This document shows, piece after piece, positions 1 through 64,000 of a stretch of DNA of 64,000 bases. The stretch lies in the IMG/VR virus record IMGVR_UViG_3300024268_000001; one strand, given 5' to 3'. Both the position numbers and the translations under genes were made by a program. The notes beneath the pieces are model-generated. The model was not told where the DNA came from. It saw only the letters and a list, made by a program, of their open reading frames with translations, and did not search any database. Position 1 is the first letter of the stretch; each line of letters opens with the position of its first letter. This DNA comes from a virus (Duplodnaviria; Heunggongvirae; Uroviricota; Caudoviricetes).

Positions 1-404
1 CTGCCGTGCTCTATGCTGCTGAGTATTCTCGAGATACTTACCAGCATAGAGCACGGCAGTTTCGCCTTGAATAGTATCAACCATGTCTTTAATTCCAGCC
101 ATGAAAGCGGACTCATCAGATTCTTCAGTTTTTTCTATTTTTTCTTCGACATTGATATTCATCTTGTCATAGGCTTCGAACACAGCCTTATTAATCTTGT
201 CCGCAAGCGGCTTCTTAATAGGCTGGACGAAACAAAGCTCACGCTTGTTATTCACGTTCTTAGGGTAAATAACATAACGCTTGCCATAATAGTCCATCAA
301 TGTAAGGCCAGTAAGTAAGAGTTCGTGGTCAAGAATAACCTGACACTTGCCGAGCTTACCGTACTTCACATTATATGGATAAATTTTGACTTTTGTTACT
401 TCCA
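1..404 (-). CDS. SpoVG-like nucleic-acid-binding protein homolog (start at 404, 3' end runs off the left window edge)
   Basis: Minus-strand translation from ATG 402-404: MEVTKVKIYPYNVKYGKLGKCQVILDHELLLTGLTLMDYYGKRYVIYPKNVNNKRELCFVQPIKKPLADKINKAVFEAY... This follows the SpoVG pattern (MxVTxV, ..ITLDdEFvvhd.., ..YVaMPs.., ..i.hPI). The ORF is open to position 1. It is absent from the ORF track because it is incomplete. Confidence 0.5.
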
Positions 405-406
405 TA

Positions 407-862
407 TTATGGTAGATCCTTTCTGTACTCTTCAAGAGCTTCAATATCCTTGGAAACCTTCATCAGGTCAATTTCCTTAGCCACAGCTATGGAAATAATA
501 TCATTGAAGATACTCTGTACAGCCGGAACCGGTTCAACATCTGCAACCTTAATCATACGTTCTACAACTTCTGCAGGAGGAACCGGATGTTCATTAGTTA
601 CATTACCACTTCCGTCAACGAAATTCTTGAGGAAGTCATTGAGATAGAAAATCGCCTTACCGAGGTCCTGATACGGCGTAGCATGTTCAGGGTCAGTCTT
701 GGTCTTATCGAGGTAACGCATGGAATATTTCCATACATTTGCGCAGTCACAATCAAGATAGCGAGTAATCGTAATAGTTTCAATACCAGATGCGTTATTG
801 CAATAATGACTAGGATGATTAACGGCCTGGTCAATTTTCTTAAGCTGTTCTTCAGTATGCAT
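407..862 (-). CDS. conserved phage protein with NHPSHY motif (resembles the DUF3310 family)
   Basis: 151-aa ORF, overlaps the next gene by 4 nt. Contains 'AVNHPSHYC'. C-terminus is '...ALEEYRKDLP'. Confidence 0.5.
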   Translation of the reverse strand: MHTEEQLKKIDQAVNHPSHYCNNASGIETITITRYLDCDCANVWKYSMRYLDKTKTDPEHATPYQDLGKAIFYLNDFLKNFVDGSGNVTNEHPVPPAEVVERMIKVADVEPVPAVQSIFNDIISIAVAKEIDLMKVSKDIEALEEYRKDLP

Positions 863-877
863 TGTCTTTTACCTAAA

Positions 878-1276
878 TTATTTAAATGTTTCGTTTGTTT
901 TCAATGCTTTTAATATATTTTCTTGTAATTCATGAGACTTCGCAGCATGTTCAGAAAGCTTTTTATCGAATTCACGGTCCTCTTTGAGCTGCTTATTACG
1001 AGCAAGAGCTTGACTGATACGAATAGGAAGGAAAATTGCCATGAAATAACCGAATGCCATTGCAATATATGGTACAATGTCGGTCATAAAATACATTATT
1101 CCTTTCTTAAGTGTATCTCCAAACACACCAAATCCGCCTAAAACTAGGGTATAAACCAAGACCATAATAAGAGTACCGATAACCAGTCCCTTATTGGCCT
1201 TGATATTCACCCAAAAATTCTTAATTTTGGCAGGAAATTTAGACGTATTTTGATTAGATGTCTTCATTGTCTTCAA
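878..1276 (-). CDS. small membrane protein (2 predicted TM helices, coiled-coil C-terminus)
   Basis: Hydrophobic stretches LVIGTLIMVLVYTLVLGGFGVF and IVPYIAMAFGYFMAIFLPI. 3' overlap with the downstream ORF. Confidence 0.5.
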   Translation of the reverse strand: MKTMKTSNQNTSKFPAKIKNFWVNIKANKGLVIGTLIMVLVYTLVLGGFGVFGDTLKKGIMYFMTDIVPYIAMAFGYFMAIFLPIRISQALARNKQLKEDREFDKKLSEHAAKSHELQENILKALKTNETFK

Positions 1277-1583
1277 GAATTACTTCCACTGCAGAATCAG
1301 GAATCTGGTAATACTTCGTCTTAACGTAAGCACCCTTATCATTCTTTGCAGCGATATTGAGTTCGATTGCCTTCAAATCTGTAAAAATAATGCGGTCACC
1401 GACAGATACGGTGCACGGAATTCGAGAATCCGTAACGGCATTATACTTACCTGGGCCAACGGCAACAACTTCGCCATAAACAAGCTTACCCGAGCTATCA
1501 AGTTCCGGAATATAAATACCGCCTGCAGTCTTCGTATCACCGCTACGGCGCTTTACAAGCACATAGTTATCGTTCATCTTCAT
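1254..1583 (-). CDS. GroES-like co-chaperonin (Hsp10 fold; T4 gp31-type analog), copy 2
   Basis: Has the GroES-like features YVLVKR...AGGIYIP...GEVVAVGPG...VGDRIIF. It is a paralog of the upstream ORF. Confidence 0.65.
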   Translation of the reverse strand: MKMNDNYVLVKRRSGDTKTAGGIYIPELDSSGKLVYGEVVAVGPGKYNAVTDSRIPCTVSVGDRIIFTDLKAIELNIAAKNDKGAYVKTKYYQIPDSAVEVILEDNEDI

Positions 1584-1597
1584 AGTTAAATTTCCTT

Positions 1598-1927
1598 TTA
1601 CTTAATTTCTTCGTTATCGTCAAGAATGCAGGTACATTCGTTTTCGGCAACCTTGACCAACTTGAGCTTACTGACATTTCCCTGTTCATCCTTAACAGAA
1701 ACAGTTACTTCAGTTGTGACACCCGGATTATAAATCACACGGTCACCAACCTTGAGTTCAATCGGAGTAAGTTTCTTGGTAAACGGATTATACTTACCCG
1801 GTCCAAGTTTTACAACTGTACCGAGAGCCATAGGAATCGTTCCAATTCGGGGAATAAATAAGCCTCCGACAGTCATTTTGTCGAAAGGTTCCTCTTTTAC
1901 GAGTACGTTATTTTCTGTAGTTTTCAT
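1598..1927 (-). CDS. GroES-like co-chaperonin (Hsp10 fold), copy 1
   Basis: Has NVLVKEEPFDKMTVGGLFIP...GTVVKLGPGKYN...VGDRVIY...KLKLVKV. This is the classic GroES mobile-loop/beta-barrel pattern. Confidence 0.7.
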   Translation of the reverse strand: MKTTENNVLVKEEPFDKMTVGGLFIPRIGTIPMALGTVVKLGPGKYNPFTKKLTPIELKVGDRVIYNPGVTTEVTVSVKDEQGNVSKLKLVKVAENECTCILDDNEEIK

Positions 1928-1937
1928 CTCAGTTTCC

Positions 1938-2579
1938 TTAAATTTTAAATAGAAAGTCTTTCTTAGTGTATTTTGTGCTCTTATCGATGCACGAATTATT
2001 TATTAAAAACGTGTCACCGATTTCGCAAATGGACTTTTTCTTATCCTGTCCAAAATGCCAGATCTTTCCATTTACATTTAAATTCATTTTCCGTGGGTCA
2101 TAATAAGAAACAACGACGTCGGGAATAGATTCCGCAATTTTACGAAACCTATCAACTTCATCGTTGTACATCTCATTAATATCAGTGGTCCACCAATTCC
2201 ATCGTTTAATATTAACACTGGGGTCAATTCCAGTCGCTCCGCCAAAAACATGCTTATCAACCATAACTACTTGCCCATCTAACCTAATTGGCGAACAAAG
2301 TTTGCGCTGGAATGACCTCAGTGAATCTTTAACTTTTTCAAATTTCAAATCAAGCGGCATATCAGATTTCATATCACAGCCACCATAAACATACAGCACA
2401 TTTTTGTAGTGCTGTCCAAGATAAACCAGAAAACGCCTAGTCATCTCGTAATCTTCAGATATGCCGCTTATACACAATACATCAGCAGGGAGAAATTCTT
2501 CATCAAGTAGTTTCTTAAAATCAGCAAACATGTGCTTGCTGGGCTTAAGATTCAAATTATTGATGAAGAAACAATCCAT
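1938..2579 (-). CDS. hypothetical protein
   Basis: 213-aa ORF with consistent codon usage. No motif recognised. Confidence 0.5.
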   Translation of the reverse strand: MDCFFINNLNLKPSKHMFADFKKLLDEEFLPADVLCISGISEDYEMTRRFLVYLGQHYKNVLYVYGGCDMKSDMPLDLKFEKVKDSLRSFQRKLCSPIRLDGQVVMVDKHVFGGATGIDPSVNIKRWNWWTTDINEMYNDEVDRFRKIAESIPDVVVSYYDPRKMNLNVNGKIWHFGQDKKKSICEIGDTFLINNSCIDKSTKYTKKDFLFKI

Positions 2580-2757
2580 ACTTACTTAGTCCAGATAGTA
2601 GTCCACTTTCCACCGATAAACTGTTCAATCTTGACAACCGAACGAAGACGCGGATTCTTATAGGATTCCATGAGTTCTTCAGTATAGCAGTCAGAAGTAA
2701 ACGGTTCACCATACGGTGTACCAGTTTCGTCAACGTGATAACGAGTAATGCGCCACA

Positions 2758-3048
2758 TTAGGCCATAACCTCCTGTTGAAGTGTTCGATATAATGCAACC
2801 ATGTTACGGTCGAGTTCAGAACGCTTGTGCTTACCACGAAGAACCTTTTCAGCCATGAAACAAATAGTTGCTTCAGTCTGAGAAAGAGCTACGAGACTTG
2901 ACACAGCATAACGGGTATGTTCCGGTGAACGGATTTCCATACCTTCGAGCTGAACACGGTTACGGGTTTGTTCATTGCCGGTTGTGACCACATAGGCCTT
3001 ACCGGTCTTTCGATTCATTGCATAATTCATATTAATCTCCTCTATCAA
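2758..3048 (-). CDS. hypothetical protein
   Basis: 96-aa ORF. A further 58-aa ORF (about 2583-2759, minus strand) lies below the ORF-track length cutoff. Confidence 0.45.
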   Translation of the reverse strand: MIEEINMNYAMNRKTGKAYVVTTGNEQTRNRVQLEGMEIRSPEHTRYAVSSLVALSQTEATICFMAEKVLRGKHKRSELDRNMVALYRTLQQEVMA

Positions 3049-3121
3049 TTTTATCGATATTACAAATATAGTTAATCGCCTGTAAAAAATTGTTTAACAT
3101 AGGAAAAAGATTTGAGTTTTC

Positions 3122-3697
3122 TTACAGGGTTGATACGGGAAGCAATATGAGCTCATTTTTGAGAGAATACAACTTGGACATCATGTTTTTTACAAATGTA
3201 TGATGTTTATCCGAATTTTTGTCAAATATCGGATCTGTTGATTCTGTATAATTAACTATTCTACAAAGGTCACCGAGAGCCGCGTCAAATTTATTCAGAA
3301 CTTTGAAAAAGGTAAATAGCTTTTCAAAAGTAAACCAGCTCTTAAATTGAGAAATACTATCAAACCGCATGGTCTGATATTTATCGATGCCATCCTGGAA
3401 AAATTCTTGGTCAAAGTATTCATACATAGCCTTACGGCAAAGATTTTCCTCACCTTCAGTATAAAAACTTTGAATATAAGTATCGGCTACATAAACTATT
3501 CCGACTTTCTTATCATCAGTAACTGTAATTTTAATATCATGCACCCCGAAAGGTACGACAATACAGGTAGTATATACCTTAATAAGTGGAATCTGCCGTG
3601 TAGTATTATGTAGAGCAGTTTCCACTATTTCTGCTACTTCTTTATCAAATAGACCGTAGTCTAAATATTCAATTCTGTCTTTTTTAGTCATATACAC
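3122..3697 (-). CDS. hypothetical protein
   Basis: 191-aa ORF. No motif recognised. Confidence 0.5.
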   Translation of the reverse strand: MYMTKKDRIEYLDYGLFDKEVAEIVETALHNTTRQIPLIKVYTTCIVVPFGVHDIKITVTDDKKVGIVYVADTYIQSFYTEGEENLCRKAMYEYFDQEFFQDGIDKYQTMRFDSISQFKSWFTFEKLFTFFKVLNKFDAALGDLCRIVNYTESTDPIFDKNSDKHHTFVKNMMSKLYSLKNELILLPVSTL

Positions 3698-3773
3698 TTC
3701 AAAGTGTAATACATTGCATTACACTATCATAATATAGTAAAATGACGGGCTTTTGTAAACCCGCCATGCTACA

Positions 3774-4316
3774 TTATTTTAGTCTTTCAATTATCTTTTT
3801 GACAATTTCGTTATATCCGTCTTCAGTTCCGTCAGCAGTTTCATATTTCAGATTATTTGAATCCAAAAATTCCAATAATCTTCCATCGATTGCCCTAGCT
3901 TCTTCTTCAGTCTGGTTTCGACCGTTAGGATTATACTTCTTTGCACGCTTTACGAAAATATTAAAAGTATTTGGATATTTCTTTGCTTCATAAAGGCATA
4001 CATCCTGATACGGTTTTTCTTCGGTATACATAGCGCCCATTGCAATAGGACTATCTGTAACAATTACGTCAACCTTTCCGAGAAGTCTCGCAACTTTCAG
4101 GCATTGCTTACCGGTTACATATAACTGACAATACTTGAGCGGAAACTGATCATCTTGCCATACACGATCTTTCGCATATTCTGAAACATATTCACAATCA
4201 ACGCCAGCCATCTTAAGTTTCGCAAAAATATAAGCAGCTCCTGTCGACTTTCCCGAACCAGGACCCGCATAAAGATTAACCAATAGAGTATTACATGTTC
4301 TTTTCATAATTTTCAC
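3774..4316 (-). CDS. P-loop NTPase, putative nucleotide/polynucleotide kinase
   Basis: Walker A 'YAGPGSGKST' near the N-terminus. About 180 aa, the size of a small kinase. Upstream promoter-like 'aatatagtaaa' at about 4330. Confidence 0.55.
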   Translation of the reverse strand: MKIMKRTCNTLLVNLYAGPGSGKSTGAAYIFAKLKMAGVDCEYVSEYAKDRVWQDDQFPLKYCQLYVTGKQCLKVARLLGKVDVIVTDSPIAMGAMYTEEKPYQDVCLYEAKKYPNTFNIFVKRAKKYNPNGRNQTEEEARAIDGRLLEFLDSNNLKYETADGTEDGYNEIVKKIIERLK

Positions 4317-4412
4317 CTGTGATTACAAATATAGTAAATTTTTTATTGCCTATTGAAATGTTTATAAAAATCTGTATTTACAAAAACGCTTCAGTTTGCT
4401 ATATTTATTAAC

Positions 4413-5600
4413 ATGAAGATTGATTTATCGACTATCAAAAATGACCTCCTCACTTCTGGTATGAAACTCGCTTCCGCTATCGAAAGCAAGGGTTACGAAG
4501 CATATCTGGTTGGCGGTTGCGTTCGTGACATGGTTCGTTGGACTATTGGCCAATGTGGTTTTCCGGATATTCACGATATTGACATCAGCACGAACATGCC
4601 TATCGATGAACTTCAGAAAAACTTCAAAACTGCCAGTAACAATGGCGAAGCTCACGGCACTATTCTGGTTTTCCAGGACGGTGAGCCTTTTGAAGTGACT
4701 CAGTTCCGTACCGATGGCGCTTATACCGATGGTCGTCACCCGGATTCAATCAAGTTCGCCAAGACTTTCAAGGAAGACTGCTTACGCCGCGATTTTACTA
4801 TCAACGCAATGGGTCTTACCGGTCAGGGTGAAGTCATTGACTATTACGGTGGTATCGATGATGTTACGAACGGCATTATCCGAGCTGTCGGTAAGGCAGA
4901 AGACCGTTTTGCTGAAGATTATCTCAGAATTTTCCGCGGTGTTCGTTTCATGGTCAACTTCGACTATTCTTTGGCTGATAGTACCTATGAAGCGATGAAG
5001 ACAACCGTTGATACTTATACTTATAAGATTAACTCTCTGTCTTATCCTCGTATTCGTGATGAAATCAGCAAGGTCAAGAATCCTTCTAAGAATCTCGCTT
5101 TGTTTTTCACGACACTGTATCGTACCGGTATTCTGAAATACTTGGTTACTTTCGAAGATGTTGATATTCCGGGTCTGATTGCACGTTTAGAATCTGTAAA
5201 TCATCTCACTGCGGATAACATCTTTGCGGTTATCGCTTTCGGCGAATACGACGTAATGTTACATCGTCTTGCTGCTACTCGAGAAGATTCTCGTTTGCTC
5301 AAGTGGTATTATTACATGCTCAAGAAGCTGAAAGAACCTAACGAAAATACAAGCTGGGACACTATTGTTAAATTCGTCGAAGGTGATTACAAAACTCTCC
5401 TCGAACTGTCCAAGATTGTTCCTGCCTGGTATAACAGAATTCCTATCGCTTTGAAGCTTAAAAAGGATAAACCCGATTTACATGCTATCTCTGAAAGAGT
5501 TCAGAACGAATTTCATGTTAAACCAGGTCCTAAGTTCGGTGCAGCTGTTAGCTACCTGCTCGAAGAGGCTTACGAAGCAAAAGCAAGGCATCTTCAATAA
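4413..5600 (+). CDS. cca: tRNA nucleotidyltransferase (CCA-adding enzyme) / poly(A) polymerase family
   Basis: 'LVGGCVRDMV' (GGxVRD) followed by 'DIDIST'. These are the class II nucleotidyltransferase head-domain signatures. 395 aa. Confidence 0.8.
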   Translation: MKIDLSTIKNDLLTSGMKLASAIESKGYEAYLVGGCVRDMVRWTIGQCGFPDIHDIDISTNMPIDELQKNFKTASNNGEAHGTILVFQDGEPFEVTQFRTDGAYTDGRHPDSIKFAKTFKEDCLRRDFTINAMGLTGQGEVIDYYGGIDDVTNGIIRAVGKAEDRFAEDYLRIFRGVRFMVNFDYSLADSTYEAMKTTVDTYTYKINSLSYPRIRDEISKVKNPSKNLALFFTTLYRTGILKYLVTFEDVDIPGLIARLESVNHLTADNIFAVIAFGEYDVMLHRLAATREDSRLLKWYYYMLKKLKEPNENTSWDTIVKFVEGDYKTLLELSKIVPAWYNRIPIALKLKKDKPDLHAISERVQNEFHVKPGPKFGAAVSYLLEEAYEAKARHLQ

Positions 5601-5603
5601 AAA

Positions 5604-5632
5604 TAAACCCGGTTTTAAAAACCGGGTTTTCT
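5604..5632. terminator. bidirectional intrinsic terminator
   Basis: The sequence aaacccggtttt-aaaa-accgggttt forms a hairpin flanked by A/T runs. It lies between convergent genes (4413..5600 on plus, 5634..5882 on minus). Confidence 0.7.
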
Positions 5633-5633
5633 T

Positions 5634-5882
5634 TTACTTAGCGGTAGATTCCCAACTGAAAGTAATTGTGTTATTGTCTTCGTCCATTCGAAGGAACTTA
5701 AATTCAAATTCAGAGAATTCAATATCCTTACGTTTCATCGTGGGCGATTTTACTTGAACTTCAAGAACTGGCAAACAGCATTCTCGGAATCGTGTGATTT
5801 GACGAGATGCTCCAGGAGTTCCTTCAGCTTCATCTACAATAGAACATGCTTTAGTTTTCTTATTAACTCTTACAATAACCAT
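5634..5882 (-). CDS. hypothetical small protein
   Basis: 82-aa ORF packed directly against the downstream kinase gene. Confidence 0.4.
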   Translation of the reverse strand: MVIVRVNKKTKACSIVDEAEGTPGASRQITRFRECCLPVLEVQVKSPTMKRKDIEFSEFEFKFLRMDEDNNTITFSWESTAK

Positions 5883-6323
5883 TTAGATTCTCCGTTTAAT
5901 TTTAATTTCGTTTTCCAGATCCTTAAACTGTTCTTTCATGTATGCAACCTTATCTGGCGGTACATTATGAACATTTTGGAATTCGTTATCCATACGATAA
6001 ATCGTGACCTCAATGCCACGAGCTGCCGCCTCTTTCAAATACGGTTTCATATCCTTACGGGTTACAAAAGTATTTGCGACGATAACATACTGAATTCCGT
6101 CGTCTAATGCCTTAAACGCTCTTTCATAACAATTTTTATGGGCATAATAAATTCGTTTTTGGTCGAAATTATAATTACCCTTATCATCATACCAAAAATC
6201 GTCGGCCTCGAAGTGCTTGACTGTATAGCCCTGCTTTTCGAGGTCGGCTTTAAGCGCTTTGGCATAAGTAGACTTTCCGGATCCAGGGATTCCCCTGATA
6301 ATTATTAATGTCTGCTTTGCCAT
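5883..6323 (-). CDS. polynucleotide kinase-like P-loop kinase (kinase domain only)
   Basis: 'IIIRGIPGSGKSTYAK' Walker A at the N-terminus. 146 aa, like the kinase module of T4 Pnk / bacterial Pnkp. Adjacent to an RNA ligase-like gene and a metallophosphoesterase gene. Confidence 0.6.
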   Translation of the reverse strand: MAKQTLIIIRGIPGSGKSTYAKALKADLEKQGYTVKHFEADDFWYDDKGNYNFDQKRIYYAHKNCYERAFKALDDGIQYVIVANTFVTRKDMKPYLKEAAARGIEVTIYRMDNEFQNVHNVPPDKVAYMKEQFKDLENEIKIKRRI

Positions 6324-6514
6324 TTTTCTGATTTCCTATTCTGTGAACCGATATATTATCGCAACCAGTAGAACATTCAGTAAATAGAATTTAAAGAATA
6401 TTCCTAGGATTGTACGACAACATAAGTCTTTGCTTGTGGTTCCTATTGAAGATATGACTAAAAAGAAACATTCCAATAGGAACAACGCCGTTCCATATTC
6501 AAATATAGTTAAAA

Positions 6515-7783
6515 TCATTCTTCAATAGTCCTCTGCACGTTAGAAGGTTCCAATTTTTTGTGAACTGCACGCTTAACAGATGCATAATTAGTGATATTAC
6601 GATTAATGCACTTGATAGCCTGCATAATAGCCCCAATATCGCTCTTATAGTGCTCCAGAGCGTATTCGTAGCGAGAACGCTGGTCTTCGCAAGCCTTCAT
6701 GGTTTCGCGAGCCTCAGCGAGAACTTCTTCAGTACGTTCCTTAACCTGAATGCGGACACTTTCGGCGTATGCACGTAAATCAGGGAATTCTTCAGGAATA
6801 TACAGAACTTCATCATCTACAGGCTTGTAACCGTTAGTCTTGTCGACATGGGCATGGAAGAAATCCTTTTCACAGTCATACGCTACCCAGATATTCCACT
6901 CGCTGAGGCATTCGAATATCTTTGCGAGCTGGCACCATTCATCGGATTTAACCTTGACCTTGAATCCATATTCCGGGAAAGTTACAACATAACCTTCCTG
7001 AGACGAAGGAAGCTTGGTCGCAGTATTTCGAGCGTCATTGAAATTATCGTATTCATAGATTTCTGCCATCTTGATTTGCCAAGTATTGGCATAAGCGCTA
7101 AGTCCAATAATATGCTCTTCAGCACCAGTTTCATTGTCGATAACTGCCAAAAGAACAAGACCTTCAAAATCATAACGAATCGGGTGAAAATCTTCATTTG
7201 AAACAATTTCAAACAAATAAGTTTTCTTCGGATTCAAAGTTGCCGCATGAGGACCGCCGATATGCTGGTCAAACCAACGCTGTCCCCAAATTGCCTGGTC
7301 AGAATCGAAAGATCCACCGGTCTTCAACTGCCAATGCTTAAGATAAGGATTCCAGAATACAATACCTAAAGAACCGTCCACCTTTTCCATAGTCAGGAAA
7401 CGAATAGACTTGAGAATCTTTCGAATATCAATTTTCTTCTGGTACTTCATTACCTTTTTTGCAAGGTCGGTAAGTTCGCCAGTTTCGTTGTTAATCAATT
7501 CGCCATAGTTGAAGAATTTATCAAAAGGACGTGCTACAATTTCGCCGGTTTCAGAATCGAAAACAATACCACGAGCATTGAGAGTAATTTCATCCCAATC
7601 CGATGAATATACTGTTTCACGAGTATACTTGAAACCAACCAGCTTACCATACCAGTGAGCTGAAATACGTCCCTTCTTTGCTGCCTTCAAATACTTACGG
7701 AGTCTGTGCTTGTTCCGCAGTTTCCGGAGTAGGTTCTTCAGCCAAGTCATCATTTTTCTTTTCCACCTTTTTCTTAGGCTCAT
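6515..7783 (-). CDS. RNA ligase-like nucleotidyltransferase (Rnl1-type KxDG motif)
   Basis: 'FLTMEKVDGSLGIVFW' covalent nucleotidyltransferase motif I. 422 aa. The N-terminal 30 codons overlap ORF 7695..7970, so the true start is uncertain. Confidence 0.55.
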   Translation of the reverse strand: MSLRKRWKRKMMTWLKNLLRKLRNKHRLRKYLKAAKKGRISAHWYGKLVGFKYTRETVYSSDWDEITLNARGIVFDSETGEIVARPFDKFFNYGELINNETGELTDLAKKVMKYQKKIDIRKILKSIRFLTMEKVDGSLGIVFWNPYLKHWQLKTGGSFDSDQAIWGQRWFDQHIGGPHAATLNPKKTYLFEIVSNEDFHPIRYDFEGLVLLAVIDNETGAEEHIIGLSAYANTWQIKMAEIYEYDNFNDARNTATKLPSSQEGYVVTFPEYGFKVKVKSDEWCQLAKIFECLSEWNIWVAYDCEKDFFHAHVDKTNGYKPVDDEVLYIPEEFPDLRAYAESVRIQVKERTEEVLAEARETMKACEDQRSRYEYALEHYKSDIGAIMQAIKCINRNITNYASVKRAVHKKLEPSNVQRTIEE

Positions 7784-7970
7784 ACTTATGAGTCTTATCG
7801 AGTTCTACCGTTTCAATAGTACATCCAGCTTCATACTTTTCACGAATGAAACTTTCAAGTTCTCCGCGAACTTCAGTTTCCGTTTCGCCATAACGCTTAA
7901 AAACAAGCGGTCCTGGAATACCTTCAATTAAAACCAAGCACTTATAACGTTGTTTCATTATTTTTCCCAC
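7695..7970 (-). CDS. hypothetical small protein
   Basis: 91-aa ORF with an acidic low-complexity C-terminal tail. Overlaps the start region of the RNA ligase ORF. Confidence 0.4.
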   Translation of the reverse strand: MGKIMKQRYKCLVLIEGIPGPLVFKRYGETETEVRGELESFIREKYEAGCTIETVELDKTHKYEPKKKVEKKNDDLAEEPTPETAEQAQTP

Positions 7971-8650
7971 ATGGCATCGGTTTTGACCAGTTCATCAATG
8001 CTTACTGGACGATACCATGCTTCCCAGCTAACATTGTTTTCGACCATTTTGCCGTTATGGTTATCGACAACGCTAGTCTTGTTGAATTCATGCGTATGAC
8101 CATGAACGAGATAGTCAATAGGCTTACCTTCCGCAAGATACTGGTTCAATGCGGTCGGGTCACCAGTTGTACCGTCATGTTCATTAATCGTTTCATCATA
8201 ATTATAATGCTGCAACAGATAGTTCTTACCATTATACGTAAGGTAAATGTTATCCTTTACCATAGTAATGTTCGGAAACATAGTTTCCTTGACCGGATAG
8301 AGCTTCTTGAACAGAGCATAGTCATGATTACCACGAATCATATACATGTGCTTGAAATTCAACTTGTTCGTGTAATAATCGCCAAACACTTCAAGCAACT
8401 TGCTACCGGGAGTACCGAGAGTAAAATCACCGAGGAAAATGACAATATCATTCGGAGAAACAACAGAATTCCATTGCTTCACAATATCTTCATTCATTTC
8501 CTCGACGGTTACGTACTTTCGTGTACGGTCAAAATGATCCTCGTAACTCGTGCAGAGTTTACGATGATTAACGTGCAAGTCACTGACAATAAAAATCTTT
8601 TCGTTGTGTAATTCTAGTTCCATAATGCAAATATAATAAAAATAAGGCAT
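7958..8650 (-). CDS. calcineurin-like metallophosphoesterase (candidate 2',3'-phosphatase of the RNA-repair set)
   Basis: Metallophosphoesterase motifs 'IVSDLHVNH', 'GDFTLG', 'GNHDY' and 'HGHTHE'. A -10-like 'tatattt' lies 6 nt before the ATG, so the mRNA is possibly leaderless. Confidence 0.7.
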   Translation of the reverse strand: MPYFYYICIMELELHNEKIFIVSDLHVNHRKLCTSYEDHFDRTRKYVTVEEMNEDIVKQWNSVVSPNDIVIFLGDFTLGTPGSKLLEVFGDYYTNKLNFKHMYMIRGNHDYALFKKLYPVKETMFPNITMVKDNIYLTYNGKNYLLQHYNYDETINEHDGTTGDPTALNQYLAEGKPIDYLVHGHTHEFNKTSVVDNHNGKMVENNVSWEAWYRPVSIDELVKTDAMWEK

Positions 8651-8671
8651 TTTGTAAATGCCTTATTTTTT
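8644..8671. terminator. intrinsic terminator
   Basis: The sequence aaggcattttgtaaatgcctt forms a hairpin followed by attttttg. Confidence 0.65.
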
Positions 8672-8832
8672 GTCACCAGATTTTGGAAACCGGTAACAGA
8701 GCAATACTAATAAAATTGTTTCAAGAATTACATAGATTATCGAAAACTGAAGCTGTAACAATGAACAGAAAATGAACATTGTAAAGAACACTGATAAAAA
8801 CGTGTTAATAATGAATAATAACAGTTTTTCCA

Positions 8833-9039
8833 TTATTCCTCAACTTCTTCTACCAAATCCTTGATTTTTACAATTTTAGGTTTTTGACCATTCAATTCAA
8901 ACGCATGTGTATTGATATAGTCAGTACACTGTGCGGAAGAATCGAAAGTATATGCTGAGCGCGGATTTCTGGTGGTTCCCCAACCATTCCAATATTCTGA
9001 ATCAATCTTAAGAACGTAATAATATTTAAGCATAGCCAT
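8833..9039 (-). CDS. hypothetical small protein
   Basis: 68-aa ORF. Its start is 13 nt downstream of the NadM-like gene stop. Confidence 0.4.
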   Translation of the reverse strand: MAMLKYYYVLKIDSEYWNGWGTTRNPRSAYTFDSSAQCTDYINTHAFELNGQKPKIVKIKDLVEEVEE

Positions 9040-9051
9040 CTTTATATATGA

Positions 9052-10170
9052 TTACTTCTGCAGATAATCTTGAATAATCTTTTCATGATGGAAACCCATC
9101 TTCGGAAGATTACCGACACTGAACCATGCTGCATCCTTCGCATCGTCGCCGGCCTTAGCCATCTTCTTTTCCTTACCAGTAACCCTTACAGATACTGCTG
9201 TATCGATAATACGCAAGCGTGGGTCAAACATATGGCTATAGGTCTTAATCTGTTCGAACTTTTCAACTGGGAGGTTCAGAGACGTTTCTTCGCGGAATTC
9301 ACGCTGTGCTGCATGTTCCAAAGAAGCATCAGCCTTTTCAGGAAGTCCGGTTTCCTTATTGATATAATCAACCGGATTAAAGAATCCACCAGGAGTACAG
9401 AAGTAATTCATATACGGTGGTTTCCTACGGCGAATCAACAGAACTTCATCACCGGAAATACCGACAATATCAACCGTGTTTGCAAACTTTCCCCAACCCT
9501 GCTTCTTATAGTTTTCAATCCACTGCTTTTCAAGTTCAGTATAGTTGGTCGGATTCTGGTCATAAAGACTGTTTGTCTTAATCGGATTATCACGGTCATC
9601 CGTAAGTTCGCCTTCTTTTCGGATATATTCAAACACTGGCTTGCTAATCAGTGTCTTAACATCCTTATAGTGGCATTCCGGATTACGGTAGAAAATTTTA
9701 CGAGCTTCGCTACTGGAAATACCTTCAGTCTTAATACCCATGAGATAAGTACAATCATAACCGTACTTCGATTTCAATGCACCATCATTATCATCACGAG
9801 GAATAACCAAGAACTTATAGTTATTCAAAAGCTGATTACCGAACTTCCACTTTCCGTTAACCAAAGAATACCATTCGTCTTCGCCGATAACAATAGTAAT
9901 ATCCTTATCCTTGGTACCGAACTTATGGGAAATGAATTCATAAGTCCTGTTATTCTGAACGAGAATCGTAGGATTCAACTTTCGTGCAGTCATTGCGACC
10001 TTAACCATCGCGACACGTTCATCTACCGGAGTCTTATAATTCTTTTCGTCCGTATTGGAAACAAGAACATAAAGTTCATCGCCCTTACGAACCTTTTTGC
10101 TCACTGCCTTAATAATAGCTTCATGAGCGTGAGTAATCGGATCAAATGCACCACCAATCAAATACTTCAT
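9052..10170 (-). CDS. nadM: bifunctional NMN/NaMN adenylyltransferase - Nudix hydrolase (NadM-like)
   Basis: N-terminus 'GGAFDPITHAH' is the cytidylyltransferase (H/T)xGH motif. C-terminus carries the Nudix box 'LEHAAQREFREETSL'. Strong RBS 'aggaga' 6 nt upstream. Confidence 0.75.
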   Translation of the reverse strand: MKYLIGGAFDPITHAHEAIIKAVSKKVRKGDELYVLVSNTDEKNYKTPVDERVAMVKVAMTARKLNPTILVQNNRTYEFISHKFGTKDKDITIVIGEDEWYSLVNGKWKFGNQLLNNYKFLVIPRDDNDGALKSKYGYDCTYLMGIKTEGISSSEARKIFYRNPECHYKDVKTLISKPVFEYIRKEGELTDDRDNPIKTNSLYDQNPTNYTELEKQWIENYKKQGWGKFANTVDIVGISGDEVLLIRRRKPPYMNYFCTPGGFFNPVDYINKETGLPEKADASLEHAAQREFREETSLNLPVEKFEQIKTYSHMFDPRLRIIDTAVSVRVTGKEKKMAKAGDDAKDAAWFSVGNLPKMGFHHEKIIQDYLQK

Positions 10171-10172
10171 AA

Positions 10173-10565
10173 TTATCTCCTAATATTTCCACAAGATGTA
10201 TGAGCGTCACCCATAATATCGCCCTTGACTGTAATGTTTCCTGCATGGGTTTCAACATCACCTGAAACATCACCACCAATTTCGATATTACCTGCTGCAC
10301 TTTCAACATTACCCATGACGTCGCCAGAAACTGTAATGTTGTTTCCCTTACATACCTTATCTACGTCACCATAGACCGTAATGTTAATAACTTTATCTTT
10401 TACAGTAAAAGACTGATTACCAACAATAACAGTTTCACCCGAAATCTTAACAGAATCTGCGCAAATAGGTTCTTCAACCTTTTTACCGTTAATTTCAATA
10501 CTATCTGTGAGGCATAAACCTTTGAGAATATCTTCAGCCATAGTTTTCCTTATGTTTTTATACAA
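10173..10565 (-). CDS. bactofilin-like beta-helical repeat protein
   Basis: Repetitive 'NITVSGDVMGNVESAAGNIEIGGDVSGDVETHAGNITVKGDIMGD', i.e. a G-[DN]-[VI] periodicity typical of bactofilin/CcmA beta-helix. RBS 'aaggaaa'. Confidence 0.5.
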   Translation of the reverse strand: MYKNIRKTMAEDILKGLCLTDSIEINGKKVEEPICADSVKISGETVIVGNQSFTVKDKVINITVYGDVDKVCKGNNITVSGDVMGNVESAAGNIEIGGDVSGDVETHAGNITVKGDIMGDAHTSCGNIRR

Positions 10566-10577
10566 TATAGCAAAATT

Positions 10578-10596
10578 AAAGGGCTTTGTAAGCCCT
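10578..10596. terminator. intrinsic terminator hairpin
   Basis: Hairpin aagggctttgtaagccctt, with A/T runs on both sides. Confidence 0.6.
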
Positions 10597-10601
10597 TATA
10601 A

Positions 10602-10883
10602 TTATTTAATCGTATATGTTTGACCTTCGTACTCTACAACACGTTCTTTCTTAGGATTTTTAACTTCGACTGCGCACATCTTAAGAGAAAAACCACTTGT
10701 AGTTTCAGCTGTTACTTTTCGTCCAGCGTCATCATCTCGATATGCAAAGCAAGGACCCATACCAGTAATATCCGCTTTTTCATGGAGGTCGCTAAGAATC
10801 ATTATAGGAATCCCGAAAAAAAACAATCCCAAAATTAAAAACAAAACTGGAACTGTCCTATCTAATTTCCACATTATATCCAT
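10602..10883 (-). CDS. membrane protein (N-terminal TM)
   Basis: Hydrophobic segment 'VPVLFLILGLFFFGIPIMIL'. Confidence 0.45.
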   Translation of the reverse strand: MDIMWKLDRTVPVLFLILGLFFFGIPIMILSDLHEKADITGMGPCFAYRDDDAGRKVTAETTSGFSLKMCAVEVKNPKKERVVEYEGQTYTIK

Positions 10884-11293
10884 TATTTACCACCTTTAAT
10901 GAATGTTTCATATTTTGAAAGGGTATTACTGTCAATTTCCGGTTTTTTATGTGTGTGCACCAACCGATACAAAAAACAAGCAAATGTATACGGTGACTTT
11001 AAAATTGTTAAAATTAGTGCAAACAAATTATGTACTATTGCTATACCTGTAATAATTTCAGCTATTGCCAAACCTAGAAGTGCAGCACCGCTATTAATTA
11101 CAGACCATCCAAGATAGCATGCATACGAATGTTCATGCAAATAACAATTTTGTGCCGCACAAACAATTGTCTGGTTTTCATTGTACATTACAAAACAGGT
11201 TATAATGGATGCAATAATTATTGTTGGAAGCCAGTCAAAAAGAAACAGATTCAAGCTATCTGAATCGTTATCTGTCATATATTTCCAAGTCAT
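10883..11293 (-). CDS. multi-pass membrane protein
   Basis: Three or more hydrophobic segments (e.g. PTIIIASIITCFVMY, AALLGLAIAEIITGIAIV). ATGA overlap with the neighbouring gene. Confidence 0.5.
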   Translation of the reverse strand: MTWKYMTDNDSDSLNLFLFDWLPTIIIASIITCFVMYNENQTIVCAAQNCYLHEHSYACYLGWSVINSGAALLGLAIAEIITGIAIVHNLFALILTILKSPYTFACFLYRLVHTHKKPEIDSNTLSKYETFIKGGK

Positions 11294-11297
11294 TCAA

Positions 11298-11639
11298 TTA
11301 CCCCTTATGCTTAAAATATGTTCTGAACAACCATGGCGCTTTCTTAACCTTTTCGGCAAATTCTTCCATAGCTTTATATGCAAAAATTGCTCGATTATCG
11401 TCGTCAATCTTTACAGTATCTCCGTAATACAGTTCATTAAACAATGTGACAAAATCATCGGAATCCAAATACTTTCGAGTAGTATTATGTTTTTCATGAA
11501 TTTCGCCGAGAGTTTCGCGAACATGAACTGAACTGTTCTTGATAACCTGATTTGCCGCAAGATACTGGGCAAAATAAGCACCGATACCGATACCGATACC
11601 AATACTAACAATTACAAGTATTACAATAAAGACTCCCAT
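11298..11639 (-). CDS. membrane-anchored protein (N-terminal TM with GI repeats)
   Basis: N-terminus 'MGVFIVILVIVSIGIGIGIGAYFAQYLA'. Confidence 0.5.
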   Translation of the reverse strand: MGVFIVILVIVSIGIGIGIGAYFAQYLAANQVIKNSSVHVRETLGEIHEKHNTTRKYLDSDDFVTLFNELYYGDTVKIDDDNRAIFAYKAMEEFAEKVKKAPWLFRTYFKHKG

Positions 11640-11641
11640 AA

Positions 11642-12196
11642 TTACCCCTTCAGAATACCGGCGTGACGTGCCGCAGTAATTGTGGTCAAATCTGTTCCTT
11701 GTCCATCAGCAAAAGTAAGCTTCGTTGCGGAAAAAGAAACAGTATAATACGGATCCTGATTTGGCCTGCTGTTAGTCAACTCCAAAGCGCTGAGTCCACA
11801 AACCTTCACATTTTCATACTTGTACTGGCCCAAAGGCATATGCGGATTATGATTATAAATTTCAAGGGTAATCTTTGCGACTTCGTTTCCATTCTTCAAC
11901 AAATCAACCCAGAATGCGTAATCAACAATAGATGTACGCTTAAAGACGAGCTTAAAACTAAGGTTAGAAGAATCCGTAAATTCACGCATTGCATCAGATT
12001 CTCCCGGGTGACTTGCAGTAATTGCTGAACCTTGACTGGAATTAAGATGGTCGCTAAAATGACCACCCCATGCAGCAATCAAAGCATTATTGCTTGTAAA
12101 GCGAGATTCTGCATTTATATTGAAATCAAACTGTGCCTTTAAACCGTAACCGTCGGGATTTGCAACTTCTTTTTCAGGATAGACTTGATTGTTCAT
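11642..12196 (-). CDS. hypothetical protein
   Basis: 184-aa ORF. The promoter TTGACA-N18-TATATT and RBS 'aaaggaa' lie upstream at 12205-12250. Confidence 0.5.
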   Translation of the reverse strand: MNNQVYPEKEVANPDGYGLKAQFDFNINAESRFTSNNALIAAWGGHFSDHLNSSQGSAITASHPGESDAMREFTDSSNLSFKLVFKRTSIVDYAFWVDLLKNGNEVAKITLEIYNHNPHMPLGQYKYENVKVCGLSALELTNSRPNQDPYYTVSFSATKLTFADGQGTDLTTITAARHAGILKG

Positions 12197-12204
12197 ATTG
12201 GTTC

Positions 12205-12285
12205 CTTTTGTTTATGCATATAATATAGTAAAAATATTCATATTTGTCAACCTAAAAAATAAAAGGCTGACTTGCGTTAACCTTT
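12205..12285 (-). promoter_or_regulatory. sigma70-like promoter plus a degenerate copy of the conserved hairpin element
   Basis: Minus strand reads ggTTGACAaatatgaatatttttacTATATT. Upstream lies 'ggttaacgcaagtcagcc', a variant of the recurring GGTTGACGAAAGTCAGCC element. Confidence 0.5.
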
Positions 12286-12314
12286 TACCCTCACACATCC
12301 AATATTCTTTTTTC

Positions 12315-14243
12315 TTACTTCTTTGTTTCGGAGAACAAATCAATAAGAGTGTCCTTGCTCAACTGAGTCAAATCAAGTCCAACTTCAGAATCCTTATCGG
12401 AATCGTCAACAAATGTAAAGCCTGCTTTTTCAAGAATCGGCTTCAGGTTGACGAACGAACGACACTTATTCTTGAGGTTTTCAATATACACGTCTGCATA
12501 TTCATGATTTGGCACACGTCCACCACCTTGAGTAAGGTCCATGAGGAATACCTTATTGTCTACAATAAGTGCACACTGCTTTTCGCGTTCATTATCAACT
12601 GGAATGATAAATTCAGCGAGAACATTGTTCGGATCCACCTTTACATCCACACGCTGGCTATAATAAGCATCTTTCTTAAGCTTCTTCTCTTGACGAGCAA
12701 CGAAGAACTTAAACTGAGACTTAGGAGAACCATTGTACTGGTTTACCGATACCTTGCCATCAGGACACTTACAGTCAATGTAGAACAATTCTGTTGCTTC
12801 CGGACGAGCTGTAGTCATATCACCCGAGTAAATGATCTTATTCTCATGGTCCTTGTAACTTGCGTTCCAACCATAAGTACCTCCATTAATGTCATACATA
12901 TGAAGGTCAAAATCCTGGGTTCCCCATTCTCCACGCCAATAGATACCAACAACGTTGTGGTCGTCGGACATATCAACGGAAGTGCCAAACGGATAATTAC
13001 CGATGAAGTTCTTTTCAGAAGTCGGCATTGTCAGATTGACATGCTGAGGATAACGAACAGTACATGCCTTATCCTTGATAGACTTGACCAACGAATCTTC
13101 AAGAAGATTGTAGACAACCATCAAGTAGGAATTCAATTCCTGATTAGGCACCGGAGCATCCTTACGAACCCACATCTTGCCGTTACGAATTACATACATC
13201 TTTCCGCTAGCATTCTGGAGCTTAGCGAGAATACCCTGCATGAGCGTGACCTTCTTGAAATTGGTGATTTCACCCTTTGCAAGACGTTCACGAACTTCGT
13301 CCAGCTTCTTGTGTTCAGAAAGTACAGTTTCCCAGAAACCTGCAGTAAACGGCTTATGGTCAGTAACAGCCAAACGACGGATATGGTTAATAACCGAGGA
13401 GTTTGTCTTCTGTCCAACAACAACGGCCTTAAGCTTTGCTGCGGCCTTTCTGAAAGCTTCATTCTTGAAAACTGCCGGCTTACCGTCAACCTTTTGGTTC
13501 TTGAACGCTAAGAATAACGGCTTGAAACGATAGAAAATCGAAGCGAGAGCGTGTAGCTGCTCATCCGACAACTTCGTAAAGTCGACAGTTTCTGCCTTTT
13601 CCTTAATGGCCTTGATAGTCTTTCGGTCCTTGATAAGCATGGCGCTGCCAGTTGCCTTAAAGACGAAATAACGTAACATGTTGAACGGGTCCTTGCCGTA
13701 GATACCTGTTGCATCCATCAATGCTATGGAAGCTTCCTTATTCTTGATGGAATCGACGTCGAGTCCATAAGTATTGAAACGCTTATCTTGCGTAATGAAG
13801 TTCACAAGGACATTAATGGTTTCAGTTTCAAGGGCAATCCCGGACTGGAGCATCTTTACACAGCGTGTATAAATTTCCTCGTCAGTCGCAGGCATAATAA
13901 CCTTGAATGAATTGTACGGAATTTCTACGTCCGGAGCGTTGTTTGGAATATACGCATCGCCCGTATAATTTGTGCCATAAGTAGAGGCATAATGAAGAAG
14001 TTGATCTACCAACAGTTCAAAACGCGTCTTGGACGTAATGTCAGACCACTTAGCATAAAACGTCTTATTGTAATTGGTCTTAGCTTCAGCATTCACCCAG
14101 TCAAGGGCAAGCTTCGAGCAACAGTCGGGATGAATAATCCAACCATACTTTGCTGATTCTGCGTTAACCTCTTCAAAAGAGCGCTTAGAGTTACCTTCTG
14201 CCTTAGGCATGACATTGAACATTGTAATCAACTTAAGATTCAT
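12315..14243 (-). CDS. large hypothetical protein (642 aa)
   Basis: Long uninterrupted ORF with RBS 'gaggaaaaatt'. No motif recognised. Confidence 0.6.
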   Translation of the reverse strand: MNLKLITMFNVMPKAEGNSKRSFEEVNAESAKYGWIIHPDCCSKLALDWVNAEAKTNYNKTFYAKWSDITSKTRFELLVDQLLHYASTYGTNYTGDAYIPNNAPDVEIPYNSFKVIMPATDEEIYTRCVKMLQSGIALETETINVLVNFITQDKRFNTYGLDVDSIKNKEASIALMDATGIYGKDPFNMLRYFVFKATGSAMLIKDRKTIKAIKEKAETVDFTKLSDEQLHALASIFYRFKPLFLAFKNQKVDGKPAVFKNEAFRKAAAKLKAVVVGQKTNSSVINHIRRLAVTDHKPFTAGFWETVLSEHKKLDEVRERLAKGEITNFKKVTLMQGILAKLQNASGKMYVIRNGKMWVRKDAPVPNQELNSYLMVVYNLLEDSLVKSIKDKACTVRYPQHVNLTMPTSEKNFIGNYPFGTSVDMSDDHNVVGIYWRGEWGTQDFDLHMYDINGGTYGWNASYKDHENKIIYSGDMTTARPEATELFYIDCKCPDGKVSVNQYNGSPKSQFKFFVARQEKKLKKDAYYSQRVDVKVDPNNVLAEFIIPVDNEREKQCALIVDNKVFLMDLTQGGGRVPNHEYADVYIENLKNKCRSFVNLKPILEKAGFTFVDDSDKDSEVGLDLTQLSKDTLIDLFSETKK

Positions 14244-14590
14244 AATTTTTCCTCATTAAAAGTGTTAAAGCGAGAAGTAAGTATTTTGCCTAAATTATAA
14301 TGATATAGGAACATCCTTTGCTTTAACGGTGTTAAATATAGTAAATTGTTTGTGTTTTGTAAACCCTATTTTTAAAGGTTTTTTAATGCTTTTTTCCAAG
14401 CCTTTACTTTCTTCTTGGATTCTTTGCTCAGTTTTAATCCGAAAATATCCATTAGTGCATTGGCAGTATCAACACCTGCCAAACGACTTTCGAGTTCTTT
14501 CTTCTTTAACGAATTTTCCGTTTCCAATGAACTTCCCATACATGTATAATATAGCAAGTGTATTTTATTTTGTAAACCCCTAAATATAAA

Positions 14591-14622
14591 AAAGTAGAGC
14601 CGGTTGACTCTACTTTTAAATT
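14591..14622. terminator. intrinsic terminator
   Basis: Hairpin aagtagagccggttgactctactt. On the minus strand it is followed by ttttttatattt, downstream of the patatin gene. Confidence 0.65.
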
Positions 14623-14634
14623 AAAACCCGAATA

Positions 14635-15504
14635 TTATCGATTTTTTACAAAATCTAAAATATCCTTTTTAACTGATTCGTAGTAGTCATCCCAGATTTT
14701 CATAACTAAATTAATAGTTTTATCTGATACATCATCCATTTTTATCTTTTTTGTATAATTCGGAGATGCATTGAAAACATACTTATCGCCGAGAATGGCT
14801 TGTGCTTCATAAATTGGTGATTTTGAACTTCTTGCTACCCAATCTCCAATCATATATTCTGCCCATCCTAACAATGTTTTATTTCCATGTTCTGTATTTG
14901 GTGTATTCATTCCAGTATTAAAATTTAAAAGTTTAAGATTTCGATTGCCTTGTTTAAATTGACCAGCAATAACTATATCGGCAGGGTTATTTGCCCAACA
15001 GCCACCGTCCATATAAGAGTTTCCATCTTTTTCTATAACATCAAAATATGTAGGTGCTGCTGTTGATGTAAGTACAGCAAATGCCTTTGTTGTATCTTTA
15101 TCACCTAAATCCCACACTTTTTCTACAGAAGCACCATTCATAAATGTTGTTGTAATATAGATAGGTTTTTTCCAATCACTAACTTTACCTTTAAGTTTTT
15201 CTTCTAAAATTTTTTTAAGATTTGTATTATCATATGTTGGACACGTTGGTTTAAGTCGTTTATACCAGGAATTTTTTGTAAAAATTTTCTTTAAATTATC
15301 TTGGTATAATTTAAATATATCATGTGCACTCATACCTTCATTCATACATGCAGCAACTATTGAACCCGTAGAAGTACCAGTATATGCTGATACATAATCA
15401 CCTAATTTTTTACCTAGATCTTGTTCCAATCTGCACATAAATGCTAAAGGTCCCATAGCCAAGGCTCCACCACCTTCAATACTTAAACACAATTGTTTGC
15501 CCAT
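14635..15504 (-). CDS. patatin-like phospholipase
   Basis: Oxyanion-hole 'SIEGGGALAMG', nucleophile elbow 'GTSTG' and catalytic Asp motif 'YMDGGCWANNP'. Very AT-rich codon usage. RBS 'aggaga'. Confidence 0.8.
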   Translation of the reverse strand: MGKQLCLSIEGGGALAMGPLAFMCRLEQDLGKKLGDYVSAYTGTSTGSIVAACMNEGMSAHDIFKLYQDNLKKIFTKNSWYKRLKPTCPTYDNTNLKKILEEKLKGKVSDWKKPIYITTTFMNGASVEKVWDLGDKDTTKAFAVLTSTAAPTYFDVIEKDGNSYMDGGCWANNPADIVIAGQFKQGNRNLKLLNFNTGMNTPNTEHGNKTLLGWAEYMIGDWVARSSKSPIYEAQAILGDKYVFNASPNYTKKIKMDDVSDKTINLVMKIWDDYYESVKKDILDFVKNR

Positions 15505-15535
15505 AAAATTCTCCTAATATAATTTTATATTATAT

Positions 15536-16054
15536 TTATATAATTATATTATTCCGAATTTTTTCTATAAGTATATCCAACTCTTTTCTTTTTAAAATAA
15601 TAACATTATTTTTTATCATGCATTCTTGTTTTTCCAGTTGTAATTCTTTTGTAAATGGATTTATTAATTGATTATTATCATTAAAGAAAAAATCTCCTTT
15701 AACTTCATAAAATTTACCATTTATAATAAAATCTGGCTTATATTTATGTTCTTGTTCTTCTTTAATATAAGTAAACGTAATTTTTGGATGATATTCAAAC
15801 ACATTCTTACTGGACTGTAATGCTTCATATAATTCATATTCCCAGTGAGAATCGAAATATATATCATTATAATAAAAACCATATACTGTATGTGATTGTG
15901 TATTTGGATTTTGACCGGGATTTTTATAACCAGTTTTTTCATAATATGTTTGCTGACATTTAGCAAATGATTCAGGATTCGACCAATTATGGTAATACCC
16001 TGTTTTTCTAAAATATTCTTCAGAACGTTGTTTTAAATGTTCTGGATTTTTCAT
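15536..16054 (-). CDS. tandem-repeat protein (about 23-aa repeat 'xxYFxKTGYYHNWSNPES')
   Basis: Two repeat units follow the annotated ATG. A further 1.5 units continue in frame upstream to the TAA of the zinc-finger ORF at 16160. The true start or boundary is therefore uncertain. Confidence 0.5.
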   Translation of the reverse strand: MKNPEHLKQRSEEYFRKTGYYHNWSNPESFAKCQQTYYEKTGYKNPGQNPNTQSHTVYGFYYNDIYFDSHWEYELYEALQSSKNVFEYHPKITFTYIKEEQEHKYKPDFIINGKFYEVKGDFFFNDNNQLINPFTKELQLEKQECMIKNNVIILKRKELDILIEKIRNNIII

Positions 16055-16157
16055 ATTATGAGTATAACCAGTTTCTTTAAAATATGTATCTATACATTTT
16101 TGTCGTGAATCTGGATTAGACCAATTATGATAATATCCGGTTCTTTGAAAATATGTA
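15930..16157 (-). repeat. coding tandem repeat, about 69-bp units (about 3.5 copies)
   Basis: Repeated DNA 'ggattagaccaattatgataatatccggtt' / 'ggattcgaccaattatggtaataccctgtt'. Encoded units: TYFQRTGYYHNWSNPDSRQKCID, TYFKETGYTHNMKNPEHLKQRSEE, YFRKTGYYHNWSNPESFAKCQQ, TYYEKTGYKNPGQNPN. Confidence 0.7.
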
Positions 16158-16159
16158 TT

Positions 16160-16492
16160 TTATGTTCGAAGCCTAACATCTTGTTTCCATTCATCAGTAT
16201 GAGAATGCCATGTTTCTGATGCAGATAATTTTGCTTCTTCACTTTGTCTTGCACACAATGTACAACAATAACGTCTATAACCGTATGTAAAATTTATAAA
16301 TTTTGTTTCTTTACCACAATTTTTACAAATATTTTCATCAGGTTCTTTTAAATATTTATCATAATATTCACGAGAATGTATATTGTGCTTAACTAATAAA
16401 TGTGTAGAAATTCCCAATGATTTTATTTGTTTATGACAGAATTTACATTCTATTATATCATGTCTTACTATATTAAATTTACTTATACTCAT
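16160..16492 (-). CDS. zinc-finger / zinc-ribbon protein
   Basis: 'CKFCHKQIKSLGISTHLLVKH' is a C-x2-C-x12-H-x4-H (C2H2-like) finger. 'CKNCGK...YCCTLC' is a second Cys4 ribbon. The ORF ends with TAA, in frame with the downstream repeat ORF. Confidence 0.55.
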   Translation of the reverse strand: MSISKFNIVRHDIIECKFCHKQIKSLGISTHLLVKHNIHSREYYDKYLKEPDENICKNCGKETKFINFTYGYRRYCCTLCARQSEEAKLSASETWHSHTDEWKQDVRLRT

Positions 16493-16635
16493 TAAAAAAC
16501 TCCTACCTAATTCTTGCCCAATTAGATAGGAGATAATACGATAACGTATTTTTCAAATTTTTCTACTATTAAAAGGGCAAGTTTTAATAATACTTATATA
16601 GTATTTATAATATTTGCCCGTTTTATTTTGTAATA

Positions 16636-17115
16636 TTACGCTAAATTTTTCAATAATGCGGTTTCAATCTCGAAATCACTCATGGCCTTTTTATATTCAA
16701 AACTATCTTCATGTCCAGAAAGTCTCGAATATGGAACTCCCATAGAATCCCAGATTTTATGCTGCATAACTATCCAGCCATACGCAGCATAAAAATTTTC
16801 CCATCTATTAAGAAATTCAATCAGCTCATTTAGCTTAGATTTTGTCAGCCATTCCAACATTTTAAAGACATTATCTTTATAGTCAAAAATCATTATTGAA
16901 CATCTGTCTTTAATGGGCATAAGAGTACATGCGACCATAATTTCAAACTTTTCATCATCTTCGTACCAACTGAATTCAACCTCAAATCGATTATCCTTAT
17001 CGCGAAGACAAATACTATCATGGGTTTTAGAAGTATTTACCCTCATGTAATAATCATTCGGTTTAATCCGAAGAATATAGTTTTGAAAATGTTGGAATGT
17101 ATATGCTTCAGACAT
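16636..17115 (-). CDS. hypothetical protein
   Basis: 159-aa ORF in the AT-rich island. Confidence 0.5.
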   Translation of the reverse strand: MSEAYTFQHFQNYILRIKPNDYYMRVNTSKTHDSICLRDKDNRFEVEFSWYEDDEKFEIMVACTLMPIKDRCSIMIFDYKDNVFKMLEWLTKSKLNELIEFLNRWENFYAAYGWIVMQHKIWDSMGVPYSRLSGHEDSFEYKKAMSDFEIETALLKNLA

Positions 17116-17202
17116 TAATTCTTACCTAAAAGCTTATTAAAAGCATTTACAAGCTTACTGATTTCACCTTCATCGCTTGTAGGTTCATAATCAATACTTG
17201 TA

Positions 17203-17562
17203 TCATAAACCACGCGACGCTGAACTGGGGGCTTTCTTCATTTTTTCCTTATGTTCATTCATAAGTTTTTCAGCAAGTTCATATGACGGAATATAAGAAC
17301 CAACATCCCATGAAGCATCTTTTGAACAAATATGAGGTTTAGATTCTTCTTTCCAAATATGACTATCACGGTATCTTAAATATCGTTCCATATTATAGGT
17401 CAAGCGAAACCAATTCTTCGAACCGCTATTTATCTTACGATATTCAACAACAAACCATGACGGGTCTCTGTTTACAATACTTGGAGCAACATCAAAATCG
17501 AACGTCGGATATTCATATGTACCGAGTTCTATAATACGATATTCATAAAGCGATTTTTCCAT
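17203..17562 (-). CDS. hypothetical protein
   Basis: 119-aa ORF. ATGA-type junction with the ligase gene. Confidence 0.45.
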   Translation of the reverse strand: MEKSLYEYRIIELGTYEYPTFDFDVAPSIVNRDPSWFVVEYRKINSGSKNWFRLTYNMERYLRYRDSHIWKEESKPHICSKDASWDVGSYIPSYELAEKLMNEHKEKMKKAPSSASRGL

Positions 17563-18716
17563 TAGAACACATATCCTTCACGAGATTTACCGGTTGTAAC
17601 ATTACGCAAGATAGTCGGAATAATTTCACCAGCCTTCGTAATAATAACTTCATGACCGATTTCGATGCCCATATATTCAAGCATGTCAATATTGCACATA
17701 TTTGCACGCTGAACTGTAGTTCCGCAAAGTTCAACAGGTTCAACTACTGCAACCGGAGTCAAATTGCCATTCTTGATAGACCATTCAATGTTAATGAGCT
17801 TGGTCTGAGCAAGAGAATACTTCGGCTTGAGTGCAATCGAGAATTCCGGCAAATAATTGGTTTCAAGATCTTCATAATCAATCAAAGACGTCTTCCAAAC
17901 AAGACCGTCAATCTGATAATCACGTTCTTCATGCCAAATCTGGTCCATAAGAGCGACAGCCTTTTCACCGTTCATGGTTTTAAGGTCGTAAATCTTGTAG
18001 TCAACAACATCAAAACCCTGGTTTTTCATCCAATCAAGCATATCAGACTGAAGTCGGAAATGACGCTTGGTGTTAGAGGCATAGCGAGCTTCATAAACCT
18101 TGATATTAAGCTTTTCACAATCTGCACCGTCGAGATGCTTCATAATACCAGAAGCAGCATTTCGGCAGTTCTTATACTTCGGGAAATACTTTTCCTTAAC
18201 GGACTTGTAAAGCAAAATTTCGCCGCGAATAGTTCCTGTAAAATCCTTATCGACTTTCTTGACGAGACCATTCATCTTAAGAATATTATTGGTAATGTCG
18301 TCACCGTATGTACCATCACCACGGGTAGTACCCTGAACGAACTTTCCATCGACGTATTTAAGCGCAATAGAGCAGCCATCGAGCTTCAAAGGAGCAACGA
18401 CATATTCATGACCATTCATACGGCACTTATTGAACCAGACATCCATTTCTGGAGCCGTATTGGCCTTATTCTGAGAACCCATGATAATATCATGCTTGAC
18501 TTTTTCAAAACCTTCAGTATGGTCCTTACCAACTTCCTTCAAAACATCAGAATCAGGATATTTAGTCTTCAGTTCATCCCAGAGTGCATCAAATTCAATG
18601 TCGCTCATGATAGGAGAATCGGAATTATAATAGGCATCTTGTGCCTGACGGATTTTTGCTTCAAGTTCGTTCTTATTCATGTGATACAATATAGTAAAAA
18701 ATATAGGCTTTGTCAA
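17562..18716 (-). CDS. ligA: NAD-dependent DNA ligase (LigA adenylation + OB domains, short form without BRCT)
   Basis: N-terminal Ia-like 'DAYYNSDSPIMSDIEFDALWDEL'. Motif I 'PLKLDGCSIALKY'. 'TTRGDGTYGDDIT' matches LigA 'ATRGDGttGEDIT'. Confidence 0.8.
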   Translation of the reverse strand: MTKPIFFTILYHMNKNELEAKIRQAQDAYYNSDSPIMSDIEFDALWDELKTKYPDSDVLKEVGKDHTEGFEKVKHDIIMGSQNKANTAPEMDVWFNKCRMNGHEYVVAPLKLDGCSIALKYVDGKFVQGTTRGDGTYGDDITNNILKMNGLVKKVDKDFTGTIRGEILLYKSVKEKYFPKYKNCRNAASGIMKHLDGADCEKLNIKVYEARYASNTKRHFRLQSDMLDWMKNQGFDVVDYKIYDLKTMNGEKAVALMDQIWHEERDYQIDGLVWKTSLIDYEDLETNYLPEFSIALKPKYSLAQTKLINIEWSIKNGNLTPVAVVEPVELCGTTVQRANMCNIDMLEYMGIEIGHEVIITKAGEIIPTILRNVTTGKSREGYVF

Positions 18717-18735
18717 CCTATATTTTAGTTAAAGA
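18700..18735 (-). promoter_or_regulatory. sigma70-like promoter
   Basis: Minus strand reads ggTTGACAaagcctatattttttacTATATTgtatcacATG. Confidence 0.55.
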
Positions 18736-18984
18736 GTTAAGTATTATAAAATCATTCACAAATTGCATATTCTGAAATTTGTCATCGAGGTCATACTTTT
18801 TTCCATCCATTTCGACGATTATATCATGTATACCCATTAAATGTGAACTTACGTTATCTTTAACAACTATACCGCCAGCTCTATCATGATGAAGTGTCAT
18901 ACGAATAATTTTTTCAATATGACATTCAATATCTTCTTCATGTAGGCTTTTATATTTGAGTATTACCGGAATCATATTTATCAT
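18718..18984 (-). CDS. hypothetical small protein
   Basis: 88-aa ORF. Confidence 0.4.
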   Translation of the reverse strand: MINMIPVILKYKSLHEEDIECHIEKIIRMTLHHDRAGGIVVKDNVSSHLMGIHDIIVEMDGKKYDLDDKFQNMQFVNDFIILNSLTKI

Positions 18985-19360
18985 CTAATGCATGTTCGAT
19001 TTCATAAGCTTCCGTTTGATTCTTTACATACATTTGGGCTTTCTGAAAATCTTTTCCGTATTTTTGGTATAAATCGTAAAGCATATCTGTAGCGACATCC
19101 ATACCAGGATGTCTAGTATAAAACTCGTTCAATCTATAATTCGGTTTTAAATTAGTTTCAATGATATATGACATTCCGTGTTCCCACATATTTTCTATAC
19201 GAAAACCATTTCCAATCATTGCCTGTGCATATTCATACGCATGGTCACCAATCATTTTATGGTTTTCGACTATTTCTTTATAATAGCAACAACGCATTAC
19301 GTCAGTTACGTAATCTTTCCAGTCTTCTTTAGTTTTAAAATAATCTAAAAAACTAAGCAT
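18950..19360 (-). CDS. hypothetical protein
   Basis: 136-aa ORF. Confidence 0.45.
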   Translation of the reverse strand: MLSFLDYFKTKEDWKDYVTDVMRCCYYKEIVENHKMIGDHAYEYAQAMIGNGFRIENMWEHGMSYIIETNLKPNYRLNEFYTRHPGMDVATDMLYDLYQKYGKDFQKAQMYVKNQTEAYEIEHALDDKYDSGNTQI

Positions 19361-19361
19361 A

Positions 19362-19718
19362 TTATAAATTGTCCAAAGAATTTAATGTGTTAAAATACTC
19401 GATAAAAGCTCTTCGTTGGTCATCATCACGTAATTTAAATTTTTGAGTACCAATATAGACAGTTTTTGATATATCAATATTCTTTACATCAATTTGAGAC
19501 TTAGACTTTCGGCATTCACCCCAAATTTTATCACATTTACGTTTTGACGGTGGAGCCGGAGTAAAATAAAATCGACTTTTGAAATGAATTTCTAAAGACT
19601 TAGGTGAACCTGAACCAGCTAACTTTTCTCGCCATCGTCTAAATACATCATTCCAATCATATTCCCAGCTAATATCGGAAACCTTATAAATATGTCCATC
19701 TATTTTCAGCTCTACCAT
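19362..19718 (-). CDS. hypothetical protein
   Basis: 118-aa ORF. Confidence 0.45.
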   Translation of the reverse strand: MVELKIDGHIYKVSDISWEYDWNDVFRRWREKLAGSGSPKSLEIHFKSRFYFTPAPPSKRKCDKIWGECRKSKSQIDVKNIDISKTVYIGTQKFKLRDDDQRRAFIEYFNTLNSLDNL

Positions 19719-19719
19719 A

Positions 19720-20619
19720 TTAAAGTCCGGTTTGTCTTCCAGAGAAATTAACAGAACCTCTACCTTCTACTGTAAGGTAATCATCATAACTGCGCCATTC
19801 GTTTTCCTTTCCTGCATGACGAACGAAAGAAATATCACCAGTAAAATCCTTAATTACTGTAGCACACCAGTCTTTCTTCTTAAATTCTTCAACGGCATTC
19901 TTATCAAGCAACGGTTCATCAAGCGGATAAACACATACCATACCCGCATCTGCACAGAACTGTCCAATTTCTTCCTTTGTATCTAAATCGAATACAGTAC
20001 AAGACCAATCGCCATAAAGCGTATCAGTGCACATTCCAGACTTGATAGATTCAGCCTTGGAAACCCAATCATGGTCATCATTTACGATATAGCAAGGATC
20101 CGTGATAATAATATCCTTATGCTCGAAATGCATTGTTCTCGGATGTTTAATTTGATATTCTCGACGAAGAATAAATGCAATCAAATTCCAATAATCATGA
20201 GCAAATCCAAGTAATCGTTTCTTTCGCCATGTTTCAGCGGTATAATTTTTAGCTTTTTCTTTTGTACCGTCTGCACGGGTAATAAACATGTCATCATATT
20301 CCATATCATATGCAATATTCCAGTCAAGCTTTTGACACAGATTAGCCCTACGCTGGCATTCTTCATAACCGAGCTTATAGTGATATTTCTTGATATGTAA
20401 TTTCTTAAATTCAGAGCATTTAATTTTACGAAGTTCGTCATTTCGGTTAACCCAATAACGCATATTTTCTACTTCGCGCTTAGCTTTAAGAACCTCTTCA
20501 AGTTCTGCGCCTTTAAGCAAGCCCTTATCTGCCATACAGAACTTACACATAAAATTCTTAACATCCTTAACGCCTTTGGCACAATATTCGCCACCACATA
20601 CAATACACTTTGCTGTCAT
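19720..20619 (-). CDS. hypothetical protein with N-terminal Cys4 cluster
   Basis: N-terminus 'CIVCGGEYC...CKFC'. 299 aa. Promoter element at 20651-20680. Confidence 0.5.
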   Translation of the reverse strand: MTAKCIVCGGEYCAKGVKDVKNFMCKFCMADKGLLKGAELEEVLKAKREVENMRYWVNRNDELRKIKCSEFKKLHIKKYHYKLGYEECQRRANLCQKLDWNIAYDMEYDDMFITRADGTKEKAKNYTAETWRKKRLLGFAHDYWNLIAFILRREYQIKHPRTMHFEHKDIIITDPCYIVNDDHDWVSKAESIKSGMCTDTLYGDWSCTVFDLDTKEEIGQFCADAGMVCVYPLDEPLLDKNAVEEFKKKDWCATVIKDFTGDISFVRHAGKENEWRSYDDYLTVEGRGSVNFSGRQTGL

Positions 20620-20650
20620 TAAAAACTCCTTTTATAATTTTGTAATATAG

Positions 20651-20680
20651 AAAAAGGGGAGACTTTCGTCAACCCCTATA
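20651..20680 (-). promoter_or_regulatory. conserved promoter/hairpin element, copy 1
   Basis: Plus strand reads aaaaaggggaGACTTTCGTCAAcccctat. On the minus strand this gives GGTTGACGAAAGTC with flanking complementary A/G and C/T runs. Confidence 0.5.
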
Positions 20681-20881
20681 ATTCGGGTACATTCTGCAAG
20701 TGTCCCAAATATTTGCCTGTTCTTCATCTGACAAATAAATTGTCTGGTCTTCCGGAACTGACTTTCCTTCCAATCGATTCATAAATGAATTACGCATTTT
20801 TAAAATAGCATCTTGTCGTTCATCAATGCCATTGATACACATGTCGAATTTTTCAGCTAACTGTTGTGCTTTGGATTTCAT
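20669..20881 (-). CDS. hypothetical small protein
   Basis: 70-aa ORF. Its first ~12 nt overlap the conserved promoter/hairpin element at 20651-20680. Confidence 0.4.
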   Translation of the reverse strand: MKSKAQQLAEKFDMCINGIDERQDAILKMRNSFMNRLEGKSVPEDQTIYLSDEEQANIWDTCRMYPNYRG

Positions 20882-20893
20882 TCTTGTTCTCCA

Positions 20894-21322
20894 TTAATAA
20901 AGTTCTTTTGCAAAAAATTCTTTAGTAGCACTTTGCATAGCAACGGCTTTCCAATCCGATACAGTTTTGGTATTCATCCATTTATCCATATCATCAATCA
21001 TACATTGAGTTTTAGTCTTCAAACCAACAGACTTCAACAATTCACGTTGACGCCATTCATTAAAGTCTCGCTTTTTAGCATCTTGTTTTGCTCTGTATGC
21101 CAAAACCGCGGCTTCACCTTGTCTCTTTCGTCTTTCTCGTTTTTCTACACCAGTTTCCGTATCTGACAAAAGGTCATCGAATTCTTCAATCAGCTTTCCA
21201 AGCTTGTAATCTACACTATTTCGATAATCTTTTTGGAAAATGCATTCTAACATGCCTTGCATGTACAGAATAACAGCACCTATAAGAAGGACGCAAGCTG
21301 CAGAAATAATGATTGTTGCCAT
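20894..21322 (-). CDS. membrane protein (N-terminal TM)
   Basis: N-terminus 'MATIIISAACVLLIGAVILYM'. Confidence 0.5.
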   Translation of the reverse strand: MATIIISAACVLLIGAVILYMQGMLECIFQKDYRNSVDYKLGKLIEEFDDLLSDTETGVEKRERRKRQGEAAVLAYRAKQDAKKRDFNEWRQRELLKSVGLKTKTQCMIDDMDKWMNTKTVSDWKAVAMQSATKEFFAKELY

Positions 21323-21346
21323 GATGAACTCCTCTTGTTTATGTTC

Positions 21347-21386
21347 ATAATATAGAAAAAGGGCCGACTTTCGTCAACCCTTTATT
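21347..21386 (-). promoter_or_regulatory. conserved promoter/hairpin element, copy 2
   Basis: Plus strand reads cataatatagaaaaagggccGACTTTCGTCAAccctttatt. Confidence 0.5.
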
Positions 21387-21410
21387 ATTATAGGAGAAAA
21401 TATATACTTA

Positions 21411-23051
21411 TTAGCGACGACGGCGACGAGAAAGTTCAGCAATAACTGTCGGATCGTTCATCATGTCCGAAAGGCTACGTCCAATAGAAGTATTAGCTTC
21501 AGCCGGTTCCTTAGTCTTGTCAACATTCGGAGTTTCCGGACGAGCTTCAGCCTTAGGTTCATTTACGACTTCTGCTTCGGTCTTTTCAACCTTTGGAGCA
21601 CCGGAAACACCAGCGAGTCGGGCACCGAACATAGAACCGAGAACAGTCTTGAGGTCCATACCGAGAGAATCGGTCAAACCGCTAGAAATCTGAGTAAGCG
21701 TCTTGGTAATATCGCCGGTGAGCTTTGCAGTACCGCTTTCACCGTACATATTGATGTTACCAATCTTTTCCATCGGCTTAGCAACTGCACCAGCGATAGC
21801 CGGGAGCTGTTCGAAATACTTTTCAATAGTCTTGAGCTGCATTTCCTGACGAGCTGCATCACCATACTTCTTCATGGCTTCAGCCTTCTGGTCAAGAGCT
21901 GCTGCTTCTGCAAGACCCTTAGCCTTTACAGCATCAGCTTCAGCTTCACCCTTAGCCTTAGTAGCTGCAGCTTCAGCGAAAGCCTTTTCCTTATCAGCTT
22001 CAGCCTTGGCGATAATTGCCTTAGCTTGCTGCTGCTGGGTAAAGAGTGCTGCTTCAGCTTCCTTCTGCTGCTTATAAAGTTCAGCATCAGAACGCTGCAT
22101 CTGAGCCTGCTTATCGGCTTCAGCCTTCTTCTGAATTTCAGCTTCGAGTTCCTTCTGACGGACAGCTACCATGCGTTCACGAATTTCAATCTGCTTTTCC
22201 TGCTTTGCAACTTCTGCAGCTGCTGCAGTAATATTGATGGTCTTCTGCTGTTCCTGCTTCTGAATTTCATAAGCGGCATCAGCTTCGGCCTTCTTAGTAT
22301 CAGAAATTCGCTTAAGGTCAGCCTTCTTAACTTCGAGGTCGTTCTGCTTCTGAGCGATTTCAAGGTTTGCTGCAACCTGAGCATCGTTTGCTGTCTTCGC
22401 TGCTTCAGCCTGAGCAATCTTCACGTCACGTTCTGCATTTGCTCGAGAAATTGATGCAGCCTTCTGAATTGCTACAGCCTTATCAACACCGAGGTTTTCA
22501 ATTACCTTACCGTCGTCCGAGAAGTTCTGAATATTGAAGGTCTTAACGATAATACCGAGCTTTTCAAGATCTGGAATAGCATTTTCAAGAACCTTCTCAG
22601 AAACCTGCTTTCGGTCCGTAACCATGTCGACAAGATTCATCTGGCCGACAATCTCACGCATATTACCCTCAAGCACGTCAACAATCATCGCCTTAATCTG
22701 TTCAATCGGCTTATTGAGGAAGTTCTGGGCAGCTTTCTTAATTGCTTCAGGTTCATCAGAAATCTTTGCATTAACAACAGCGTCAACTGTTACATTAATG
22801 TAGTCCTTGGTCGGAACTGCCTGCTTAGTCTTGACGTCAATCGGAATCAACTTCAAGCTAAGAACGTCAGCACGTTCAAGGAACGGGATCTTGAAACCGG
22901 CATGCCCGATAATTGTTCGAAGCTGTCGGAAACCCGAAATAATAATTACTTCATCCGGCGCCGCCTTAATATAAGACGTAATGAAGAGGATAACGAGGAA
23001 AAGTACGAGCAGGCCGATACCCGCACCGATGAGGATATTTGAACTAAGCAT
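21411..23051 (-). CDS. flotillin-like SPFH/band-7 domain protein (YqiK-like)
   Basis: N-terminal TM. SPFH-like 'PDEVIIISGFRQLR...' region. Then a long Ala/Glu/Lys/Gln-rich coiled coil (AEAAKTANDAQVAANLEIAQKQNDLEV...). 546 aa. Confidence 0.75.
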   Translation of the reverse strand: MLSSNILIGAGIGLLVLFLVILFITSYIKAAPDEVIIISGFRQLRTIIGHAGFKIPFLERADVLSLKLIPIDVKTKQAVPTKDYINVTVDAVVNAKISDEPEAIKKAAQNFLNKPIEQIKAMIVDVLEGNMREIVGQMNLVDMVTDRKQVSEKVLENAIPDLEKLGIIVKTFNIQNFSDDGKVIENLGVDKAVAIQKAASISRANAERDVKIAQAEAAKTANDAQVAANLEIAQKQNDLEVKKADLKRISDTKKAEADAAYEIQKQEQQKTINITAAAAEVAKQEKQIEIRERMVAVRQKELEAEIQKKAEADKQAQMQRSDAELYKQQKEAEAALFTQQQQAKAIIAKAEADKEKAFAEAAATKAKGEAEADAVKAKGLAEAAALDQKAEAMKKYGDAARQEMQLKTIEKYFEQLPAIAGAVAKPMEKIGNINMYGESGTAKLTGDITKTLTQISSGLTDSLGMDLKTVLGSMFGARLAGVSGAPKVEKTEAEVVNEPKAEARPETPNVDKTKEPAEANTSIGRSLSDMMNDPTVIAELSRRRRR

Positions 23052-23090
23052 TTATGTTCCTTTTGTTATGTGTTTTTGTTTAGTTAAAAT

Positions 23091-23831
23091 CTAATCGTTC
23101 AGCCATGAGTTTTCCATTGCAATAAAGATACAACATATTACAATAATAACTATCGAGAAAATTATCCAGAAATACAATACTGTATGTTTCCAGCTAAAAT
23201 CCTCTACTGCTTGATCGATTTTTACATTGTCACGATATTCTGCATCATTCATTCGATGATTATCGATATTTGCATATACCGTTCCAGTAAAACTTAATGG
23301 GCGACAATAATAAACATATCGTTTATTATGTGCGAAATTGATTGTCTTTACATAATGACCGCTTGGCAATTCCGGAAACTGACCGTAGTAAAAGTCTTTC
23401 TTAATAAAATTAACTTTATCTACATTCCAGTCTTTTGCTCCATGATAGTCCCATGTCCAATAGACCTTAGTATGACAGCTACGTGTCTTTCCAGAACCAG
23501 TACAAACAAGCTTCGTATGCATCGTATAGACCTCGAGCACTCGATGGACTGACATATACTTACCTGGCAAACCGTCGTCTGTAACACTGCCTATCGCGGA
23601 AACAGTTCCGTATGCCAAAGTATGCCCAGCATTAGTATTGAATGCATATTGAAACTGTGTAGAATCGTTATCGATTTTCACAGCCTGATTGTACTTCGCA
23701 TTATGGTCATCTTGCCAAAGATCCATCCTATTACCTACGTAGAAACCTACTGCTAGGGAAATAAGAGCGAATACAAGCGCTACAATAACTTCACGCTGAG
23801 TTACTTCAATATTGGTATCACCAATATACAT
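23091..23831 (-). CDS. membrane protein (TM near both termini)
   Basis: 'VIVALVFALISLAVGFYV' near the N-terminus and 'VLYFWIIFSIVIIVICCIFIAM' near the C-terminus. Confidence 0.5.
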   Translation of the reverse strand: MYIGDTNIEVTQREVIVALVFALISLAVGFYVGNRMDLWQDDHNAKYNQAVKIDNDSTQFQYAFNTNAGHTLAYGTVSAIGSVTDDGLPGKYMSVHRVLEVYTMHTKLVCTGSGKTRSCHTKVYWTWDYHGAKDWNVDKVNFIKKDFYYGQFPELPSGHYVKTINFAHNKRYVYYCRPLSFTGTVYANIDNHRMNDAEYRDNVKIDQAVEDFSWKHTVLYFWIIFSIVIIVICCIFIAMENSWLND

Positions 23832-24388
23832 TAATTCTTTTCCTTAAGAAGTCCTGTGGGTGCGTCTACTGGCGCATTTGCAAATTCAAGAACCTTATAG
23901 TCCTTTTCCTGATAACCTAGAATACTCAAACAGATGTTTGACGGGAACATACGAACATGCTGATGATATTCGGTTACATTTTTATTATAATACTTACGAT
24001 GCGACGCAATTCGATTTTCAGTCATGGATAATTCATTCATGTACTGCTTATAATTTTCTATTGAACGCAATTCTGGATAACGTTCTACAACACCACGGAT
24101 ATATGCAGAAGCATTAACATTTCCGTTGCCTTCTGCTGGTGTACGAGCCTGTGATAGCTGTACCAAAACTTCGGCTTCATGCTTGTTATACGACATTACT
24201 GCTTCTGCCAAGTTAACAAGCAAGCCTGCACGTCGATTATATTCGGTGTTCAAATCGCTCAAAGAACTTTCAATGAGCAATTCCTTTGCGATTGCCTTAT
24301 TTTGTGAGCTTTGTACGCCAAACACTGTGGCGATAATCAATGCTACAATAATAGCAAGACTTGAAATTAAGACTGTTACGGGTTTCAT
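23831..24388 (-). CDS. lemA: LemA family protein
   Basis: N-terminal TM. 'EYNRRAGLLVNLAEAVMSYNKHEAEVLVQLSQAR' and 'TENRIASHRKYYNKNVTEYHQHVRMFPSNI' match the LemA family pattern. Confidence 0.65.
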   Translation of the reverse strand: MKPVTVLISSLAIIVALIIATVFGVQSSQNKAIAKELLIESSLSDLNTEYNRRAGLLVNLAEAVMSYNKHEAEVLVQLSQARTPAEGNGNVNASAYIRGVVERYPELRSIENYKQYMNELSMTENRIASHRKYYNKNVTEYHQHVRMFPSNICLSILGYQEKDYKVLEFANAPVDAPTGLLKEKN

Positions 24389-24400
24389 TGGTTTCTCCTA

Positions 24401-24913
24401 TTAGTTGTTATTTAAAAGCTTGGAAATGTCTTCAACGATCTTGGCTGTATCAAGTTCATTGACCGGCGGGTTATTTTTGCCTAAAAGTGTGTCTTCATTT
24501 CCTATATACTGGTAATCCCATGTAATAGACTTACCATCACTAGTTTCTAACATGGGAACAAGAACATGATAAATACCCTTATAGTTCTTATTCTTTTCAT
24601 TAAGCTGGTTTAAAATCTTATTTGCTGCGTTTTTAACAATTTTACTACGCATTTGAATACGGTCTGATTCAAATATCTTATTCAAAGAATCATTATAAGC
24701 CCAGAAACGTAATCTTTCATACCTAAACCATTCAACAACGTTAGGACCGTAATTTTCTCGCATATACGCTTCCATAGTCGGCGTAGTATCTGATTTTTCA
24801 GAAGTTCTTGAATTCAAAAGTTTTTCATAATGGTCAATATAAGCCTTAGCCGTAAGTCGATTGACCAAAACAGTCCATGCTACCAATAAACAAACAATAA
24901 TGACCGCTGCCAT
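24401..24913 (-). CDS. membrane-anchored protein
   Basis: N-terminus 'MAAVIIVCLLVAWTVLV'. RBS 'ggaga'. Downstream of promoter element copy 3. Confidence 0.5.
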   Translation of the reverse strand: MAAVIIVCLLVAWTVLVNRLTAKAYIDHYEKLLNSRTSEKSDTTPTMEAYMRENYGPNVVEWFRYERLRFWAYNDSLNKIFESDRIQMRSKIVKNAANKILNQLNEKNKNYKGIYHVLVPMLETSDGKSITWDYQYIGNEDTLLGKNNPPVNELDTAKIVEDISKLLNNN

Positions 24914-24943
24914 TTTAAATCTCCATGTTTACGTGGTAAATAT

Positions 24944-24977
24944 AAAAAAAGAGGTGACTTTCGTCAACCCCTTTTTA
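24944..24977 (-). promoter_or_regulatory. conserved promoter/hairpin element, copy 3
   Basis: Plus strand reads aaaaaaagaggtGACTTTCGTCAAcccctttttaat. On the minus strand this is TTGACG - N19 - TATATT, then RBS, then ATG. Confidence 0.55.
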
Positions 24978-24993
24978 ATAATTATTTACAGGC

Positions 24994-26304
24994 TTAGTCC
25001 TTAAATAGTGTATATCCTGCTTGTAAGAGAAGTTTCTTTGCTTCGTTGAAATCGTCGACATCAGAAATCTCTTCCTTATTTTTCCAGTATTCGGCTGTTT
25101 CCTTATCGAGCTGGTCAATCATGAATGTAGTGACTTCATCGAAAATCTTAAACAGCGTTCTTGTAGTATAGCCACGGTTGAATACAATCTTGAACTTATC
25201 GTAGAATTCCTGAATTGTACCGTCGAACGCACCCTTCTGACCGACATGGAACTTGCGGTTAAGCTGGTTCATGCAATACTTATAGCTTTCTACAACTTGT
25301 TTCTTGTCAACCTTACCAATCTTAGCCTTATCGACAGCACCATCTTCAGCGGCAACTGCTACAATCTTTCTAAGAACCGGAGTAGGAATCGAGAATCCAC
25401 CGAAGTTACCTTCAAAACTTCCGAAATAGCCGCCTTCATCATCATCATTGCTGAGATTACTGGAAGCGACACGGCGTTTTTCTTCAGCTTCAATCTGGTC
25501 AATATACTCTGGGTTATCAAGAGCTCTCATAATACGCTTTAATTCGCGGTCCAAAGCTGTTTCATCAGCGTTAATAACCTTACGGCCAAGCATTGCACCT
25601 ACAGTCTTTGCTACATAGAAGAATAGGCCCTTATTTCCGATAATACGTTCAGCATCCGGCATATTGAGAAGGTCTTCAAGTTTTTCAAGAACTGCTGTAC
25701 TGAGTGTATATTCCTTACCGTTCTTATGAGCACGGTGCCAATCCCAGAATTTGTCGATAGCACCTTCATAGCTGTTTTCAAAATCGTCGACAATATACGG
25801 AGCGAGCCAACGAGCAGCCTTTGAATAATCCTTTCCGAAAACTTCCTGAGCTTTTTCATGGTCATTCTTGAAAAGGTTAACAAGTTGCTGCATTGTCTTG
25901 TCTTGTGACGGGTCAAACGAAGAAAGATCCTTTCCTTCAGACTTGGCCTTGTAGTATGCCCAGAAAACATCAATCATATCGTCATATTTGTCTTTGTTTT
26001 CTTCGACATATGCCCAATCATCACCCAAATTAATATTATTCTTCTTTGCAATATCTTCGATTTTCCATTTCAAGTCAACTTTAGCGGTACTACCTTTCCA
26101 GAAGTTAATACCAAGCTTAGTTAACATATTTTCAGCGTCATCGCCATAATAACGTTCAATAAACTTGTAAACCTGGTTGGCTGTTACCTTTCCATTGTTT
26201 TCTGCAAAATCCTTAAGAATATAAAGGGCATTGGCAATGGAATCTCTTCCAAGAGTCCTATCAGAAGCTCTGGACATTTCATTAATAATATTCTTAAATC
26301 TCAT
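24994..26304 (-). CDS. hypothetical protein (436 aa)
   Basis: Long ORF. No motif recognised. Confidence 0.55.
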   Translation of the reverse strand: MRFKNIINEMSRASDRTLGRDSIANALYILKDFAENNGKVTANQVYKFIERYYGDDAENMLTKLGINFWKGSTAKVDLKWKIEDIAKKNNINLGDDWAYVEENKDKYDDMIDVFWAYYKAKSEGKDLSSFDPSQDKTMQQLVNLFKNDHEKAQEVFGKDYSKAARWLAPYIVDDFENSYEGAIDKFWDWHRAHKNGKEYTLSTAVLEKLEDLLNMPDAERIIGNKGLFFYVAKTVGAMLGRKVINADETALDRELKRIMRALDNPEYIDQIEAEEKRRVASSNLSNDDDEGGYFGSFEGNFGGFSIPTPVLRKIVAVAAEDGAVDKAKIGKVDKKQVVESYKYCMNQLNRKFHVGQKGAFDGTIQEFYDKFKIVFNRGYTTRTLFKIFDEVTTFMIDQLDKETAEYWKNKEEISDVDDFNEAKKLLLQAGYTLFKD

Positions 26305-26386
26305 AATAACCTCTATAACTATTTATAAAAGAAAGACTAGAACCCGAAAGTTCTAGTCTTGGATTAAATAGAGTAAATGAATAAAC

Positions 26387-27175
26387 TTACTTTTCGTAAC
26401 GTCCGCCAGTCTTCTGACGATTTACGTTTTCGATATTCTTATCACGATAGCACTTATAGATTTCAGCCGGTGTCATACCAAGATTTACGAAAATCTTCAC
26501 AAACTTGATAAACATCTTGTCACCGAGTTCCTGAATCTTAAGAGGATCTTCCTTCCATACATCGTAAGTCTTCCAATCCTTATAAGATGCACAATTCTGA
26601 TACAAGTCACCGACAGCGACAATAAAGTCGCCGATAAGATACTGAAGGCTATTGGAACCGATAGTACCGGTCTTAGTATCTTCGACTGCAATATCATAGA
26701 ACTTCTGAAGAGTCATCTTCGGACGATACTTAAGATAGAGCAACTGGTTATAAACGAAGTGTAATGCGTCAACTGCTTCAGCCTTACCTTCTGCGGTAAC
26801 TTCGAAATTGTCCTTTTCAAGCTGTTCCATGAGTTCGAACAATTCAGTGACTGTACTCATCATGAAATAACCTGAACGCTTTGCATTCTGATGGTTATCT
26901 TCCTTATTCGTCGGAGCAAGAGTACCACGCTTTGCAGCAAGAATATTTTGAAGTGCTTCCTGCATATTATACATGGTTTCAAGAGCTGTTGCTTCAATGT
27001 ATTCTTCTGGAAAATCCGGAAGCTTAATTTCAGAAGCCTTCAACTGTAACGGAAGCGGAACTGATTCTGCGAACTTCTTCGCTTCTTCTGCACGCTTTGC
27101 CAACTTTTCCTGAAGGACAACGAATTCATCCTTTTCTTCTTGTACGTTTCCGTACATTTCACCTGTACTAATCAT
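26387..27175 (-). CDS. hypothetical protein (262 aa)
   Basis: ORF with ATGA-type junction to the next gene. Confidence 0.5.
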   Translation of the reverse strand: MISTGEMYGNVQEEKDEFVVLQEKLAKRAEEAKKFAESVPLPLQLKASEIKLPDFPEEYIEATALETMYNMQEALQNILAAKRGTLAPTNKEDNHQNAKRSGYFMMSTVTELFELMEQLEKDNFEVTAEGKAEAVDALHFVYNQLLYLKYRPKMTLQKFYDIAVEDTKTGTIGSNSLQYLIGDFIVAVGDLYQNCASYKDWKTYDVWKEDPLKIQELGDKMFIKFVKIFVNLGMTPAEIYKCYRDKNIENVNRQKTGGRYEK

Positions 27176-27528
27176 TAGTTAACCTTTTCCTTTCGGCCCT
27201 TCTTTGCCGGACGAGTTTCAACTACTTCAGCCGGAACTTCGTTTCTATTCTCAAGAGATTCCAATAATTGCTTCTGCATTTTAATTGCATTGAGAATATT
27301 CTGAGATTCCTTGGTAAGAAGGTCTTGATTCAAGTTATATTCTTCTTCTGTAAGTCCCAAGAGATTCTTCAACACGAATTCCTGTGAAAGAACTGGAATA
27401 CATTCTCCACTTAAGCTAGGCATGAACGGTGCAAAAATTCCCAAAAGACCTGCAATCTTTTCTGAACGTTCGAAATCAAATTTCTTTGATTCTTTCTTTG
27501 TTGTTTTTGTTTTCTTTGTAGTTTTCAT
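27175..27528 (-). CDS. hypothetical protein with a Lys-rich N-terminus
   Basis: N-terminus 'MKTTKKTKTTKKESKK'. Promoter-like 'aatatagtaaata' upstream. Confidence 0.45.
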   Translation of the reverse strand: MKTTKKTKTTKKESKKFDFERSEKIAGLLGIFAPFMPSLSGECIPVLSQEFVLKNLLGLTEEEYNLNQDLLTKESQNILNAIKMQKQLLESLENRNEVPAEVVETRPAKKGRKEKVN

Positions 27529-27590
27529 AATATTGCAAATATAGTAAATATTTTTTAACCAATTTTATTTTGTCTTACAAACTTCTGAAA

Positions 27591-28688
27591 TTAAAGGATT
27601 TCAAAATACGGTGCATATTTTTCCATGACTTCAATAACCTTCTTGTAATCAATCTTATTAAGATTCTTCGGAAGGTCCATACCGCCCTTGTTAATCAAAT
27701 CGCCACAATTTGCAAAATAAAGAAGCTTCTTTTCTTCACGACAAATTGTTTCCTGCTGAATTACAAGATTAAATTCCTTCTTAGGAAGATACTTCTTGAA
27801 ATTGGAAATATACTTCGTATAAACAGACTTCAATTCTTCAGCATGTTCAGGATCCGTAGTTGCAGAAAGCATCAAAATACCGTTATTGACATATTCAATT
27901 ACTCCAGCACGAGACTGATATGCAAGACCACGCTTTTCTCGAATTTCATGATAAAGCGGAGAAGTCAACTTACCGTTAAGCATTTCAAGGGCAATGACTA
28001 CATACGGATAATCCTTCTTGGAAACCGGCTTCTTACAGATTGCAAAAACAGTTTCTTTTTCAGGAGCCGGAACAGGCATCAAGCTAACCTTATAATCCTT
28101 CTTCCAACGAAGCTTTGTTGTAATTTCAGGCATCTTGGTCAAGAACTTAACCTTTACGCCAGTTGTCTGGCGAGGGCCGACTTCAACAATACGAACAGGT
28201 TTGAAAAGTTCCTTAAAAAGCTTCTTAGCGTCTGCAAGAGTAAAATTCATAATATCTTCAGTCTTGCCAAGAACGAAATCGTTATTGAAATGTTGACGAA
28301 GCAGGTTATGAAGCTTACCTTCTACAGGACGGTTAAATGCATCCAAAATTTCCTGGTAAACAATCTTTTGTTCTTTTTCGAAAACTTCCTTTGTGACATA
28401 AGTATCGAAACCGGTAGTAACACGTTCAATAAGCAACTTCTTCCATTCCGGAGTAAGATACTTATCCATGCCAGTAAAATGAACTACGAGCAAATCTGTG
28501 CTTGTATAGGCATTAAAATCGATGTTATATTTCTGAAAGTCATCAAATTGGTCTTGAATAGTATTCGTAATCAAGTGTTCCATCAAATGATGACAACCAT
28601 GCTGACCATCTTTTTCATAACTAGAACCTGCCTGGAATACGATATACAAGCCAGTCTTCTTAAAAGATTTCTTCTTATAGATATACAT
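27591..28688 (-). CDS. M16 (pitrilysin/insulinase) family peptidase-like protein
   Basis: Inverted zinc motif HxxEH in 'GCHHLMEHL' near the N-terminus. 365 aa, the size of a single M16 domain pair. Confidence 0.6.
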   Translation of the reverse strand: MYIYKKKSFKKTGLYIVFQAGSSYEKDGQHGCHHLMEHLITNTIQDQFDDFQKYNIDFNAYTSTDLLVVHFTGMDKYLTPEWKKLLIERVTTGFDTYVTKEVFEKEQKIVYQEILDAFNRPVEGKLHNLLRQHFNNDFVLGKTEDIMNFTLADAKKLFKELFKPVRIVEVGPRQTTGVKVKFLTKMPEITTKLRWKKDYKVSLMPVPAPEKETVFAICKKPVSKKDYPYVVIALEMLNGKLTSPLYHEIREKRGLAYQSRAGVIEYVNNGILMLSATTDPEHAEELKSVYTKYISNFKKYLPKKEFNLVIQQETICREEKKLLYFANCGDLINKGGMDLPKNLNKIDYKKVIEVMEKYAPYFEIL

Positions 28689-28697
28689 TGTTTTTCC

Positions 28698-29192
28698 TTA
28701 TATTTTTTCAACCGTTACGCCATTTCGTTCAAGGAACTGAATTCCTTTAGACCCACGGTCATATTTGTTTACGTACATGACATTCTTGATACCTGCGGCA
28801 TAAATAAGTCTTGCACACGATTCACAAGGTTCATGAGAAATAACCATAGAAGCACCGGTTATATTCATTGTCCATTTCAAAGCATAGCCGAGACAGCTTT
28901 GCTCTGCATGGATTTCTTGTTCATTTGCGAATTCATGATGTTTAGCTCTCCATTCCATTTCTGGAACTTCCTTCCACTCTTCTTCCTTATTATCTCGCAG
29001 ATAAAACTTTCCGTTTTCAGATTTGAAAATTTCGTTACAGTTAATTTGTCCTGCTGGAGTACCATTGTAGCCACATGAAATAATACGGCCTTTTTCAACG
29101 AGCAATGCTGCAACTTTCATCCTAGAGCATTTACTAAGAGCTTGATATTCCTTAAGAACTGTTTTATAAAGATGTTTATATTTTAATTCCAT
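28698..29192 (-). CDS. dCMP deaminase (cytidine/deoxycytidylate deaminase zinc-binding family)
   Basis: 'HAEQSCL' and 'HEPCESCARLI' (H[AC]E...PCxxC). Confidence 0.8.
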   Translation of the reverse strand: MELKYKHLYKTVLKEYQALSKCSRMKVAALLVEKGRIISCGYNGTPAGQINCNEIFKSENGKFYLRDNKEEEWKEVPEMEWRAKHHEFANEQEIHAEQSCLGYALKWTMNITGASMVISHEPCESCARLIYAAGIKNVMYVNKYDRGSKGIQFLERNGVTVEKI

Positions 29193-29797
29193 AAAATAGT
29201 CCTCTTCGTAGAAAGAGTTTTAGAATAGTTTTTAATTTCAGAAAGATAGATTCTTACGAGTTGACTTTTATCCTTTATGATATTTCCATAATCATCTTCA
29301 TGACTTCCTTGAAATACTTGGCCACTCATAATTTTCATGTCAATTAAGCTAGAAATATATCCGCAATTCGGCATATATAATTCTGGCGAACCTTTATAAG
29401 CCAAAATTGATGGGATCTTTCTAAATTTGTTAACTGCATTTGTTGATTCGCCAGCGCGATTTCGAACCGTAATAGTAAGATACGATTCTGCAAATTCTCC
29501 TTGTGCAGTTTTAATTTGAACAGGAAAAGTGTTTGCCGTAAGTTTATTTACAACTACAGCATCTATTCCAGCTATATCCGCTTTTGACTTATTTTCCATT
29601 TGGACAATAGTAAAATATTTGTTATAAAGTAAATTCAAATTTTGTATAATAGATGCCTCATCGGCTAATCCATTAGCACGACCCTTATTGGTATTACCCA
29701 TATATAATTTCCTCATTAAATTGTTAAAAGAAAACAAAATAATAGGAAGTTTAATTCCTATTATTTTGCAATTAAGATTTAGAATATTTCTACCCAT
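29183..29797 (-). CDS. hypothetical protein
   Basis: 204-aa ORF. Confidence 0.45.
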   Translation of the reverse strand: MGRNILNLNCKIIGIKLPIILFSFNNLMRKLYMGNTNKGRANGLADEASIIQNLNLLYNKYFTIVQMENKSKADIAGIDAVVVNKLTANTFPVQIKTAQGEFAESYLTITVRNRAGESTNAVNKFRKIPSILAYKGSPELYMPNCGYISSLIDMKIMSGQVFQGSHEDDYGNIIKDKSQLVRIYLSEIKNYSKTLSTKRTILWN

Positions 29798-30408
29798 GCA
29801 CTCTGCGGAAGATGATTAACTGTAACATATGCCGTACATTTAATCGCTCCATTTCCAGCAGTTTTTTGAGCTGCAATATTCTTTATTTCTTTCTTCAACT
29901 TAGAGTCCGACATTGCATAGTCCCATGCAGCATCGGCATCAACTACGAACATTCTCGACCAATCCTTACTTACGCAAAGGTAAAGAGAAAATCCGTCATT
30001 TTGATGGAAATCATATAAAGAGGAGACGGGAATCGACCCAGCTACATAAGACGGAAGACCTTTACCAGTATCAACCATATCACAGGATGCTACTTTAAGA
30101 TCTACACGAAATCCGTTTTGATACCAGTCACCGTTTGTTCTATCGAAATCGGTAAATTCCCAGTTGTTCTTATCTTTAAGATGTTTGCTATACTTTACAA
30201 GATACTCAGGATTCTGAGTCTTATGCAAAATATTGATTTGCGGAGCAACCTTCTTAACGATGCTGATAAATCCCTGTTCTTCAGAATTTCCGTACGTATT
30301 CGGAATTACCGTAGGAGGATTTGCAATACATGCACCCTTAATTAAAGTTGAACTTCCATTAAACAATGTAGTAACGATGTTACCATTCATTTTATTACTT
30401 TGCGCCAA
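29779..30408 (-). CDS. hypothetical protein
   Basis: 209-aa ORF. Confidence 0.45.
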   Translation of the reverse strand: MAQSNKMNGNIVTTLFNGSSTLIKGACIANPPTVIPNTYGNSEEQGFISIVKKVAPQINILHKTQNPEYLVKYSKHLKDKNNWEFTDFDRTNGDWYQNGFRVDLKVASCDMVDTGKGLPSYVAGSIPVSSLYDFHQNDGFSLYLCVSKDWSRMFVVDADAAWDYAMSDSKLKKEIKNIAAQKTAGNGAIKCTAYVTVNHLPQSAWVEIF

Positions 30409-30505
30409 ACCACTTTTAGCGACTTCAAGATGAAAGAATGAGTTTATACCGTTATTGGTAGTTCGCTCACCCGAACGTAGTGGTAACGTTCGGTTAGATG
30501 AAACC

Positions 30506-31360
30506 TTACTTTATATTTTTTATTATATTGGTATATTCAATTAAATTGACCATTAAGAGCGAAATACCAGAATTCATAGCGAATTCATTAAACTTCTTTG
30601 CTCTCGGTTCAGGAACATATTCAAAAGAATTAACTACTCGTTTAATTGCTTCAGTATATTCCGTTGGTATATTTTCAAATGAAATAAGCTTAGAATTCAA
30701 CATGAACTTTTCAGTAAGTTGATTTTCTTCAAGCCATTTATCGAGCTCGCCAGAATTAACAATCTTTTCAGCAGTCTTAATTCCAACGCCTTTTTTAATT
30801 CCCGGAATATCATCGGATTTATCGCCTGTAATAATCTTGACAAGCAAATCTGTTTCCGGATTCAATGTACTTAAATACTGTTTTTTTATCCCGTCGTACT
30901 GGTGATAATTTGCGCAAACAAAAAGTTGCATAAAGTCTCTGTCAGAAGAAACATTATAGCATTCCCATTCAGGATGGGATTTGACAATAACCGAAATCTG
31001 GTCATCAGCTTCGGTCTTGGGTACATCTACGAAATAAATATTCGTACCTTCAAATGCAACCTTCAAGCGTTCGAGCAAATCACTCCATACTGCAAAAAAT
31101 GCGTCGAAATTAACGATTGACGCAGAACGCTTTGCGGCACGACTGGCTTTATAACCTTCAAAAATATCTTTACGCCAGCTACTTCCATCAATACAACAAA
31201 AAACCCTATTAGGATTAATTTCACTAATAGCCTTAAAGAATGATGAAAAGAATGTCGCCTTAAATAACATGAACTCCTTTTCTTCTGGTCCAGGAGTTTG
31301 CGCAAATAAGCAGCGCATAATCATGTTTGAAATATCGAGGGTCAATATCTTGTTGTTCAT
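30506..31360 (-). CDS. 5'-3' exonuclease / flap endonuclease (RNase H, T4 rnh-like)
   Basis: PIN-like N-terminus 'LDISNMIMRC'. H3TH motif 'ITGDKSDDIPGIKKGVGIKTAEKIV'. Confidence 0.75.
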   Translation of the reverse strand: MNNKILTLDISNMIMRCLFAQTPGPEEKEFMLFKATFFSSFFKAISEINPNRVFCCIDGSSWRKDIFEGYKASRAAKRSASIVNFDAFFAVWSDLLERLKVAFEGTNIYFVDVPKTEADDQISVIVKSHPEWECYNVSSDRDFMQLFVCANYHQYDGIKKQYLSTLNPETDLLVKIITGDKSDDIPGIKKGVGIKTAEKIVNSGELDKWLEENQLTEKFMLNSKLISFENIPTEYTEAIKRVVNSFEYVPEPRAKKFNEFAMNSGISLLMVNLIEYTNIIKNIK

Positions 31361-31401
31361 GTCCTCAAATATAGGTAAAAATAATTTTTTAGTTTTATGC
31401 T

Positions 31402-31893
31402 TTATGGCATTTTATCTGACTTTTTAACATGGCTCATTATGCAACGGCCAATAAAGCCTTCAATATCGCTGACATCGGTATCAATATAATAATATTCCTT
31501 TTTCAGCTCTTCAATACTTCCATAAAAATACTTCTTAATATAGCATTGAGTATTTACATCAACCATGGAATATCCAGAATTGTTGACAAAAGTATAATAA
31601 TTGAGCATTTCATTTCCGTTATAGTATTCGCGGACTTTGAATGCCTGACTTATAACACCTTCCGTATTTACCTTATTATACGTATTGGTATCGATTACAT
31701 ATTCATAAAGGTTTTGCTTCATGTCGATAACCGTTACCTTAGTTTTTGTAGCGGAAATCTTAGATTCAGTAGGCATTACTGCACAATACCGAATATCATC
31801 GACCGCAGTGCATATTGCATAGGTATTGAATGTCTTAGCCTGTGCGAAAATACAAACTACAGAAAAAAGAATAGGTAATACGAACTTAATCAT
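31402..31893 (-). CDS. secreted protein or lipoprotein (signal peptide)
   Basis: N-terminus 'MIKFVLPILFSVVCIFAQA'. Confidence 0.5.
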   Translation of the reverse strand: MIKFVLPILFSVVCIFAQAKTFNTYAICTAVDDIRYCAVMPTESKISATKTKVTVIDMKQNLYEYVIDTNTYNKVNTEGVISQAFKVREYYNGNEMLNYYTFVNNSGYSMVDVNTQCYIKKYFYGSIEELKKEYYYIDTDVSDIEGFIGRCIMSHVKKSDKMP

Positions 31894-32062
31894 ATTACCT
31901 AATATAGAAAAATATCGTAATTTTGTAAATAGTTAAATTAAAGCGAACATAACGATAATACCGCCAATCAATCCTACAAGGATAATAGTCGCTATTATCT
32001 TCAGCGCCAATTCTTCTATACCGCCGCCGAATAGATTTTTATCTTCGTCTTTTGTCATACAA

Positions 32063-32479
32063 TTAACCTGTTGTATAAAGCATTTTCTTATAGTCTAAAT
32101 AATTCTTAATAGTAAATCCAAGATTCTTAATATTCGTCAATGTTTCTTCGATAAAATCAAAGTAATACTTCTGTGTATCGTATTCTTTTACTGCTGCAAG
32201 ATATTTCGGATCCTTATAAATTTGGGATTCGATTTCTTTTGTAGTTCCCCAGCTCACATTATCGTTAAACTTATAATAATAATAGCATTCTCCATATATC
32301 TTATTCAAATTAACCTTGAGCTGAGATATAAGATACTTTTGTGTCGTATATAGTTTTGTCCATTTCTGAACAGTAGAAGGTAAAAGGTTATTTACTTGCA
32401 TTACCTGTTCAATATTGTCAGGCAATGCAGTATCTTCTTCAGCGTATTTCTTTAATGTCTCAAAATCTTCTACTTTCAT
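32063..32479 (-). CDS. hypothetical protein
   Basis: 138-aa ORF. A 44-aa single-TM ORF also sits at about 31930-32062 on the minus strand. Confidence 0.45.
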   Translation of the reverse strand: MKVEDFETLKKYAEEDTALPDNIEQVMQVNNLLPSTVQKWTKLYTTQKYLISQLKVNLNKIYGECYYYYKFNDNVSWGTTKEIESQIYKDPKYLAAVKEYDTQKYYFDFIEETLTNIKNLGFTIKNYLDYKKMLYTTG

Positions 32480-32987
32480 AACTTATCCTTAACAATTAAA
32501 TATAGCAAAACTGTAACAAATAGTTTACAACCTATATATAAAAGTTCTATGATTTTTAAAACGACAGAATATTTTATTTTTAGTTAAAAAAATTTTTACA
32601 AAAACTTTCTATTATTGTTTTCACATATTCAAGTCTGATTCCTCGGAACGAAAACCAATCCAATGGAATTATCGGTAGAGGGTCAGCCATTGAAAACTTC
32701 AGATACGGGTTTTCCAGAAATGAGCTGGAATATCGTTTTGAAATATACTCGGTAACAGCTAGTGAAAGTATCAGCGAAGTACAGATTAGCAATCTGCACG
32801 TTTAGCCGCCATGGTTTTAACGGATGTAGCCGAAGTACAGGATGACCGCCTCGTAAGCCGTTATGTAAATCCCTAAAGATTGACGATGAAGCTTTATACC
32901 AAAAGTGGAATAGTCATAGTCTGGAAGTTCCTTCTAGGCTTATGATCTCTGAATCGCATTACCCAAAAGATAGAACAGATAAAAATA

Positions 32988-33011
32988 AAACCTAGTTTAA
33001 CAACTAGGTTT
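32988..33011. terminator. intrinsic terminator
   Basis: Hairpin aaacctagtttaacaactaggttt. On the minus strand it is followed by ttttatttttat. Confidence 0.65.
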
Positions 33012-33028
33012 TAAAATTAAAGATATTT

Positions 33029-33181
33029 GAATTATTCTACTGATAAATCGATTTCATCAGAAAGTTCTTGTAATTCATCAAGCTCTTCTTCAGAATATTT
33101 CTTTTTCTTCTTATTCAAGACTGTTTCATCAATCTGAATCGAATCCAACTCGACGAAATTTTCTTCTGTATTATACATCAT
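33029..33181 (-). CDS. small acidic protein (50 aa)
   Basis: 'ggagaaatttATGATG' RBS plus start. Sequence MMYNTEENFVELDSIQIDETVLNKKKKKYSEEELDELQELSDEIDLSVE. Below the ORF-track cutoff. Confidence 0.35.
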
Positions 33182-33191
33182 AAATTTCTCC

Positions 33192-34076
33192 TTATTTTAA
33201 CTCACCGATAGGTTCTTCTTTTCTAATCATGCCCTTAGGGAATCTTGAATCTCTATAATATTTTGTCATATCCCTACTTGCACGAATATTAGTGAATTCT
33301 TCCGGTTTCAATGTTGGCCATTCTCTGGTCCATTTTCCTTTATAATAACTAGGTATACCAGCTTCGCTTGCAGATTTTCCATCCTTTATAGCATTTAGGA
33401 TTTTATTAAGCTGTGTGTTATTTTTAGAAATACAGAAATAGCAAGTTCCCAAAGGACCGCCTTCAACTTTTACAATAACGTTTTTAAGACAGAAATCAAC
33501 AACGTACTTTTTATCCATCATTGCAACGCCAGTTTCTGTATTTTGAACCGCATATCTTTCAATATTGCCAAGTTCTGGATATTTAAGCGACATTTCATCT
33601 GCTAATTGTTTCCAAACACCAGTATGAGCAGTTTCGGCAGTATTATTCAGAATCTGGCGATAACGTGTAATAGCACGATAGCTTAAAGCACGTCTAGCGG
33701 CATCCCATTCAGCTTCCGTAAAACCTACAACGCAGTCACGGTAATAGTGAAGCATTTCATGAACAAATGTATTTCTAAAAGCGGCAAAAGTACCACAAGC
33801 ATTGATATTAAGTTTAATTTCGACACCTTCAACTTTACTTTCGTAAACATTCGGTCTCGGTCTAAAATAGCCATGAACACTTGTACCCTTGAACCAGCCT
33901 AATGAAATCGGTTGAAGCTTACCTCCGAAGTAAGTATCGTTAAATTCATTAAAATACTTCTTTAACGCTGCGTCATTCTTTTCGAATTCTTCGCCGGTAT
34001 CTGGGTCTGTAAGCTTAAAGCTTTCGTCTAATAAAAATTCTTCATTTTCCATATTATATTTATGACAATTCTTCAA
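33192..34076 (-). CDS. putative zinc metallopeptidase (HExxH, SprT/zincin-like)
   Basis: Single HExxH motif in 'NTFVHEMLHYYRD'. No other zincin features checked. Confidence 0.4.
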   Translation of the reverse strand: MKNCHKYNMENEEFLLDESFKLTDPDTGEEFEKNDAALKKYFNEFNDTYFGGKLQPISLGWFKGTSVHGYFRPRPNVYESKVEGVEIKLNINACGTFAAFRNTFVHEMLHYYRDCVVGFTEAEWDAARRALSYRAITRYRQILNNTAETAHTGVWKQLADEMSLKYPELGNIERYAVQNTETGVAMMDKKYVVDFCLKNVIVKVEGGPLGTCYFCISKNNTQLNKILNAIKDGKSASEAGIPSYYKGKWTREWPTLKPEEFTNIRASRDMTKYYRDSRFPKGMIRKEEPIGELK

Positions 34077-34875
34077 CGAAGGTAATGAACTTCATCGGAA
34101 TGTTTTGGTTAGTAAAGCATGCACATGAAGACAATTCGTCATCGTCGTCGAATTCCGGATCTTTATGAACAGGCCAGTTTTCAGGAAGGTCGATTCTGTA
34201 CATATACATCTGCGGCATTGATTCATCATGGTCTTCTTCCCATTCAATGACTATCTGGCCGAACATAGACTGTGCGAGGTTGTACATTTCGTCATTAAGC
34301 TTATGCTGGGCTGTTCTTACGTTCGTGTCTATATCTATATCACCTCTGAGGATAAGGACCTTTAAAGCCATCTTACCGTTAATCATATAGATACGAGGAG
34401 GATAGTTGACCTTCATAGACTTCCTCTTACAACGAAGACCACCGGTTTTGACCAAATCATCCGGCGATGCACTGCTTATATGATAGAACTTCGTAAAATC
34501 GAGTTTTCCAAGGAACTTATTGAATGTAGCCATATATTCCTTGTTTTTGAAAAGCTCAAGTTCGTAATAAGGCTTTACATTATCGACATCTTCTCTTCCT
34601 TGGCGGAAAATAAGTTCATCTGTCGTATATTGTCCTTTAGAATTGACTAGAGAACAATCATCCCAACCGTTAGCGGCGAAAAACTTCGAAATTTCGTCGA
34701 CTTCAAGTCCTTTATCCGTTAAGGTTGAAATTGCGAACTTAACTTCCATGCCGTTCAAAATGAGACGCTTTGCACAGTCTTGTAATGGAATATGAAATCT
34801 TACTCTGAACTTCTTTACTAATTCAGGCAAATCTACAAATTTAAGCGATTCTGTCAAAATATTTAAAAGTCTCAT
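34060..34875 (-). CDS. hypothetical protein, paralog pair member A
   Basis: Its C-terminal region '...YRIDLPENWPVHKDPEFDDDDELSSCACFT' parallels the 34876..35598 product. Confidence 0.5.
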   Translation of the reverse strand: MRLLNILTESLKFVDLPELVKKFRVRFHIPLQDCAKRLILNGMEVKFAISTLTDKGLEVDEISKFFAANGWDDCSLVNSKGQYTTDELIFRQGREDVDNVKPYYELELFKNKEYMATFNKFLGKLDFTKFYHISSASPDDLVKTGGLRCKRKSMKVNYPPRIYMINGKMALKVLILRGDIDIDTNVRTAQHKLNDEMYNLAQSMFGQIVIEWEEDHDESMPQMYMYRIDLPENWPVHKDPEFDDDDELSSCACFTNQNIPMKFITFVEELS

Positions 34876-35598
34876 TTATTCTCCAATCATTTTCTTTAAC
34901 TTTTGAATTGTATCTGCATATTTATCATTAGAACTTACGAGTTCAATCCAAGAAGGGTCAATCTTATGCGTTGTAAAACAGGCACCAGTCGAAACTTCTT
35001 CTTCTAACTCTGTATATTCCGGGTCTTTATAAACTTTTACTGTATCTGGCAATCTTACAAGGTAAATATTCTTGCCATACGGTCTCATTGCTTCGATGAC
35101 ATAGTAAACATTGTCCCAAAATTCAAACTTATTCTTTGTATGTGCTGCAATTTCTTCGAGACTCCAAAGATATACACGAGCTTCGTTATAAATCGGACCA
35201 ACCTTTGTATCGTTAGGATGTTCGTCGTCCCAGCTGTTATACTTTGCCGGACGAAATCCAATCTTAGAAAATACTTCAATATTTCTATGTGCGGCACGAA
35301 GATATAAACCGTGGAATTTCTTGGCGAACTTGGAATCTGTCTTATATTCTGTTTTAGAATTTCTCAAAACCAATGACCAATCGCTATAGGCTCCGATTCT
35401 CCAGCCATAAGCGTCCAATAGTTCATCGAATTCTTTAACAGTGTATTTAATCTTGTCAAAAATGGAAGGATCCATTTCAATAACACCGTCGTTTTCGTCA
35501 AGGACATAATGTGCCACATCGATTCCTAGTTTTCCCTTTAGGAATCCAACCAACTGCTGTGGTGTTGTTGTATGTGTAAGAAATTCAACTAGACGCAT
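34876..35598 (-). CDS. hypothetical protein, paralog pair member B
   Basis: '...YLVRLPDTVKVYKDPEYTELEEEVSTGACFT' is homologous to the C-terminus of the neighbouring ORF. Confidence 0.5.
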   Translation of the reverse strand: MRLVEFLTHTTTPQQLVGFLKGKLGIDVAHYVLDENDGVIEMDPSIFDKIKYTVKEFDELLDAYGWRIGAYSDWSLVLRNSKTEYKTDSKFAKKFHGLYLRAAHRNIEVFSKIGFRPAKYNSWDDEHPNDTKVGPIYNEARVYLWSLEEIAAHTKNKFEFWDNVYYVIEAMRPYGKNIYLVRLPDTVKVYKDPEYTELEEEVSTGACFTTHKIDPSWIELVSSNDKYADTIQKLKKMIGE

Positions 35599-35900
35599 TC
35601 TTTACCTATAATCATCTTGACATTTTTCTCAATTTCATAAGTCAAAGTTTCTGGGACAATCGGAAGAACCTTTATTGTACTGTCGTCAATAACCATGGTA
35701 ACATGACTGTTTCCGAAAATATAGTAGAAGTTAATTTCAGTTCCGCATTCTTCAATCGAAAGTGAAAGTGCTTTCGTACTTTTATTTTCATTTGTTTTTG
35801 ACATTATAACGTTTCTATCTCGAATAGCCTTGTCCATATCGACAAAAACTTTCTTGACATTATCGTAATTGAGTGCTCGCCAGTTTATATTGTCGTTCAT
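35589..35900 (-). CDS. hypothetical small protein
   Basis: 103-aa ORF. Confidence 0.4.
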   Translation of the reverse strand: MNDNINWRALNYDNVKKVFVDMDKAIRDRNVIMSKTNENKSTKALSLSIEECGTEINFYYIFGNSHVTMVIDDSTIKVLPIVPETLTYEIEKNVKMIIGKECV

Positions 35901-35970
35901 ATCATATTTATAAGTATAAAAAGAGCATAGAACTTTTCATCTATGCTCTTAAACTTAAAATTTATAGTTG

Positions 35971-37122
35971 TTAGGCTACATTGTCTCGTTTTACGAAAAT
36001 GGTAAATCCAAGGAAACCAATAAAATAGAGAAGTGCCAAAACAAGATATAAAGTATTGTCAGTAAACAAGTTTCCAAGAATAGGTCCCGCAATTCCAGCA
36101 AATCCCCAGGCACTAAGCGTCATAGAGTGAACTGTAGAAAGACAACTATCTCCGAATCTCTTAGCAAGTAAACTTGGCAAACAACTGAATCCTCCGCCGT
36201 AGTTCCATTCAATCATCAAAATACCAGCTACAAGCAAAATCGGATTTTGTGTATAACACAAAAACGCACCAAGAATACCCAAACTTGCAACCCAATGATA
36301 AGCAGCCTTTCTACCAATCGAATCACTAGCCGTACTCATTCCAAATCGACCACCGACATTTGCAACAGCTGTAGCAGCCATAAGTGAAGCGATAGCAGTA
36401 TATCCAGCATTTAAAAACAGGCTCTTTTCCTGAGAAATAAGTGCAAGGCCGCATGTAATGTTGATAAAGAACATAAACCAAATCGAAATATATTCTTTAG
36501 TCAAAAATTTGGCCTTTATAAGAGTCTTATACGGAATAGCAGTATATTTTGTAGAAATATATGCAGGATTAGGTTTATATAGCCATGAAGAGAAACTCAT
36601 TACAACTAAGAAAATCAATCCCATGAGTAAGAATACAACTGGCAACGTAAAGGTTGCAAGCAAATACTCAATCATAGGAGCCGCAACGAACTTTCCCAAT
36701 CCGAAACCGGTAATAGCCAATCCGGAAGCGAGTCCTTTATGATTACTGAAGTTTGCAAGCAGCTGTTTAATTGGTGCCGTATAGCCTATGCCGGTACCGC
36801 AACCCATAAATGAACAGCCGATATAATAAAGTGGTAAAAATCCAGTATAGGTTGCAAACGAAAGTAGCAATAATCCTATTGCAAACAGAATTGTTGAAAC
36901 TATCGCCATTCGTTTCGGGAACATTTCAACGAATCTTCCGAAAACCGCAGCACCCATGCCAAGGAAGAAAATAATCAGAGTAAATCCAATATCAGCTGAG
37001 AATTTCGAAATATCAAAAGTCTCCATGATATTCTTGGCATATTGTGAATAGTTATAAACTGAACCTAAACTGACAGGTAACAAAATACCCGGAATTAAAA
37101 TATTGAGAAATCTATTTGTCAT
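35971..37122 (-). CDS. MFS-type transporter (about 12 TM)
   Basis: 383 aa. Hydrophobic helices are spaced regularly throughout (e.g. LNILIPGILLPVSLGSVY, GFTLIIFFLGMGAAVFG, LVLALLYFIGFLGFTIFV). Confidence 0.7.
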   Translation of the reverse strand: MTNRFLNILIPGILLPVSLGSVYNYSQYAKNIMETFDISKFSADIGFTLIIFFLGMGAAVFGRFVEMFPKRMAIVSTILFAIGLLLLSFATYTGFLPLYYIGCSFMGCGTGIGYTAPIKQLLANFSNHKGLASGLAITGFGLGKFVAAPMIEYLLATFTLPVVFLLMGLIFLVVMSFSSWLYKPNPAYISTKYTAIPYKTLIKAKFLTKEYISIWFMFFINITCGLALISQEKSLFLNAGYTAIASLMAATAVANVGGRFGMSTASDSIGRKAAYHWVASLGILGAFLCYTQNPILLVAGILMIEWNYGGGFSCLPSLLAKRFGDSCLSTVHSMTLSAWGFAGIAGPILGNLFTDNTLYLVLALLYFIGFLGFTIFVKRDNVA

Positions 37123-37123
37123 A

Positions 37124-37498
37124 TTAATTGAATGCCGTAGTAATAGGGTCTTTGAATACTTCCTTGAATTCGTGTTTGAGTTTCATATTGAAATGCCAAT
37201 ATGGGTCGAATAATGGATCCGTATTTTCAATCAATCCGATAGTATCAGATTCTTCCTTTGGAATGTCCCATGAAATATCAAATATTCCATTATCAAGAAC
37301 ATTTAAAGTAAACTTTATATTCGGACAAGTACCATCCCGGTCAAATATATGACCGAAAATACCAGCAATATCTTCAGTAATGAAATTGCTAGGTGGTTTG
37401 ATAAGTAATTTGTATACGCCTGTTCTGAATTTTATATTATTATCATCTATCTTGTCACGCCAAGTAGATGAATATGTTGAATCATATGTCATTTTCAC
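37124..37498 (-). CDS. hypothetical protein
   Basis: 124-aa ORF. Coupled to the methyltransferase C-fragment. Confidence 0.45.
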   Translation of the reverse strand: MKMTYDSTYSSTWRDKIDDNNIKFRTGVYKLLIKPPSNFITEDIAGIFGHIFDRDGTCPNIKFTLNVLDNGIFDISWDIPKEESDTIGLIENTDPLFDPYWHFNMKLKHEFKEVFKDPITTAFN

Positions 37499-38274
37499 CT
37501 CGTCTTATAACCAAAGGGCAACATTTCGTCCTTTATAAATTCTTTATATTTATACAGTCCGATTTCTTCAATTACCCAATTTTCATCGACGGGTTTAGTA
37601 AAGTCAAAAACAGGAATACAGTCATATTTCGTATGCTGATTAAACTTATAGAGGTAGTTTAAGAACATAGCAATATCAGTATTGCAATAATCTATAAAAT
37701 TTTTGCACTCATCTACCGTAGCAAATCCGATATACTGATTTTTGAGTTTTAAGGCACTTTCGGGGACGTTTTGAACTGGAGTATATCTTTCCTTGGACAA
37801 AAGCGTACACCAGTCCCAGGCTCGTCTATGGCCTCTTATATCGCTTAATTGGATATACCAGGTATTCTTCTTTCCCTGTTCGGTTCCAATAGTCTTTTTT
37901 CCAACCAGATATGCATCTACAATCTTCGTAATTTCCTTATATTTCTCAGGATCCGAAAATCTGTTAAATCGTAAATCATAGAGGTCAAGTTTCTTTTGGT
38001 CAAACTTGAAAATACCTACATCCGAGAAAAATTCAGCATCTTCAAACTTTGCATCACCGACAACGGTTTCAATACGGCTAAAAGACTCAAATCTTTCATT
38101 GAGAATTTCGATATGCTTATTGTTGATATTTTCCTTAATACGATGATTGTCTACAAAATCAGTAGGTACAAGCCAAACGGCGGAATCTGCGAATTTCTCA
38201 CATTCCGACATTACTTTTAAATAAAGCTTTTCGCCTTTACCGATATATGGTGGATTTCCGATTATTGTAAACAT
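37495..38274 (-). CDS. N6-adenine (or N4-C) DNA methyltransferase, C-terminal fragment (motif IV + target-recognition region)
   Basis: Begins 'MFTIIGNPPYIGKG', which is catalytic motif IV (NPPY). The rest is a TRD-like region. Confidence 0.7.
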   Translation of the reverse strand: MFTIIGNPPYIGKGEKLYLKVMSECEKFADSAVWLVPTDFVDNHRIKENINNKHIEILNERFESFSRIETVVGDAKFEDAEFFSDVGIFKFDQKKLDLYDLRFNRFSDPEKYKEITKIVDAYLVGKKTIGTEQGKKNTWYIQLSDIRGHRRAWDWCTLLSKERYTPVQNVPESALKLKNQYIGFATVDECKNFIDYCNTDIAMFLNYLYKFNQHTKYDCIPVFDFTKPVDENWVIEEIGLYKYKEFIKDEMLPFGYKTR

Positions 38275-38663
38275 AGAAGGTCACGTTCAGCTTGTAGATT
38301 AGAAATAACTTTTAAAAAATCTCCGTCGTTATTTATTGTAATGGTCCAATCCTTACCGCTAACTACGTCGCCGTGCAAAAATTTGACATCACAAGAACTC
38401 GGTTGAATACTGAAAACTTTATCATCATATTTTTCTTGACTTTCATAGATGGCTTTAAATTTCTTTGAACAAAAACCAACACCAGAATATAAATTCGGGG
38501 CTTTAAATAAACCATAACAACATGGCAATCTTCCAAGGTTACTACTATAGTCCTGGCTTGAGAAATAACAGACTCTATCTATTAAATCGGAAGTAACAGA
38601 ATGTTTAATTGTCTTATCATTTCGAACAATCGAGAATTTAATCTTTTTCTTAAACCAAAGCAA
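38262..38663 (-). CDS. small protein, member of a 3-gene paralog insert
   Basis: '...LHGDVVSGKDWTITINNDGDFLKVISNLQAERDLL'. Compare the 38650 and 38975 products. Confidence 0.5.
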   Translation of the reverse strand: MLWFKKKIKFSIVRNDKTIKHSVTSDLIDRVCYFSSQDYSSNLGRLPCCYGLFKAPNLYSGVGFCSKKFKAIYESQEKYDDKVFSIQPSSCDVKFLHGDVVSGKDWTITINNDGDFLKVISNLQAERDLLCLQ

Positions 38664-39045
38664 TTTCAGTCTCCAGGTTATAAATCAATTTTTCAAAACT
38701 AAATTGAGAATCTAATGTAATCGTCCAGTCATGGCATTTAACAGTATCGCCAAGCTTGAAACTCGCGCCACAATCATCAAGATTCTTATAGCTAGAGCCA
38801 AACATTACATCCTGATATTCTTCCGGGTACAATACCATGTATTTTGTAAATTCTTGATTATCATTAGTAAAACTTAATCGGGTATCGTCTTTTCGAGAAG
38901 AATTACAAAGGTAATATTTTCGTGTTTTACCGTTATGAACAATCTTTACTCTTAAAGTATTAGAACTATGTCTTCTACTGCAATACATATTCCATTTCCA
39001 AGTTGTTGAAGAGACGTTTAAAATCACCAGTAGTATTAAGTTCAA
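38650..39045 (-). CDS. small protein, member of a 3-gene paralog insert
   Basis: '...KLGDTVKCHDWTITLDSQFSFEKLIYNLETEIALV'. Confidence 0.5.
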   Translation of the reverse strand: MNLILLVILNVSSTTWKWNMYCSRRHSSNTLRVKIVHNGKTRKYYLCNSSRKDDTRLSFTNDNQEFTKYMVLYPEEYQDVMFGSSYKNLDDCGASFKLGDTVKCHDWTITLDSQFSFEKLIYNLETEIALV

Positions 39046-39433
39046 TAGTCCAGGTAGGAAATACTACCTTATCGCCACGTTTGAGAATATATGTTGCATC
39101 ACATGGATATACATGAGAACCATAATGTACACGTGTTTCAACTTCATCATGTTCAGACATATATCTTACACCAAATCCATAAATTTCTTCAGGTGTTGGA
39201 TTATGCAGCTGACCCATCGAAAGAATATCATAATATTGCGACATACTATCAAAACGTTGTGTCAAATCCGGCTTATATTTATCGCTGCTATAAATTGTAG
39301 TCTTAAACCAAGGCGCATATTCGAGACGACTTGAACGACCATTTCGAAAAACAGTAAATAAAACCGGTTTTTCATGTTTCACCGATTCTTTGGTTTCAGG
39401 CTCATCATAGATATGTTTATAATCTGTCAACAT
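38975..39433 (-). CDS. small protein, member of a 3-gene paralog insert
   Basis: '...LKRGDKVVFPTWTIELNTTGDFKRLFNNLEMEYVLQ'. Confidence 0.5.
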   Translation of the reverse strand: MLTDYKHIYDEPETKESVKHEKPVLFTVFRNGRSSRLEYAPWFKTTIYSSDKYKPDLTQRFDSMSQYYDILSMGQLHNPTPEEIYGFGVRYMSEHDEVETRVHYGSHVYPCDATYILKRGDKVVFPTWTIELNTTGDFKRLFNNLEMEYVLQ

Positions 39434-39879
39434 ACAAATTCCGCAAATCCGCTATTTTCAATTTTTGTTTCATCGACTTCTTCTTTAGGTTTCCAGTTTT
39501 CAAAATCCCACTTAAAGAAATCGGCACATACAATATTTTTGTTTACAATTTTACTGTATTTAGGTCCAACAATTTCAAGAATTCTTTGGACACACAAATC
39601 TCTGTTATCCTGCATTAATTCAACACCGTAAAGTGTCTTTACTGCATCTTCAACCGAAATTCCAGAAGCAAGACGTTTTTCAAGCATACGAACAAGGATG
39701 TTTCCGCTTCCCGCTGTAGGATCCAAAAATGTGGCTTTAGGGTCTTTCCATTTTTCTTCAGGAATTTTAGTAATCATTTGGTCAATAACTGCAAATGGTG
39801 TAAATACTTCACCGTTCTTGGTGATACGTTCTTTAGAACGTTGAATTCCATCATTAGTAGTAAATAACTCTTTAGACAT
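39427..39879 (-). CDS. DNA methyltransferase, N-terminal fragment (SAM-binding motifs X/I-III)
   Basis: 'GEVFTPFAVIDQMI' (motif X-like), 'FLDPTAGSGNIL' (motif I, FxGxG) and 'IVCADFF' (motif III). Ends 25 aa later, and the NPPY motif is missing. Confidence 0.7.
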   Translation of the reverse strand: MSKELFTTNDGIQRSKERITKNGEVFTPFAVIDQMITKIPEEKWKDPKATFLDPTAGSGNILVRMLEKRLASGISVEDAVKTLYGVELMQDNRDLCVQRILEIVGPKYSKIVNKNIVCADFFKWDFENWKPKEEVDETKIENSGFAEFVC

Positions 39880-39916
39880 AATTTAAATATAACAATTTTT
39901 CTTAATTTTGTAAGCG

Positions 39917-40699
39917 CTATCGTGATGCATAGCTTTCAGACCAGTCTTCTTTTTCGATAGCATGCATTTTTGCATATGAATCTTTACTGTCACCTTCAAA
40001 TTTAGCCAAATCACTTAGTAAATCACAGTTATGCATAATTGCTTTTGCGGTACATTCCTTAAATCTTCTAACATCATCACTGTTTTTAATTGAAAGTATG
40101 GCATTCAAGTTATAGAAAAAACAATCCATATCTTCTTTATCTGAATTTACTCTAATAGTCTGACATGTATGATAAAAACCTTTTGTTTTTCCAATAGAAT
40201 ATATACAATTTTTTATAATGTTTGCTCTGGCAGAATTTTTATTTACAAACATTTTTCCAAGTTCATAAGTATCAAAACTATATTCTAGTTCATAAAATCT
40301 ATATTCATATCTATATGTTTTAGGGTCATTTTTCAAATGATATTTTCCAACTCTTTTATTATATCTTGCACGTATATTTAAAATAACATCATTATCCGAA
40401 TGTTTTATATTGAAAATGATGGTAGAATATGGTATAATATCTGTAACTTCTTCAGGTTCAATTATAGAACCATTATATGTTACTGGTGCTTTATTAAATG
40501 CCGAAACATCATAACCGCATACTTCAATACCATATTTTTCAAACAGTTTAATAATCTGAAAAATTTCACCTTTTCTAGCTGTTATTTCTTTCTTTGTCTG
40601 TTTGATTTTATCAATAACTTTATTATACTGCTTGATGGGTTTATCAAGAAGTTTGTTAATATCGTTTCCAATTTTAATATCTAAATCTTTCATAATCAA
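39917..40699 (-). CDS. family-B protein (paralog of the 41096 and 42054 products)
   Basis: Shares the block 'D.FF.L...L.......RF...T.KA...N...L' with the 41096 and 42054 products. Confidence 0.5.
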   Translation of the reverse strand: MIMKDLDIKIGNDINKLLDKPIKQYNKVIDKIKQTKKEITARKGEIFQIIKLFEKYGIEVCGYDVSAFNKAPVTYNGSIIEPEEVTDIIPYSTIIFNIKHSDNDVILNIRARYNKRVGKYHLKNDPKTYRYEYRFYELEYSFDTYELGKMFVNKNSARANIIKNCIYSIGKTKGFYHTCQTIRVNSDKEDMDCFFYNLNAILSIKNSDDVRRFKECTAKAIMHNCDLLSDLAKFEGDSKDSYAKMHAIEKEDWSESYASR

Positions 40700-41094
40700 C
40701 CAGGCAAAACATCAAATGTTTGTTCAACAGCATGCATTTTTAAACGTAAATCGATTTTATAAAAATCAACCTCTCCATCATAGATAGCTTTCAAAAAGAT
40801 TTTAAGATCTTCTCTTTCCATCTTATTAAACCAGAACATATGCATATCATCGTTCGGTTTATTTCCATTATGGATTGACATAGCGCTACTGTGAAGTTTT
40901 ACGCACAACTGATGTCCTGGTAAATGATAATAAACCGAATGATAACCCTTTATAAATCCAAAAGTTTTCAAAAATGCATCCATAATATCACGTATATGGT
41001 CAGCAAACGCTGGAGCTTCATCCAGACATTGCATAAAATACGCAAGTTTCATCTCTTTTGGCATATCTGCAAAATTTGAAAGTTTAAATTTCAT
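40696..41094 (-). CDS. family-C small protein (paralog of the 41672 product), C-terminus '...VLPG'
   Basis: 132 aa. Ends 'FDVLPG'. Confidence 0.5.
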   Translation of the reverse strand: MKFKLSNFADMPKEMKLAYFMQCLDEAPAFADHIRDIMDAFLKTFGFIKGYHSVYYHLPGHQLCVKLHSSAMSIHNGNKPNDDMHMFWFNKMEREDLKIFLKAIYDGEVDFYKIDLRLKMHAVEQTFDVLPG

Positions 41095-41095
41095 A

Positions 41096-41668
41096 TTATT
41101 CGAGTTTGTTAATTGATTTTAACATCAATAAGTTTTGTTTTGCTGCCTTACATGTAAAATCTCTGTATCTGATAAAATCATCTTCAGTAGTTATTTCGGT
41201 TAATGCATCAATTAGCATAAAGAATGTATCTACCTTTTCTGGTTCGGTATCGGCAAAAATCTGAATGAACGGTGTTTCATTAGTAGCCCTAGCGTAATGA
41301 TATTTTATTGTATCTTTCTTAGCTACATATCCGCCTTTATGACGAATAGACAAATATAGACGACCATTTAATTCTTCTTTTTTAGAAGCAGAAACATTAT
41401 AATTTAAAACTACAGAATGTGTATTTTCTTTACGAATATGAATTGCTGCAAACTTATTATCATTAACTGCATCAATAGATGGTTCTATTACTTCATGGTA
41501 TATAATTTTATATCCTCTTGAAGTAATCATATTTTCAAGAATTTCTGCATCTTCTTTATTTTTCTCATATATAGAACGAAACCGGTTAATAGCCCGGTCG
41601 CGTAAATTATTATAATATTCTTTTATACGCTCAATATTGTCGTCTACTATATTTGAAAATTTACACAT
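41096..41668 (-). CDS. family-B protein
   Basis: 'DTFFMLIDALTEITTEDDFIRYRDFTCKAAKQNLLMLKSINKLE'. Confidence 0.5.
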   Translation of the reverse strand: MCKFSNIVDDNIERIKEYYNNLRDRAINRFRSIYEKNKEDAEILENMITSRGYKIIYHEVIEPSIDAVNDNKFAAIHIRKENTHSVVLNYNVSASKKEELNGRLYLSIRHKGGYVAKKDTIKYHYARATNETPFIQIFADTEPEKVDTFFMLIDALTEITTEDDFIRYRDFTCKAAKQNLLMLKSINKLE

Positions 41669-41671
41669 ATA

Positions 41672-42070
41672 TTACCCAGGTAATTTGTCGATTGCTTCTT
41701 TCACTTCGGCTTCTTTAATTGCTAAACAATACTTTCTGTAATATTCTAAAAAGTCTTCTTTAGATTCGTCATCTACATAATGCATTATAACCGCTGGAAG
41801 AAGAGTCATTTCATCACTGCAAATTTTAAAACTCTGCTCAAGATTTATTATCTCCAGCAATGTACAAAAATTATTAGTCTTTGCAGATTCAATAGCTGCA
41901 TTTTCCGGCGCAGTTACAACAATATTTCCATCAATGTAAAATTTTACTAATTCTTTATAAAGATTACTAACTTCACATGTAATAACTTTGCATTTGGCAA
42001 AATTTAAACACGTGTATTTATTAGTACCAGGTGAAGAATGTAGTAACAGCATATTAATCCAGCTTTTCAA
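41672..42070 (-). CDS. family-C small protein, C-terminus 'EAIDKLPG'
   Basis: 132 aa. Ends 'KEAEVKEAIDKLPG', the same tail as the 57-63 kb array. Confidence 0.5.
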   Translation of the reverse strand: MKSWINMLLLHSSPGTNKYTCLNFAKCKVITCEVSNLYKELVKFYIDGNIVVTAPENAAIESAKTNNFCTLLEIINLEQSFKICSDEMTLLPAVIMHYVDDESKEDFLEYYRKYCLAIKEAEVKEAIDKLPG

Positions 42071-42647
42071 TGCATTTCAATGTTTCCATATCTTGACGTG
42101 CCATATAGCATACGCCAGTTCTGTAACGTTCTGAATTCTGGTTTTTACGTACTTCTTCCAATTCGTTGAGCAAATTGAAGAAAATATCCTTCAATTCTTT
42201 CGGGCTGTCGACACGTACATGACAACGAGGACGTGCATTCATAGCGCTAATCATAACATTTCGCTGTGCTTCCCAATCATCGCTATATGCATTGTTGTAC
42301 ATGGTATCGTCGAATGTCGCACGCATAGTTACATAGTAACGGCCGGTTTTCTTCTTGTTGTTACTGGCCATATCGATATGGTGCTTAATTCCGTCTTTTC
42401 CCTTTTGAACAATAAACGGAACACGGTTTGATTCAAAATTGAAAACAGAAAAACCGATAATGGAATATCCATATTCAGCAAACATGGTTTCAAAATGCTT
42501 AAGCTGATTTTCATAGATCTCTTGGAGTTCTATGCTTCTACGACGCTTGGAGTCGATAGCATGCTTAATATGCTCGATTTGTTCAAGCATTTTGTTTTCG
42601 TCTTTTGTAACTGCGGCATTTACTGCTTCTAAGAAATTTTTATACAT
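42054..42647 (-). CDS. family-B protein
   Basis: 'DIFFNLLNELEEVRKNQNSERYRTGVCYMARQDMETLKCIEKLD'. A -10 hexamer lies 6 nt before the ATG. Confidence 0.5.
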   Translation of the reverse strand: MYKNFLEAVNAAVTKDENKMLEQIEHIKHAIDSKRRRSIELQEIYENQLKHFETMFAEYGYSIIGFSVFNFESNRVPFIVQKGKDGIKHHIDMASNNKKKTGRYYVTMRATFDDTMYNNAYSDDWEAQRNVMISAMNARPRCHVRVDSPKELKDIFFNLLNELEEVRKNQNSERYRTGVCYMARQDMETLKCIEKLD

Positions 42648-42661
42648 GACTATAATATAAT

Positions 42662-42690
42662 AAAAAGGCTGACTTTCGTCAACCTTTTTT
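42662..42690 (-). promoter_or_regulatory. conserved promoter/hairpin element, copy 4
   Basis: Plus strand reads aaaaaggctGACTTTCGTCAAcctttttt. On the minus strand this is GGTTGACgaaagtcagcctttttatTATATTatagtcATG. Confidence 0.55.
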
Positions 42691-42710
42691 ATTTTAACTA
42701 TTACAGTGTG

Positions 42711-44027
42711 TTAATCTTGTTTCAAAGTTACATTAATTTCATAACCCTTACCGTACTTATAGTTAGGAATATACTTAGTAATGAATTCTTCGAAATATTC
42801 CTTATTTTCCGGATAAGTAAGGTTATAAGTATTACCGTCCATATCTTCTTCAGCTAGGTCGTAATTCAATTCTTTACTACAGAACTTAGTCCAGTTTTCC
42901 GGAGTTCCTGTAATCTTGAGAGCCCAGGTTCTTTCGGAATATGTGGTAAAGTAAGTAATATAGTTGGAATTTTCACCATATGGACCATAGTGACCCCAGT
43001 CTGCAACCGGTTCTTCATCAACATCCTGAGAAACAGTAGCTTGTGTATGCTGTTCGGAAACATTCAAACCGAAATCGGCAAAGAAATCCTTGATAGCAGC
43101 AGTATCTACCCATGTCCAAGATTTACTAGAATCAAAATCGGCCTTTCTGTGAATCATACCAATGGTAGTGCTACCCATTTGTTGAGCATCCTTACCGAGT
43201 GCATTAGCTTCAGCACGTTTTTTCATAGCACGCTGAAGCATTTCCTTACGGGTTTCAGCAGTCTCCTTCGGAGCTTCTTCACCCTTCTTAGGTCTGTAAT
43301 CTTCAAGACCATAGGCCTTTGCATTCATGTGATATGTTCTACGGCCTTCCGGTGTACGATTGTCCGCAGCCTTTGTCGTTTCGTGCTTAATGTAAGTATT
43401 GACAATAAGAGTAATTTCGTTAGTTGCTTCGTTGAGAACCGCTTCATAGCCTAGACGCTTGAGGGTTTCAAGTGCTTCTTCAACTTTGTTTTTACCCTTA
43501 TCAGACTTCTTAGACTTAAACGCAAACCACTTGGACTTCTTGTTTTTCTTCTTACCTCCACAGCAGCAACTTTCGTTTTCGAGGTTCGTTTCTGGATCCA
43601 CATAGGAATCATCTTCGAGACCTGTTTGCTGTTCGTCCTGGACTGCCTGTTCTGGAGTACCGAACATCTTAACGAATTCATCATAAGAAGTTTCATTGAA
43701 CCATACCGGAATTTCAGTATCGTTCATTTCCGCCTTCCAAAGTTCATCGTCACCGTCAAACGGATAATTGAGGTCCTGTAAACCATTTACCGGCAATGCG
43801 TCATGCCAAAGAGTATACTGGTCATCTTTACCGCCGAGTGCTTCGTATTCTTCGAACCAATCATTACCGGTCTTTCCGGAATTATCACAAGAACCGTCAG
43901 CACAAGAACCGTCGCCGCATTCATTTATGAAATTATTGCGGAAAGCACGGAATTCATTCCTGAACTTGAATTCTGCAGGAAGTGAATCTAAATGTTGTTC
44001 ATCGTGAGAATACATTAACACCTCCAA
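42711..44027 (-). CDS. acidic, Cys-cluster-containing hypothetical protein (438 aa)
   Basis: 'CGDGSCADGSCDNSG' and 'SCCCGGKKKNKKSKW'. Confidence 0.5.
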   Translation of the reverse strand: MEVLMYSHDEQHLDSLPAEFKFRNEFRAFRNNFINECGDGSCADGSCDNSGKTGNDWFEEYEALGGKDDQYTLWHDALPVNGLQDLNYPFDGDDELWKAEMNDTEIPVWFNETSYDEFVKMFGTPEQAVQDEQQTGLEDDSYVDPETNLENESCCCGGKKKNKKSKWFAFKSKKSDKGKNKVEEALETLKRLGYEAVLNEATNEITLIVNTYIKHETTKAADNRTPEGRRTYHMNAKAYGLEDYRPKKGEEAPKETAETRKEMLQRAMKKRAEANALGKDAQQMGSTTIGMIHRKADFDSSKSWTWVDTAAIKDFFADFGLNVSEQHTQATVSQDVDEEPVADWGHYGPYGENSNYITYFTTYSERTWALKITGTPENWTKFCSKELNYDLAEEDMDGNTYNLTYPENKEYFEEFITKYIPNYKYGKGYEINVTLKQD

Positions 44028-44030
44028 AAA

Positions 44031-44408
44031 TTAAGCGGTGAAAGTATTCTTAGCGTTAGAAATGTCAACACCAATGTGACGGAAAAGGTCAACCATTGTA
44101 CCACCGGCAGTAAGACCGATTTTCTGGTCAACGAAGTTTTCGTACTTGGCCTTGGCGTCAATAGAATCGAACTGGTCTTCGGAAACGACCTGATTCTTAG
44201 CATAGTCGACAATAGCCTGAACGAGGTCCTGAGCAAGGTTCTTGAAACCTTCCTTAAGGTCACCATTCTTAACATACTGTGCAATCATGCTAGCGGCACC
44301 ACCCATCGGAGCTGCAGCAGGCTGAGCCTGAGGAGCAGCGGCAAGAGCAGCTTCTTCGTCGAGCTTCTGACGCATATAGGTCTTGAAATCTACATCTTTT
44401 AAATCCAT
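44031..44408 (-). CDS. hypothetical protein with an Ala/Pro/Gln-rich linker
   Basis: 125-aa ORF. 4-nt gap to the upstream gene. Confidence 0.45.
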   Translation of the reverse strand: MDLKDVDFKTYMRQKLDEEAALAAAPQAQPAAAPMGGAASMIAQYVKNGDLKEGFKNLAQDLVQAIVDYAKNQVVSEDQFDSIDAKAKYENFVDQKIGLTAGGTMVDLFRHIGVDISNAKNTFTA

Positions 44409-44434
44409 AATTGTTTCTCCTAATTTTTTATTAT

Positions 44435-44785
44435 TTATAGTTCCTTGGCCAGTTCCTTAACTGCGTCCTTGTATTTCTTGATAAGAATACGAGATTCCGC
44501 ACCGACTTCAAGCAAAGCCTGTCCAGCCTTAAAAATTCGCTTGTTTGCCTTCATCAATGTCTTGATTTTGCCCTTATTTTTACTTCCGGTAAGAGTGAAT
44601 GTTACTTCGCCTCCCTTAGAAACAGTAATAGAACCAATTTCTCCGGTTTCATCGGTACAAGTCATTGAATTGTCGACGATTTTAATCTTGGAGTCCCTAT
44701 AAAAACTGTACTTGAATCCAGCCTTTGTAAGAATATCCAAGATTTTGTTTAATTTTGGGTCAATTTCTTTAAAATCTCTAGTCAT
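44435..44785 (-). CDS. hypothetical protein
   Basis: 116-aa ORF. Confidence 0.45.
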   Translation of the reverse strand: MTRDFKEIDPKLNKILDILTKAGFKYSFYRDSKIKIVDNSMTCTDETGEIGSITVSKGGEVTFTLTGSKNKGKIKTLMKANKRIFKAGQALLEVGAESRILIKKYKDAVKELAKEL

Positions 44786-44802
44786 ATATTATTTATAGAA
44801 GG

Positions 44803-45318
44803 TTAGTAAAATTTGGCATTTTTATATACATAGAAATCGACGTCAAAATCGTCTCCTTCCTGACCATGTGCTTCACCAGTCTTTTCCTTTTTCCAAAATT
44901 TTTCATCTACTTCTGGAAAGAAAACGTCTGCTTCCGGGAATTCCTGATTTACTTCCGTAATATAGAGATAGTCTACACAGCCCGTATTCATCATCTGGCG
45001 ATATATTGTAGCTCCGCCTATAACAAATACTTCCGTCTCGTTTTTTGAGGCCACGTAGTCCATTGCGAGCTGTAAAGTGGGCTTTACGACACAACCTTCT
45101 GCCTTATATTCAGGATTGCTTGAAACTACTACATTTGTTCGATTCGGAAGAGCCTTGCCTATAGATTCAAAACAGCGACGGCCCATAATGACACAGTGTC
45201 CGCTGGTTAGTTCCTTGAAATGCTTCAAGTCAGATTTGATATGCCAAGGCATACAATTTTTGGAACTTATACCGATTTCGTTTTTAAGCCCCTTGGCAAC
45301 GATTAAACTAATTTTCAT
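44803..45318 (-). CDS. folA: dihydrofolate reductase
   Basis: 'MKISLIVAKGLKNEIG...MPWHIKSDLKHFKELTSGHCVIMGRRCFESIG...RTNVVVS'. Canonical DHFR N-terminal signature. Confidence 0.85.
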   Translation of the reverse strand: MKISLIVAKGLKNEIGISSKNCMPWHIKSDLKHFKELTSGHCVIMGRRCFESIGKALPNRTNVVVSSNPEYKAEGCVVKPTLQLAMDYVASKNETEVFVIGGATIYRQMMNTGCVDYLYITEVNQEFPEADVFFPEVDEKFWKKEKTGEAHGQEGDDFDVDFYVYKNAKFY

Positions 45319-45640
45319 ATTCTAGTCCTTCAAATTCAAGTTGTCGTTCTTTATACATTTTACGACTTTCACGAGTTTTAATTTTTCGTTTTTCTGTTTC
45401 TTTCATCTTAATATATTGATGAGCATTAACATGCCTGTAACAATACTTAAGACACTTACCCATTTTAATAAGCAGCAAATGACAGATATGATGTTCTTTC
45501 GGAGAAAGCTCGATTTTATTTTCTTTCTTGTTACTTCCGCCTTCAGACCTTGGAATTATGTGATGGTTTTCTATTTGTCCTATTAATAATCTGTTTTTTG
45601 CTCTTTCAATTATTCTATTATAGATTTTCTCGTAATCCAA
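45308..45640 (-). CDS. HNH endonuclease (putative homing endonuclease)
   Basis: 'HHIIPRSEGGSNKKENKIELSPKEHHICH'. Overlaps the DHFR gene by 11 nt. Confidence 0.65.
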   Translation of the reverse strand: MDYEKIYNRIIERAKNRLLIGQIENHHIIPRSEGGSNKKENKIELSPKEHHICHLLLIKMGKCLKYCYRHVNAHQYIKMKETEKRKIKTRESRKMYKERQLEFEGLEYEN

Positions 45641-45641
45641 A

Positions 45642-46103
45642 CTAATATCCTTTGTTGGAGGTTGTAGACAATTCTCTCAGAGCGTTCTTTTGAATGTCAT
45701 TCGACATAAAGAATTCTGACGGAATACCAAGTATTTCACCGATGTATTCGTTTTTAATTCGATAACAGCTTCTAACTCTCTCCTTTCTATACATTTTCAA
45801 GCCATAACCAATATTTGAATAACATCTATTGAGCTCATAGCCATTGAAAATAGTTGGAACGTCCTTATCCATAATATTCTTCATTTTCTGCATATTAACA
45901 AGTATCTTCATAACAATATCGGTATTGAAGTAATGAAAATTTATTCCAGCAAAATGCGGATCCATCGGAGGTGCAAAAGCACAGTAAATAACTGGCGATT
46001 TATCACTTCCGATAATATCTTTTGCCTGATAATTGAATGTATAAAAATAGCCAGCAATAACTTGACTGGTATATACAAGCGCTTCATTAGTATCAACTGC
46101 CAT
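45642..46103 (-). CDS. hypothetical protein
   Basis: 153-aa ORF. Confidence 0.45.
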   Translation of the reverse strand: MAVDTNEALVYTSQVIAGYFYTFNYQAKDIIGSDKSPVIYCAFAPPMDPHFAGINFHYFNTDIVMKILVNMQKMKNIMDKDVPTIFNGYELNRCYSNIGYGLKMYRKERVRSCYRIKNEYIGEILGIPSEFFMSNDIQKNALRELSTTSNKGY

Positions 46104-46147
46104 ACGTTATTTATGTTAATATAGCTTTATTTTAATAACAATAAACA

Positions 46148-46174
46148 AAAAACTCAGTAATAATACTGAGTTTT
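46148..46174. terminator. intrinsic terminator
   Basis: Hairpin aaaactcagtaataatactgagttttt, with U-runs in both orientations. Confidence 0.65.
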
Positions 46175-46198
46175 TGAATATAAAGGATTGTTTATCTA

Positions 46199-47065
46199 TT
46201 ACTTCTTAAGAGCAGCCTCACGAAGTTCCTTCTTAGCTTCTTCGATACGCTTTCTGATTTTTGCATTGATAGCAGTCATAATCGGATCAAAGAGTAAGTC
46301 AAAACGGGATTCGTTGAGCTTACCGATGAGGTAATCGCTCTTGGCGTTCAAGTAACGACCCTTACGATGCCAGTAGTTATAGGCTTCAGACTTAGTAGCG
46401 TCGTCTTCAGAAGTATCTTCTTCTTCAGCTTCGCCTTCGCCTTCGGAACCTTCTTCAGATTCACCTTCGCCTTCAGTACCTTCTTCGGATTCGCCTTCAC
46501 CACCTTCAGTACCTTCTTCGGATTCGCCTTCGCCTTCAGCACCGTTATCTTCGTCGCCGAGTTCAGCATCGCCGAAATCTTCAGTAGCAGCATCTTCGGA
46601 TTCGCCTTCACCTTCACCTTCAGAACCTTCGTCGTTATTGTTACCAAGGTTTTCTACCTTGTCAGACAAAGTTTGAATAGCGGTGGTAAGGGTGGTAAGA
46701 ATGTCCTTAAGTTCGGTAGTAACTCCGGATTCGTCTTCCTTAGAAGAACCGTCGTCTTCTTCACCTTCGCCCTTGAAATCTTCGAGGTTGTCGGAATTTT
46801 CTTCGCCTTCACCTTCAGTGCCTTCTGCATCAGAAGCAGATTCATCGTCAGAAGCACCTTCGCCTTCAGCACCTTCTTCTGGTTCTTCAGAAATATCGAG
46901 ATCTGAATTCTTTTCGTCCTCGTTAGAAAGTTCTTCGAGGTTTTCTTCACCAGTAGAATCGTCGGAAGTTACCGGCTTTTCTTCGTCACCATCCAAGAAA
47001 CCTTCGTTGAGGCCCTTCTTGTTGGCACGCTTCCATTCTTCAAAAATTTGCTGTTCGTTTTTCAT
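46199..47065 (-). CDS. highly acidic low-complexity protein with Gly/Glu-rich (GEGE/TEGE-type) tandem repeats
   Basis: 288 aa, more than 40% D/E. About 30-bp DNA tandem repeats at 46440-46560. Confidence 0.55.
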   Translation of the reverse strand: MKNEQQIFEEWKRANKKGLNEGFLDGDEEKPVTSDDSTGEENLEELSNEDEKNSDLDISEEPEEGAEGEGASDDESASDAEGTEGEGEENSDNLEDFKGEGEEDDGSSKEDESGVTTELKDILTTLTTAIQTLSDKVENLGNNNDEGSEGEGEGESEDAATEDFGDAELGDEDNGAEGEGESEEGTEGGEGESEEGTEGEGESEEGSEGEGEAEEEDTSEDDATKSEAYNYWHRKGRYLNAKSDYLIGKLNESRFDLLFDPIMTAINAKIRKRIEEAKKELREAALKK

Positions 47066-47125
47066 AATTTAAAATCCTCTATATTCTTATTTATAAAAAT
47101 TTTAAAAAGGCTCGTTTTTGCAAAA

Positions 47126-47530
47126 TTAAAGGGTATTTCTAAATGTTAACATTTCTGGAGAATTATACATTTCGTTAAATTTCTTGGTAAGTTCTACACA
47201 CTTCATGAAACTTGTCGTGTTATTTGTAATAATATCACGGAAATCCATGTAATATTCATCAAGAGTAGTCTTATAGTTCTTGCTGAGCTTGAACATATCC
47301 AGAACTGCTGCATTCTTAAATTCCTTCTTGAGCTGCTTGATAGTTGCCGGAGTCAAAGTCTTGATATAGCGTTCAACACAGTCAACTGCAACCTTAAGAA
47401 CAACATCAGCCTTAATTTCTTTCTTATCGGCACAAGTGATAAGACGTGGGCTAATGAGAGTGTAAATCAATGGATTGTTTTCCATCGAACTAAACTCTGC
47501 AGATTCATTCATTAAGTAGTCTCTTAACAT
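47126..47530 (-). CDS. hypothetical protein
   Basis: 134-aa ORF. Confidence 0.45.
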   Translation of the reverse strand: MLRDYLMNESAEFSSMENNPLIYTLISPRLITCADKKEIKADVVLKVAVDCVERYIKTLTPATIKQLKKEFKNAAVLDMFKLSKNYKTTLDEYYMDFRDIITNNTTSFMKCVELTKKFNEMYNSPEMLTFRNTL

Positions 47531-47877
47531 ATTATTTTTCCCTTCGAACTCTTATATTGGTATTTTGCCGCAATGCTAGCAAGCGACAAAGCCATTTGAT
47601 TCAATGTTTCCTTGATGTCTTTAATATCAGCCTTAACTGTGGATGTTTCATCTTTCAAATACGAAATATCCTTTTGCATCAATTCTTTTTCAATTTCTAA
47701 CTTATTAATTTTATCTTTGTACTTGTCATCAAGTGCCTGGATTTGAGACTCTCTCGAAGCACTTGTAGACTTACGTTGGAAGTAAATAACCAAATACACA
47801 AATGCACAACAAAAAATAGTAACCACTATAGCCAATGCGTTTCCTGAATCAATAATTTTTAAAACCAAATTCTCCAT
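47524..47877 (-). CDS. membrane-anchored coiled-coil protein
   Basis: N-terminal TM 'ALAIVVTIFCCAFVYLVIYF', then a coiled coil. Confidence 0.45.
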   Translation of the reverse strand: MENLVLKIIDSGNALAIVVTIFCCAFVYLVIYFQRKSTSASRESQIQALDDKYKDKINKLEIEKELMQKDISYLKDETSTVKADIKDIKETLNQMALSLASIAAKYQYKSSKGKIIC

Positions 47878-47892
47878 AATGCGAACCTCCTT

Positions 47893-48672
47893 TTAATTAT
47901 TTATTTTATTTTTTAAAGCGTTCACATCTTGTTTTAGAACCGTATTTTCGTTCTTAAGTGCATCAATTTCAATCTGTAATTCATGAACTTTATTGTATAA
48001 AGTTTGAATAGATGCGAAATTATCACTAAGTGCAGAAAATACCTGGTCACATTCTTTATTAGTTACGAGAGTCCATGGATAACTAGCCTCGTCTAATGGA
48101 TTTCCAGAACCAGCATATGTAACATCTAAAACTTTATCTATTGCAATTCTTGCATTAGGCGAAAGTCTTAATACGTTATTTCTAGTTCCGTTTCCAGCAA
48201 AATAGTTTGGATCTGCATAAACAGCACTAAGATGTGCGCTAGCTGCAGAACAATATTCCTTTTGGTCAACTTTAGCAGAAATAGCAGAAAGTTGCTCATA
48301 AATGTTTGGAACATATTGCGCAGAAGACCACATTTCATAGTTGTCACCAACAATCAATGCAGCCGAAACCATTTCAGAAAGACCAGATAAAGCGGTTAAT
48401 CCACTAAGAGCCCCAATATCGAGCTGTGCAAAGGCACTAACTGCAGAAATTGTATTCCACATGTCAATATCTTGATATGTCACACAAACACATTCATCAG
48501 CAGAAGGCGGACAACAAGGCATATTCCAAGGAACTAGCGCAGCTGGTTCAGAATCATTCCAATGATGCCAATATCTATAATGCGGCCAGTCAGGATGAAC
48601 GTGCGGACCTGGCCAATCCGGGCCGTATGGACTCGGATAATGTGGTGGAAATGGTGGATAACCGTTATTCAT
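47893..48672 (-). CDS. Pro/His/Trp-rich protein with C-terminal coiled coil
   Basis: 'YPPFPPHYPSPYGPDWPGPHVHPDWPHYRYWHHW'. Heptad-like C-terminus. Confidence 0.5.
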   Translation of the reverse strand: MNNGYPPFPPHYPSPYGPDWPGPHVHPDWPHYRYWHHWNDSEPAALVPWNMPCCPPSADECVCVTYQDIDMWNTISAVSAFAQLDIGALSGLTALSGLSEMVSAALIVGDNYEMWSSAQYVPNIYEQLSAISAKVDQKEYCSAASAHLSAVYADPNYFAGNGTRNNVLRLSPNARIAIDKVLDVTYAGSGNPLDEASYPWTLVTNKECDQVFSALSDNFASIQTLYNKVHELQIEIDALKNENTVLKQDVNALKNKINN

Positions 48673-48692
48673 ATTATATTTATAAATTTTGA

Positions 48693-48715
48693 AAACACCC
48701 TGATTTTGGGTGTTT
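48693..48715. terminator. intrinsic terminator hairpin
   Basis: The sequence aaacaccc-tgattttg-ggtgttt forms a hairpin. Confidence 0.5.
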
Positions 48716-48741
48716 CAAAACTTTTTATATAAATTATTCTA

Positions 48742-49152
48742 TTAAAGATACCTAGAAGCAATGTCCATAGAATAATCAAATGCTGTCTTCTTTGGCTGTT
48801 CTTCAGCAGGAGCAGGAGCCGGAGCAGCAGATGTTTCTGTGCCAGTCGGAGCCGGAGCTGGATTTGCTTCAGGAGCCGCAGGAGCAGCAGGAGCCGGAGC
48901 AGGATTTGCTTTAGGTGCAGGAGCAGCGGCCGGTTTTGTTTCCGGAGTAGCAGCCGGAGCCGGAGCTTCAGCAGGCTTAGCGGCAGGAGCCGGTTCATCA
49001 GCCTTACGAACATTATAACCAGCAGCCATTGCGATATTGCGAGCCTGTTCTACTTCATCCTTCGGGAGTTCAACGGTATAACCGCTGTTGCGAACAATAC
49101 GCTTTGCTCTAATAATATCTTCAACACTGTAATCACTCATATTTTTCCTCAC
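48742..49152 (-). CDS. protein with a Pro/Ala-rich low-complexity linker
   Basis: 'EPAPAAKPAEAPAPAATPETKPAAAPAPKANPAPAPAAPAAP'. Local GC spike. Confidence 0.5.
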   Translation of the reverse strand: MRKNMSDYSVEDIIRAKRIVRNSGYTVELPKDEVEQARNIAMAAGYNVRKADEPAPAAKPAEAPAPAATPETKPAAAPAPKANPAPAPAAPAAPEANPAPAPTGTETSAAPAPAPAEEQPKKTAFDYSMDIASRYL

Positions 49153-49179
49153 TATGTTTTAATTGTTATAACTTATTTA

Positions 49180-50589
49180 TTAAATTTTTGCGGTGCCATA
49201 TTTCTTGGCAGTATCATCATTCTTTGCCCAGGCATTTAATGTTCTCCAAATCTTTTCACAACGTTTTGCGATTTGGGAATCCGGTTCTTGAATGATTTTA
49301 ATTGCAGTCTGAGTAACAGAAAGGAATTCACCAGTTTCCTTATCATAAAGAACTGAATTACTTCCTGTATCATCACTGAAATATTCAACTTCAATAGGTT
49401 CTTCAAGTCTATCAGGGTAAATCTGAACTAAGTCACAACCCTGTCTCATATATACATTTCCTTCTGCGTCGACTTCAAGACCATCTGCAAGTTCATCAGT
49501 TGTAAATAACTGATTATTAACGGATCTGTCTCTATTCCATGCAGCTTGAATTGCATCTTTCTTTTGAGAATAATATTGAACCATTTTGTTCTTTTTCCAG
49601 GTTTCTTTACTTGTAAGTTTAGTCCAGCTAAACTTACCGTCTTCAGTAGTCACATCGGACCAAGAAATTCCGCCCGGGAAAATATTTTTAGAAAGGTCAA
49701 ATGCATTATTTGCCTTGCTTAATTCTGTCGGATTAACCAGAACATCACACATCGTATCAATGTCATTTATACAGTCATTGATTGTCGACGTACTTCCTTC
49801 GATTGCACCATAAGTGCTATTTTTATATTCCGGGTCAACATACCAAGTATCTCCGCTCTTCGTAATGTGCATTGTGGCGCATGCATTAGCATAATAATTA
49901 CTGGAAGTTGCGATAGAAGCACATGTTTCATCGGAATCAATAACGCAGTTAAACAAACCTTCGATTTTGTTAAGATAATCGACAATACCTGTACTGAAAG
50001 TCCATTCAAGGAACTGTTCCAAGAATTTTTTAATAGATTCAATTTTCTTGTTTACTAATTCACGATTGACAAGAAGTTGTTTTTTGAGACCCAATAAAAT
50101 TTGCTTAATAGTTTCAACACCGAAACTAAATGTAAAACCGTAATTACAAACCGTTTTCTGGAATGTTTGAATATCTGAAAGAATTTCACGAATATTATTA
50201 AATAAATCCGCATTTACAAAATTATCTTTACATTGCTTTGTAAACCATTTATCCAACTGTTTAAAAAGTAAGGAACTTGGGTCAAGAAGTTCATTAACGA
50301 AAGTCAAGCAGTCGAAAAGACGGTTACACCAGATATTATGTCCAGCACTGTCTTGAGCTGACGGATCATATATCATATCCGCCAGTTTCTTTTGATATAG
50401 TCGCACCGCATCTACAGCGGTTTCAATTAACTTTGCAACTGTATAATTCCATAAGGTAATAAGAGACTGAGCCAAAGCTTCAATCTTTTCGAGCATACCT
50501 TTTGCCATTTCCTGATATGCTTCAATAGCACCGCAAATGACCTGAAAGGTTCCGTAAATATATGTACATATTAAAGATGTAACGCTCAT
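49180..50589 (-). CDS. hypothetical protein (469 aa)
   Basis: Long ORF. No motif recognised. Confidence 0.55.
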   Translation of the reverse strand: MSVTSLICTYIYGTFQVICGAIEAYQEMAKGMLEKIEALAQSLITLWNYTVAKLIETAVDAVRLYQKKLADMIYDPSAQDSAGHNIWCNRLFDCLTFVNELLDPSSLLFKQLDKWFTKQCKDNFVNADLFNNIREILSDIQTFQKTVCNYGFTFSFGVETIKQILLGLKKQLLVNRELVNKKIESIKKFLEQFLEWTFSTGIVDYLNKIEGLFNCVIDSDETCASIATSSNYYANACATMHITKSGDTWYVDPEYKNSTYGAIEGSTSTINDCINDIDTMCDVLVNPTELSKANNAFDLSKNIFPGGISWSDVTTEDGKFSWTKLTSKETWKKNKMVQYYSQKKDAIQAAWNRDRSVNNQLFTTDELADGLEVDAEGNVYMRQGCDLVQIYPDRLEEPIEVEYFSDDTGSNSVLYDKETGEFLSVTQTAIKIIQEPDSQIAKRCEKIWRTLNAWAKNDDTAKKYGTAKI

Positions 50590-50615
50590 TATTATCCTTG
50601 TTGTAGTATATATAG

Positions 50616-51167
50616 TTATTTATCTTCTAAGTTCTGTAACTGCAATTCGATAGTTTCGTAATCGAATGTGCAAGCAAAAGTACAAATATCCGAAGTACCA
50701 TATTCAAGAGAGACATTTTGAAGGTTAGTCAAAATTGCATGCTTGAATTTCATCTTTGACTGAATCTTATTGTCATTGTTTAACGAAACGATTTCAATGG
50801 CGTCGATACAGTCCATACGTAAAAGTTCTTCGCCTTTAAGGCTCTTCTTTCCGCAAGTTTCACCATGACGCATAGCGTCAATCCAACAATAGAAATAATA
50901 AAAATTCTTTAACTCTTCATCAAGCTTGAATTCGACAGTAATAGACTGGAGTTCACGAGCACCAATCGGATTCGGGTGCAACTGACGTTCATGCATATAC
51001 ATGGAAGTAAGCATGGGAATAGACAAATCCGGAATACTGACCGAGCGAACATAGTTGTCAAGAATATGAGTATCTAAGTCGATACCTGTAAAATTAACAA
51101 GATTCGAGAATCGCACCACGAATTTGTTTTTATTAAAATCATTAATACTGGTTGTAATTCCTGCCAT
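50616..51167 (-). CDS. hypothetical protein
   Basis: 183-aa ORF. Confidence 0.5.
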   Translation of the reverse strand: MAGITTSINDFNKNKFVVRFSNLVNFTGIDLDTHILDNYVRSVSIPDLSIPMLTSMYMHERQLHPNPIGARELQSITVEFKLDEELKNFYYFYCWIDAMRHGETCGKKSLKGEELLRMDCIDAIEIVSLNNDNKIQSKMKFKHAILTNLQNVSLEYGTSDICTFACTFDYETIELQLQNLEDK

Positions 51168-51199
51168 AATTATCCTCTGATTATATTTATAAACGAAAA

Positions 51200-51227
51200 A
51201 ATCACCCCTCCAGGAAGGGTGATTTTT
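51200..51227. terminator. intrinsic terminator
   Basis: The sequence atcaccc-ctccaggaa-gggtgat forms a hairpin, followed by ttttt. Confidence 0.65.
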
Positions 51228-51242
51228 GGAAATGAATAAAAA

Positions 51243-51947
51243 TTACTTATTACTTACAGAAGTATCAACCTTGGAAGTATTTGCGAAGTTGTAAATAAAT
51301 CCGTATGGTGCTTTCTTCTTAATAAGCGTTGTTAAGCGGCTAATAAACTTCTTAAAGAAATTTTCTCCTGCTCCAGAAATAGTCAACTTAATGAAGTCTT
51401 GTTTTTCATCGCCTTCGATTAAATCAACGTTTATTTTAACAGGATTGTCTTCCTTATCAAGATTTTCCAAATAATTATCGGAAATTACCTGAATTGCTTC
51501 CTTAAGATTCTGTTCGATTTTTTGAACAACAACGCCCCTAAGTTTTTCATTAGAGAAATCAAAACCAGTTTCTTTTTCGGCTTCAAGAATAATACTATCC
51601 AAATCTAAACCAAAAGCTTCAGAAACATTAATTTCGATAAGTTTGATGTTGGAAAAACTTTTAATCTTATTGATAATTTCAGTATATTTTTTATTTGCAC
51701 CAGCCTTATCAAATTCGCCTTCCGGTGTCTGCATATTACCAAGGGATTCAATAGCTTGCTTAATATTTGACTTATTGATAGCAACTTTATAGACAAAATT
51801 ACGGCTGTTCATTTCCTTAACTTTGTCCTGCTTATCCTGTTCGTCTTTTTCTGCCTGTGCAATGTCGAATTTATCTTTTGCAATCTTTGCAACACGATCG
51901 AAAAGTTTTTGTGCTTTAAAAACGGATGCTTCAAATAAATTTGTCAT
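51243..51947 (-). CDS. hypothetical protein
   Basis: 234-aa ORF. Confidence 0.5.
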   Translation of the reverse strand: MTNLFEASVFKAQKLFDRVAKIAKDKFDIAQAEKDEQDKQDKVKEMNSRNFVYKVAINKSNIKQAIESLGNMQTPEGEFDKAGANKKYTEIINKIKSFSNIKLIEINVSEAFGLDLDSIILEAEKETGFDFSNEKLRGVVVQKIEQNLKEAIQVISDNYLENLDKEDNPVKINVDLIEGDEKQDFIKLTISGAGENFFKKFISRLTTLIKKKAPYGFIYNFANTSKVDTSVSNK

Positions 51948-53047
51948 TATGCTTCTCCTCGATTCATGTTCTTCTTAATAATCATTGTGTTAACCTTGAC
52001 TTCCTTCGGTTCACCGAATTCGCCAATGATATTTTCATCATCGATTTCATCAAGGAAGTTCTGACAGTCGGCAACAGTTTCGAAATTCAAGAACACATTG
52101 CCCTTCTGAGAACCACGACCATACAAGAAGTGACCAACGTCTTCAGCTTTCTTATTGATTGCTGCAAAGAGTTTATTAAGTTCTTCGCCGATACCAGACA
52201 AGTCGATATTCGGATTTTCTTTACGCTTTGCTTCGATAAATTCTTCAATATCACTATCGGAAAGCTTCCAAACAATACGTCCAATCTTTCTATCGTTACC
52301 ATAGCGGTTATTCTTTACTGCATCCATAATTTCATCTTTGATTTTGTCAAAGATAACTTCGGAACTCTTGTCAGTAAACTTAGCCTTTTCAATGGTCTTA
52401 CTCTGCTTCCAACCGCGGTTTTCACTTTCAACCTTGTCGTAAACAATTCCCTTACGGCGAGTACATTTTTCAATTTTAATCATCGCCTTAAGAGTATCTT
52501 CCGAAACTTCAAGAATCTTCTGTTCGAACAACTTTTCATTCATGAAATCTTCAGCATGGTCCTTGGAATCATAATACATGTACAAATGACCGTCCTGAAC
52601 CCAAGAATACTTATAGCCCTTGATAGCGTCAGTGTAAAGTTTTTCGTCTTCATCACTTCCGGGATTAGTATCTGGACTATCGTATTTTGTATTGGCACCA
52701 CGAGCAAATCCGACAATTTTATCGATTGTGCTATTGACTGTATCTGTAATAGTCTTTATAATTTCAGTCTTAGCATTGTCAATATCGTCGCTGTTTTTGC
52801 TGTCCTTAAGTGTCATAGCACACTTTTCGATAAGGCCTTGACGGAAATTACGATTACTGAAATCGAAATTCAAACGCCAAAGTTCAATCTTTTCATCCGA
52901 AAGATTACCGGTAAGGTGCTTCTTTGTATTATGCCAGCTTTTCTTAAAAATATCACCAATGCCTTCGTCAAGCTGAAGGTCGTAGGTATAATTACCCTTT
53001 AGCTTTTCTTTCGCTAAATACTGTGAAAATGTTGTATCTTTATTCAT
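51947..53047 (-). CDS. hypothetical protein (366 aa)
   Basis: ATGA overlap with the downstream gene. Confidence 0.55.
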   Translation of the reverse strand: MNKDTTFSQYLAKEKLKGNYTYDLQLDEGIGDIFKKSWHNTKKHLTGNLSDEKIELWRLNFDFSNRNFRQGLIEKCAMTLKDSKNSDDIDNAKTEIIKTITDTVNSTIDKIVGFARGANTKYDSPDTNPGSDEDEKLYTDAIKGYKYSWVQDGHLYMYYDSKDHAEDFMNEKLFEQKILEVSEDTLKAMIKIEKCTRRKGIVYDKVESENRGWKQSKTIEKAKFTDKSSEVIFDKIKDEIMDAVKNNRYGNDRKIGRIVWKLSDSDIEEFIEAKRKENPNIDLSGIGEELNKLFAAINKKAEDVGHFLYGRGSQKGNVFLNFETVADCQNFLDEIDDENIIGEFGEPKEVKVNTMIIKKNMNRGEA

Positions 53048-53079
53048 TCCGGAATTCCTTTTAAAATCTTTTATATTAT

Positions 53080-53442
53080 TTATAAAGATTCAAAAGTTTC
53101 GAGATCCTTGGCGAAATGCTTACGGTTAGCCTTAATCCAGGATTTTATATCCTGAAGTGCCCTGTGCATATCGTTCCAATCGATAGTTGTACCCTTTGGG
53201 ACATCCTCTTCACGAATATCCATAGCCCAATTACCGGAATTGAACCTAAATGTATGATTATCAAGACTATCAGAAATACGGTCACACTCTTCAAGAGCCC
53301 AATCCGGGTATCTCTTGACAGTATCGACACAAAGTTTCAGAAGTGGGTTAAAAGTCGGCATCTGAAGGATGTTTTCCATAGTTCTAAAGCCAGTGAACTT
53401 TGCAATAGTGTAAAATCTTAGAATTTGTACAATCGGTCTCAT
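53080..53442 (-). CDS. hypothetical protein
   Basis: 120-aa ORF. Confidence 0.45.
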   Translation of the reverse strand: MRPIVQILRFYTIAKFTGFRTMENILQMPTFNPLLKLCVDTVKRYPDWALEECDRISDSLDNHTFRFNSGNWAMDIREEDVPKGTTIDWNDMHRALQDIKSWIKANRKHFAKDLETFESL

Positions 53443-53469
53443 TTTAATTTCTCCTATAAAAATAAATGA

Positions 53470-53493
53470 AAGCCTAATTTGAAAATTAGGCTT
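53470..53493. terminator. intrinsic terminator
   Basis: Hairpin aagcctaatttgaaaattaggctt. Confidence 0.6.
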
Positions 53494-53524
53494 CTTTAAC
53501 GTTATGTCTTATTATATATGAAAA

Positions 53525-54217
53525 TTAATCCTGGATTTTTGTCGCTGTAAAGTTATGTTTTTTGAGGACCAAAAGAGCTTCTTCCAGATTTTTATCCATT
53601 TCTTCGGATTTGTCTTCTTGTTCTGGTTGTTCCTTAGTTTCTTCTTCCTTTTCTTCAGCAATTGGACTGTCTACAGGCATTATATAAGTAATAGCCTCAT
53701 CCCAAGACATACCCTTATATTTTGAATCTGGTTCAAAATATGTGGACTGATTTTCTTTACCAAGGTCTGCACGATAAACGAGCTTCGCACCGTCGGCATA
53801 TTCAAGGAAGTTGTTTCCGTCGACTAACTTACCCTTTCCAATAACACCGTTAGTGACCTTTGCATTTGCAACATCTTCAACATCGGATTTCATTCCAGCT
53901 GCAAACTGCTTAAATCTTCCAAGAATTTCTTCAGCCTTTTCGATACCTGCCGTTATACGAGAATTGATAGCTGACATATTCGGAGATTCCTTTGCGTTTC
54001 CAGAAGTATTAAGGAAAAGGACTGCCGCGACGATAGTGCTCAAGAGAATCTGTGTAAGATTGTTATCTACATTAGAATTCTGAATTTCCTGTTTAATATC
54101 ACCGGCATCAGACATAAGCTGTTCTTTTTCGTTTTCGGTTTTTGCGCCTTTTGCAAAATTTACAAATGTCTTAACCTTGTTAAATAGATTGTCTAGTTTC
54201 TGTGCTTCGTTAATCAT
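53525..54217 (-). CDS. hypothetical protein (230 aa)
   Basis: ORF with an acidic C-terminal region. Confidence 0.5.
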   Translation of the reverse strand: MINEAQKLDNLFNKVKTFVNFAKGAKTENEKEQLMSDAGDIKQEIQNSNVDNNLTQILLSTIVAAVLFLNTSGNAKESPNMSAINSRITAGIEKAEEILGRFKQFAAGMKSDVEDVANAKVTNGVIGKGKLVDGNNFLEYADGAKLVYRADLGKENQSTYFEPDSKYKGMSWDEAITYIMPVDSPIAEEKEEETKEQPEQEDKSEEMDKNLEEALLVLKKHNFTATKIQD

Positions 54218-54237
54218 ATCTTATTTATAAATATCGC

Positions 54238-54519
54238 ATGGATATTATTTTGGTGAATAAAAAATATGGTTACGAATCAAAGATCCCGTTTCCGTTAGTA
54301 GAACCGGTTAGACTTTGGGAAAACACTGCAATGATTTTAAACGGCGGTAAAAAGAACTATAGTATATGGGCATCGGATTTTGAAGATTTGAACCTTATTC
54401 TTCCAAATAATACAAAATTAGTTCTTAAAGATTTTAAAAATGTAAAGGAACTATATGATTATATAGTTCCTATCCTAAACAACGAAGAAAACAAATTTGT
54501 ACTTGAAAACTATATTTAA
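54238..54519 (+). CDS. hypothetical small protein
   Basis: 93-aa plus-strand ORF convergent with the downstream minus-strand gene. Confidence 0.4.
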   Translation: MDIILVNKKYGYESKIPFPLVEPVRLWENTAMILNGGKKNYSIWASDFEDLNLILPNNTKLVLKDFKNVKELYDYIVPILNNEENKFVLENYI

Positions 54520-54917
54520 AGTTCGTCAAGCTTATTCATGGTTTTTGCGAATTCAAGATTATCCTTTATAATATCGTGAAAACCAGAAACACTGTCATTA
54601 AATTCGTAATCATTTATTCCGTATTTCAATTTAAGTTCTTTATAATCATTTTTCGTTTTATCGGTTAACACGAATATCATAAATTGACTGGTAAGATAAA
54701 AACGATTATTTAATAGTAAAATTTCACGTCCACTTACTTGTAATATCTCATTGACGTTTTCTTCATTGACAGCAAGTGCCTGAAAATAAACCGTAGGCTT
54801 ATCTTTATATGAATACGTAATATATGGAACTTCTGAAATTACGTTCGTAATGTCAACGGCCGTTTTACCATTGACTACTGCTGTACTAACACGATGTTTA
54901 TGAAATTTTAAACCCAT
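54516..54917 (-). CDS. small protein with a '...MNKLDEL' tail (family-related)
   Basis: Start taken at the internal ATG 54915-54917, 1 nt downstream of the stop of the upstream gene (stop at 54919-54921, then a, then ATG). Confidence 0.45.
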   Translation of the reverse strand: MGLKFHKHRVSTAVVNGKTAVDITNVISEVPYITYSYKDKPTVYFQALAVNEENVNEILQVSGREILLLNNRFYLTSQFMIFVLTDKTKNDYKELKLKYGINDYEFNDSVSGFHDIIKDNLEFAKTMNKLDEL

Positions 54918-54918
54918 T

Positions 54919-55230
54919 TTAAAGCTTCTCGATAGCATTATTAGTTCTAAATTTTTCGACAGCGACGGTAAACTTATCATAATTTTCCTTATTATAAAGG
55001 TCCCCGTATTTTGTACCATTCAGAATAACACAATCATTCTTGTTCTTGGTTATCATATACCACGATTTGGTATTATTCATTTGGTCTACTTTAATTTGAA
55101 TAACACCACCTTTTACGATTAAACTCGTAATATCGGTGAATTCCACACGTTTTTGTGAATAACGACCCGTACTTATAAATAGTTCATTTTTCATATTATA
55201 TAATATAACAAACTTAATCCAGTTTGTCAA
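54919..55230 (-). CDS. small protein with a '...NNAIEKL' tail (family-related)
   Basis: The ORF-track start at 55230 is a TTG, inside a TTGACA hexamer. The likely ATG start is at 55194, preceded by TTGACA-N17-TATATT. Confidence 0.45.
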   Translation of the reverse strand: MTNWIKFVILYNMKNELFISTGRYSQKRVEFTDITSLIVKGGVIQIKVDQMNNTKSWYMITKNKNDCVILNGTKYGDLYNKENYDKFTVAVEKFRTNNAIEKL

Positions 55231-55528
55231 TAGCTTTTTCTACGTTATATTTTTCAATATACGGCGAAATCAGGTCTATAAATTCATGTATAGGTTTTGT
55301 TTTGTCAAAATGTATGCTAATATCATTATACATGAAATAGGCTTCAGCTTCTATATCGTTTGGGTCTATCATAATAGATATTCTTTGATGAGTAAATTCA
55401 TCTTCATAACAACAGCCCAAATAACCGTCTGCGTCATTAGCATATATCAATTCTCCGACACTCCACATAACCCGGTGGTTTCTATTAATCATACGTAATT
55501 TTATAGTAGGCGGTCTCTGCATACTCAT
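55214..55528 (-). CDS. small protein with a '...VEKAIDKLD' tail (family-related)
   Basis: A promoter TTTACA-N17-TATATT abuts the ATG, so the mRNA is possibly leaderless. Confidence 0.45.
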   Translation of the reverse strand: MSMQRPPTIKLRMINRNHRVMWSVGELIYANDADGYLGCCYEDEFTHQRISIMIDPNDIEAEAYFMYNDISIHFDKTKPIHEFIDLISPYIEKYNVEKAIDKLD

Positions 55529-55561
55529 AATATAGTAATTCAGTTCTTATTTGTAAACCCG

Positions 55562-55590
55562 TTGACGGTTTTAAAATATTTTGCTATATT
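55562..55590 (+). promoter_or_regulatory. sigma70-like promoter (TTGACG-N17-TATATT), 6 nt before the ATG
   Basis: Sequence cccGTTGACggttttaaaatattttgcTATATTattagcATG. A divergent promoter for the minus-strand block lies immediately to the left. Confidence 0.55.
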
Positions 55591-55596
55591 ATTAGC

Positions 55597-55923
55597 ATGA
55601 CAAAACCTAAGATTTTAATCTATCATTTTTCGTATGACCCAGAAGAGTTCGATATTGATAGGTTTAATGATTTCGTTATCAGAGAGAATTTGTCAACGGG
55701 TACAGCTTTAGCTGTACCGTTGACTTCTCCAAAATTACGTAGTATTAGGAACAGAATTGCATTTATTCCGCAAAGTCATTTTAATCATAAAGATGTATAT
55801 TTTATGATAGATGACGTAAAATATGAGTTTCCCGGTAAACCGCTTCATGAAATTTATAAAACAATGTCAGAAGCAATATATGAAAAAATAGTAGAATATA
55901 AGCTTTCGGTGTTAAATGGCTAA
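55597..55923 (+). CDS. small protein (family-related, plus-strand block gene 1)
   Basis: 108 aa. C-terminus '...EAIYEKIVEYKLSVLNG'. Confidence 0.5.
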   Translation: MTKPKILIYHFSYDPEEFDIDRFNDFVIRENLSTGTALAVPLTSPKLRSIRNRIAFIPQSHFNHKDVYFMIDDVKYEFPGKPLHEIYKTMSEAIYEKIVEYKLSVLNG

Positions 55924-56257
55924 TATAGTAGCGTTTAGATATACAGAAAAATACAAGCCACTTTTAGGTGGTAAAGAAATCCCAGTAAGTCAAATGAATT
56001 TCAATGACGAAATTCATGCATATTCCAATTTATATAAAGGATATACAACAGTCGCTTTTTGCGGTATAAAGAAATGGGCCGAGGCTGAATATACTCTTTA
56101 TTATTATGTCAAATGGTTTGCTACTGAAGAGATAAGATTGAGCTGGGACGATAATTGCTATGTCATTTATGATGGTGTCAAATATACTACTGTAGAAAAA
56201 CTGTATGCCGCGATAGAAAATAAGAAAAATCTAGCAATACTTGATACTTACCTATAA
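55916..56257 (+). CDS. small protein (family-related, '...KLYAAIENKKNLAILDTYL')
   Basis: 113 aa. 8-nt overlap with the upstream gene. Confidence 0.5.
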   Translation: MANIVAFRYTEKYKPLLGGKEIPVSQMNFNDEIHAYSNLYKGYTTVAFCGIKKWAEAEYTLYYYVKWFATEEIRLSWDDNCYVIYDGVKYTTVEKLYAAIENKKNLAILDTYL

Positions 56258-56260
56258 AAA

Positions 56261-56284
56261 ATGACGGACCGCCAGATCCGTCAT
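56261..56284. terminator. intrinsic terminator hairpin
   Basis: Hairpin atgacggaccgccagatccgtcat, with a T-run on the minus strand. Confidence 0.55.
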
Positions 56285-56335
56285 GAATTATCATATTGTT
56301 GAAACGTGTTCGACAAAGAACCAATATGATAAAAT

Positions 56336-56914
56336 TTAAATTGCGTCAGTACCAGAACGATTTTCGATAATCTTGAAGATTGCTTCAAGCTTCGGTTTTA
56401 AAGTTTCCTCTGCCTCGTCGAAATCTTCAGCCATATACGGAATCATTTCCTTGATGGCTTCTGTAACTTTAGCACGGATAGAATCCTCTTTTTCTATAAC
56501 TTCTGTTTCGCCCCAACCTGGGTCATAGGTTCCGAAATCACGTCCATCCCAGCTTGGTTCTTCGCCAGTATAGCGAACTTCGACTTCGATTGAATTACCG
56601 TCACCGCCTGTAGAATCATACTGCTCATCGAAATCCTTAACAAAACCAGGAAGGATCTCTTCGATTTTGGCGACTTCTTCCTTTGTAACGCCCAAGCGAC
56701 AAGTCAAATCAAAAGACTTCTTAAGCGGATTACCATGATAATCCAGCAATTTATCAATATAGATAGGAACTTTTACTGTGTCATCATTATAATGTTCACA
56801 GACATATCCGTTATTTTCCAAAATAATCAAAGATTCGCTTACTTTCATTATAACCTCATTTTTATTATTTATAGCATTGACGAAAAGTGAATCTCTTGCT
56901 ATATTTAGTAACAT
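56336..56914 (-). CDS. hypothetical acidic protein (192 aa)
   Basis: Lone minus-strand ORF between the two plus-strand blocks. Confidence 0.5.
   Translation of the reverse strand: MLLNIARDSLFVNAINNKNEVIMKVSESLIILENNGYVCEHYNDDTVKVPIYIDKLLDYHGNPLKKSFDLTCRLGVTKEEVAKIEEILPGFVKDFDEQYDSTGGDGNSIEVEVRYTGEEPSWDGRDFGTYDPGWGETEVIEKEDSIRAKVTEAIKEMIPYMAEDFDEAEETLKPKLEAIFKIIENRSGTDAI
56877..56905 (+). promoter_or_regulatory. sigma70-like promoter (TTGACG-N17-TATATT) for the array operon
   Basis: Sequence caTTGACGaaaagtgaatctcttgcTATATTtagtaacATG. The -35 region resembles the conserved GTTGACGAAAGT element. Confidence 0.55.
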
Positions 56915-57194
56915 GACACGAAATACGCAAAATACAATTTCAACTATCTGGATTTTTCTTGCATCATTCGTATTTACCTTTATGGTAGGCTGGATTGTTT
57001 ATGAAATGATTGAAAAATCTCCAGATATTGATTATACGAAGAGTTATAGTGTCGAAGAAGTACAGAAGCTTGTTGATGAAAAAGTTACTAATGTAACCTG
57101 TGGAGTAATCAATAATGAAATTCTGTGTATCTATACTAATCACAAAACTTCTCGTAATCCGGTATTTTGTACTGTTAAATGGAATGGTAAATAA
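56913..57194 (+). CDS. small membrane protein (1 TM), first gene of the array operon
   Basis: 'TISTIWIFLASFVFTFMVGWIVY'. The ORF-track start at 56877 is the TTG of the -35 hexamer. The ATG at 56913 is preferred. Confidence 0.5.
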   Translation: MTRNTQNTISTIWIFLASFVFTFMVGWIVYEMIEKSPDIDYTKSYSVEEVQKLVDEKVTNVTCGVINNEILCIYTNHKTSRNPVFCTVKWNGK

Positions 57195-57203
57195 AGGAAA
57201 ATC

Positions 57204-57491
57204 ATGGTACCTCTCAAATATACAATCGGAATTCTGGCAATTTATGTAGCCTTGTTCATAATTCTTGGTTTTATAAGTCTGCCGACACTTTTATTGGTGT
57301 TAGGTATAATGTTCGTTATTTCGACAATTATCTATGTTGTCATACTCATTGAAGAAAGGATTTGGACATATTCGCTTATCTGGGACAATCTTATTGGATA
57401 TGCCGCAATGGCCTACGGTATCGTATTCTTCCTTCTTCCGATTATCGTCCTTAATTGCATCGAAGACAGAATAGAACGTAACGAAAGATGA
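57204..57491 (+). CDS. small membrane protein (3 TM)
   Basis: 'IGILAIYVALFIILGFISLPTLLLVLGIMFVISTIIYVVILI' and 'GYAAMAYGIVFFLLPIIVL'. Confidence 0.55.
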   Translation: MVPLKYTIGILAIYVALFIILGFISLPTLLLVLGIMFVISTIIYVVILIEERIWTYSLIWDNLIGYAAMAYGIVFFLLPIIVLNCIEDRIERNER

Positions 57492-57492
57492 T

Positions 57493-57822
57493 ATGATTAA
57501 TGTTATTTTTACAAATGACGGATATACACAACAACATGATGTTGCTGAAATTGATAACGTCAATATAGACGAACATCCTAGTTTTGTAGAAGCATGTGAG
57601 CAAAAAGACATCGTTAATAATACCATGATAACTCTTACATGGAGATCTTCAGATTATCATGGATTATATGTTTTAAAGCTTGGAACATTTCCGCTTTATA
57701 AGGCATATTTAGAAATTGACGGAAAGAAATATATGTATACCGACATAATGAAAAATATTGAAAAATTCAAAGCCAGGATTGAACAGGAAAAAGTTAAACT
57801 TGCATTGGAGACATTAGCATGA
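57493..57822 (+). CDS. array family member 1 (conserved C-terminal helix)
   Basis: Ends '...YTDIMKNIEKFKARIEQEKVKLALETLA'. Its stop overlaps the next ATG. Confidence 0.6.
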   Translation: MINVIFTNDGYTQQHDVAEIDNVNIDEHPSFVEACEQKDIVNNTMITLTWRSSDYHGLYVLKLGTFPLYKAYLEIDGKKYMYTDIMKNIEKFKARIEQEKVKLALETLA

Positions 57823-58106
57823 TTAAGTTTACACTTGATGGTAGAAACTATGAAATCGAATCCATGCAAGATTTTTCTCTTTGGGTTCATTACGAATCAA
57901 AACATAGAAAACGAGAAAACTATATTAAAGCAGAAGTACGTCCTGTAGGTTATGAAGCACATCATGTTTTTGAACTGAGAAACGAAGATAGTATACAGAT
58001 TGACGATAAAAAGTTTGACCTTCCATATATTTGTGAACATTTTGATTTGATTAAATCTAAAATTTTACATAATCTTGAACTTAAATGCCTGGATAATTTA
58101 GCATGA
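57819..58106 (+). CDS. array family member 2
   Basis: Starts MIKF. Ends '...ICEHFDLIKSKILHNLELKCLDNLA'. Confidence 0.6.
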   Translation: MIKFTLDGRNYEIESMQDFSLWVHYESKHRKRENYIKAEVRPVGYEAHHVFELRNEDSIQIDDKKFDLPYICEHFDLIKSKILHNLELKCLDNLA

Positions 58107-58387
58107 TTAAACTTATTAGAGAATATCATTATTCGCGTTCAGATGACCATTATGTAGTAAAGCAACTGTTTGGTTTTGAAAAATCTAGTAATGGCATAAG
58201 TCTTTTCTTTGAAGACCAAATGGGAAAAAACCAAATGATAAATACAGCCGATACAGAAAAAACAGAAACAAAACTGTATATAAACGACATTCTTTATACA
58301 AACAAAGATATTATGTGGAAATTTGATAAAATTTCTGCACTGTTAACTCAAGATATAAATTTGACAGCTATTGAGTCTCTTCCATAG
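58103..58387 (+). CDS. array family member 3
   Basis: Starts MIKL. Ends '...KDIMWKFDKISALLTQDINLTAIESLP'. Confidence 0.6.
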   Translation: MIKLIREYHYSRSDDHYVVKQLFGFEKSSNGISLFFEDQMGKNQMINTADTEKTETKLYINDILYTNKDIMWKFDKISALLTQDINLTAIESLP

Positions 58388-58395
58388 AGGAATAT

Positions 58396-58764
58396 ATGGA
58401 TTTTGAAAAAATAAAGAAAAATGAATGTTTTTCGAAACAGATGATTCTGGATAATCCAAATCAGCCATATATTTTTAGATATGATAAATGGGATAATTAT
58501 GACCTGATTATACCAATAGAAACCAATGATTCTACTACCCATATACTTGGTGCGGTTTTCCATTATGAAGATGAAAATACATATTTATACAACGGTTGTT
58601 CTTATATAAATCTTCTCGGTGTAAATCTTAAGAGTATGAAATTGTTTACTCCGCAAAAAGAAATCGAATATGATGCATCTGTTGATGATTATCATGATTT
58701 TAGAGATAAAGTTATTATGGTGTTAAATCAATTCGAATCCATAGAGGCCGTGGATAGATTATGA
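58396..58764 (+). CDS. array family member 4
   Basis: Ends '...FRDKVIMVLNQFESIEAVDRL'. ATGA junction. Confidence 0.6.
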   Translation: MDFEKIKKNECFSKQMILDNPNQPYIFRYDKWDNYDLIIPIETNDSTTHILGAVFHYEDENTYLYNGCSYINLLGVNLKSMKLFTPQKEIEYDASVDDYHDFRDKVIMVLNQFESIEAVDRL

Positions 58765-59108
58765 AGTTCATTGTAAAAATCGGTAATAATATAGCCATAA
58801 CATATGAGATGATAGCTCTCGAAGGCATATTTATCGAAAGGCCGAGTACTAAATTTACAAATTCACAACAGGACATGATTGATTACAAAACAATCTATAT
58901 CCATTTTCATTATTCAAAGAGAAACAACCGCGAAGTACATGCCAATATAACTATGCCTATTGGTGAATTTCTTGACGGTAATAAAATGATGTATATAGAT
59001 GCTGGAAAAGAACAGATTTATTACAAAGATATTGTTGCAAATCCGGCAAAAGCAGCAGTCAGGATAAATAACCTCATTTTACTTGATACTATCGAGGCTT
59101 TGCCATAA
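58761..59108 (+). CDS. array family member 5
   Basis: Ends '...YYKDIVANPAKAAVRINNLILLDTIEALP'. Confidence 0.6.
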   Translation: MKFIVKIGNNIAITYEMIALEGIFIERPSTKFTNSQQDMIDYKTIYIHFHYSKRNNREVHANITMPIGEFLDGNKMMYIDAGKEQIYYKDIVANPAKAAVRINNLILLDTIEALP

Positions 59109-59118
59109 CAGTATTACT

Positions 59119-59406
59119 ATGTTAATAGAGCTTTATCCAAATAAAAAATATAGAGTGCCATCTAAAATTAAGCACGTCAATAAAATTGTTGCCGAAAAAA
59201 CGGAACCTCTTTCATTTATTGATTTTATAGATACAGATGATAAACCGCATATCATGGTTATCGGTACAGAATCTATAATAGTAGTTGACTATGGACCGGT
59301 TGAATTACCTTTAATATTTAGTTATAAAGATATATTAGAAAATCCGGAAGCTATTACAGCAAAACTACATAATTTAGAAAACGAAGCTGTACTTGACAGA
59401 TTATAG
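59119..59406 (+). CDS. array family member 6
   Basis: Start taken at ATG 59119 (MLIELYP...). Ends '...YKDILENPEAITAKLHNLENEAVLDRL'. Confidence 0.55.
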   Translation: MLIELYPNKKYRVPSKIKHVNKIVAEKTEPLSFIDFIDTDDKPHIMVIGTESIIVVDYGPVELPLIFSYKDILENPEAITAKLHNLENEAVLDRL

Positions 59407-59409
59407 CCA

Positions 59410-59438
59410 TTGACAAAAATGAGATTTTTTGCTATATT
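59410..59438 (+). promoter_or_regulatory. internal sigma70-like promoter (TTGACA-N17-TATATT)
   Basis: Sequence ccaTTGACAaaaatgagattttttgcTATATTaaaaccATG. Confidence 0.5.
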
Positions 59439-59444
59439 AAAACC

Positions 59445-59762
59445 ATGATTAGACTTATCATGGAATCAAAACCTCATGAACAATGGGAACAGCATAGGCA
59501 GTTTAAAGTAAAATCTGCCGTTCTTATTAAGCAAAAAACTCATAGTCAATATGAGTCGGATTTGATTGTCCAATATACGTCGTTTAATAATAGTTCTTAT
59601 AATAGTTATGGATTTGAAGCTCAATTTGAAAAAGAAACGCATAGATTATTGCTTGAAATCGGCGGCGAAGTTTACGGGCATGATGATTTGATTAAAAACG
59701 TCGATAAGTATAATGCATTGCTGGAAAACGAAGCTATAAAAGAAGCAATAGACAGATTATGA
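59445..59762 (+). CDS. array family member 7
   Basis: Starts MIRL. Ends '...HDDLIKNVDKYNALLENEAIKEAIDRL'. Confidence 0.6.
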   Translation: MIRLIMESKPHEQWEQHRQFKVKSAVLIKQKTHSQYESDLIVQYTSFNNSSYNSYGFEAQFEKETHRLLLEIGGEVYGHDDLIKNVDKYNALLENEAIKEAIDRL

Positions 59763-60055
59763 TTCGAATAATATACAGACAATATAATGAAAAAACCAAG
59801 AAATGGGAAATGAATTTAGCATTTCCCGTTTATCAAGCGGAATTGTCTGTTAATACTAATAAATTAATCGATATTAAATATAAAAATTATTACGGTCATG
59901 ATTTCTTAACAACATTCAAGAATTCTAATGATACACAGATGACGCTTGAATTTGATGATGAAGAATATAGTATTCTTGATATGATTAATAATTTTGATAA
60001 AGTAAAGTCAAAAGTTTATAACGAATACCTACATGATATTTTGGAAGCATTATGA
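59759..60055 (+). CDS. array family member 8
   Basis: Starts MIRI. Ends '...ILDMINNFDKVKSKVYNEYLHDILEAL'. Confidence 0.6.
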   Translation: MIRIIYRQYNEKTKKWEMNLAFPVYQAELSVNTNKLIDIKYKNYYGHDFLTTFKNSNDTQMTLEFDDEEYSILDMINNFDKVKSKVYNEYLHDILEAL

Positions 60056-60390
60056 TTAAAGTTGTCAGAAAAATGACATATGATAATGAACCCACGACCA
60101 CGACATTTTATGTTCTTGGTCCTTATGTTTTTCGTACAGTAGTAAGTTCTAGACAATATATTTGTTTAGGCTATACTGATATTAAAAGAGAAATTAAAGA
60201 GCCGTATGAACATAAACCAAATTATTTTATTTTAGGAATTGTTACCAATTCCTCAGGTAAAAATTATAATACATGGCTTGAAACAGACGCTGGCACGTTT
60301 ACTGACCAATATATAGATAAACATCTGGATAAAGTCAACGCTATATTGACTCAGGAATCCAACAAAGAAATTCTTGATTGCCTACCATGA
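60052..60390 (+). CDS. array family member 9
   Basis: Starts MIKV. Ends '...DKHLDKVNAILTQESNKEILDCLP'. Confidence 0.6.
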   Translation: MIKVVRKMTYDNEPTTTTFYVLGPYVFRTVVSSRQYICLGYTDIKREIKEPYEHKPNYFILGIVTNSSGKNYNTWLETDAGTFTDQYIDKHLDKVNAILTQESNKEILDCLP

Positions 60391-60686
60391 TTAGTGTGAC
60401 CCAATATAAGAAAGATAATACGTTCCATTCAAAAGTGGATTTGCCGACCTATACTAATAAAAATTGGAATCCTTATTTAAGTAATAATCCGTATCATCAA
60501 TATAGGCTTTATATAGCATATGTTTCGCCAGTAGGTAGACTTGAATCCGTATATCTGGATCCTCGAAGTATATTAAGAATCGGCGACCAAACATATGATT
60601 TTAATTATATGCAAAAAAATATGGACCGTATCAATACGTTGATAGAACAGGAAATAACTCGAGAAGCTATAGAGAAACTGCCATGA
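60387..60686 (+). CDS. array family member 10
   Basis: Start at the ATGA overlap (MISVTQY...). Ends '...NMDRINTLIEQEITREAIEKLP'. Confidence 0.6.
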   Translation: MISVTQYKKDNTFHSKVDLPTYTNKNWNPYLSNNPYHQYRLYIAYVSPVGRLESVYLDPRSILRIGDQTYDFNYMQKNMDRINTLIEQEITREAIEKLP

Positions 60687-61003
60687 TTAAACTTGCTATT
60701 TATCATTTAGACGAAGGTATAGACGCTAAAATAATAGAATGGGGAGAAATACAAGAAATCGGTTATGGCGATTTTTATTTTTGTTATAGAGTGAATAATG
60801 GAAATCATCCGCAATATATCTATTTAACAAATACTGAACATAGATATGTTTCAGTTTTTATTAACGAAAAAGAATATATTATTACAAATCCTCACAGCCC
60901 ATCTGGACCCACAATTAGCCGACTTTTAAAAATTAAAGATAAAATTAATGCTTTAATAGTACAAGAAAATATTAAAACTGCAATCGATTCTTTGCCGGGG
61001 TAA
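60683..61003 (+). CDS. array family member 11
   Basis: Starts MIKL. Ends '...IKDKINALIVQENIKTAIDSLPG'. Confidence 0.6.
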   Translation: MIKLAIYHLDEGIDAKIIEWGEIQEIGYGDFYFCYRVNNGNHPQYIYLTNTEHRYVSVFINEKEYIITNPHSPSGPTISRLLKIKDKINALIVQENIKTAIDSLPG

Positions 61004-61005
61004 TA

Positions 61006-61353
61006 ATGGTTGAAATTATAACAAAACGACATACCAATTCAAAAGATTATATCAATCGTAAAGTTTCTGGGCTTTATTTAACTGCTAGAGATGAATATTC
61101 AGATGGCCAAATAGATAAAATGAACGGTATCGTAGTAACTGCAACATTTAAATATGTTGATAATGACCAAAAGAGTTATTCATGGATTCTTGGGCATTTT
61201 AAATATTGGACAGGTACAGCAATTCATAATTATACTAATTATATTAAAGTAGGTAAACTAAGTTTTTGGTATAAAGATATAATTGAAAATGTTGATAGAA
61301 TCAATGCACTCATTCAGCAAGAATATTTAAAAGACGCATTGGAGAAATTATAA
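61006..61353 (+). CDS. array family member 12
   Basis: Ends '...YKDIIENVDRINALIQQEYLKDALEKL'. Confidence 0.6.
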   Translation: MVEIITKRHTNSKDYINRKVSGLYLTARDEYSDGQIDKMNGIVVTATFKYVDNDQKSYSWILGHFKYWTGTAIHNYTNYIKVGKLSFWYKDIIENVDRINALIQQEYLKDALEKL

Positions 61354-61739
61354 TGAGCGAAAACTTGATATACATGGAATATATGGGAAGTCAACATGTA
61401 TTTGTTCCAGATAATGAAATAGTTAAGTGTATTGAAAAGAGTTCTGACATTACGGATATATATTTGCCTGGAAAATTTTATAATTTATCTAATAACAAAA
61501 AGTGGTTAGTTTATGACCCTCTTTTAATAGGTACTGAGCTATATTTAAATATATGGCGTGATTGGACATACCATGACGGTTCATTTGAAATAAAATTTGT
61601 TCATAAATCGGCAGATGATGATGACCTGTATGCTAAAATTAGAGATGCTAACAAAAAAGAATTTCTTATCTGCATTAACAAACTGTATATTCATTATAAG
61701 AATAAAGAAACTTTGGATATTATAGAAAAACTACCATGA
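61353..61739 (+). CDS. array family member 13
   Basis: 128 aa. Ends '...KNKETLDIIEKLP'. Confidence 0.55.
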   Translation: MSENLIYMEYMGSQHVFVPDNEIVKCIEKSSDITDIYLPGKFYNLSNNKKWLVYDPLLIGTELYLNIWRDWTYHDGSFEIKFVHKSADDDDLYAKIRDANKKEFLICINKLYIHYKNKETLDIIEKLP

Positions 61740-62020
61740 TTGTACTTTACGACGGTTTTACAAGATTACGTGCTCGAAATGTAACTGTTACGGCATTACA
61801 TGATAATGCGCCGGATCCAAGATATTTTTATAAAGTTGATTTTTATGACATAGGAAATCTTCATAAAGATTCTTTTACTATTTCCATTTATGACGCTGAT
61901 GCATATATTCAAATTAATAATACCAAATATACTTATTGTGACTTGGAACATGATTTATCCAATATACAAGTAGAATTGGAAAAAGAAAATATTTTACATG
62001 CGATTGAGAATTTACCATGA
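61736..62020 (+). CDS. array family member 14
   Basis: Starts MIVL. Ends '...DLSNIQVELEKENILHAIENLP'. Confidence 0.6.
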   Translation: MIVLYDGFTRLRARNVTVTALHDNAPDPRYFYKVDFYDIGNLHKDSFTISIYDADAYIQINNTKYTYCDLEHDLSNIQVELEKENILHAIENLP

Positions 62021-62298
62021 TTAAAGTTTATCATAAAGGTAATAAAATATCAATTTCTGAAATTACTAAGTTTGAAAAGTATCTTGAGGTTGATACTGGT
62101 AAATATTATTTTGAAGTTAAATATTTTCCTGAACGTTCGTATGTACAGTCGAGCTGTATTTTTTCAGAATCTAAACAGTTTAACTATATTGAAATTAACA
62201 GAGAACGATTTAACTATAAAAAGATGCTTGCACATTTTGAAAAAGTAAAAGCACTTATAGAACAAGAAAAAATCGTAAAAGCTATTGATGCATTATAA
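62017..62298 (+). CDS. array family member 15
   Basis: Starts MIKV. Ends '...MLAHFEKVKALIEQEKIVKAIDAL'. Confidence 0.6.
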   Translation: MIKVYHKGNKISISEITKFEKYLEVDTGKYYFEVKYFPERSYVQSSCIFSESKQFNYIEINRERFNYKKMLAHFEKVKALIEQEKIVKAIDAL

Positions 62299-62302
62299 GG
62301 GT

Positions 62303-62330
62303 TGACAATTACTTTATCGTTTACTATATT
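62303..62330 (+). promoter_or_regulatory. near-consensus sigma70 promoter (TTGACA-N16-TATATT)
   Basis: Sequence ggGTTGACAattactttatcgtttacTATATT, followed by RBS 'aaaggaacaatc' and ATG 62357. Confidence 0.6.
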
Positions 62331-62356
62331 AACGGTATAAACAAAAAGGAACAATC

Positions 62357-62800
62357 ATGTTTAAAGTAATTTATACCAAGGCTGTTGATGGAAACGGACG
62401 TTATGCATATGTCGGTGGCGACAAGATGACATATGAATATGCGGACGTACCTGATGAAGAAACTTTCCAAAAGCTTAAGAACGAAATTGTCGAAGAACTT
62501 AAGAAGGAAGATTCCCCGCTTGTAAAGGCTTCGTTCTATAACGAAAAGGGAGTTCCTTTTGAAATCAGTTTCGACGATATTAACGAAGAAGATGAATATT
62601 GTCTCATCGATACTGTCAATAACATGACGCTTAAGAAGCTTGAAGAACGTACCGACGGTATGACCAAGGGACAATGGGAACTGTTTAACGGTTCTTATGA
62701 CGATAACCTTAAGATTCCGGAAGATCTTGCCGAAGCGGATGAAAATTCTGACCCGCTTTATGATTATCTTAAGAGCGTTGGACCGACACTTTTGAAGTAA
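62357..62800 (+). CDS. strongly acidic protein (147 aa), unrelated to the array family
   Basis: About 30% D/E. Higher GC than flanking genes. Has its own promoter and RBS. Confidence 0.6.
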   Translation: MFKVIYTKAVDGNGRYAYVGGDKMTYEYADVPDEETFQKLKNEIVEELKKEDSPLVKASFYNEKGVPFEISFDDINEEDEYCLIDTVNNMTLKKLEERTDGMTKGQWELFNGSYDDNLKIPEDLAEADENSDPLYDYLKSVGPTLLK

Positions 62801-62812
62801 GGAGAAACTACC

Positions 62813-63112
62813 ATGATTCATGTATATGACAACTGTAAACTATATACCAATGTTATAAATCCAAAGCTGGAATATGTTACAGACAGTATCTGGCCGCCTT
62901 ATAATCCCTATTTCTGGATAACTTTCAAGGAAAGCCCTAATGCACAATTTAATAGGGTAGACTTCCGAGATTTCACTGAGGAAATGAATAACAATTATAT
63001 CGAAATCAATAACCAGCGATTCAAATATAAAGATATAAAAGAAAACCTGGAATATATCCAAGCCCTAATCGAAAACGATATTAACCAGGAAGCTATCGAG
63101 TCCCTCCCATGA
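62813..63112 (+). CDS. array family member 16
   Basis: Ends '...YKDIKENLEYIQALIENDINQEAIESLP'. Confidence 0.6.
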   Translation: MIHVYDNCKLYTNVINPKLEYVTDSIWPPYNPYFWITFKESPNAQFNRVDFRDFTEEMNNNYIEINNQRFKYKDIKENLEYIQALIENDINQEAIESLP

Positions 63113-63399
63113 TTGAAGTCTACGATACAAATAATAAAAAATCAGAAGTAATAGAAGTCATAAGGCTGGATAAACTGACTGACAAATGCGTTAAACCTCC
63201 CTATGTCTATTTTTCTCTAATGTATAAAGACTCTTCTAACCAGAAGGGCTTTACTATATTCTCTATAGGCAGTTCTGAAAATTACCTGTCTATTAACGGA
63301 AGAAAATTCAAATATAAAGATATGATAGAAAAAGAGGGCCTCATAGACGCCCTCCTTACCCAAGAAGAAACCCTTGAAACACTAAATAAGCTACCCTAG
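63109..63399 (+). CDS. array family member 17
   Basis: Starts MIEV. Ends '...YKDMIEKEGLIDALLTQEETLETLNKLP'. Elevated GC. Confidence 0.6.
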   Translation: MIEVYDTNNKKSEVIEVIRLDKLTDKCVKPPYVYFSLMYKDSSNQKGFTIFSIGSSENYLSINGRKFKYKDMIEKEGLIDALLTQEETLETLNKLP

Positions 63400-63713
63400 A
63401 GCTTCTTTAGGGCCCTTTCTATATCATACTTGTTAAATATACTATAGGCATTTTCGGGGTGCCTTATGGCCTTCTTCATGATTGCCATGGGTATGTTCTT
63501 AAACTGGAACGCCAACATCTCATTAGTAGTCCCGATACAGACAGCCTGCTCTTCTTCTATATTCCGAAAATATACGGTAGGGGTAGAATCATAAATGTAC
63601 AGACATACCGAAAATCCGTCCTTCCGGTAATCTACAGGATAGGGCTCGTATGTGCTCATAGGGACATATCCACATCTAACCACCAAATCGCGAACCTTCT
63701 TAAGCGGATCCAT
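63396..63713 (-). CDS. family-related small protein on the minus strand ('...KYDIERALKKL')
   Basis: 105 aa, convergent with the array. Elevated GC. Confidence 0.5.
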   Translation of the reverse strand: MDPLKKVRDLVVRCGYVPMSTYEPYPVDYRKDGFSVCLYIYDSTPTVYFRNIEEEQAVCIGTTNEMLAFQFKNIPMAIMKKAIRHPENAYSIFNKYDIERALKKL

Positions 63714-64000
63714 TATCCCAATACCTCCAAAGCCTTTTCTGTCTCATATTTGTGAAAATCAAAAGTCAGCCTCTTGAATTCCTCAGGGTCGTCTATACAT
63801 ACATTGGTTTCGATATACCCCCTGTACATCTTCCCGTTCCAGATAATAAACTCGTAATCGGTAATATAGTAAAGCCCCTCCCATACGTCTTCGAAAATTT
63901 CGTGGACATATGTGAATCCTACGGCTCGCCTTTCCAAATCAATATCGGTAATATCTACAAATTCCCTAACGGCATTCTTGGAATGATAATGCGGGGTAAT
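63713..64000 (-). CDS. family-related small protein ('...YETEKALEVLG'), 5' end beyond the window
   Basis: The ORF-track start at 63937 is a TTG. The reading frame stays open to position 64000. Confidence 0.45.
   Translation of the reverse strand: MTPHYHSKNAVREFVDITDIDLERRAVGFTYVHEIFEDVWEGLYYITDYEFIIWNGKMYRGYIETNVCIDDPEEFKRLTFDFHKYETEKALEVLG

Follow-up and report, generated by a model that had tools for sequence, protein, structure and literature searches.

A phage N6-adenine methyltransferase divided over two genes at the motif III/IV linker, probably a two-subunit enzyme

Background

How does a giant gut-type phage come to carry a methyltransferase whose motifs break off in one gene and resume in another, with three further genes in between? 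In the 64-kb stretch of phage DNA analysed here (the window), an ORF with SAM-binding motifs (the N half) and an ORF that starts with MFTIIGNPPY (the C half) lie on the minus strand, and 1,152 nt separate the stop of the former from the start of the latter. A search of a phage collection for near-identical DNA gave no match. The initial annotation of this locus proposed that an insertion had fragmented the methyltransferase, or that the three small ORFs in the gap were a mobile cassette. Homology, architecture, distribution, purifying selection and the absence of splicing signals were established in the present analysis. The reading that we consider probable is that the window encodes a co-transcribed, two-subunit gamma-type N6-adenine methyltransferase (N6_Mtase / Eco57I-like), the halves of which are normally separate genes and the products of which would assemble into one enzyme.

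Results and discussion

The N half (39427..39879, minus strand) is predicted to be a stand-alone SAM-binding subunit of 150 aa. It carries motif X (GEVFTP), motif I (FLDPTAGSGN, 39700..39729 on the minus strand, residues 51-60 as read off the translation), motif II (YGVELMQ) and motif III (VCADFF, with ...IVCADFF at residues 115-122). These are followed by a 28-aa tail that starts with WDFENW (39493..39510, minus strand, residues 124-129), a hallmark of stand-alone N modules. The protein matches the Pfam family N6_Mtase (1.5e-6; 28.2 bits at a cut-off of 20.4) over profile positions 23-96 of 311, the short PHROG families 21201 and 4376, PHROG 11371 at profile positions 283-383, and the PADLOC models MTase_II and MTase_I. 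Its homologues number 218; among the 120 listed, lengths range from 116 to 154 aa and are mostly 145-154 aa. The motif I glycines G57 and G59 are invariant across all N-module alignments and, in the tail, so are W124, D125, F126, N128 and W129 in the N-module alignment.

The C half (37495..38274, minus strand) is a predicted catalytic and target-recognition subunit of 259 aa. Motif IV (GNPPY, 38245..38259, minus strand, residues 6-10) comes first, next the remainder of the Rossmann-like fold, and then a family-specific C-terminal domain that is without a Pfam model and ends in ...EMxPFGYK. GNPPY is invariant in the family profile and in all members of the clade. The C half aligns with PHROG 11371 over profile positions 7-246. 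There are 22 close homologues, 16 of them full-length (261-266 aa) and six truncated or anomalous (157-288 aa), in addition to a fused protein, P0023. A profile search with the C half returned 1,348 representatives, and in 58 of the best 150 of these motif IV forms the N-terminal start. Most C-module proteins that are extended at the N-terminus are without a recognisable motif I, so that the ancestral state of the family is uncertain.

Taken together, the two genes divide the methyltransferase motifs between them, and the order X-I-II-III-IV is retained at the gene level only. Uninterrupted N-to-C homologues do exist (P0023 of 382 aa and, similarly, P0239, P0253 and P0268), and the break therefore maps to the motif III/IV linker. 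The junction, as sought in intact homologues, is visible in P0023, where the two halves abut at this linker (...NDFFVFANEIN/MKFDVIIGNPPY). Pfam, PHROG, PADLOC and the fused homologues thus agree with the initial annotation that the two ORFs are parts of a single methyltransferase split between motifs III and IV, and place it among the gamma-type amino-methyltransferases. An AF2 model of P0023, a fused homologue 31-34% identical to the window's proteins and not the window's own pair, has the seven-stranded Rossmann-like methyltransferase fold (pLDDT 87, pTM 0.85), with its lowest confidence (56) at residues 101-110, that is, at the junction. When 15 stand-alone N modules were aligned with 5 fused ones, WDFENW in the tail fell opposite the linker ...FE(D/N)M that directly precedes KFDxIIGNPPY in the fused proteins. 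The tail pattern WDFENW...F is common to distant stand-alone N modules from gut megaphages, cyanophages and one Klebsiella phage. Such conservation suggests that the tail is an adaptation to the split state.

N modules encoded as separate proteins (145-165 aa) and C modules with motif IV at their start were found in gut megaphages, Lak phages, cyanophages and Klebsiella phages, and their arrangement varies. The two genes are adjacent in the order C-N in P-SSM2, S-SKS1, PKO111, L027 and L071, adjacent in the order N-C with a 67-nt spacer in L074, and divergent in Lak-A2. In L014, the C gene is followed by three unrelated genes and then by the N gene; L077 and L081 have the order C1-C2-N. Among the close relatives of the window, L011, L020-L025 and L012 have no partner within 8-10 kb. 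In a 415-kb contig (IMGVR_UViG_3300028832_000001), some 61 kb separate a window-type C half (87% identical) from the sole N module detected; the N-module search patterns were narrow, and additional N modules may have gone unnoticed, in this contig included. The detected N module sits at a locus of its own, beside two other C modules. Finally, the Aeromonas phages (ZPAH1 orf67, PHROG 11371) encode a single chain in the permuted order IV...-X-I-III. As judged from these layouts, many distant phages without the paralogs usually keep the N and C parts of this family as separate genes, and the claim that the three ORFs fragmented the methyltransferase is not supported. The initial annotation had reasoned that naturally separate, non-adjacent genes with no uninterrupted homologue would speak against fragmentation; the separate genes were found as described, and the fused homologues show that the second part does not apply.

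Because no partner lies within 8-10 kb in several close relatives, the N and C halves of the window need not be an exclusive pair. It is possible, if on balance unlikely, that a common N subunit pairs with interchangeable C subunits, the window's pair being non-exclusive and the paralogs being potential accessories of the C subunit. The C1-C2-N loci, together with the 415-kb contig, where three C modules but a single N module were detected, suggest such a shared SAM-binding subunit. Moreover, C1 and C2 of L077 are identical over their C-terminal ~45 aa and differ in the middle, and purifying selection on the C half is strong even where no N half adjoins it (dN/dS 0.03-0.15; 0.03-0.19 across all lineages). 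The paralogs, furthermore, always abut the C half. However, the narrow search patterns may have let additional N modules escape, synteny among close relatives is predicted by descent alone, and the paralogs show no resemblance to known DNA-binding or regulatory domains.

All five genes of the locus are under purifying selection, a sign that they are functional. The dN/dS ratio is 0.22 for the N half (versus L004) and 0.19 for the C half, with 0.19 for the neighbouring MFS gene; for the paralogs A, B and C it is 0.16, 0.13 and 0.075, respectively. It is improbable that the halves are decaying remnants, or that the enzyme targets RNA or protein instead of DNA. Each half alone does miss part of the catalytic fold, but decay is excluded by dN/dS values of 0.03-0.22 and by motifs I and IV, which are invariant despite a divergence within the clade to ~52% identity in the N half and ~72% in the C half. 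As to the substrate, the NPPY motif also serves rRNA, tRNA and protein-glutamine methyltransferases. RsmD is the name given to P0023 by one source and, in a Foldseek search with the P0023 model, the Erm/KsgA rRNA methylases score close to the DNA methylases, with TFB1M also among the top matches. On the other hand, CamA, a DNA methylase, ranks first among the structural matches in that search, with type I HsdM, PacII M and M.BseCI also among the best, and the family matches are to DNA adenine methylases (N6_Mtase, Eco57I and the PADLOC type I/II MTase). A comparison of the P0023 sequence with solved structures gave spurious RecA-repeat matches only.

The gap between the two halves is occupied by three genes on the minus strand: Paralog A (38975..39433, 152 aa), Paralog B (38650..38988, 112 aa from the ATG that its homologues use) and Paralog C (38262..38663, 133 aa, TTG start). 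For Paralog B, the ORF list puts an upstream TTG start at 39045; we adopted the ATG supported by the homologues P0295-P0300, which are 109-113 aa long with the N-terminus MYCS. The initial annotation had described the three ORFs as mutually paralogous, with every junction overlapping and no homing-endonuclease motif in the gap, and all of this is borne out. Pairwise BLASTP gives 5e-7 for A versus B, 1e-7 for A versus C and 2e-8 for B versus C, and the three proteins have in common the pattern C..F..GD.V...WTI.L....F..L..NLE.E. The four junctions, from the N half through A, B and C to the C half, overlap by 7, 14, 14 and 13 nt, the last being the final 13 nt of Paralog C over the C-half start. 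Neither a homing-endonuclease domain nor any other Pfam domain was found in the three ORFs, and PHROG, NCBIfam and PADLOC likewise gave no match, which rules out a known defence, anti-defence or phage family. The possibility that the paralogs are pieces derived from the methyltransferase was also ruled out (hhalign probability 0.1% versus either half). The AF2 model of Paralog C is poor (pLDDT 58), and Foldseek with the paralog model returned no match below E = 1. The 124-aa ORF immediately downstream (37124-37498) was considered as a fourth paralog and rejected, being unrelated to A-C.

The paralog family amounts to 11 clusters among 5.8 billion proteins. It is limited to the window's own clade and to a single position, directly upstream of the C half, in one to three copies; no further copy was found elsewhere in the 64-kb window or at the other loci compared. 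In L011 and L020-L025, the paralogs still adjoin the C half, although the N half is missing from the neighbourhood. Among the relatives, the gap measures 1.15 to 4.2 kb and its contents vary. These data bear on a further explanation, namely that the three-ORF block, possibly a mobile cassette that targets conserved genes, inserted not long ago into an intact N-to-C gene of this phage lineage and broke it. In its favour, the fused N-to-C homologues abut at exactly the same point, the window retains the canonical N...C order with both halves in the same frame, and the N-C adjacency of L074, with its short spacer, could represent the state before insertion. Nevertheless, we regard a recent insertion as very improbable. 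L074 is already split, and fission would thus have come before any insertion. The specific tail shared by distant stand-alone N modules argues for an old split as well. A search for the putative cassette elsewhere found the family only beside the window-type C half in one clade, where the copy number varies and the copies stay by the C half even without a nearby N half, and the block is without repeats, integrase or endonuclease domains. We conclude that the paralog block is not a mobile cassette, an intron or an intein.

That the interruption is removed and a single polypeptide made, whether through a self-splicing intron, an intein, translational bypass or the recoding of stops, is practically out of the question: the halves do share a reading frame, 1,605 nt apart, and in Lak phages, which are relatives, a stop codon is recoded, but the connecting frame holds 27 stops of all three kinds, the gap consists of three genes in other frames under purifying selection, no group I/II intron or other Rfam family was found in it (in 36500-40500, the sole match at E<=1 was a chance sRNA outside the gap), intein and homing-endonuclease domains are absent, the gap differs in size and contents between relatives, and the divergent halves of Lak-A2 and those ~61 kb apart in the 415-kb contig make a single polypeptide impossible there. 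The stops and the negative Rfam result also confirm the earlier argument against a self-splicing intron.

Returning to the two-subunit enzyme, no terminator was detected on the minus strand, and promoter-like sites occur no more often than by chance. Given the single strand, the overlapping stop and start codons and the lack of a terminator, the five genes are most likely co-transcribed and translationally coupled. The 150-aa subunit would supply strands beta1-beta3 with motifs X and I-III and bind the cofactor, and the 259-aa subunit would supply beta4 onward, the NPPY catalytic loop and the C-terminal DNA-recognition domain. The two proteins would join post-translationally, the central beta-sheet being completed across the beta1/beta4 interface, with the small subunit's tail (WDFENW ... 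hydrophobic-F end) as a probable docking aid. The assembled complex may then methylate adenines of the phage DNA and so allow escape from host restriction. With regard to its origin, an ancient fission at the III/IV linker was probably followed by free reshuffling of both genes, and the permuted chain of the Aeromonas phages probably represents a later re-fusion. In the clade of the window, N and C were probably separate genes before small genes gathered between them, the three paralogs arising by local tandem duplication within a hot spot of gene gain and loss.

The gamma-class N6-adenine methyltransferases (PF02384 / PF07669; type I HsdM, CamA, M.BseCI) have the same set of motifs X, I-III and IV (NPPY) followed by a C-terminal recognition domain. 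Here, in contrast, the catalytic domain itself is divided over two genes at the III/IV linker, and the C-terminal domain is family-specific. Models of circular permutation among the methyltransferase classes (alpha/beta/gamma/zeta) were reportedly put forward by Jeltsch in 1999 and by Bujnicki in 2002. The break in the window falls where the AdoMet-binding subdomain meets the catalytic one, and it is these subdomains that are permuted among the classes; unlike in those classes, the genes of the window are separate and in canonical N...C order, and it is the Aeromonas-phage homologues that are permuted. Since fused, split and re-fused forms appear to exist side by side, a route of fission and re-fusion fits this family, as opposed to duplication and truncation.

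Enzymes of two polypeptides are known among the C5-cytosine methylases. M.AquI and M.EcoHK31I are natural examples, M.HhaI and M.SssI have been split by engineering, and fragment complementation restores activity (PMC5944983, PMC3404938). In the M.AquI-type enzymes the cut falls after motif VIII, ahead of the target-recognition domain, and so separates two structural domains (PMC5944983). As in M.AquI and M.EcoHK31I, two polypeptides from separate ORFs jointly hold the full motif set; unlike them, the present family is a predicted NPPY amino-methylase cut within the Rossmann-like fold, between motifs III and IV. A survey of jumbo phages mentions 'circularly permuted M.EcoKI-like DAMs', as well as split RNA polymerase beta/beta' and a split minimal Pol III alpha whose genes lie far apart (PMC7824862). 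As in these split polymerases, a catalytic core is spread over separate polypeptides, sometimes from distant loci, although the enzyme class differs. A term search of that survey (PMC7824862) found no mention of a split methyltransferase, and a full-text literature search found split C5 enzymes and permuted classes and nothing on a III/IV split.

Conclusions

Large phages from the gut, the ocean and enterobacteria commonly carry this family. It accounts for many 'hypothetical' phage proteins of 150 and 260 aa, and it calls for caution against labelling either half a pseudogene. Should the halves assemble into an active enzyme, it would be without precedent, in the records searched, among natural DNA amino-methyltransferases, in that the cut falls inside the Rossmann-like catalytic domain and not between domains. 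It would also offer a ready split-enzyme scaffold, of a kind so far engineered by hand for targeted methylation, and a natural series of intermediates for the circular-permutation model of the methyltransferase classes. More speculatively, and in our view doubtful as a whole, large phages may possess a widespread modular family of adenine methyltransferases in which the catalytic fold is shared out over two subunits, a small SAM subunit serves several interchangeable catalytic subunits, living intermediates of the fission and re-fusion that led to circularly permuted methyltransferase classes are preserved as fused, split (in either order), unlinked and permuted re-fused forms, and the paralogs act as accessory factors of the C subunit. 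If one N subunit does serve several C subunits, combinatorial methylation specificities would become available to these phages.

A methyltransferase encoded in two halves

Five consecutive ORFs form a run on the minus strand of the window: the SAM-binding N half (39427-39879, 150 aa), paralog A (38975-39433, 152 aa), paralog B (38650-38988, 112 aa from the ATG common to all homologues), paralog C (38262-38663, 133 aa, TTG start) and the C half (37495-38274, 259 aa). Successive ORFs overlap by 7, 14, 14 and 13 nt. In the N half, GEVFTP, FLDPTAGSGN, YGVELMQ and VCADFF are read from the sequence as motifs X, I, II and III. This ORF passes the Pfam N6_Mtase threshold (profile positions 23-96 of 311) and also matches PADLOC models for methylases of types I and II. 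The C half begins with MFTIIGNPPY, motif IV. The paralogs are mutually homologous (BLASTP, E 1e-7 to 2e-8). The ORFs, motifs, overlaps and BLASTP matches thus confirm the arrangement seen in the initial annotation, in which three paralogous ORFs with overlapping junctions separate an N half from a C half that starts at motif IV. The finding is a genuine co-linear two-gene methyltransferase.

The gap between the halves is not removed. The halves share a reading frame with 27 stops of all three kinds between them, no intron is found in the gap by Rfam, no endonuclease or intein domain is found in the three gap ORFs by Pfam, and the gap content differs between relatives; splicing or read-through into one chain is therefore ruled out, and the earlier argument against a self-splicing intron holds.

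Compared with L004, a locus 84% identical to the window, dN/dS (Nei-Gojobori) is 0.22 for the N half, 0.16, 0.13 and 0.075 for paralogs A, B and C, and 0.19 for the C half. In eight clade members the C half has an invariant GNPPY and a pN much lower than its pS, and the constraint holds even without a nearby N half (L020 versus L022, omega 0.08). A search for a minus-strand terminator found none, and 25 promoter-like sites were counted where chance predicts 22. A single transcript whose translation is coupled would fit this picture.

Position of the break and predicted fold

Intact homologues locate the junction. The protein P0023 (382 aa) is an unbroken N-to-C chain, 31-34% identical to each half and with the same C-terminal ending as the C half (...EEMKPFGYK); P0239, P0253 and P0268 resemble it. 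When 15 stand-alone N modules (homologues of the N half) are aligned with 5 fused ones, the tail (F/A)(F/L)xWD(F/Y)ENW of the stand-alone type lines up with ...FE(D/N)M, the linker ahead of KFDxIIGNPPY in fused chains. Therefore, the break lies between W129 of the N half and M1 of the C half, in the linker between motifs III and IV, where it had originally been placed. Beyond W129 the N half continues for another 21 residues, an extra tail with a hydrophobic-F motif at the end. The WDFENW segment is invariant in the aligned gut-phage N modules and still recognisable in those of cyanophages; in the Klebsiella phage N module the hydrophobic-F C-terminus is the only tail feature evident. Judged from sequence, the conserved tail is taken as an adaptation to a long-standing split state.

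An AF2 model of P0023 (55-row alignment; pLDDT 87, pTM 0.85) has strands at the positions predicted from motifs I to IV, and its confidence minimum (56) falls at residues 101-110, the junction. In Foldseek against the PDB, CamA ranks first, followed by type I HsdM, PacII M and M.BseCI; generic Rossmann methylases (Erm, KsgA) are also among the matches.

Relatives and other phages

Close homologues of the C half number 22, at 72-98% identity and on contigs that reach 322 kb; 16 of them are full-length, at 261-266 aa. For the N half, 218 homologues were found, and the 120 listed measure 116-154 aa (most of them 145-154), their contigs reaching 359 kb. IMG/VR contig 3300028833_000474 is the same phage as the window (97-99% identical), and IMG/VR relatives reach 415-424 kb. 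Therefore, the window comes from a very large phage.

The window layout recurs in L004, L019 and L026. L009 has, in a 4.2-kb gap between N half and C half, one paralog, ten unrelated small ORFs and one paralog. Three paralogs and a C half are present in L011, with the N half not found within 10 kb; two paralogs and a C half in L022-L025, with the N half not detected in fetched sequence up to 10 kb upstream; and one paralog and a C half in L020 and L021, with the N half not detected within 10 kb. L012 has the N half alone, the C half not being found within 8 kb; this 359-kb relative also carries a TnpB-like gene (OrfB_IS605 / Cas12f1-like_TNB, L012:15165-16358), roughly 7 kb away from that N half. 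On a 415-kb contig (3300028832_000001, 415,750 bp; L020 at ~264 kb, L070 at ~326 kb), the search patterns used reveal a single N module, which lies ~61 kb from the window-type C half (264 aa) and adjoins two other C modules (332 and 242 aa).

The case against a simple insertion began with PHROG 11371, a profile of 383 positions to which the C half aligns at 7-246 and the N half at 283-383; the NPPY half therefore comes first in the proteins behind the profile. Among deposited phages, tblastn found this permuted order in a single chain, Aeromonas phage ZPAH1 orf67 (386 aa; MNNRMFDYVIMNPPY ... FLDPACGDGN ... HKDFLKV). In Prochlorococcus phage P-SSM2, PSSM2_036 (MKFTLAIGNPPY..., 193 aa) overlaps with the 132-aa N module PSSM2_037. 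In Klebsiella phage PKO111, gp114, whose NPPF module is preceded by a long N-terminal extension, is followed by the N module gp115, and Synechococcus phage S-SKS1 likewise has a C module ahead of an N module. The extension of gp114 (L003:1497-2984) is ~230 aa, and its start (YYVYMILINKNVVYIGKGTGDRAWSHF) looks by eye like a GIY-YIG nuclease motif. The halves of Lak-A2 are divergently transcribed, 175 bp apart. Elsewhere, three unrelated genes separate C from N (L014), C and N are adjacent (L071, L027, L082, L084), N precedes C with a 67-nt spacer (L074), or two tandem C modules precede one N module (L077:8134-10432, L081:8175-10417). The L077 C modules have an identical C-terminus of ~45 aa and a divergent central region, presumably for target recognition.

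The C-module profile retrieves 1,348 representatives (50% clustering, E <= 1e-3). Among the best 150 of these, 58 are stand-alone C modules (240-320 aa, motif IV no later than residue 30), 64 are extended N-terminally by 40-160 aa and 15 are large multidomain proteins. A simple pattern finds motif I in only 5 of the 64 extended proteins; with an N-module HMM, 8 of the 64 and several larger proteins show an N-half-like module ahead of motif IV. A separate N module still follows extended C proteins in L027, L079, L082, L084, PKO111 and S-SKS1. Most single chains among P0144-P0201, extended by 70-150 aa before motif IV, show a Rossmann-like strand-helix pattern (for example, KKILVI...VIYITD) and lack the glycine-rich motif I; these extensions may be a degenerate cofactor half. 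At least some proteins of this type still adjoin a separate N module.

The paralogs and their neighbourhood

The paralog family comprises 11 clusters in 5.8 billion proteins, all from the clade of the window. Iterated HMM searches found members only directly beside methyltransferase halves, with no further copies elsewhere in the 64-kb window; the suggestion of a mobile three-gene cassette is not supported by this distribution. The downstream ORF 37124-37498 was considered as a further paralog and rejected, being unrelated to A, B and C. The paralogs match no family in Pfam, PHROG, NCBIfam or PADLOC and show no profile similarity to either methyltransferase half; structure prediction gave no usable model and no fold match. 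Since descent alone can explain their constant place beside the C half, a functional link between the two is weighted only modestly.

Genes are gained and lost here as in a hot spot. Around the cluster, L004 carries three genes of DUF7487 (PF24308) (L004:2480-3406, 5856-6992 and 8258-9304; compare window 39880-40700 and 37124-37498), absent from the window, and these look like the real mobile genes here. The 260-aa ORF 39917-40699 is intact in the window; L004 retains residues 1-63 and 180-260, with a DUF7487 gene at that site, and another stands in place of the window's 124-aa ORF. Directly downstream of the cluster lies a complete MFS transporter gene (35971-37122, minus strand, 383 aa, Pfam MFS_1 4e-26), kept in L004 (87% identical, dN/dS 0.19). 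L009, with its ten extra gap ORFs, lacks both the MFS gene and the 124-aa gene, its C half being directly followed by homologues of window 35589-35900 and 34060-35598. Upstream, the minus-strand ORFs 39917-40699 and 41096-41668 share a homologous C-terminal segment of ~55 aa (BLASTP 8e-7) and so form a further pair of local paralogs, again matching no family. Elsewhere in the window, PHROG matches identify a tRNA nucleotidyltransferase (4413-5600, plus strand), an RNA ligase (6515-7783, minus) and a cytidylyltransferase-NUDIX fusion (9052-10170, minus); ARAGORN found no tRNA genes in the 64 kb.

Implications

Natural split methyltransferases are known only among C5 enzymes, which are cut between domains (PMC5944983, PMC3404938), whereas the window methyltransferase is cut at the motif III/IV linker. 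Jumbo phages have been noted to carry split enzymes of other kinds, as well as permuted adenine methylases resembling M.EcoKI (PMC7824862). Full-text literature searches found no published description of the present split. The most likely mechanism is a heterodimer of the two halves, which would rebuild a gamma-type fold. Fragmentation by insertion of the three ORFs, as initially proposed, is not borne out: the split is an old, widespread trait of a phage family.

Follow-up and report, generated by a model that had tools for sequence, protein, structure and literature searches.

Several genes at 37.5–42.7 kb of a phage genome, and others further downstream, end in closely similar residues, which raises the question of whether this ending is a portable functional tag carried by structurally different proteins, as a preliminary description had proposed, or a trace of common descent. 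The genes were analyzed in a stretch of 64,000 nucleotides (hereafter, the window). Its source, a T4-like jumbo phage of ~420 kb, was recovered from rumen-type metagenomes; genes for UvsY, DHFR, a tail tube protein and a clamp loader lie on contigs of 224–424 kb, and the window contains one cow-rumen-2 RNA. In the window and its relatives, small genes of no known function are interspersed with replication and nucleotide-metabolism genes, and near relatives differ by whole-gene insertions and deletions, as exemplified below by an indel of gene C1 and decay of gene B3. The explanation we favor, which taken as a whole is moderately probable, is that the 37.5–42.7 kb segment is an early, promoter-driven and quickly changing gene-cassette region, that the tail is inherited within one expanded superfamily, and that its resemblance in the B genes is a strain-specific similarity of six residues ending an unrelated terminal helix.

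The source of the tail, AIExLP, is a tandem array on the plus strand (57493–63399) of 17 paralogs of 93–128 aa, broken up by an unrelated ORF at 62357–62800; the relative L008 carries at least 30 tandem copies. A matrix 9 residues wide was built on these 17 genes, and scores of at least 6 bits were taken as matches. At the extreme C-terminus, 10 of the 97 non-array genes match, compared with 0.36 expected from 17,236 internal positions (Poisson P = 6e-12). The count of 10 was matched by none of 2000 column-permuted matrices and by none of 2000 shuffles of the last 12 residues of each protein; the motif recurs at gene ends more often than chance or composition would give, and the excess persists when four proven homologues are left out (6 observed, 0.71 expected). 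Recurrence of the array motif on other genes, as first described, is therefore borne out, and the similar tails reported elsewhere are present: AIDKLD (55214), AIEKL (54919), ALKKL (63396) and ALEVLG (63713).

The tail appears to be part of a larger structural unit. In the model of array member 62813–63112 (99 residues; pLDDT 94.9, pTM 0.84), the one member for which the body was modelled, a predicted seven-strand beta-sandwich, all-beta, precedes helices 72–77 and 79–96, and the tail forms the last two turns of the capping helix 79–96 (pLDDT 95–98). An exposed C-terminal tag or degron is not supported, as the terminal helix of the array is confidently placed inside the domain model and B orthologs do not share a conserved tail. 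Among 45 independent representatives of the array family, 93% pass the 6-bit threshold of the matrix; conservation reaches ~38 residues upstream of the tail, and the conserved positions of the terminal helix are polar (N, D, QE, E) as well as hydrophobic. Fifty-six of 57 database relatives, together with the L008 copies, are single-domain proteins of ~60–130 aa ending 0–2 residues past the conserved Leu, and the same size range and ending are found in C1 and C2. B1 and B2 have the correct end but are 190–197 aa long, and B3 has a 25-residue extension. Almost no carrier extends more than 2 residues past the conserved Leu, which could mean that the C-terminus has to be free. Among 1.84 billion representatives, no fusion of the tail module to a larger or known domain was found.

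Profile–profile comparison using hhalign connects four other genes of the window to the array. Three are diverged members: 54919–55230 on the minus strand (P = 2.6e-6, 42 columns; HMMER 1e-5, near full-length), 55214–55528 on the minus strand (P = 6.9e-5, 26 columns) and 55916–56257 on the plus strand (P = 2.8e-6, 53 columns), whose alignments all end within 2 residues of the C-terminus. The fourth is C1 (41672–42052, minus strand; 126 aa from the ATG at 42052, within an ORF reaching a TTG at 42070), which ends in KEAIDKLPG and aligns in register to its last residue (P = 1.9e-6, 89.6% probability, 29 columns), the best match of the 97 genes. Similarity over 26–53 residues in these four genes indicates a homologous module rather than a tag of 3–6 residues. 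Besides its 17 tandem copies, the superfamily has one or more additional full-length members in the window. Family D, two minus-strand genes at 63396–63937 with the endings given above and six copies in L008, does not match the array profile significantly (P = 0.007–0.02).

C2 (40696–41094, minus strand; 132 aa, ending in EQTFDVLPG) is a borderline case (P = 1.4e-4 against the array profile, 22 columns). C1 and C2 had been described as one family; their endings are as described, but paralogy is not supported, as full-length comparison reveals no similarity (BLASTP E > 100) and the last 22 residues alone align (hhalign P = 1.8e-4). Neither was recruited by the HMMER search with the array family. 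Because the alignments of C1 and C2 are restricted to the last 22–29 residues and HMMER recruits neither, a helix shared by unrelated bodies is possible. The ortholog of C2 in L004, a relative of 63% identity, ends in EEALDSLPG, with a tail-matrix score of 17.6 bits, whereas C2 of the window is degenerate (-1.6 bits). C1 is absent from L004, owing to a precise insertion or deletion at a TAA-T-ATG junction.

The B genes flank the C genes on the minus strand: B1 (42054–42647; 197 aa, ending in LKCIEKLD), B2 (41096–41668; 190 aa, ending in LKSINKLE) and B3 (39917–40693, listed as ORF 39917–40699; 258 aa). They are paralogs (BLASTP 7e-9 and 1.5e-4), and the endings reported for B1 and B2 are correct; B3 reads DLAKFEG at the motif and then continues for 25 residues. 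A full-length alignment of the three genes with 15 database relatives reveals an E..D.FF block, in which D154, F156 and F157 are invariant and E151 nearly so, and a C-terminal helical hairpin. The model of B1 predicts an alpha+beta fold with an architecture different from the array beta-sandwich, and the match of family B to the array profile covers only 6–7 residues and is not significant (hhalign P = 0.02–0.03). Tail-matrix scores are 16.9 bits for B1 in this strain group and 0.7–5.3 bits for its orthologs of 63–66% identity; B2 scores -1.7 to 3.6 bits (3.6 for the window copy) and B3 is negative. For family B taken alone, chance or compositional likeness is the most likely reading.

Downstream of B3, an N6-adenine DNA methyltransferase gene is split on the minus strand. 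Its N-terminal half (39427–39879) has the AdoMet motif DPTAGSGN (PF02384, 1.5e-6; phrog_21201, 5.6e-23), its C-terminal half (37495–38274) starts with MFTIIGNPPY (phrog_11371, 2.5e-12), and the N-terminal half matches the opposite end of the phrog_11371 profile. Between the halves lie three small minus-strand genes (38975–39433, 38650–39045 and 38262–38663), the third of which is frameshifted in the relative L002. Their reported paralogy (mutual BLASTP E of 4e-6 to 1e-4) and endings (NLEMEYVLQ, NLETEIALV and NLQAERDLLCLQ) hold, but a tail shared with the array does not: they show no relation to its profile (hhalign P = 0.66), and only a single gene among them attains the 6-bit matrix threshold. 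Profile–profile comparison thus links 41672, 54919, 55916 and 55214 to the array, and leaves out the B genes, the small paralogs and family D. The proposal of a portable tag independent of any one fold is weakened accordingly: C-terminal recurrence exceeds chance, but the array tail is predicted to be part of a fold, four carriers are homologous over 26–53 columns, and the tail of family B is not conserved.

Expression of the B–C block probably starts at a composite of hairpin and early promoter (42654–42689, minus strand; TTGACG-17-TATATT) directly upstream of B1, in which a terminator-like hairpin (42689–42662) overlaps the promoter (42682–42654). Exact TTGAC-N18-TATATT sites, one of them upstream of B1, occur 11 times compared with 0.12 expected. 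Just 6 nt separate the end of the -10 box from the B1 ATG, and six of the 11 promoters are only 6–8 nt from an ATG, suggesting leaderless transcripts. The TTGACGAAAGTC...CTTTTT core of the B1 hairpin recurs at 20644, 21349 and 24939. Downstream of the B1 promoter, genes are linked via ATGA or TAATATG junctions. The tail-bearing block has no known-family matches in Pfam, PHROGs, PADLOC, NCBIfam, PDB or BFVD, and its function can therefore only be inferred.

In the explanation that we favor, the tail would be the end of a C-terminal module of 22–40 residues, a beta-hairpin followed by an amphipathic helix, and this module would be the hallmark of a single lineage-specific, greatly expanded superfamily of small proteins (~100 aa). 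The helix is predicted to cap the seven-strand beta-sandwich, with Pro or Gly ending it at the very C-terminus. Most carriers, including C1, would have obtained the tail by descent, through duplication, divergence and cassette insertion, rather than by transplantation of a short tag. The constant helix might be a structural or assembly element, whereas the paralogs may use their variable sheet and loops to bind different targets in host takeover.

The main competitor, possible but doubtful, is that a transferable acidic amphipathic module of 22–29 residues ending in LP(G) was grafted on unrelated bodies as a docking helix for a common partner, which would be a phage or host hub, or the proteins themselves in mixed oligomers. 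The terminal helix is indeed the sole part common to C1, C2 and the array; the start of C2 looks helical by eye, unlike the all-beta region ahead of the terminal helices in the array; and the strict termination past Leu in 56 relatives and several families, the C-terminal enrichment left after removal of known homologues and the conservation of polar positions all fit such a module. In the only confidently modelled family, however, the helix belongs to the domain itself and has a high pLDDT, the B tail is conserved across neither orthologs nor paralogs, the C2 tail of the window is degenerate, and the database search yielded no fusions. Extension of such a helix to the array, C1, C2, D and perhaps B1 as structurally unrelated proteins is unlikely. 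Chance or composition, namely Lys/Glu/Ile/Leu-rich amphipathic helices in an AT-rich phage, could be suspected from the shortness of the motif, its common residues and the nonsignificant B match; for the whole set it is scarcely credible, being refuted by the 10 matches observed and both controls.

Constraint at the nucleotide level, whereby the last codons carry signals for the next gene (ribosome binding or re-initiation, slow termination after Pro, or a -35 box), is quite improbable. The next start lies 0–4 nt after most tail genes, LPG ends place GGG or GGT 5–6 nt ahead of the next ATG, the I-D-K codons (ATT GAC AAA) provide the TTGACA box of the promoter at 55202–55230, and L-D-R codons form a TTGACA box at the end of 59083. 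Yet the conserved Leu, Ile, Ala, Glu and Asp codons vary freely (TTA/CTT/CTG/CTA/CTC/TTG; ATT/ATC/ATA), TTGA occurs in just five of 17 array tails, conservation extends far upstream of the tail, and four array genes lacking an overlapping or abutting downstream start (58103, 59083, 62017 and 63109), the last array gene among them, keep an intact tail. Synonymous variation largely refutes this account, which could at best explain which codon, Pro, Gly, Asp or Glu, comes last, and together with retention of the tail in those four genes it argues for selection at the protein level. Finally, the preliminary description regarded B-C-B-C-B as a duplicated two-component module, which would be toxin–antitoxin- or enzyme–partner-like. 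The genes do alternate and are tightly coupled in one operon, and C1 and C2 are each ~130 aa with an LPG end; but C1 and C2 are dissimilar outside the terminal helix, the order in L004 is B-B-C-B, B3 is truncated to 197 aa in L002 and split into pieces of 65 aa and 80 aa in L010 while its neighbors persist, and PADLOC, Pfam and NCBIfam give no matches. This reading is already contradicted and highly improbable.

Gut and rumen jumbo phages carry hundreds of genes without known function, and true paralogy (in family B, the array and the three small genes) is now told apart from look-alike endings. If the helix is a common docking or assembly element, a peptide of 25 residues would provide a handle on the targets of dozens of early proteins. 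Dozens of variable binding domains would then be tethered to one hub, or paralogs would form mixed oligomers; candidates for the hub would include a host protease and other host machinery, as for SspB-type adaptors or poxvirus PRANC proteins, and the phage would possess a combinatorial toolkit for host takeover. If it is not, the system still illustrates cleanly how a huge phage expands gene families and turns over cassettes.

T4-type phages contain hyperplastic regions of ORFan cassettes with PeSL composite terminator–promoter motifs (Arbiol et al., 2010, PMC2839356; Comeau et al., 2014, PMC4122927). As in those regions, small unknown genes lie here amid replication and nucleotide-metabolism genes, near relatives differ by whole-gene indels, and an early sigma-70-type promoter is nested in a T-run hairpin next to variable ORFs, at the head of the B–C block and at three other sites. 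Unlike PeSLs at indel end points, the one mapped indel (C1) ends at TAA-T-ATG stop–start junctions; the proximity of promoters to ATGs also differs from T4-type PeSL regions, and the phage is ~2.5 times larger than T4.

C-terminal tags and docking tails include the ssrA degron, the ClpX-binding tail of SspB, the membrane-targeting helix of MinD and the clamp-binding tails of T4 gp33, gp55 and gp43, which are flexible or exposed, and basic or aromatic. The AIExLP tail resembles them in being short, conserved and placed at the very end of several different proteins, but it is acidic and amphipathic, a helix that packs into a domain in the model, and it is not conserved on the one clearly different body, family B. 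The pleckstrin-homology-like fold, a seven-strand beta-sandwich with a C-terminal capping helix, may be among the closest known systems. The array defines an uncharacterised, lineage-restricted family that occupies 17 to at least 30 tandem genes in a genome; its fold is predicted with confidence, and its C-terminal helix is sharply conserved. Large DNA viruses also expand multigene families, such as MGF360/505 of ASFV and the poxvirus ankyrin proteins with a C-terminal PRANC/F-box-like helix. Although there is no sequence or structural relation to these, and the phage helix is predicted within the domain core, the likeness lies in dozens of tandem paralogs with a variable body, a constant C-terminal helix and a copy number that varies between close relatives.

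The 17 tandem paralogs of 93–128 residues at 57493-63399 (+), here called the array, share the consensus YIEIN..(Y/F).Y.DI..N.D.I.ALI.QE...AIE.LP over their last ~38 residues. HMMER, run in full over 1.84 billion representative proteins, yields only 57 array relatives, of which 56 are single-domain proteins of 61–128 residues with the array motif as C-terminus; the remaining one, P0088 (1032 residues), is a repetitive protein and was rejected as spurious. No description of an array-type family was found in the literature. In L008, a 418-kb relative, at least 30 adjacent array copies (1-10297, +) are followed on the opposite strand (10294-12658, -) by six paralogs ending in LEVLG or LEKL, which are homologs of the window genes at 63396 and 63713 and form family D with them. 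The window array itself encloses an unrelated acidic ORF of 147 residues (62357-62800, +) with its own promoter at 62302-62330. The AlphaFold model of the array protein, built on the 57-sequence alignment (pLDDT 94.9, pTM 0.84), comprises seven strands followed by helices at residues 72-77 and 79-96 of 99; the 'AIExLP' tail is therefore modeled as the last two turns of a single C-terminal helix, and is part of the predicted fold.

Recurrence of this tail outside the array is real and non-random. The 17 array genes were used to build a nine-column matrix aligned at their conserved Leu. With a threshold of at least 6 bits, it matched 10 of the 97 non-array genes at the extreme C-terminus, where the rate at 17,236 internal positions predicts 0.36 (P = 6e-12). 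The same threshold is reached by 93% of 45 independent array-family representatives. Taking out four homologous genes leaves six matches versus 0.71 expected. The preliminary description had set beforehand a control for amphipathic-helix composition, and the tails exceed what composition yields: neither the 2000 column-permuted matrices nor the 2000 shuffles of the last 12 residues of each protein reached a count of 10 even once, ruling out a composition artefact.

A cause at the nucleotide level, namely a ribosome-binding site, a -35 box or an ATGA overlap, was also considered, as the next start codon lies 0–4 nt after most tail genes (ATGA, TAATATG). Such a cause was rejected, because different synonymous codons are used at the conserved Leu, Ile, Ala and Glu/Asp, and because the tail is intact in four array genes that have no coupled downstream start; this indicates selection on the protein. 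The junction may at most have shaped the last codon (Pro, Gly, Asp or Glu). The tail codons I-D-K (ATT GAC AAA; 55202-55230, -) and L-D-R (CTT GAC AGA; 59393-59420, +) do supply the TTGACA -35 box of a downstream promoter. TTGA occurs in just 5 of the 17 array tails, so this overlap is sporadic and does not explain the tail.

To gauge the extent of the similarity, hhalign was run on the 97 non-array genes one by one against the array profile of 57 sequences. The best match is C1 (41672-42052, -), a gene interleaved with family B and ending in KLPG (P = 1.9e-6, probability 89.6%, 29 columns, in register to the end), followed by three small genes scattered outside the array: 54919-55230 (-; P = 2.6e-6, 88.7%, 42 columns), which HMMER also matches over nearly its full length, 55916-56257 (+; P = 2.8e-6, 88.3%, 53 columns) and 55214-55528 (-; P = 6.9e-5, 63.2%, 26 columns). 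Several carriers, C1 included, are thus homologous to the array over 26–53 residues, and several are simply diverged members of an array superfamily. C2 (40696-41094, -; ending in VLPG), with orthologs added, matches the array over its last 22 columns only (P = 1.4e-4). For family D, 63396 and 63713 taken together with the six L008 genes give P = 0.007–0.02. Iterated HMMER searches of a 630-protein local pool picked up none of C1, C2, B and D.

These lengths indicate that the shared unit is a helix module of at least 22 residues, not a 'KLP' tag. The preliminary description had read the tail as a portable functional tag rather than part of one fold; recurrence beyond chance speaks for portability, whereas homology over 26–53 residues, the position of the helix within the array fold and the lack of conservation in family B speak against it. 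A portable docking helix is an improbable, though not negligible, account of C1, C2 and D. The proteins are inferred to act in early host takeover, the constant helix capping or assembling a variable binding domain. A role in DNA mimicry was rejected, as the array proteins are just mildly acidic (median pI 5.5, range 4.5–9.1).

The three family B genes, B1 (42054-42647, -), B2 (41096-41668, -) and B3 (39917-40693, -), are indeed paralogs (BLASTP 7e-9 and 1.5e-4) with an invariant D.FF block. Their supposed common ending holds for B1 (IEKLD) and B2 (INKLE) but not for B3, in which 25 residues follow DLAKFEG. Against the array profile, family B gives P = 0.02–0.03 over 6–7 columns. B1 of the window's strain group scores 16.9 bits on the tail matrix, its orthologs at 63–66% identity (…LNLLNSLD, …LNLLNTLD) 0.7–5.3 bits, B2 -1.7 to 3.6 bits, and B3 is negative. 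The array-like tail is not conserved within family B, which is a separate family; the most plausible account of its resemblance to the array is that an unrelated terminal helix has drifted within its hydrophobic periodicity. An internal motif, [EKDQ][ASTK][LIVM]xx[LIVM]xxx[GN][YFW] ('EALxxLxxxGY'; e.g., EEALETLKRLGY), occurs in five window proteins (42711-44027, residue 184; 53525-54217, residue 213; 56336-56914, residue 27; 32063-32479; 51243-51947) versus 0.93 expected, but shuffles also reach five and it was dismissed as not significant. By eye, a looser form is also present in families B and D and in C2.

The B-C-B-C-B order had been taken for a duplicated two-component module. C1 and C2 have no pairwise similarity (E > 100) and do not form a family; with orthologs added, hhalign aligns them only over the last 22 columns (P = 1.8e-4). 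As C1 and C2 are non-homologous, there is no duplicated module. L004, a relative at 63% identity, has the order B-B-C-B, C1 being absent as a precise cassette with TAA/TAG-T-ATG junctions at its edges, and B3 is truncated in L002 and in two pieces in L010. B-C pairing is not conserved across relatives.

The three small ORFs at 38262-39433 (-) are related to one another as proposed (alignment A2), but do not share the array tail (P = 0.66 against the array profile). They separate two fragments of an N6-adenine DNA methyltransferase, one of 150 residues with the AdoMet motif (39427-39879, -) and one of 259 residues starting GNPPY (37495-38274, -), both of which match phrog_11371 in permuted order. 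The same layout is found in L005, L006 and L010; in L002, a frameshift affects the third small gene. DUF7487 (PF24308) genes, which may be mobile, are variably inserted near the methyltransferase/B3 region of relatives (L002, 15021-15452; L010, 6967-7893 and 10343-11479), and the window has none at these sites. A 383-residue major facilitator superfamily transporter (PF07690; 35971-37122, -) is kept in all relatives examined. In Pfam, PHROGs, PADLOC and NCBIfam, the methyltransferase halves are the sole real matches, B, C, the small paralogs and the array matching no known family; sequence searches of PDB with the A4 and A5 profiles returned nothing meaningful.

By megablast, the window matches no known phage, and by tblastn a neighboring 642-residue protein reaches at best only 24–30% identity, in cyanophages S-CRM01 and S-CBWM1 and gut phage Phass-1. 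Exact protein matches on metagenome contigs of 224–424 kb (including SHIW14-1_SAMN02144231 scaffold_4, 423,840 bp, and JGI 3300028833), nearby genes for DHFR, UvsY, 5'-3' exonuclease, clamp loader, RNA ligase and tail tube protein, and a cow-rumen-2 RNA identify the source as a T4-like jumbo phage, roughly 420 kb in length, in samples of rumen type. This orphan RNA motif (RF02947, 102.8 bits, E = 1e-18), full length at 32773-32877 (+) and antisense to the surrounding minus-strand block, is thus carried by a jumbo phage.

Below about 55.5 kb, genes are densely packed on the minus strand. TTGAC-N18-TATATT occurs 11 times versus 0.12 expected, always sense-oriented and just upstream of genes (minus: 12222-12250, 18688-18716, 20644-20672, 21349-21377, 24939-24967, 42654-42682, 55202-55230; plus: 55562-55590, 56877-56905, 59410-59438, 62302-62330). 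Five sites have a 25–27 nt leader with ATAAACAA(A/G)AGGAG. In the other six, only 6–8 nt separate the -10 box from ATG, which suggests leaderless early mRNAs. A TTGACGAAAGTC...CTTTTT core is common to four of the 11 sites; one of these four, located 6 nt ahead of the B1 start, is embedded in a hairpin that has a T-run (42689-42654). With this promoter and hairpin ahead of it, the B-C block looks like an early operon, in which the transcript translated into B1 probably has little or no leader and the genes after B1 are coupled stop to start. The hairpin-promoter, scored as PeSL-like, is similar to the PeSLs, terminator-promoter elements found in hyperplastic regions of T4-type phages (PMC2839356, PMC4122927).

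Follow-up and report, generated by a model that had tools for sequence, protein, structure and literature searches.

Large eukaryotic DNA viruses have multigene families and genomic accordions built of tandem diverged paralogs, such as ASFV MGF110/360/505 and poxvirus K3L amplification, where copy number varies among isolates, the copies evolve faster than core genes, and a role in host range and immune evasion is presumed or shown. Large Firmicutes phages carry host-takeover modules, exemplified by SPO1 gp37-60 and the terminal-repeat genes of Herelleviridae, in which genes for some 20 or more small early proteins are packed end to end downstream of strong host-type promoters. Cellular poly-immunity loci of polymorphic toxin systems, which Zhang et al. 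reportedly described in 2012, are said to hold tandem, small, diverged α+β paralogs; these are presumed to neutralise different protein partners by binding them, and the loci are linked to toxin genes and fall in named Imm/SUKH families. We also count PH-like domains (a β-sandwich with a C-terminal helix cap) among the closest known systems. In T4-type phages, hyperplastic regions undergo PeSL-mediated modular shuffling (Arbiol et al. 2010, PMC2839356; PMC4122927).

The locus described here occupies positions 57493-63399 on the plus strand of a 64,000-nucleotide stretch of viral DNA (the window). It comprises 17 ORFs (93-128 aa) arranged head to tail, a multigene family specific to one lineage, and sits in the accessory portion of a rumen myophage genome of ~410 kb. 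The locus shares with T4-type hyperplastic regions (PMC2839356; PMC4122927) blocks of small non-essential ORFs of unknown function between core genes, strong σ70-like early promoters, and insertion, deletion or replacement of cassettes among relatives with ends in short repeated regulatory sequences. However, the array is one paralogous family joined mostly by ATGA, whereas the T4-type regions hold mixed unrelated ORFans flanked by promoter and stem-loop cassettes, and the repeat in which its indels end is the RBS/stop-start junction, whose letters double as codons for the protein tail. No T4-type genome is close to this phage, whose NAD-dependent ligase reaches at most ~33% identity with its best-ranked phage matches in GenBank and which had no match in a DNA search of GenBank phages. 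Like the ASFV and poxvirus families, the array consists of tandem diverged paralogs of variable copy number that evolve faster than the core, but those viruses, hosts and folds are different, there is no sequence relationship, and the phage array lacks recent amplification, all within-genome paralogs being old. As in SPO1 and Herelleviridae, many small genes follow one another downstream of strong host-type promoters (here candidates), although those modules comprise mostly unrelated proteins rather than one family. The array resembles poly-immunity loci in its tandem, small, strongly diverged α+β paralogs (α+β here from an AF2 model), but no toxin gene or Imm/SUKH Pfam family was found at it. 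We give about an even chance to the proposal that the array is an early-expressed repertoire of small binders on a shared scaffold, deployed for host takeover or counter-defence; by analogy with these systems, a host-takeover or anti-defence role is plausible.

An initial sequence-only reading had placed two small TM proteins at the front of the operon (56913..57194 and 57204..57491), in agreement with hydropathy, and strong promoters at 56877 and 59410, which we confirmed as promoter-like sites together with a third at 62302. The features are as follows, with E values from leave-one-out profiles unless stated otherwise and L001, L007, L009 and L012 denoting relatives.

54919..55194, minus strand: 91-aa family member outside the array; 17-member profile E 3.9e-5, 97-member profile with its ortholog removed E 5.4e-6; has its own promoter-like site at 55230-55202
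56877..56905, plus strand: promoter-like site P1 at the operon front, TTGACG-17-TATATT, TG-extended; conserved in L007 (2484) and L009 (6186)
56913..57194, plus strand: leader gene 1, 93 aa, one TM (11-29) predicted by hydropathy; ω 0.19 with the L007 ortholog; no match in a Pfam scan
57204..57491, plus strand: leader gene 2, 95 aa, polytopic membrane protein with at least two TM; ω 0.18; sub-threshold PF06541 match (21.6 bits, cut-off 25.9)
57493..57822, plus strand: member 1, 109 aa; E 4.4e-10; ω 0.29; dS to the L007 ortholog 0.91, well over that of neighbouring genes
57819..58106, plus strand: member 2, 95 aa, ATGA overlap with the upstream gene; E 4.1e-5, and 2.6e-9 against the 97-member profile with orthologs removed
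58103..58387, plus strand: member 3, 94 aa, ATGA overlap; E 2.5e-10; ω 0.29
58396..58764, plus strand: array ORF 4, 122 aa, membership not demonstrable
58761..59108, plus strand: member 5, 115 aa, ATGA overlap; E 1.9e-7; ω 0.29
59119..59406, plus strand: member 6, 95 aa from ATG 59119; E 1.3e-5; orthologs of 95-96 aa; L001 and L007 have one more member (90 aa) directly upstream, missing from the window
59410..59438, plus strand: promoter-like site P2 in a 38-nt gap, TTGACA-17-TATATT, TG-extended; conserved in L001 (1209), L007 (5261) and L009 (8716)
59445..59762, plus strand: member 7, 105 aa; E 2.5e-11; ω 0.49
59759..60055, plus strand: member 8, 98 aa, ATGA overlap; E 9.1e-9; ω 0.10
60052..60390, plus strand: member 9, 112 aa, ATGA overlap; E 2.6e-10; ω 0.49
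60387..60686, plus strand: member 10, 99 aa from ATG 60387, ATGA overlap; E 1.5e-10; ω 0.18
60683..61003, plus strand: member 11, 106 aa, ATGA overlap; E 2.2e-6; ω 0.44
61006..61353, plus strand: member 12, 115 aa; E 6e-13; ω 0.53
61353..61739, plus strand: array ORF 13, 128 aa, membership not demonstrable
61736..62020, plus strand: member 14, 94 aa, ATGA overlap; E 9.4e-8; ω 0.29
62017..62298, plus strand: member 15, 93 aa, ATGA overlap; E 1.4e-14; L001 ortholog 100% identical
62302..62330, plus strand: promoter-like site P3, TTGACA-17-TATATT; conserved in L001 (4113), L007 (8162) and L009 (11620)
62357..62800, plus strand: non-family cassette, acidic 147-aa ORF, pI 4.3; ω 0.16; no match to the family profile; present in L007, L009 and L012, absent from L001
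62801..62812, plus strand: deletion joint with GAGAAACTA microhomology, from comparison with L007, L009 and L001
62813..63112, plus strand: member 16, 99 aa, structure-model member; E 8e-15
63109..63399, plus strand: member 17, 96 aa, final array gene, ATGA overlap; E 5.8e-12; ω 0.14
63394..63412, plus strand: terminator-like hairpin between two convergent arrays, 8-bp stem with 4 GC pairs (consensus match)

Two starts were reset because of the junction sequences and because orthologs in relatives are 95-99 aa long, the ORFs opening at TTG 59083 and TTG 60378 most likely beginning at ATG 59119 and ATG 60387. Nearly every junction had been described as a stop/start overlap, which is true of 11 of the 15 family-to-family junctions (ten ATGA, one TAATG), but the remaining four are gaps of 2, 8, 10 and 38 nt, and the array is broken by the unrelated 147-aa ORF with its own promoter-like site. 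Three predicted sub-operons make up the array, each with a conserved σ70-like promoter motif at its front.

All 17 ORFs had been read as paralogs, and 15 are, with E values of 4e-5 to 8e-15 against leave-one-out profiles; these proven members are small (93-115 aa), soluble and mostly acidic. The other two, 58396-58764 and 61353-61739, failed both these profiles (E 3.2 and 3.7) and the 97-member profile without their orthologs (E 2.4 and 6.1). Both nevertheless appear to be real genes, the first because of an ω of 0.28 and the second because of an ω of 0.07 and orthologs that are 95-96% identical. At least 15 of the 17 genes are therefore, on profile evidence, diverged copies of a previously undescribed paralog family; in agreement with the earlier failure to place it, the family had no match in Pfam, PHROGs, NCBIfam or PADLOC, nor in a PDB sequence search, and a tblastn query with one member matched none of 50,697 phage records. 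Only 64 cluster representatives, all of 61-124 aa, were found among 1.84 billion proteins, and the family is restricted to a single lineage of rumen myophages with genomes of ~300-420 kb. Similarity is detectable almost solely within the final ~30 residues: the last 30 aa alone gave leave-one-out E<1e-5 in 13 of 17 members, whereas the body alone gave E<0.01 in only two of 17. Tail scores of 20-44 bits exceed those of shuffled sequences (at most 16 bits, 200 shuffles per member) and the column profile fits the C-terminal consensus proposed earlier, so the motif is no compositional artefact. Profiles and column conservation likewise bear out the description of a diversified, uncharacterised repertoire with a conserved C-terminal helix.

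This helix is amphipathic, spans 25 residues conserved across the family, and has a consistent hydrophobic face. The sequence-only reading took it for a plug into one common partner. On such a model the members would form an adaptor repertoire with a shared docking module, their bodies serving as cargo or target recognition, and candidates for the partner would include a host hub, a packaging or secretion receptor, a chaperone or protease, and the pair of membrane proteins at the operon front. We consider this rather unlikely. The conservation of the helix stands, but AF2 modelling of member 62813..63112 (pLDDT 90.4, pTM 0.82) placed β-strands first and then the helix (residues 72-96, pLDDT 95-97) as the final element of one compact α+β domain. 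The body has matching conserved core residues, its shared aromatic and aliphatic positions being conserved and most others highly variable, and these could pack against the helix, so that it does not have to act as a free plug for docking. The fold rests on this one confident model of two array ORFs modelled, the other (58396..58764) being poor (pLDDT 50) with a similar strand-then-helix order; Foldseek of PDB and BFVD found no match to the member fold. A purely structural role does not explain the polar residues conserved off the hydrophobic face (D/E80 72%, K/R81 67%, Q/N88 80%), which keep the common-partner idea alive, as do the concentration of conservation in the final 30 residues and the two conserved membrane-protein genes that always front the array in the relatives compared. 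The tail also evolves somewhat more slowly than the body between close relatives (ω 0.21 versus 0.34); the body, described as variable, is divergent among paralogs but at this ω not hypervariable between close relatives. Nothing, however, singles out a common partner, and the final four to five residues must also accommodate the RBS and start of the following gene.

The codons of E-x-L-P overlie the next gene's Shine-Dalgarno sequence, spacer and overlapping ATGA start. Glutamate at the tail position is encoded by GAG in 44 of 63 cases compared to 64 of 567 elsewhere (p = 2e-23), and this GAG sits at -11 to -9 from the next start. Conservation of these residues thus reflects, in part, a nucleotide-level constraint, with dual coding helping to fix it. 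The neighbouring, unrelated family B has a similar tail, LEVLG, whose codons form a perfect Shine-Dalgarno sequence, and therefore similar tails arise here without a shared protein partner.

We compared copy number among close relatives, which carry 17 (the window), 21, at least 28, at least 29 and 33 copies; phages differing from 17 to 33 have core proteins 95-99% identical. Whole cassettes are gained and lost, and the indel endpoints examined fall in repeated junction/RBS sequences. At the GAGAAACTA joint, the RBS after the 147-aa ORF is fused to the tail and RBS before the 99-aa member, where relatives hold 1.3-6.7 kb of additional genes. Such data raise the alternative that unequal recombination at junction repeats produced the array largely as a by-product, making it a genomic accordion in which most copies have no specific function and tail similarity is mainly a translational-coupling signal. 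The junction is indeed the most conserved DNA repeat of the array, the tail is dual-coded, and the window genome apparently manages without up to 16 copies found in relatives. We nonetheless find this account very unlikely. All 17 ORFs are under purifying selection (ω 0.07-0.53), conservation reaches ~25 residues upstream of the RBS, and paralogs inside one genome share only 26-50% identity in short local alignments, which marks them as old by sequence, with no recent duplicates seen. L005 retains positional orthologs even though dS is saturated; its syntenic full-length array orthologs are 28-54% identical to those of L001 (one 70%), compared to 92-94% for core proteins (one exception, 84.5%). 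Between L001 and L007, dN was 0.083 for the array versus 0.010 for the core at similar dS (0.26 and 0.19), so that array dN is ~8x that of the adjacent replication genes. Gene-wide ω is below 1 throughout the array, with no signal of positive selection at the gene level. Fast evolution and copy-number change are expected of host-interaction genes, and the range of 17 to 33 copies among close relatives suggests a fast-evolving host-interaction toolkit.

The promoter-like motif class to which P1, P2 and P3 belong occurs 19 times in the window compared to 1.3 expected (consensus matches), all 19 pointing the same way as their genes. It is kept in array intergenic gaps of four relatives, including the strongly diverged L005, and is common to the array, ligase and nucleotidyltransferase genes; a scan of the window found no copies in the block holding the tail tube gene. 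This distribution argues against the members being virion or assembly components, whether head-closure/connector-type paralogs or packaged internal or ejection proteins, the precedents being T4 internal proteins and, in giant phages of the phiKZ/SPN3US type, paralogous head proteins. The tail tube protein gene does lie ~6 kb away (50616-51167), giant phages are reported to package paralogous ejection proteins (PMC5694885), and member 57819..58106 scored 19.5 bits against TIGR01563 gp16_SPP1. That score is under the cut-off of 20.6 and was obtained for one of 16 scanned members, the change from 17 to 33 copies at 95-99% core identity ill fits a stoichiometric structural role, and conservation sits at the C-terminus, no targeting or cleavage motif being seen at the N-terminus. 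We regard a virion role as scarcely likely at all.

In the binder repertoire that we favour, the conserved core positions and helix would form the scaffold and the variable positions its surface. Host RNA polymerase would make the proteins early or mid-infection, given promoter sites that are consensus matches, and each binder may recognise a different target of the host or of a competing element via its variable surface. The repertoire would serve host takeover or counter-defence, and array size would follow the hosts and defences met by the phage.

The phage also encodes an RNA ligase and a NadR/NUDIX protein in addition to the NAD-dependent ligase, and a T4-type clamp loader adjoins the array in relatives. 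One more family member lies beyond the array, on the minus strand at 54919-55194, and member 62813..63112 is also present on a 412,546-bp contig.

The array of 17 small genes that the sequence-only reading had described is present as head-to-tail plus-strand ORFs of 93-128 aa each, and the two small genes it had called transmembrane (TM) leaders of the operon do encode predicted TM segments. The features of the region are as follows.

54919-55194, minus strand, an additional family member lying beyond the range first claimed, recognized by profile match
56913-57194, leader membrane protein 1, preceding the array, one predicted TM segment
57204-57491, leader membrane protein 2, preceding the array, at least two predicted TM segments
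57493-63399, plus strand, the array of 17 small ORFs
62357-62800, plus strand, an acidic non-family ORF of 147 aa (pI 4.3) that splits the array between its 15th and 16th genes
63396-63713, 63713-63937 and onward past the window end, minus strand, a second paralogous family (family B) convergent with the array; at 10581-13464 in L001, a locus of a related phage contig

Two array ORFs open at TTG codons (59083 and 60378), and their starts are most likely ATG 59119 and ATG 60387 because of the junction sequences and the 95-99 aa genes called in relatives. With these corrections, the 15 family-to-family junctions comprise 10 ATGA overlaps, one TAATG and four gaps of 2, 8, 10 and 38 nt; the claim of an overlapping stop/start at nearly every junction holds for 11 of them. 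The window is at its most AT-rich in the array (29.6-29.7% GC at 58-62 kb; 29-42%, mostly 34-41%, in the rest), where GC skew also flips, consistent with the change of coding strand. The acidic 147-aa ORF behaves as an independent cassette: it has its own promoter and a dN/dS (ω) of 0.16, it is found in the related loci L007, L009 and L012 and is missing from L001, and its sole domain signal is a weak, sub-threshold match to DUF5750.

Leave-one-out profiles placed 15 of the 17 ORFs in one family (E 4e-5 to 8e-15). The fourth and thirteenth ORFs (58396-58764, 122 aa, and 61353-61739, 128 aa) failed with E 3.2 and 3.7, and failed again against a 97-member profile excluding their own orthologs (E 2.4 and 6.1); the original count of 17 paralogs therefore stands for 15, while these two are real genes by ω (0.28 and 0.07) whose membership is not demonstrable. 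Scoring tail and body separately confirmed at the sequence level that a conserved C-terminus follows divergent N-terminal and central regions: the last 30 residues alone reached leave-one-out E<1e-5 in 13 of 17 ORFs (20-44 bits), and the body alone reached E<0.01 in just two of 17. Shuffled tails scored at most 16 bits, and we reject a compositional, low-complexity artefact as the source of the tail motif. The column profile of the family also matches the consensus first proposed for the tail, with conservation at Y/F70, Y72, D74, I75, N78, D/E80, K/R81, I82, A84, L85, I86, Q/N88, E89, A94, I/L95, E/D96, L98 and P99. Conserved core columns extend into the body (L19, F34, I36, F/Y38 (96% aromatic), F/Y51 (91%), Y62, I63, I65, N/D/G66 and Y/F70 (89%)), and at their N-termini the members share just M-I-(K)-(V/I), a stretch that falls on the overlapping ATGATT junction. 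It is thus well supported that members have common core positions and a C-terminal helix, with most other positions variable.

Scans of the members against Pfam, PHROGs, NCBIfam and PADLOC gave no match over any cut-off, upholding the earlier failure to assign a characterized family. Likewise, no match was returned by PDB sequence searches with the family profile or with member 2 (57819-58103), by Foldseek against PDB and BFVD at E<0.1, by searches of GenBank phages with the array DNA or with one member (tblastn), or by a one-member search of 185,579 reference genomes. A word-indexed search of 5.8 billion proteins matched 34, all without names, and a full HMMER scan of 1.84 billion cluster representatives matched only 64, all of 61-124 aa, roughly the content of two diverged arrays; a one-member search of IMG/VR matched a single contig, from the same metagenome as the related locus L003. 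Our literature search did not find this array described. Member 2 scored 19.5 bits against the gp16_SPP1 head-closure model TIGR01563 (cut-off 20.6), but none of the 15 other scanned members matched, and there was neither a PDB sequence match nor such a structure among the fold matches, leading us to reject a head-closure protein. A polymorphic-toxin immunity array, which would call for a named immunity family and a linked toxin gene or cassette, was rejected as well: no Pfam or NCBIfam immunity family matched, and among the neighbouring genes (membrane proteins, the acidic ORF and more small paralogs) none carries a toxin domain. No sequence or structure match to characterized anti-defence inhibitors (anti-CRISPR, anti-restriction and similar) was found.

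The end of the tail proved to carry a nucleotide signal in addition to a protein one. At its conserved acidic position, Glu is encoded by 44 GAG and 19 GAA codons, versus 64 GAG and 503 GAA at the other Glu positions of these genes (odds ratio 18, p = 2e-23). Across 95 junctions, positions -11 to -9 before the next start are G (63%), A (64%) and G (56%), which is the core of a Shine-Dalgarno sequence at normal spacing, and the L-P codons with the stop codon form the spacer and the ATGA overlap. The best-conserved DNA repeat of the array is this junction, GAGAAACTRCCATGATTAAA. The GAG bias and the Shine-Dalgarno position together indicate that 'EAIExLP' is partly a nucleotide-level constraint from translational coupling; the motif is real, and the 20-25 residues upstream of the tail end are conserved at the protein level, but its very end cannot be read as protein conservation alone. 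The genes of family B (104-130 aa; relatives have about eight) have tails that close with LEVLG. The coding sequence of this tail, TTGGAGGTATTGGGATAATG, includes a perfect GGAGGT, the Shine-Dalgarno sequence for the next gene, and hhalign does not connect the two families (probability 0.9%). Similar-looking tails occur in the flanking ORFs 55214-55528, 55597-55923, 55916-56257, 63396-63713 and 63713-63937, a likeness that the embedded Shine-Dalgarno sequence explains; none reached E<0.01 against the family profile, and a single superfamily including them is rejected. The first three of these ORFs (minus, plus and plus strand, respectively) have the helix-like tails AIDKLD, LSVLNG and ILDTYL, each lie near a copy of the promoter motif described below, and score only E 0.02-0.8 against that profile, so that any kinship with the family is at most putative. 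Separately, the C-terminus of a 132-aa minus-strand ORF at 41672-42070 weakly matches only the helix part of the profile (E 0.01), a similarity that may reflect chance or a very remote relationship.

We modelled the member at 62813-63109 (the 16th, 99 aa) with AlphaFold2 from a 41-sequence family alignment, obtaining a confident fold (pLDDT 90.4, pTM 0.82) of strands 2-5, 15-24, 32-39, 46-51, 62-65 and 68-70 followed by a helix at 72-96 (pLDDT 95-97); a model of 58396-58764 was poor (pLDDT 50). The family-averaged helix is amphipathic over residues 72-92, with I75, L79, I82 and I86 on one face, which fits a predicted packing of the helix on the conserved aromatic and aliphatic residues of the sheet. 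A canonical coiled coil is rejected, as assigning the hydrophobics to a/d would place Glu89 in the core and the hydrophobic moment collapses in the C-terminal third of the helix. Away from the hydrophobic face, D/E80 (72%), K/R81 (67%) and Q/N88 (80%) are conserved beyond what packing alone explains, and it is chiefly these residues that still point to a shared interaction surface. Together with the constant pair of leader membrane proteins, they speak for docking of all members through the conserved helix to one common partner, a reading that we nonetheless consider doubtful. A further elaboration is distinctly unlikely: the members would be adaptors whose outer helix face (D/E80, K/R81, Q/N88) docks one shared machine, perhaps a protease, a modifying enzyme or the leader membrane proteins, while the variable β-surface captures different host proteins. 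Such a phage substrate-receptor repertoire would resemble F-box proteins and be resized by cassette recombination at the dual-coded junctions.

There are 19 copies of the motif TTGACA-N17-TATATT (at most one mismatch) in the window versus 1.3 expected, a count that no shuffle reached, and the phage-wide form of the motif is TT(G/T)AC(A/G)AA..N..TTTnCTATATT (for example 12222-12250, 18688-18716 and 55202-55230 on the minus strand, 59410-59438 and 62302-62330 on the plus strand). All 19 copies are co-oriented with local genes, and copies lie upstream of the ligase, the nucleotidyltransferase and other non-structural genes. Three serve the array, at 56877 and 59410, where promoters had been proposed from the sequence, and at 62302. 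The same motif stands in intergenic gaps of the arrays of L001, L005, L007 and L009, and L005 keeps it though its member proteins have diverged to about 30-50% identity; this retention supports real promoters of an early/middle host-polymerase class, and expression of the array is accordingly predicted to be early or middle. No copy lies at 42.7-55.2 kb, the block holding the tail tube gene (50616-51167; PHROG 45, E 6e-17). The internal proteins of T4-type phages have a conserved N-terminal capsid-targeting sequence and a prohead-protease cleavage motif on otherwise unrelated proteins, and are expressed late. Unlike them, the array family is conserved at the C-terminus and has σ70-like promoters of the class absent from the tail tube block; we reject an internal-protein locus and regard any role as a virion component as most improbable. 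A weak hairpin (63394-63412) lies between the array and the convergent family B genes. On the other side, a 192-aa acidic minus-strand ORF (56336-56914, pI 4.4) without a family match diverges from the first array promoter; its counterpart is likewise 192 aa long in the related locus L011 and shorter (170 aa) in L007 and L009.

We then compared rates of evolution, using the Nei-Gojobori method for the window against L007. All 17 array ORFs had ω of 0.07-0.53, and pooled ω was 0.34 for the body and 0.21 for the tail. The dS along the array ranged from 0.08 to 0.91, which points to exchange of alleles of single cassettes; the first member (57493-57822, against L007 3095-3424) has the dS of 0.91 and its neighbours 0.17-0.33, a pattern suggesting that one cassette was replaced by a more distant allele.

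Table. Divergence of array genes and adjacent replication genes between loci of related phages; L001-L005 array identities are for syntenic full-length orthologs only.
L001-L007, replication genes: dS 0.19, dN 0.010, ω 0.05, protein identity 95-99%
L001-L007, array: dS 0.26, dN 0.083, ω 0.33, protein identity 71-95%
L001-L005, replication genes: dS 0.66, dN 0.046, ω 0.07, protein identity 92-94% (one 84.5%)
L001-L005, array: dS 1.52 (saturated), dN 0.465, ω 0.31, protein identity 28-54% (one 70%)

Array dN is thus about eight times that of the core genes, and gene order is partly retained between L001 and L005. Paralogs inside one genome are only 26-50% identical, in short local alignments, indicating that the duplications are old and that each copy has been retained. 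Copy number ranges from 17 to 33 while core proteins are 92-99% identical (one 84.5%). With every ORF under constraint, we judge a functionless accordion of repeated genes very unlikely.

Table. Array size in the window and in loci of related phage contigs.
Window: 17 array ORFs (15 demonstrable members)
L007: 21 members, array complete within the locus
L005: at least 28 members, array running past the locus
L001: at least 29 members, array running past the locus
L009: 33 members, array complete at 6802-19393

Differences between the window and its relatives are indels of whole cassettes: the window lacks a 90-aa member between 59108 and 59119 and a block of 1.3 to 6.7 kb between 62800 and 62813, and L001 lacks the 147-aa ORF. 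The joints sit in repeated junction or RBS sequence, namely GAGAAACTA, present both in the RBS behind the 147-aa ORF and in the tail that precedes the 99-aa gene; AAGGA, common to two ribosome-binding sites; and GCCAT, at L-P/L-A tail codons. The translational-coupling junction is thus also the substrate for cassette gain and loss, and a fast-evolving array whose size changes through recombination at junctions is well supported. The L009 array also holds the acidic ORF, a small membrane protein and a 259-aa His_biosynth-family gene. This HisA/HisF-type gene (259-260 aa) sits mid-array in the longer arrays of relatives (L009 13825-14604; L010 13822-14604; L012 6761-7540) and is absent from the window. 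The membrane protein, the third of its kind (108 aa, MYLLYTAAAF...; L009 12121-12447, with orthologs at L001 4178-4504 and L007 8671-8997), follows the acidic ORF in relatives and is lost from the window; a membrane protein is therefore encoded at the start of, or within, at least two of the sub-operons headed by promoters.

The anatomy is well supported: small soluble proteins of a single family are encoded in a translationally coupled array that promoters divide into segments. For its function we favour, with middling confidence, a repertoire of early-expressed binders, each of which would be set against different host or competitor proteins for host takeover or counter-defence. This reading draws on the small soluble proteins and their non-structural promoter class, on a dN eight times that of the core with all copies retained, and on the presence of members in some near-identical phages and their absence from others. 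Many genes of large phages have no known function, and it is usually among small early proteins that new host-takeover and anti-defence activities are found. Here one undescribed family fills 6-12.6 kb of phage genome with 17-33 diverged copies, each maintained by selection, which makes the array a good experimental target; the differing cassette subsets of relatives are akin to a collection of natural deletion mutants, which might be compared with the hosts and defence systems present in rumen metagenomes, and the members, should they prove to be binders on a common scaffold, would also offer new inhibitors of bacterial proteins.

The general type of array is familiar to phage genomicists, and the multigene families of large eukaryotic DNA viruses offer a looser parallel. 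Like the hyperplastic regions of T4-type phages, this one holds small accessory ORFs between core blocks (tail tube and clamp loader) that vary among close relatives. The closest described phenomenon is the shuffling of those regions through PeSL promoter/terminator cassettes (PMC2839356), in which a promoter and a stem-loop terminator flank individual ORFs and act as recombination sites. The array is unlike PeSL cassettes in having three promoter-like sites in 6.5 kb, no associated stem-loops and mostly ATGA overlaps, with breakpoints in RBS/junction microhomologies. What is new relative to T4-type regions is a single undescribed family at 17-33 copies without PeSL cassettes, and a dual-coded junction in which one short sequence is protein tail, ribosome-binding site, overlapping stop/start and recombination site. 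What looks like a protein motif can thus arise from translational coupling, which can also drive the turnover of cassettes; inferring function from motifs in compact genomes calls for corresponding caution.

Family members turned up on dozens of contigs. The member at 62813-63109 has an identical sequence on a 412,546-bp contig; the contigs of relatives, 303, 418 and 424 kb long, come from ENA and JGI metagenome assemblies, with one NCBI record under an AUXO accession, and sample names suggest a rumen origin. Relatives have a T4-type clamp loader after the array, and the NAD-dependent ligase is at most about 33% identical to its best-ranked phage matches. This genome context indicates an uncultured jumbo myophage, for which ribosome-binding sites of the GGAGG type and TTGACA/TATAxT promoters presumably argue against a Bacteroidota host. 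Rfam at gathering thresholds found nothing at 54-64 kb, and a tRNA search of the window found no gene although a CCA-adding-type nucleotidyltransferase is present (4413-5600). Other accessory genes encode an RNA ligase (6515-7783), a NadR-like cytidylyltransferase/NUDIX protein (9052-10170), a patatin phospholipase (14635-15504), the NAD-dependent DNA ligase (17562-18716), an SPFH/flotillin protein (21411-23051), an M16 peptidase (27591-28688) and an MFS transporter (35971-37122).
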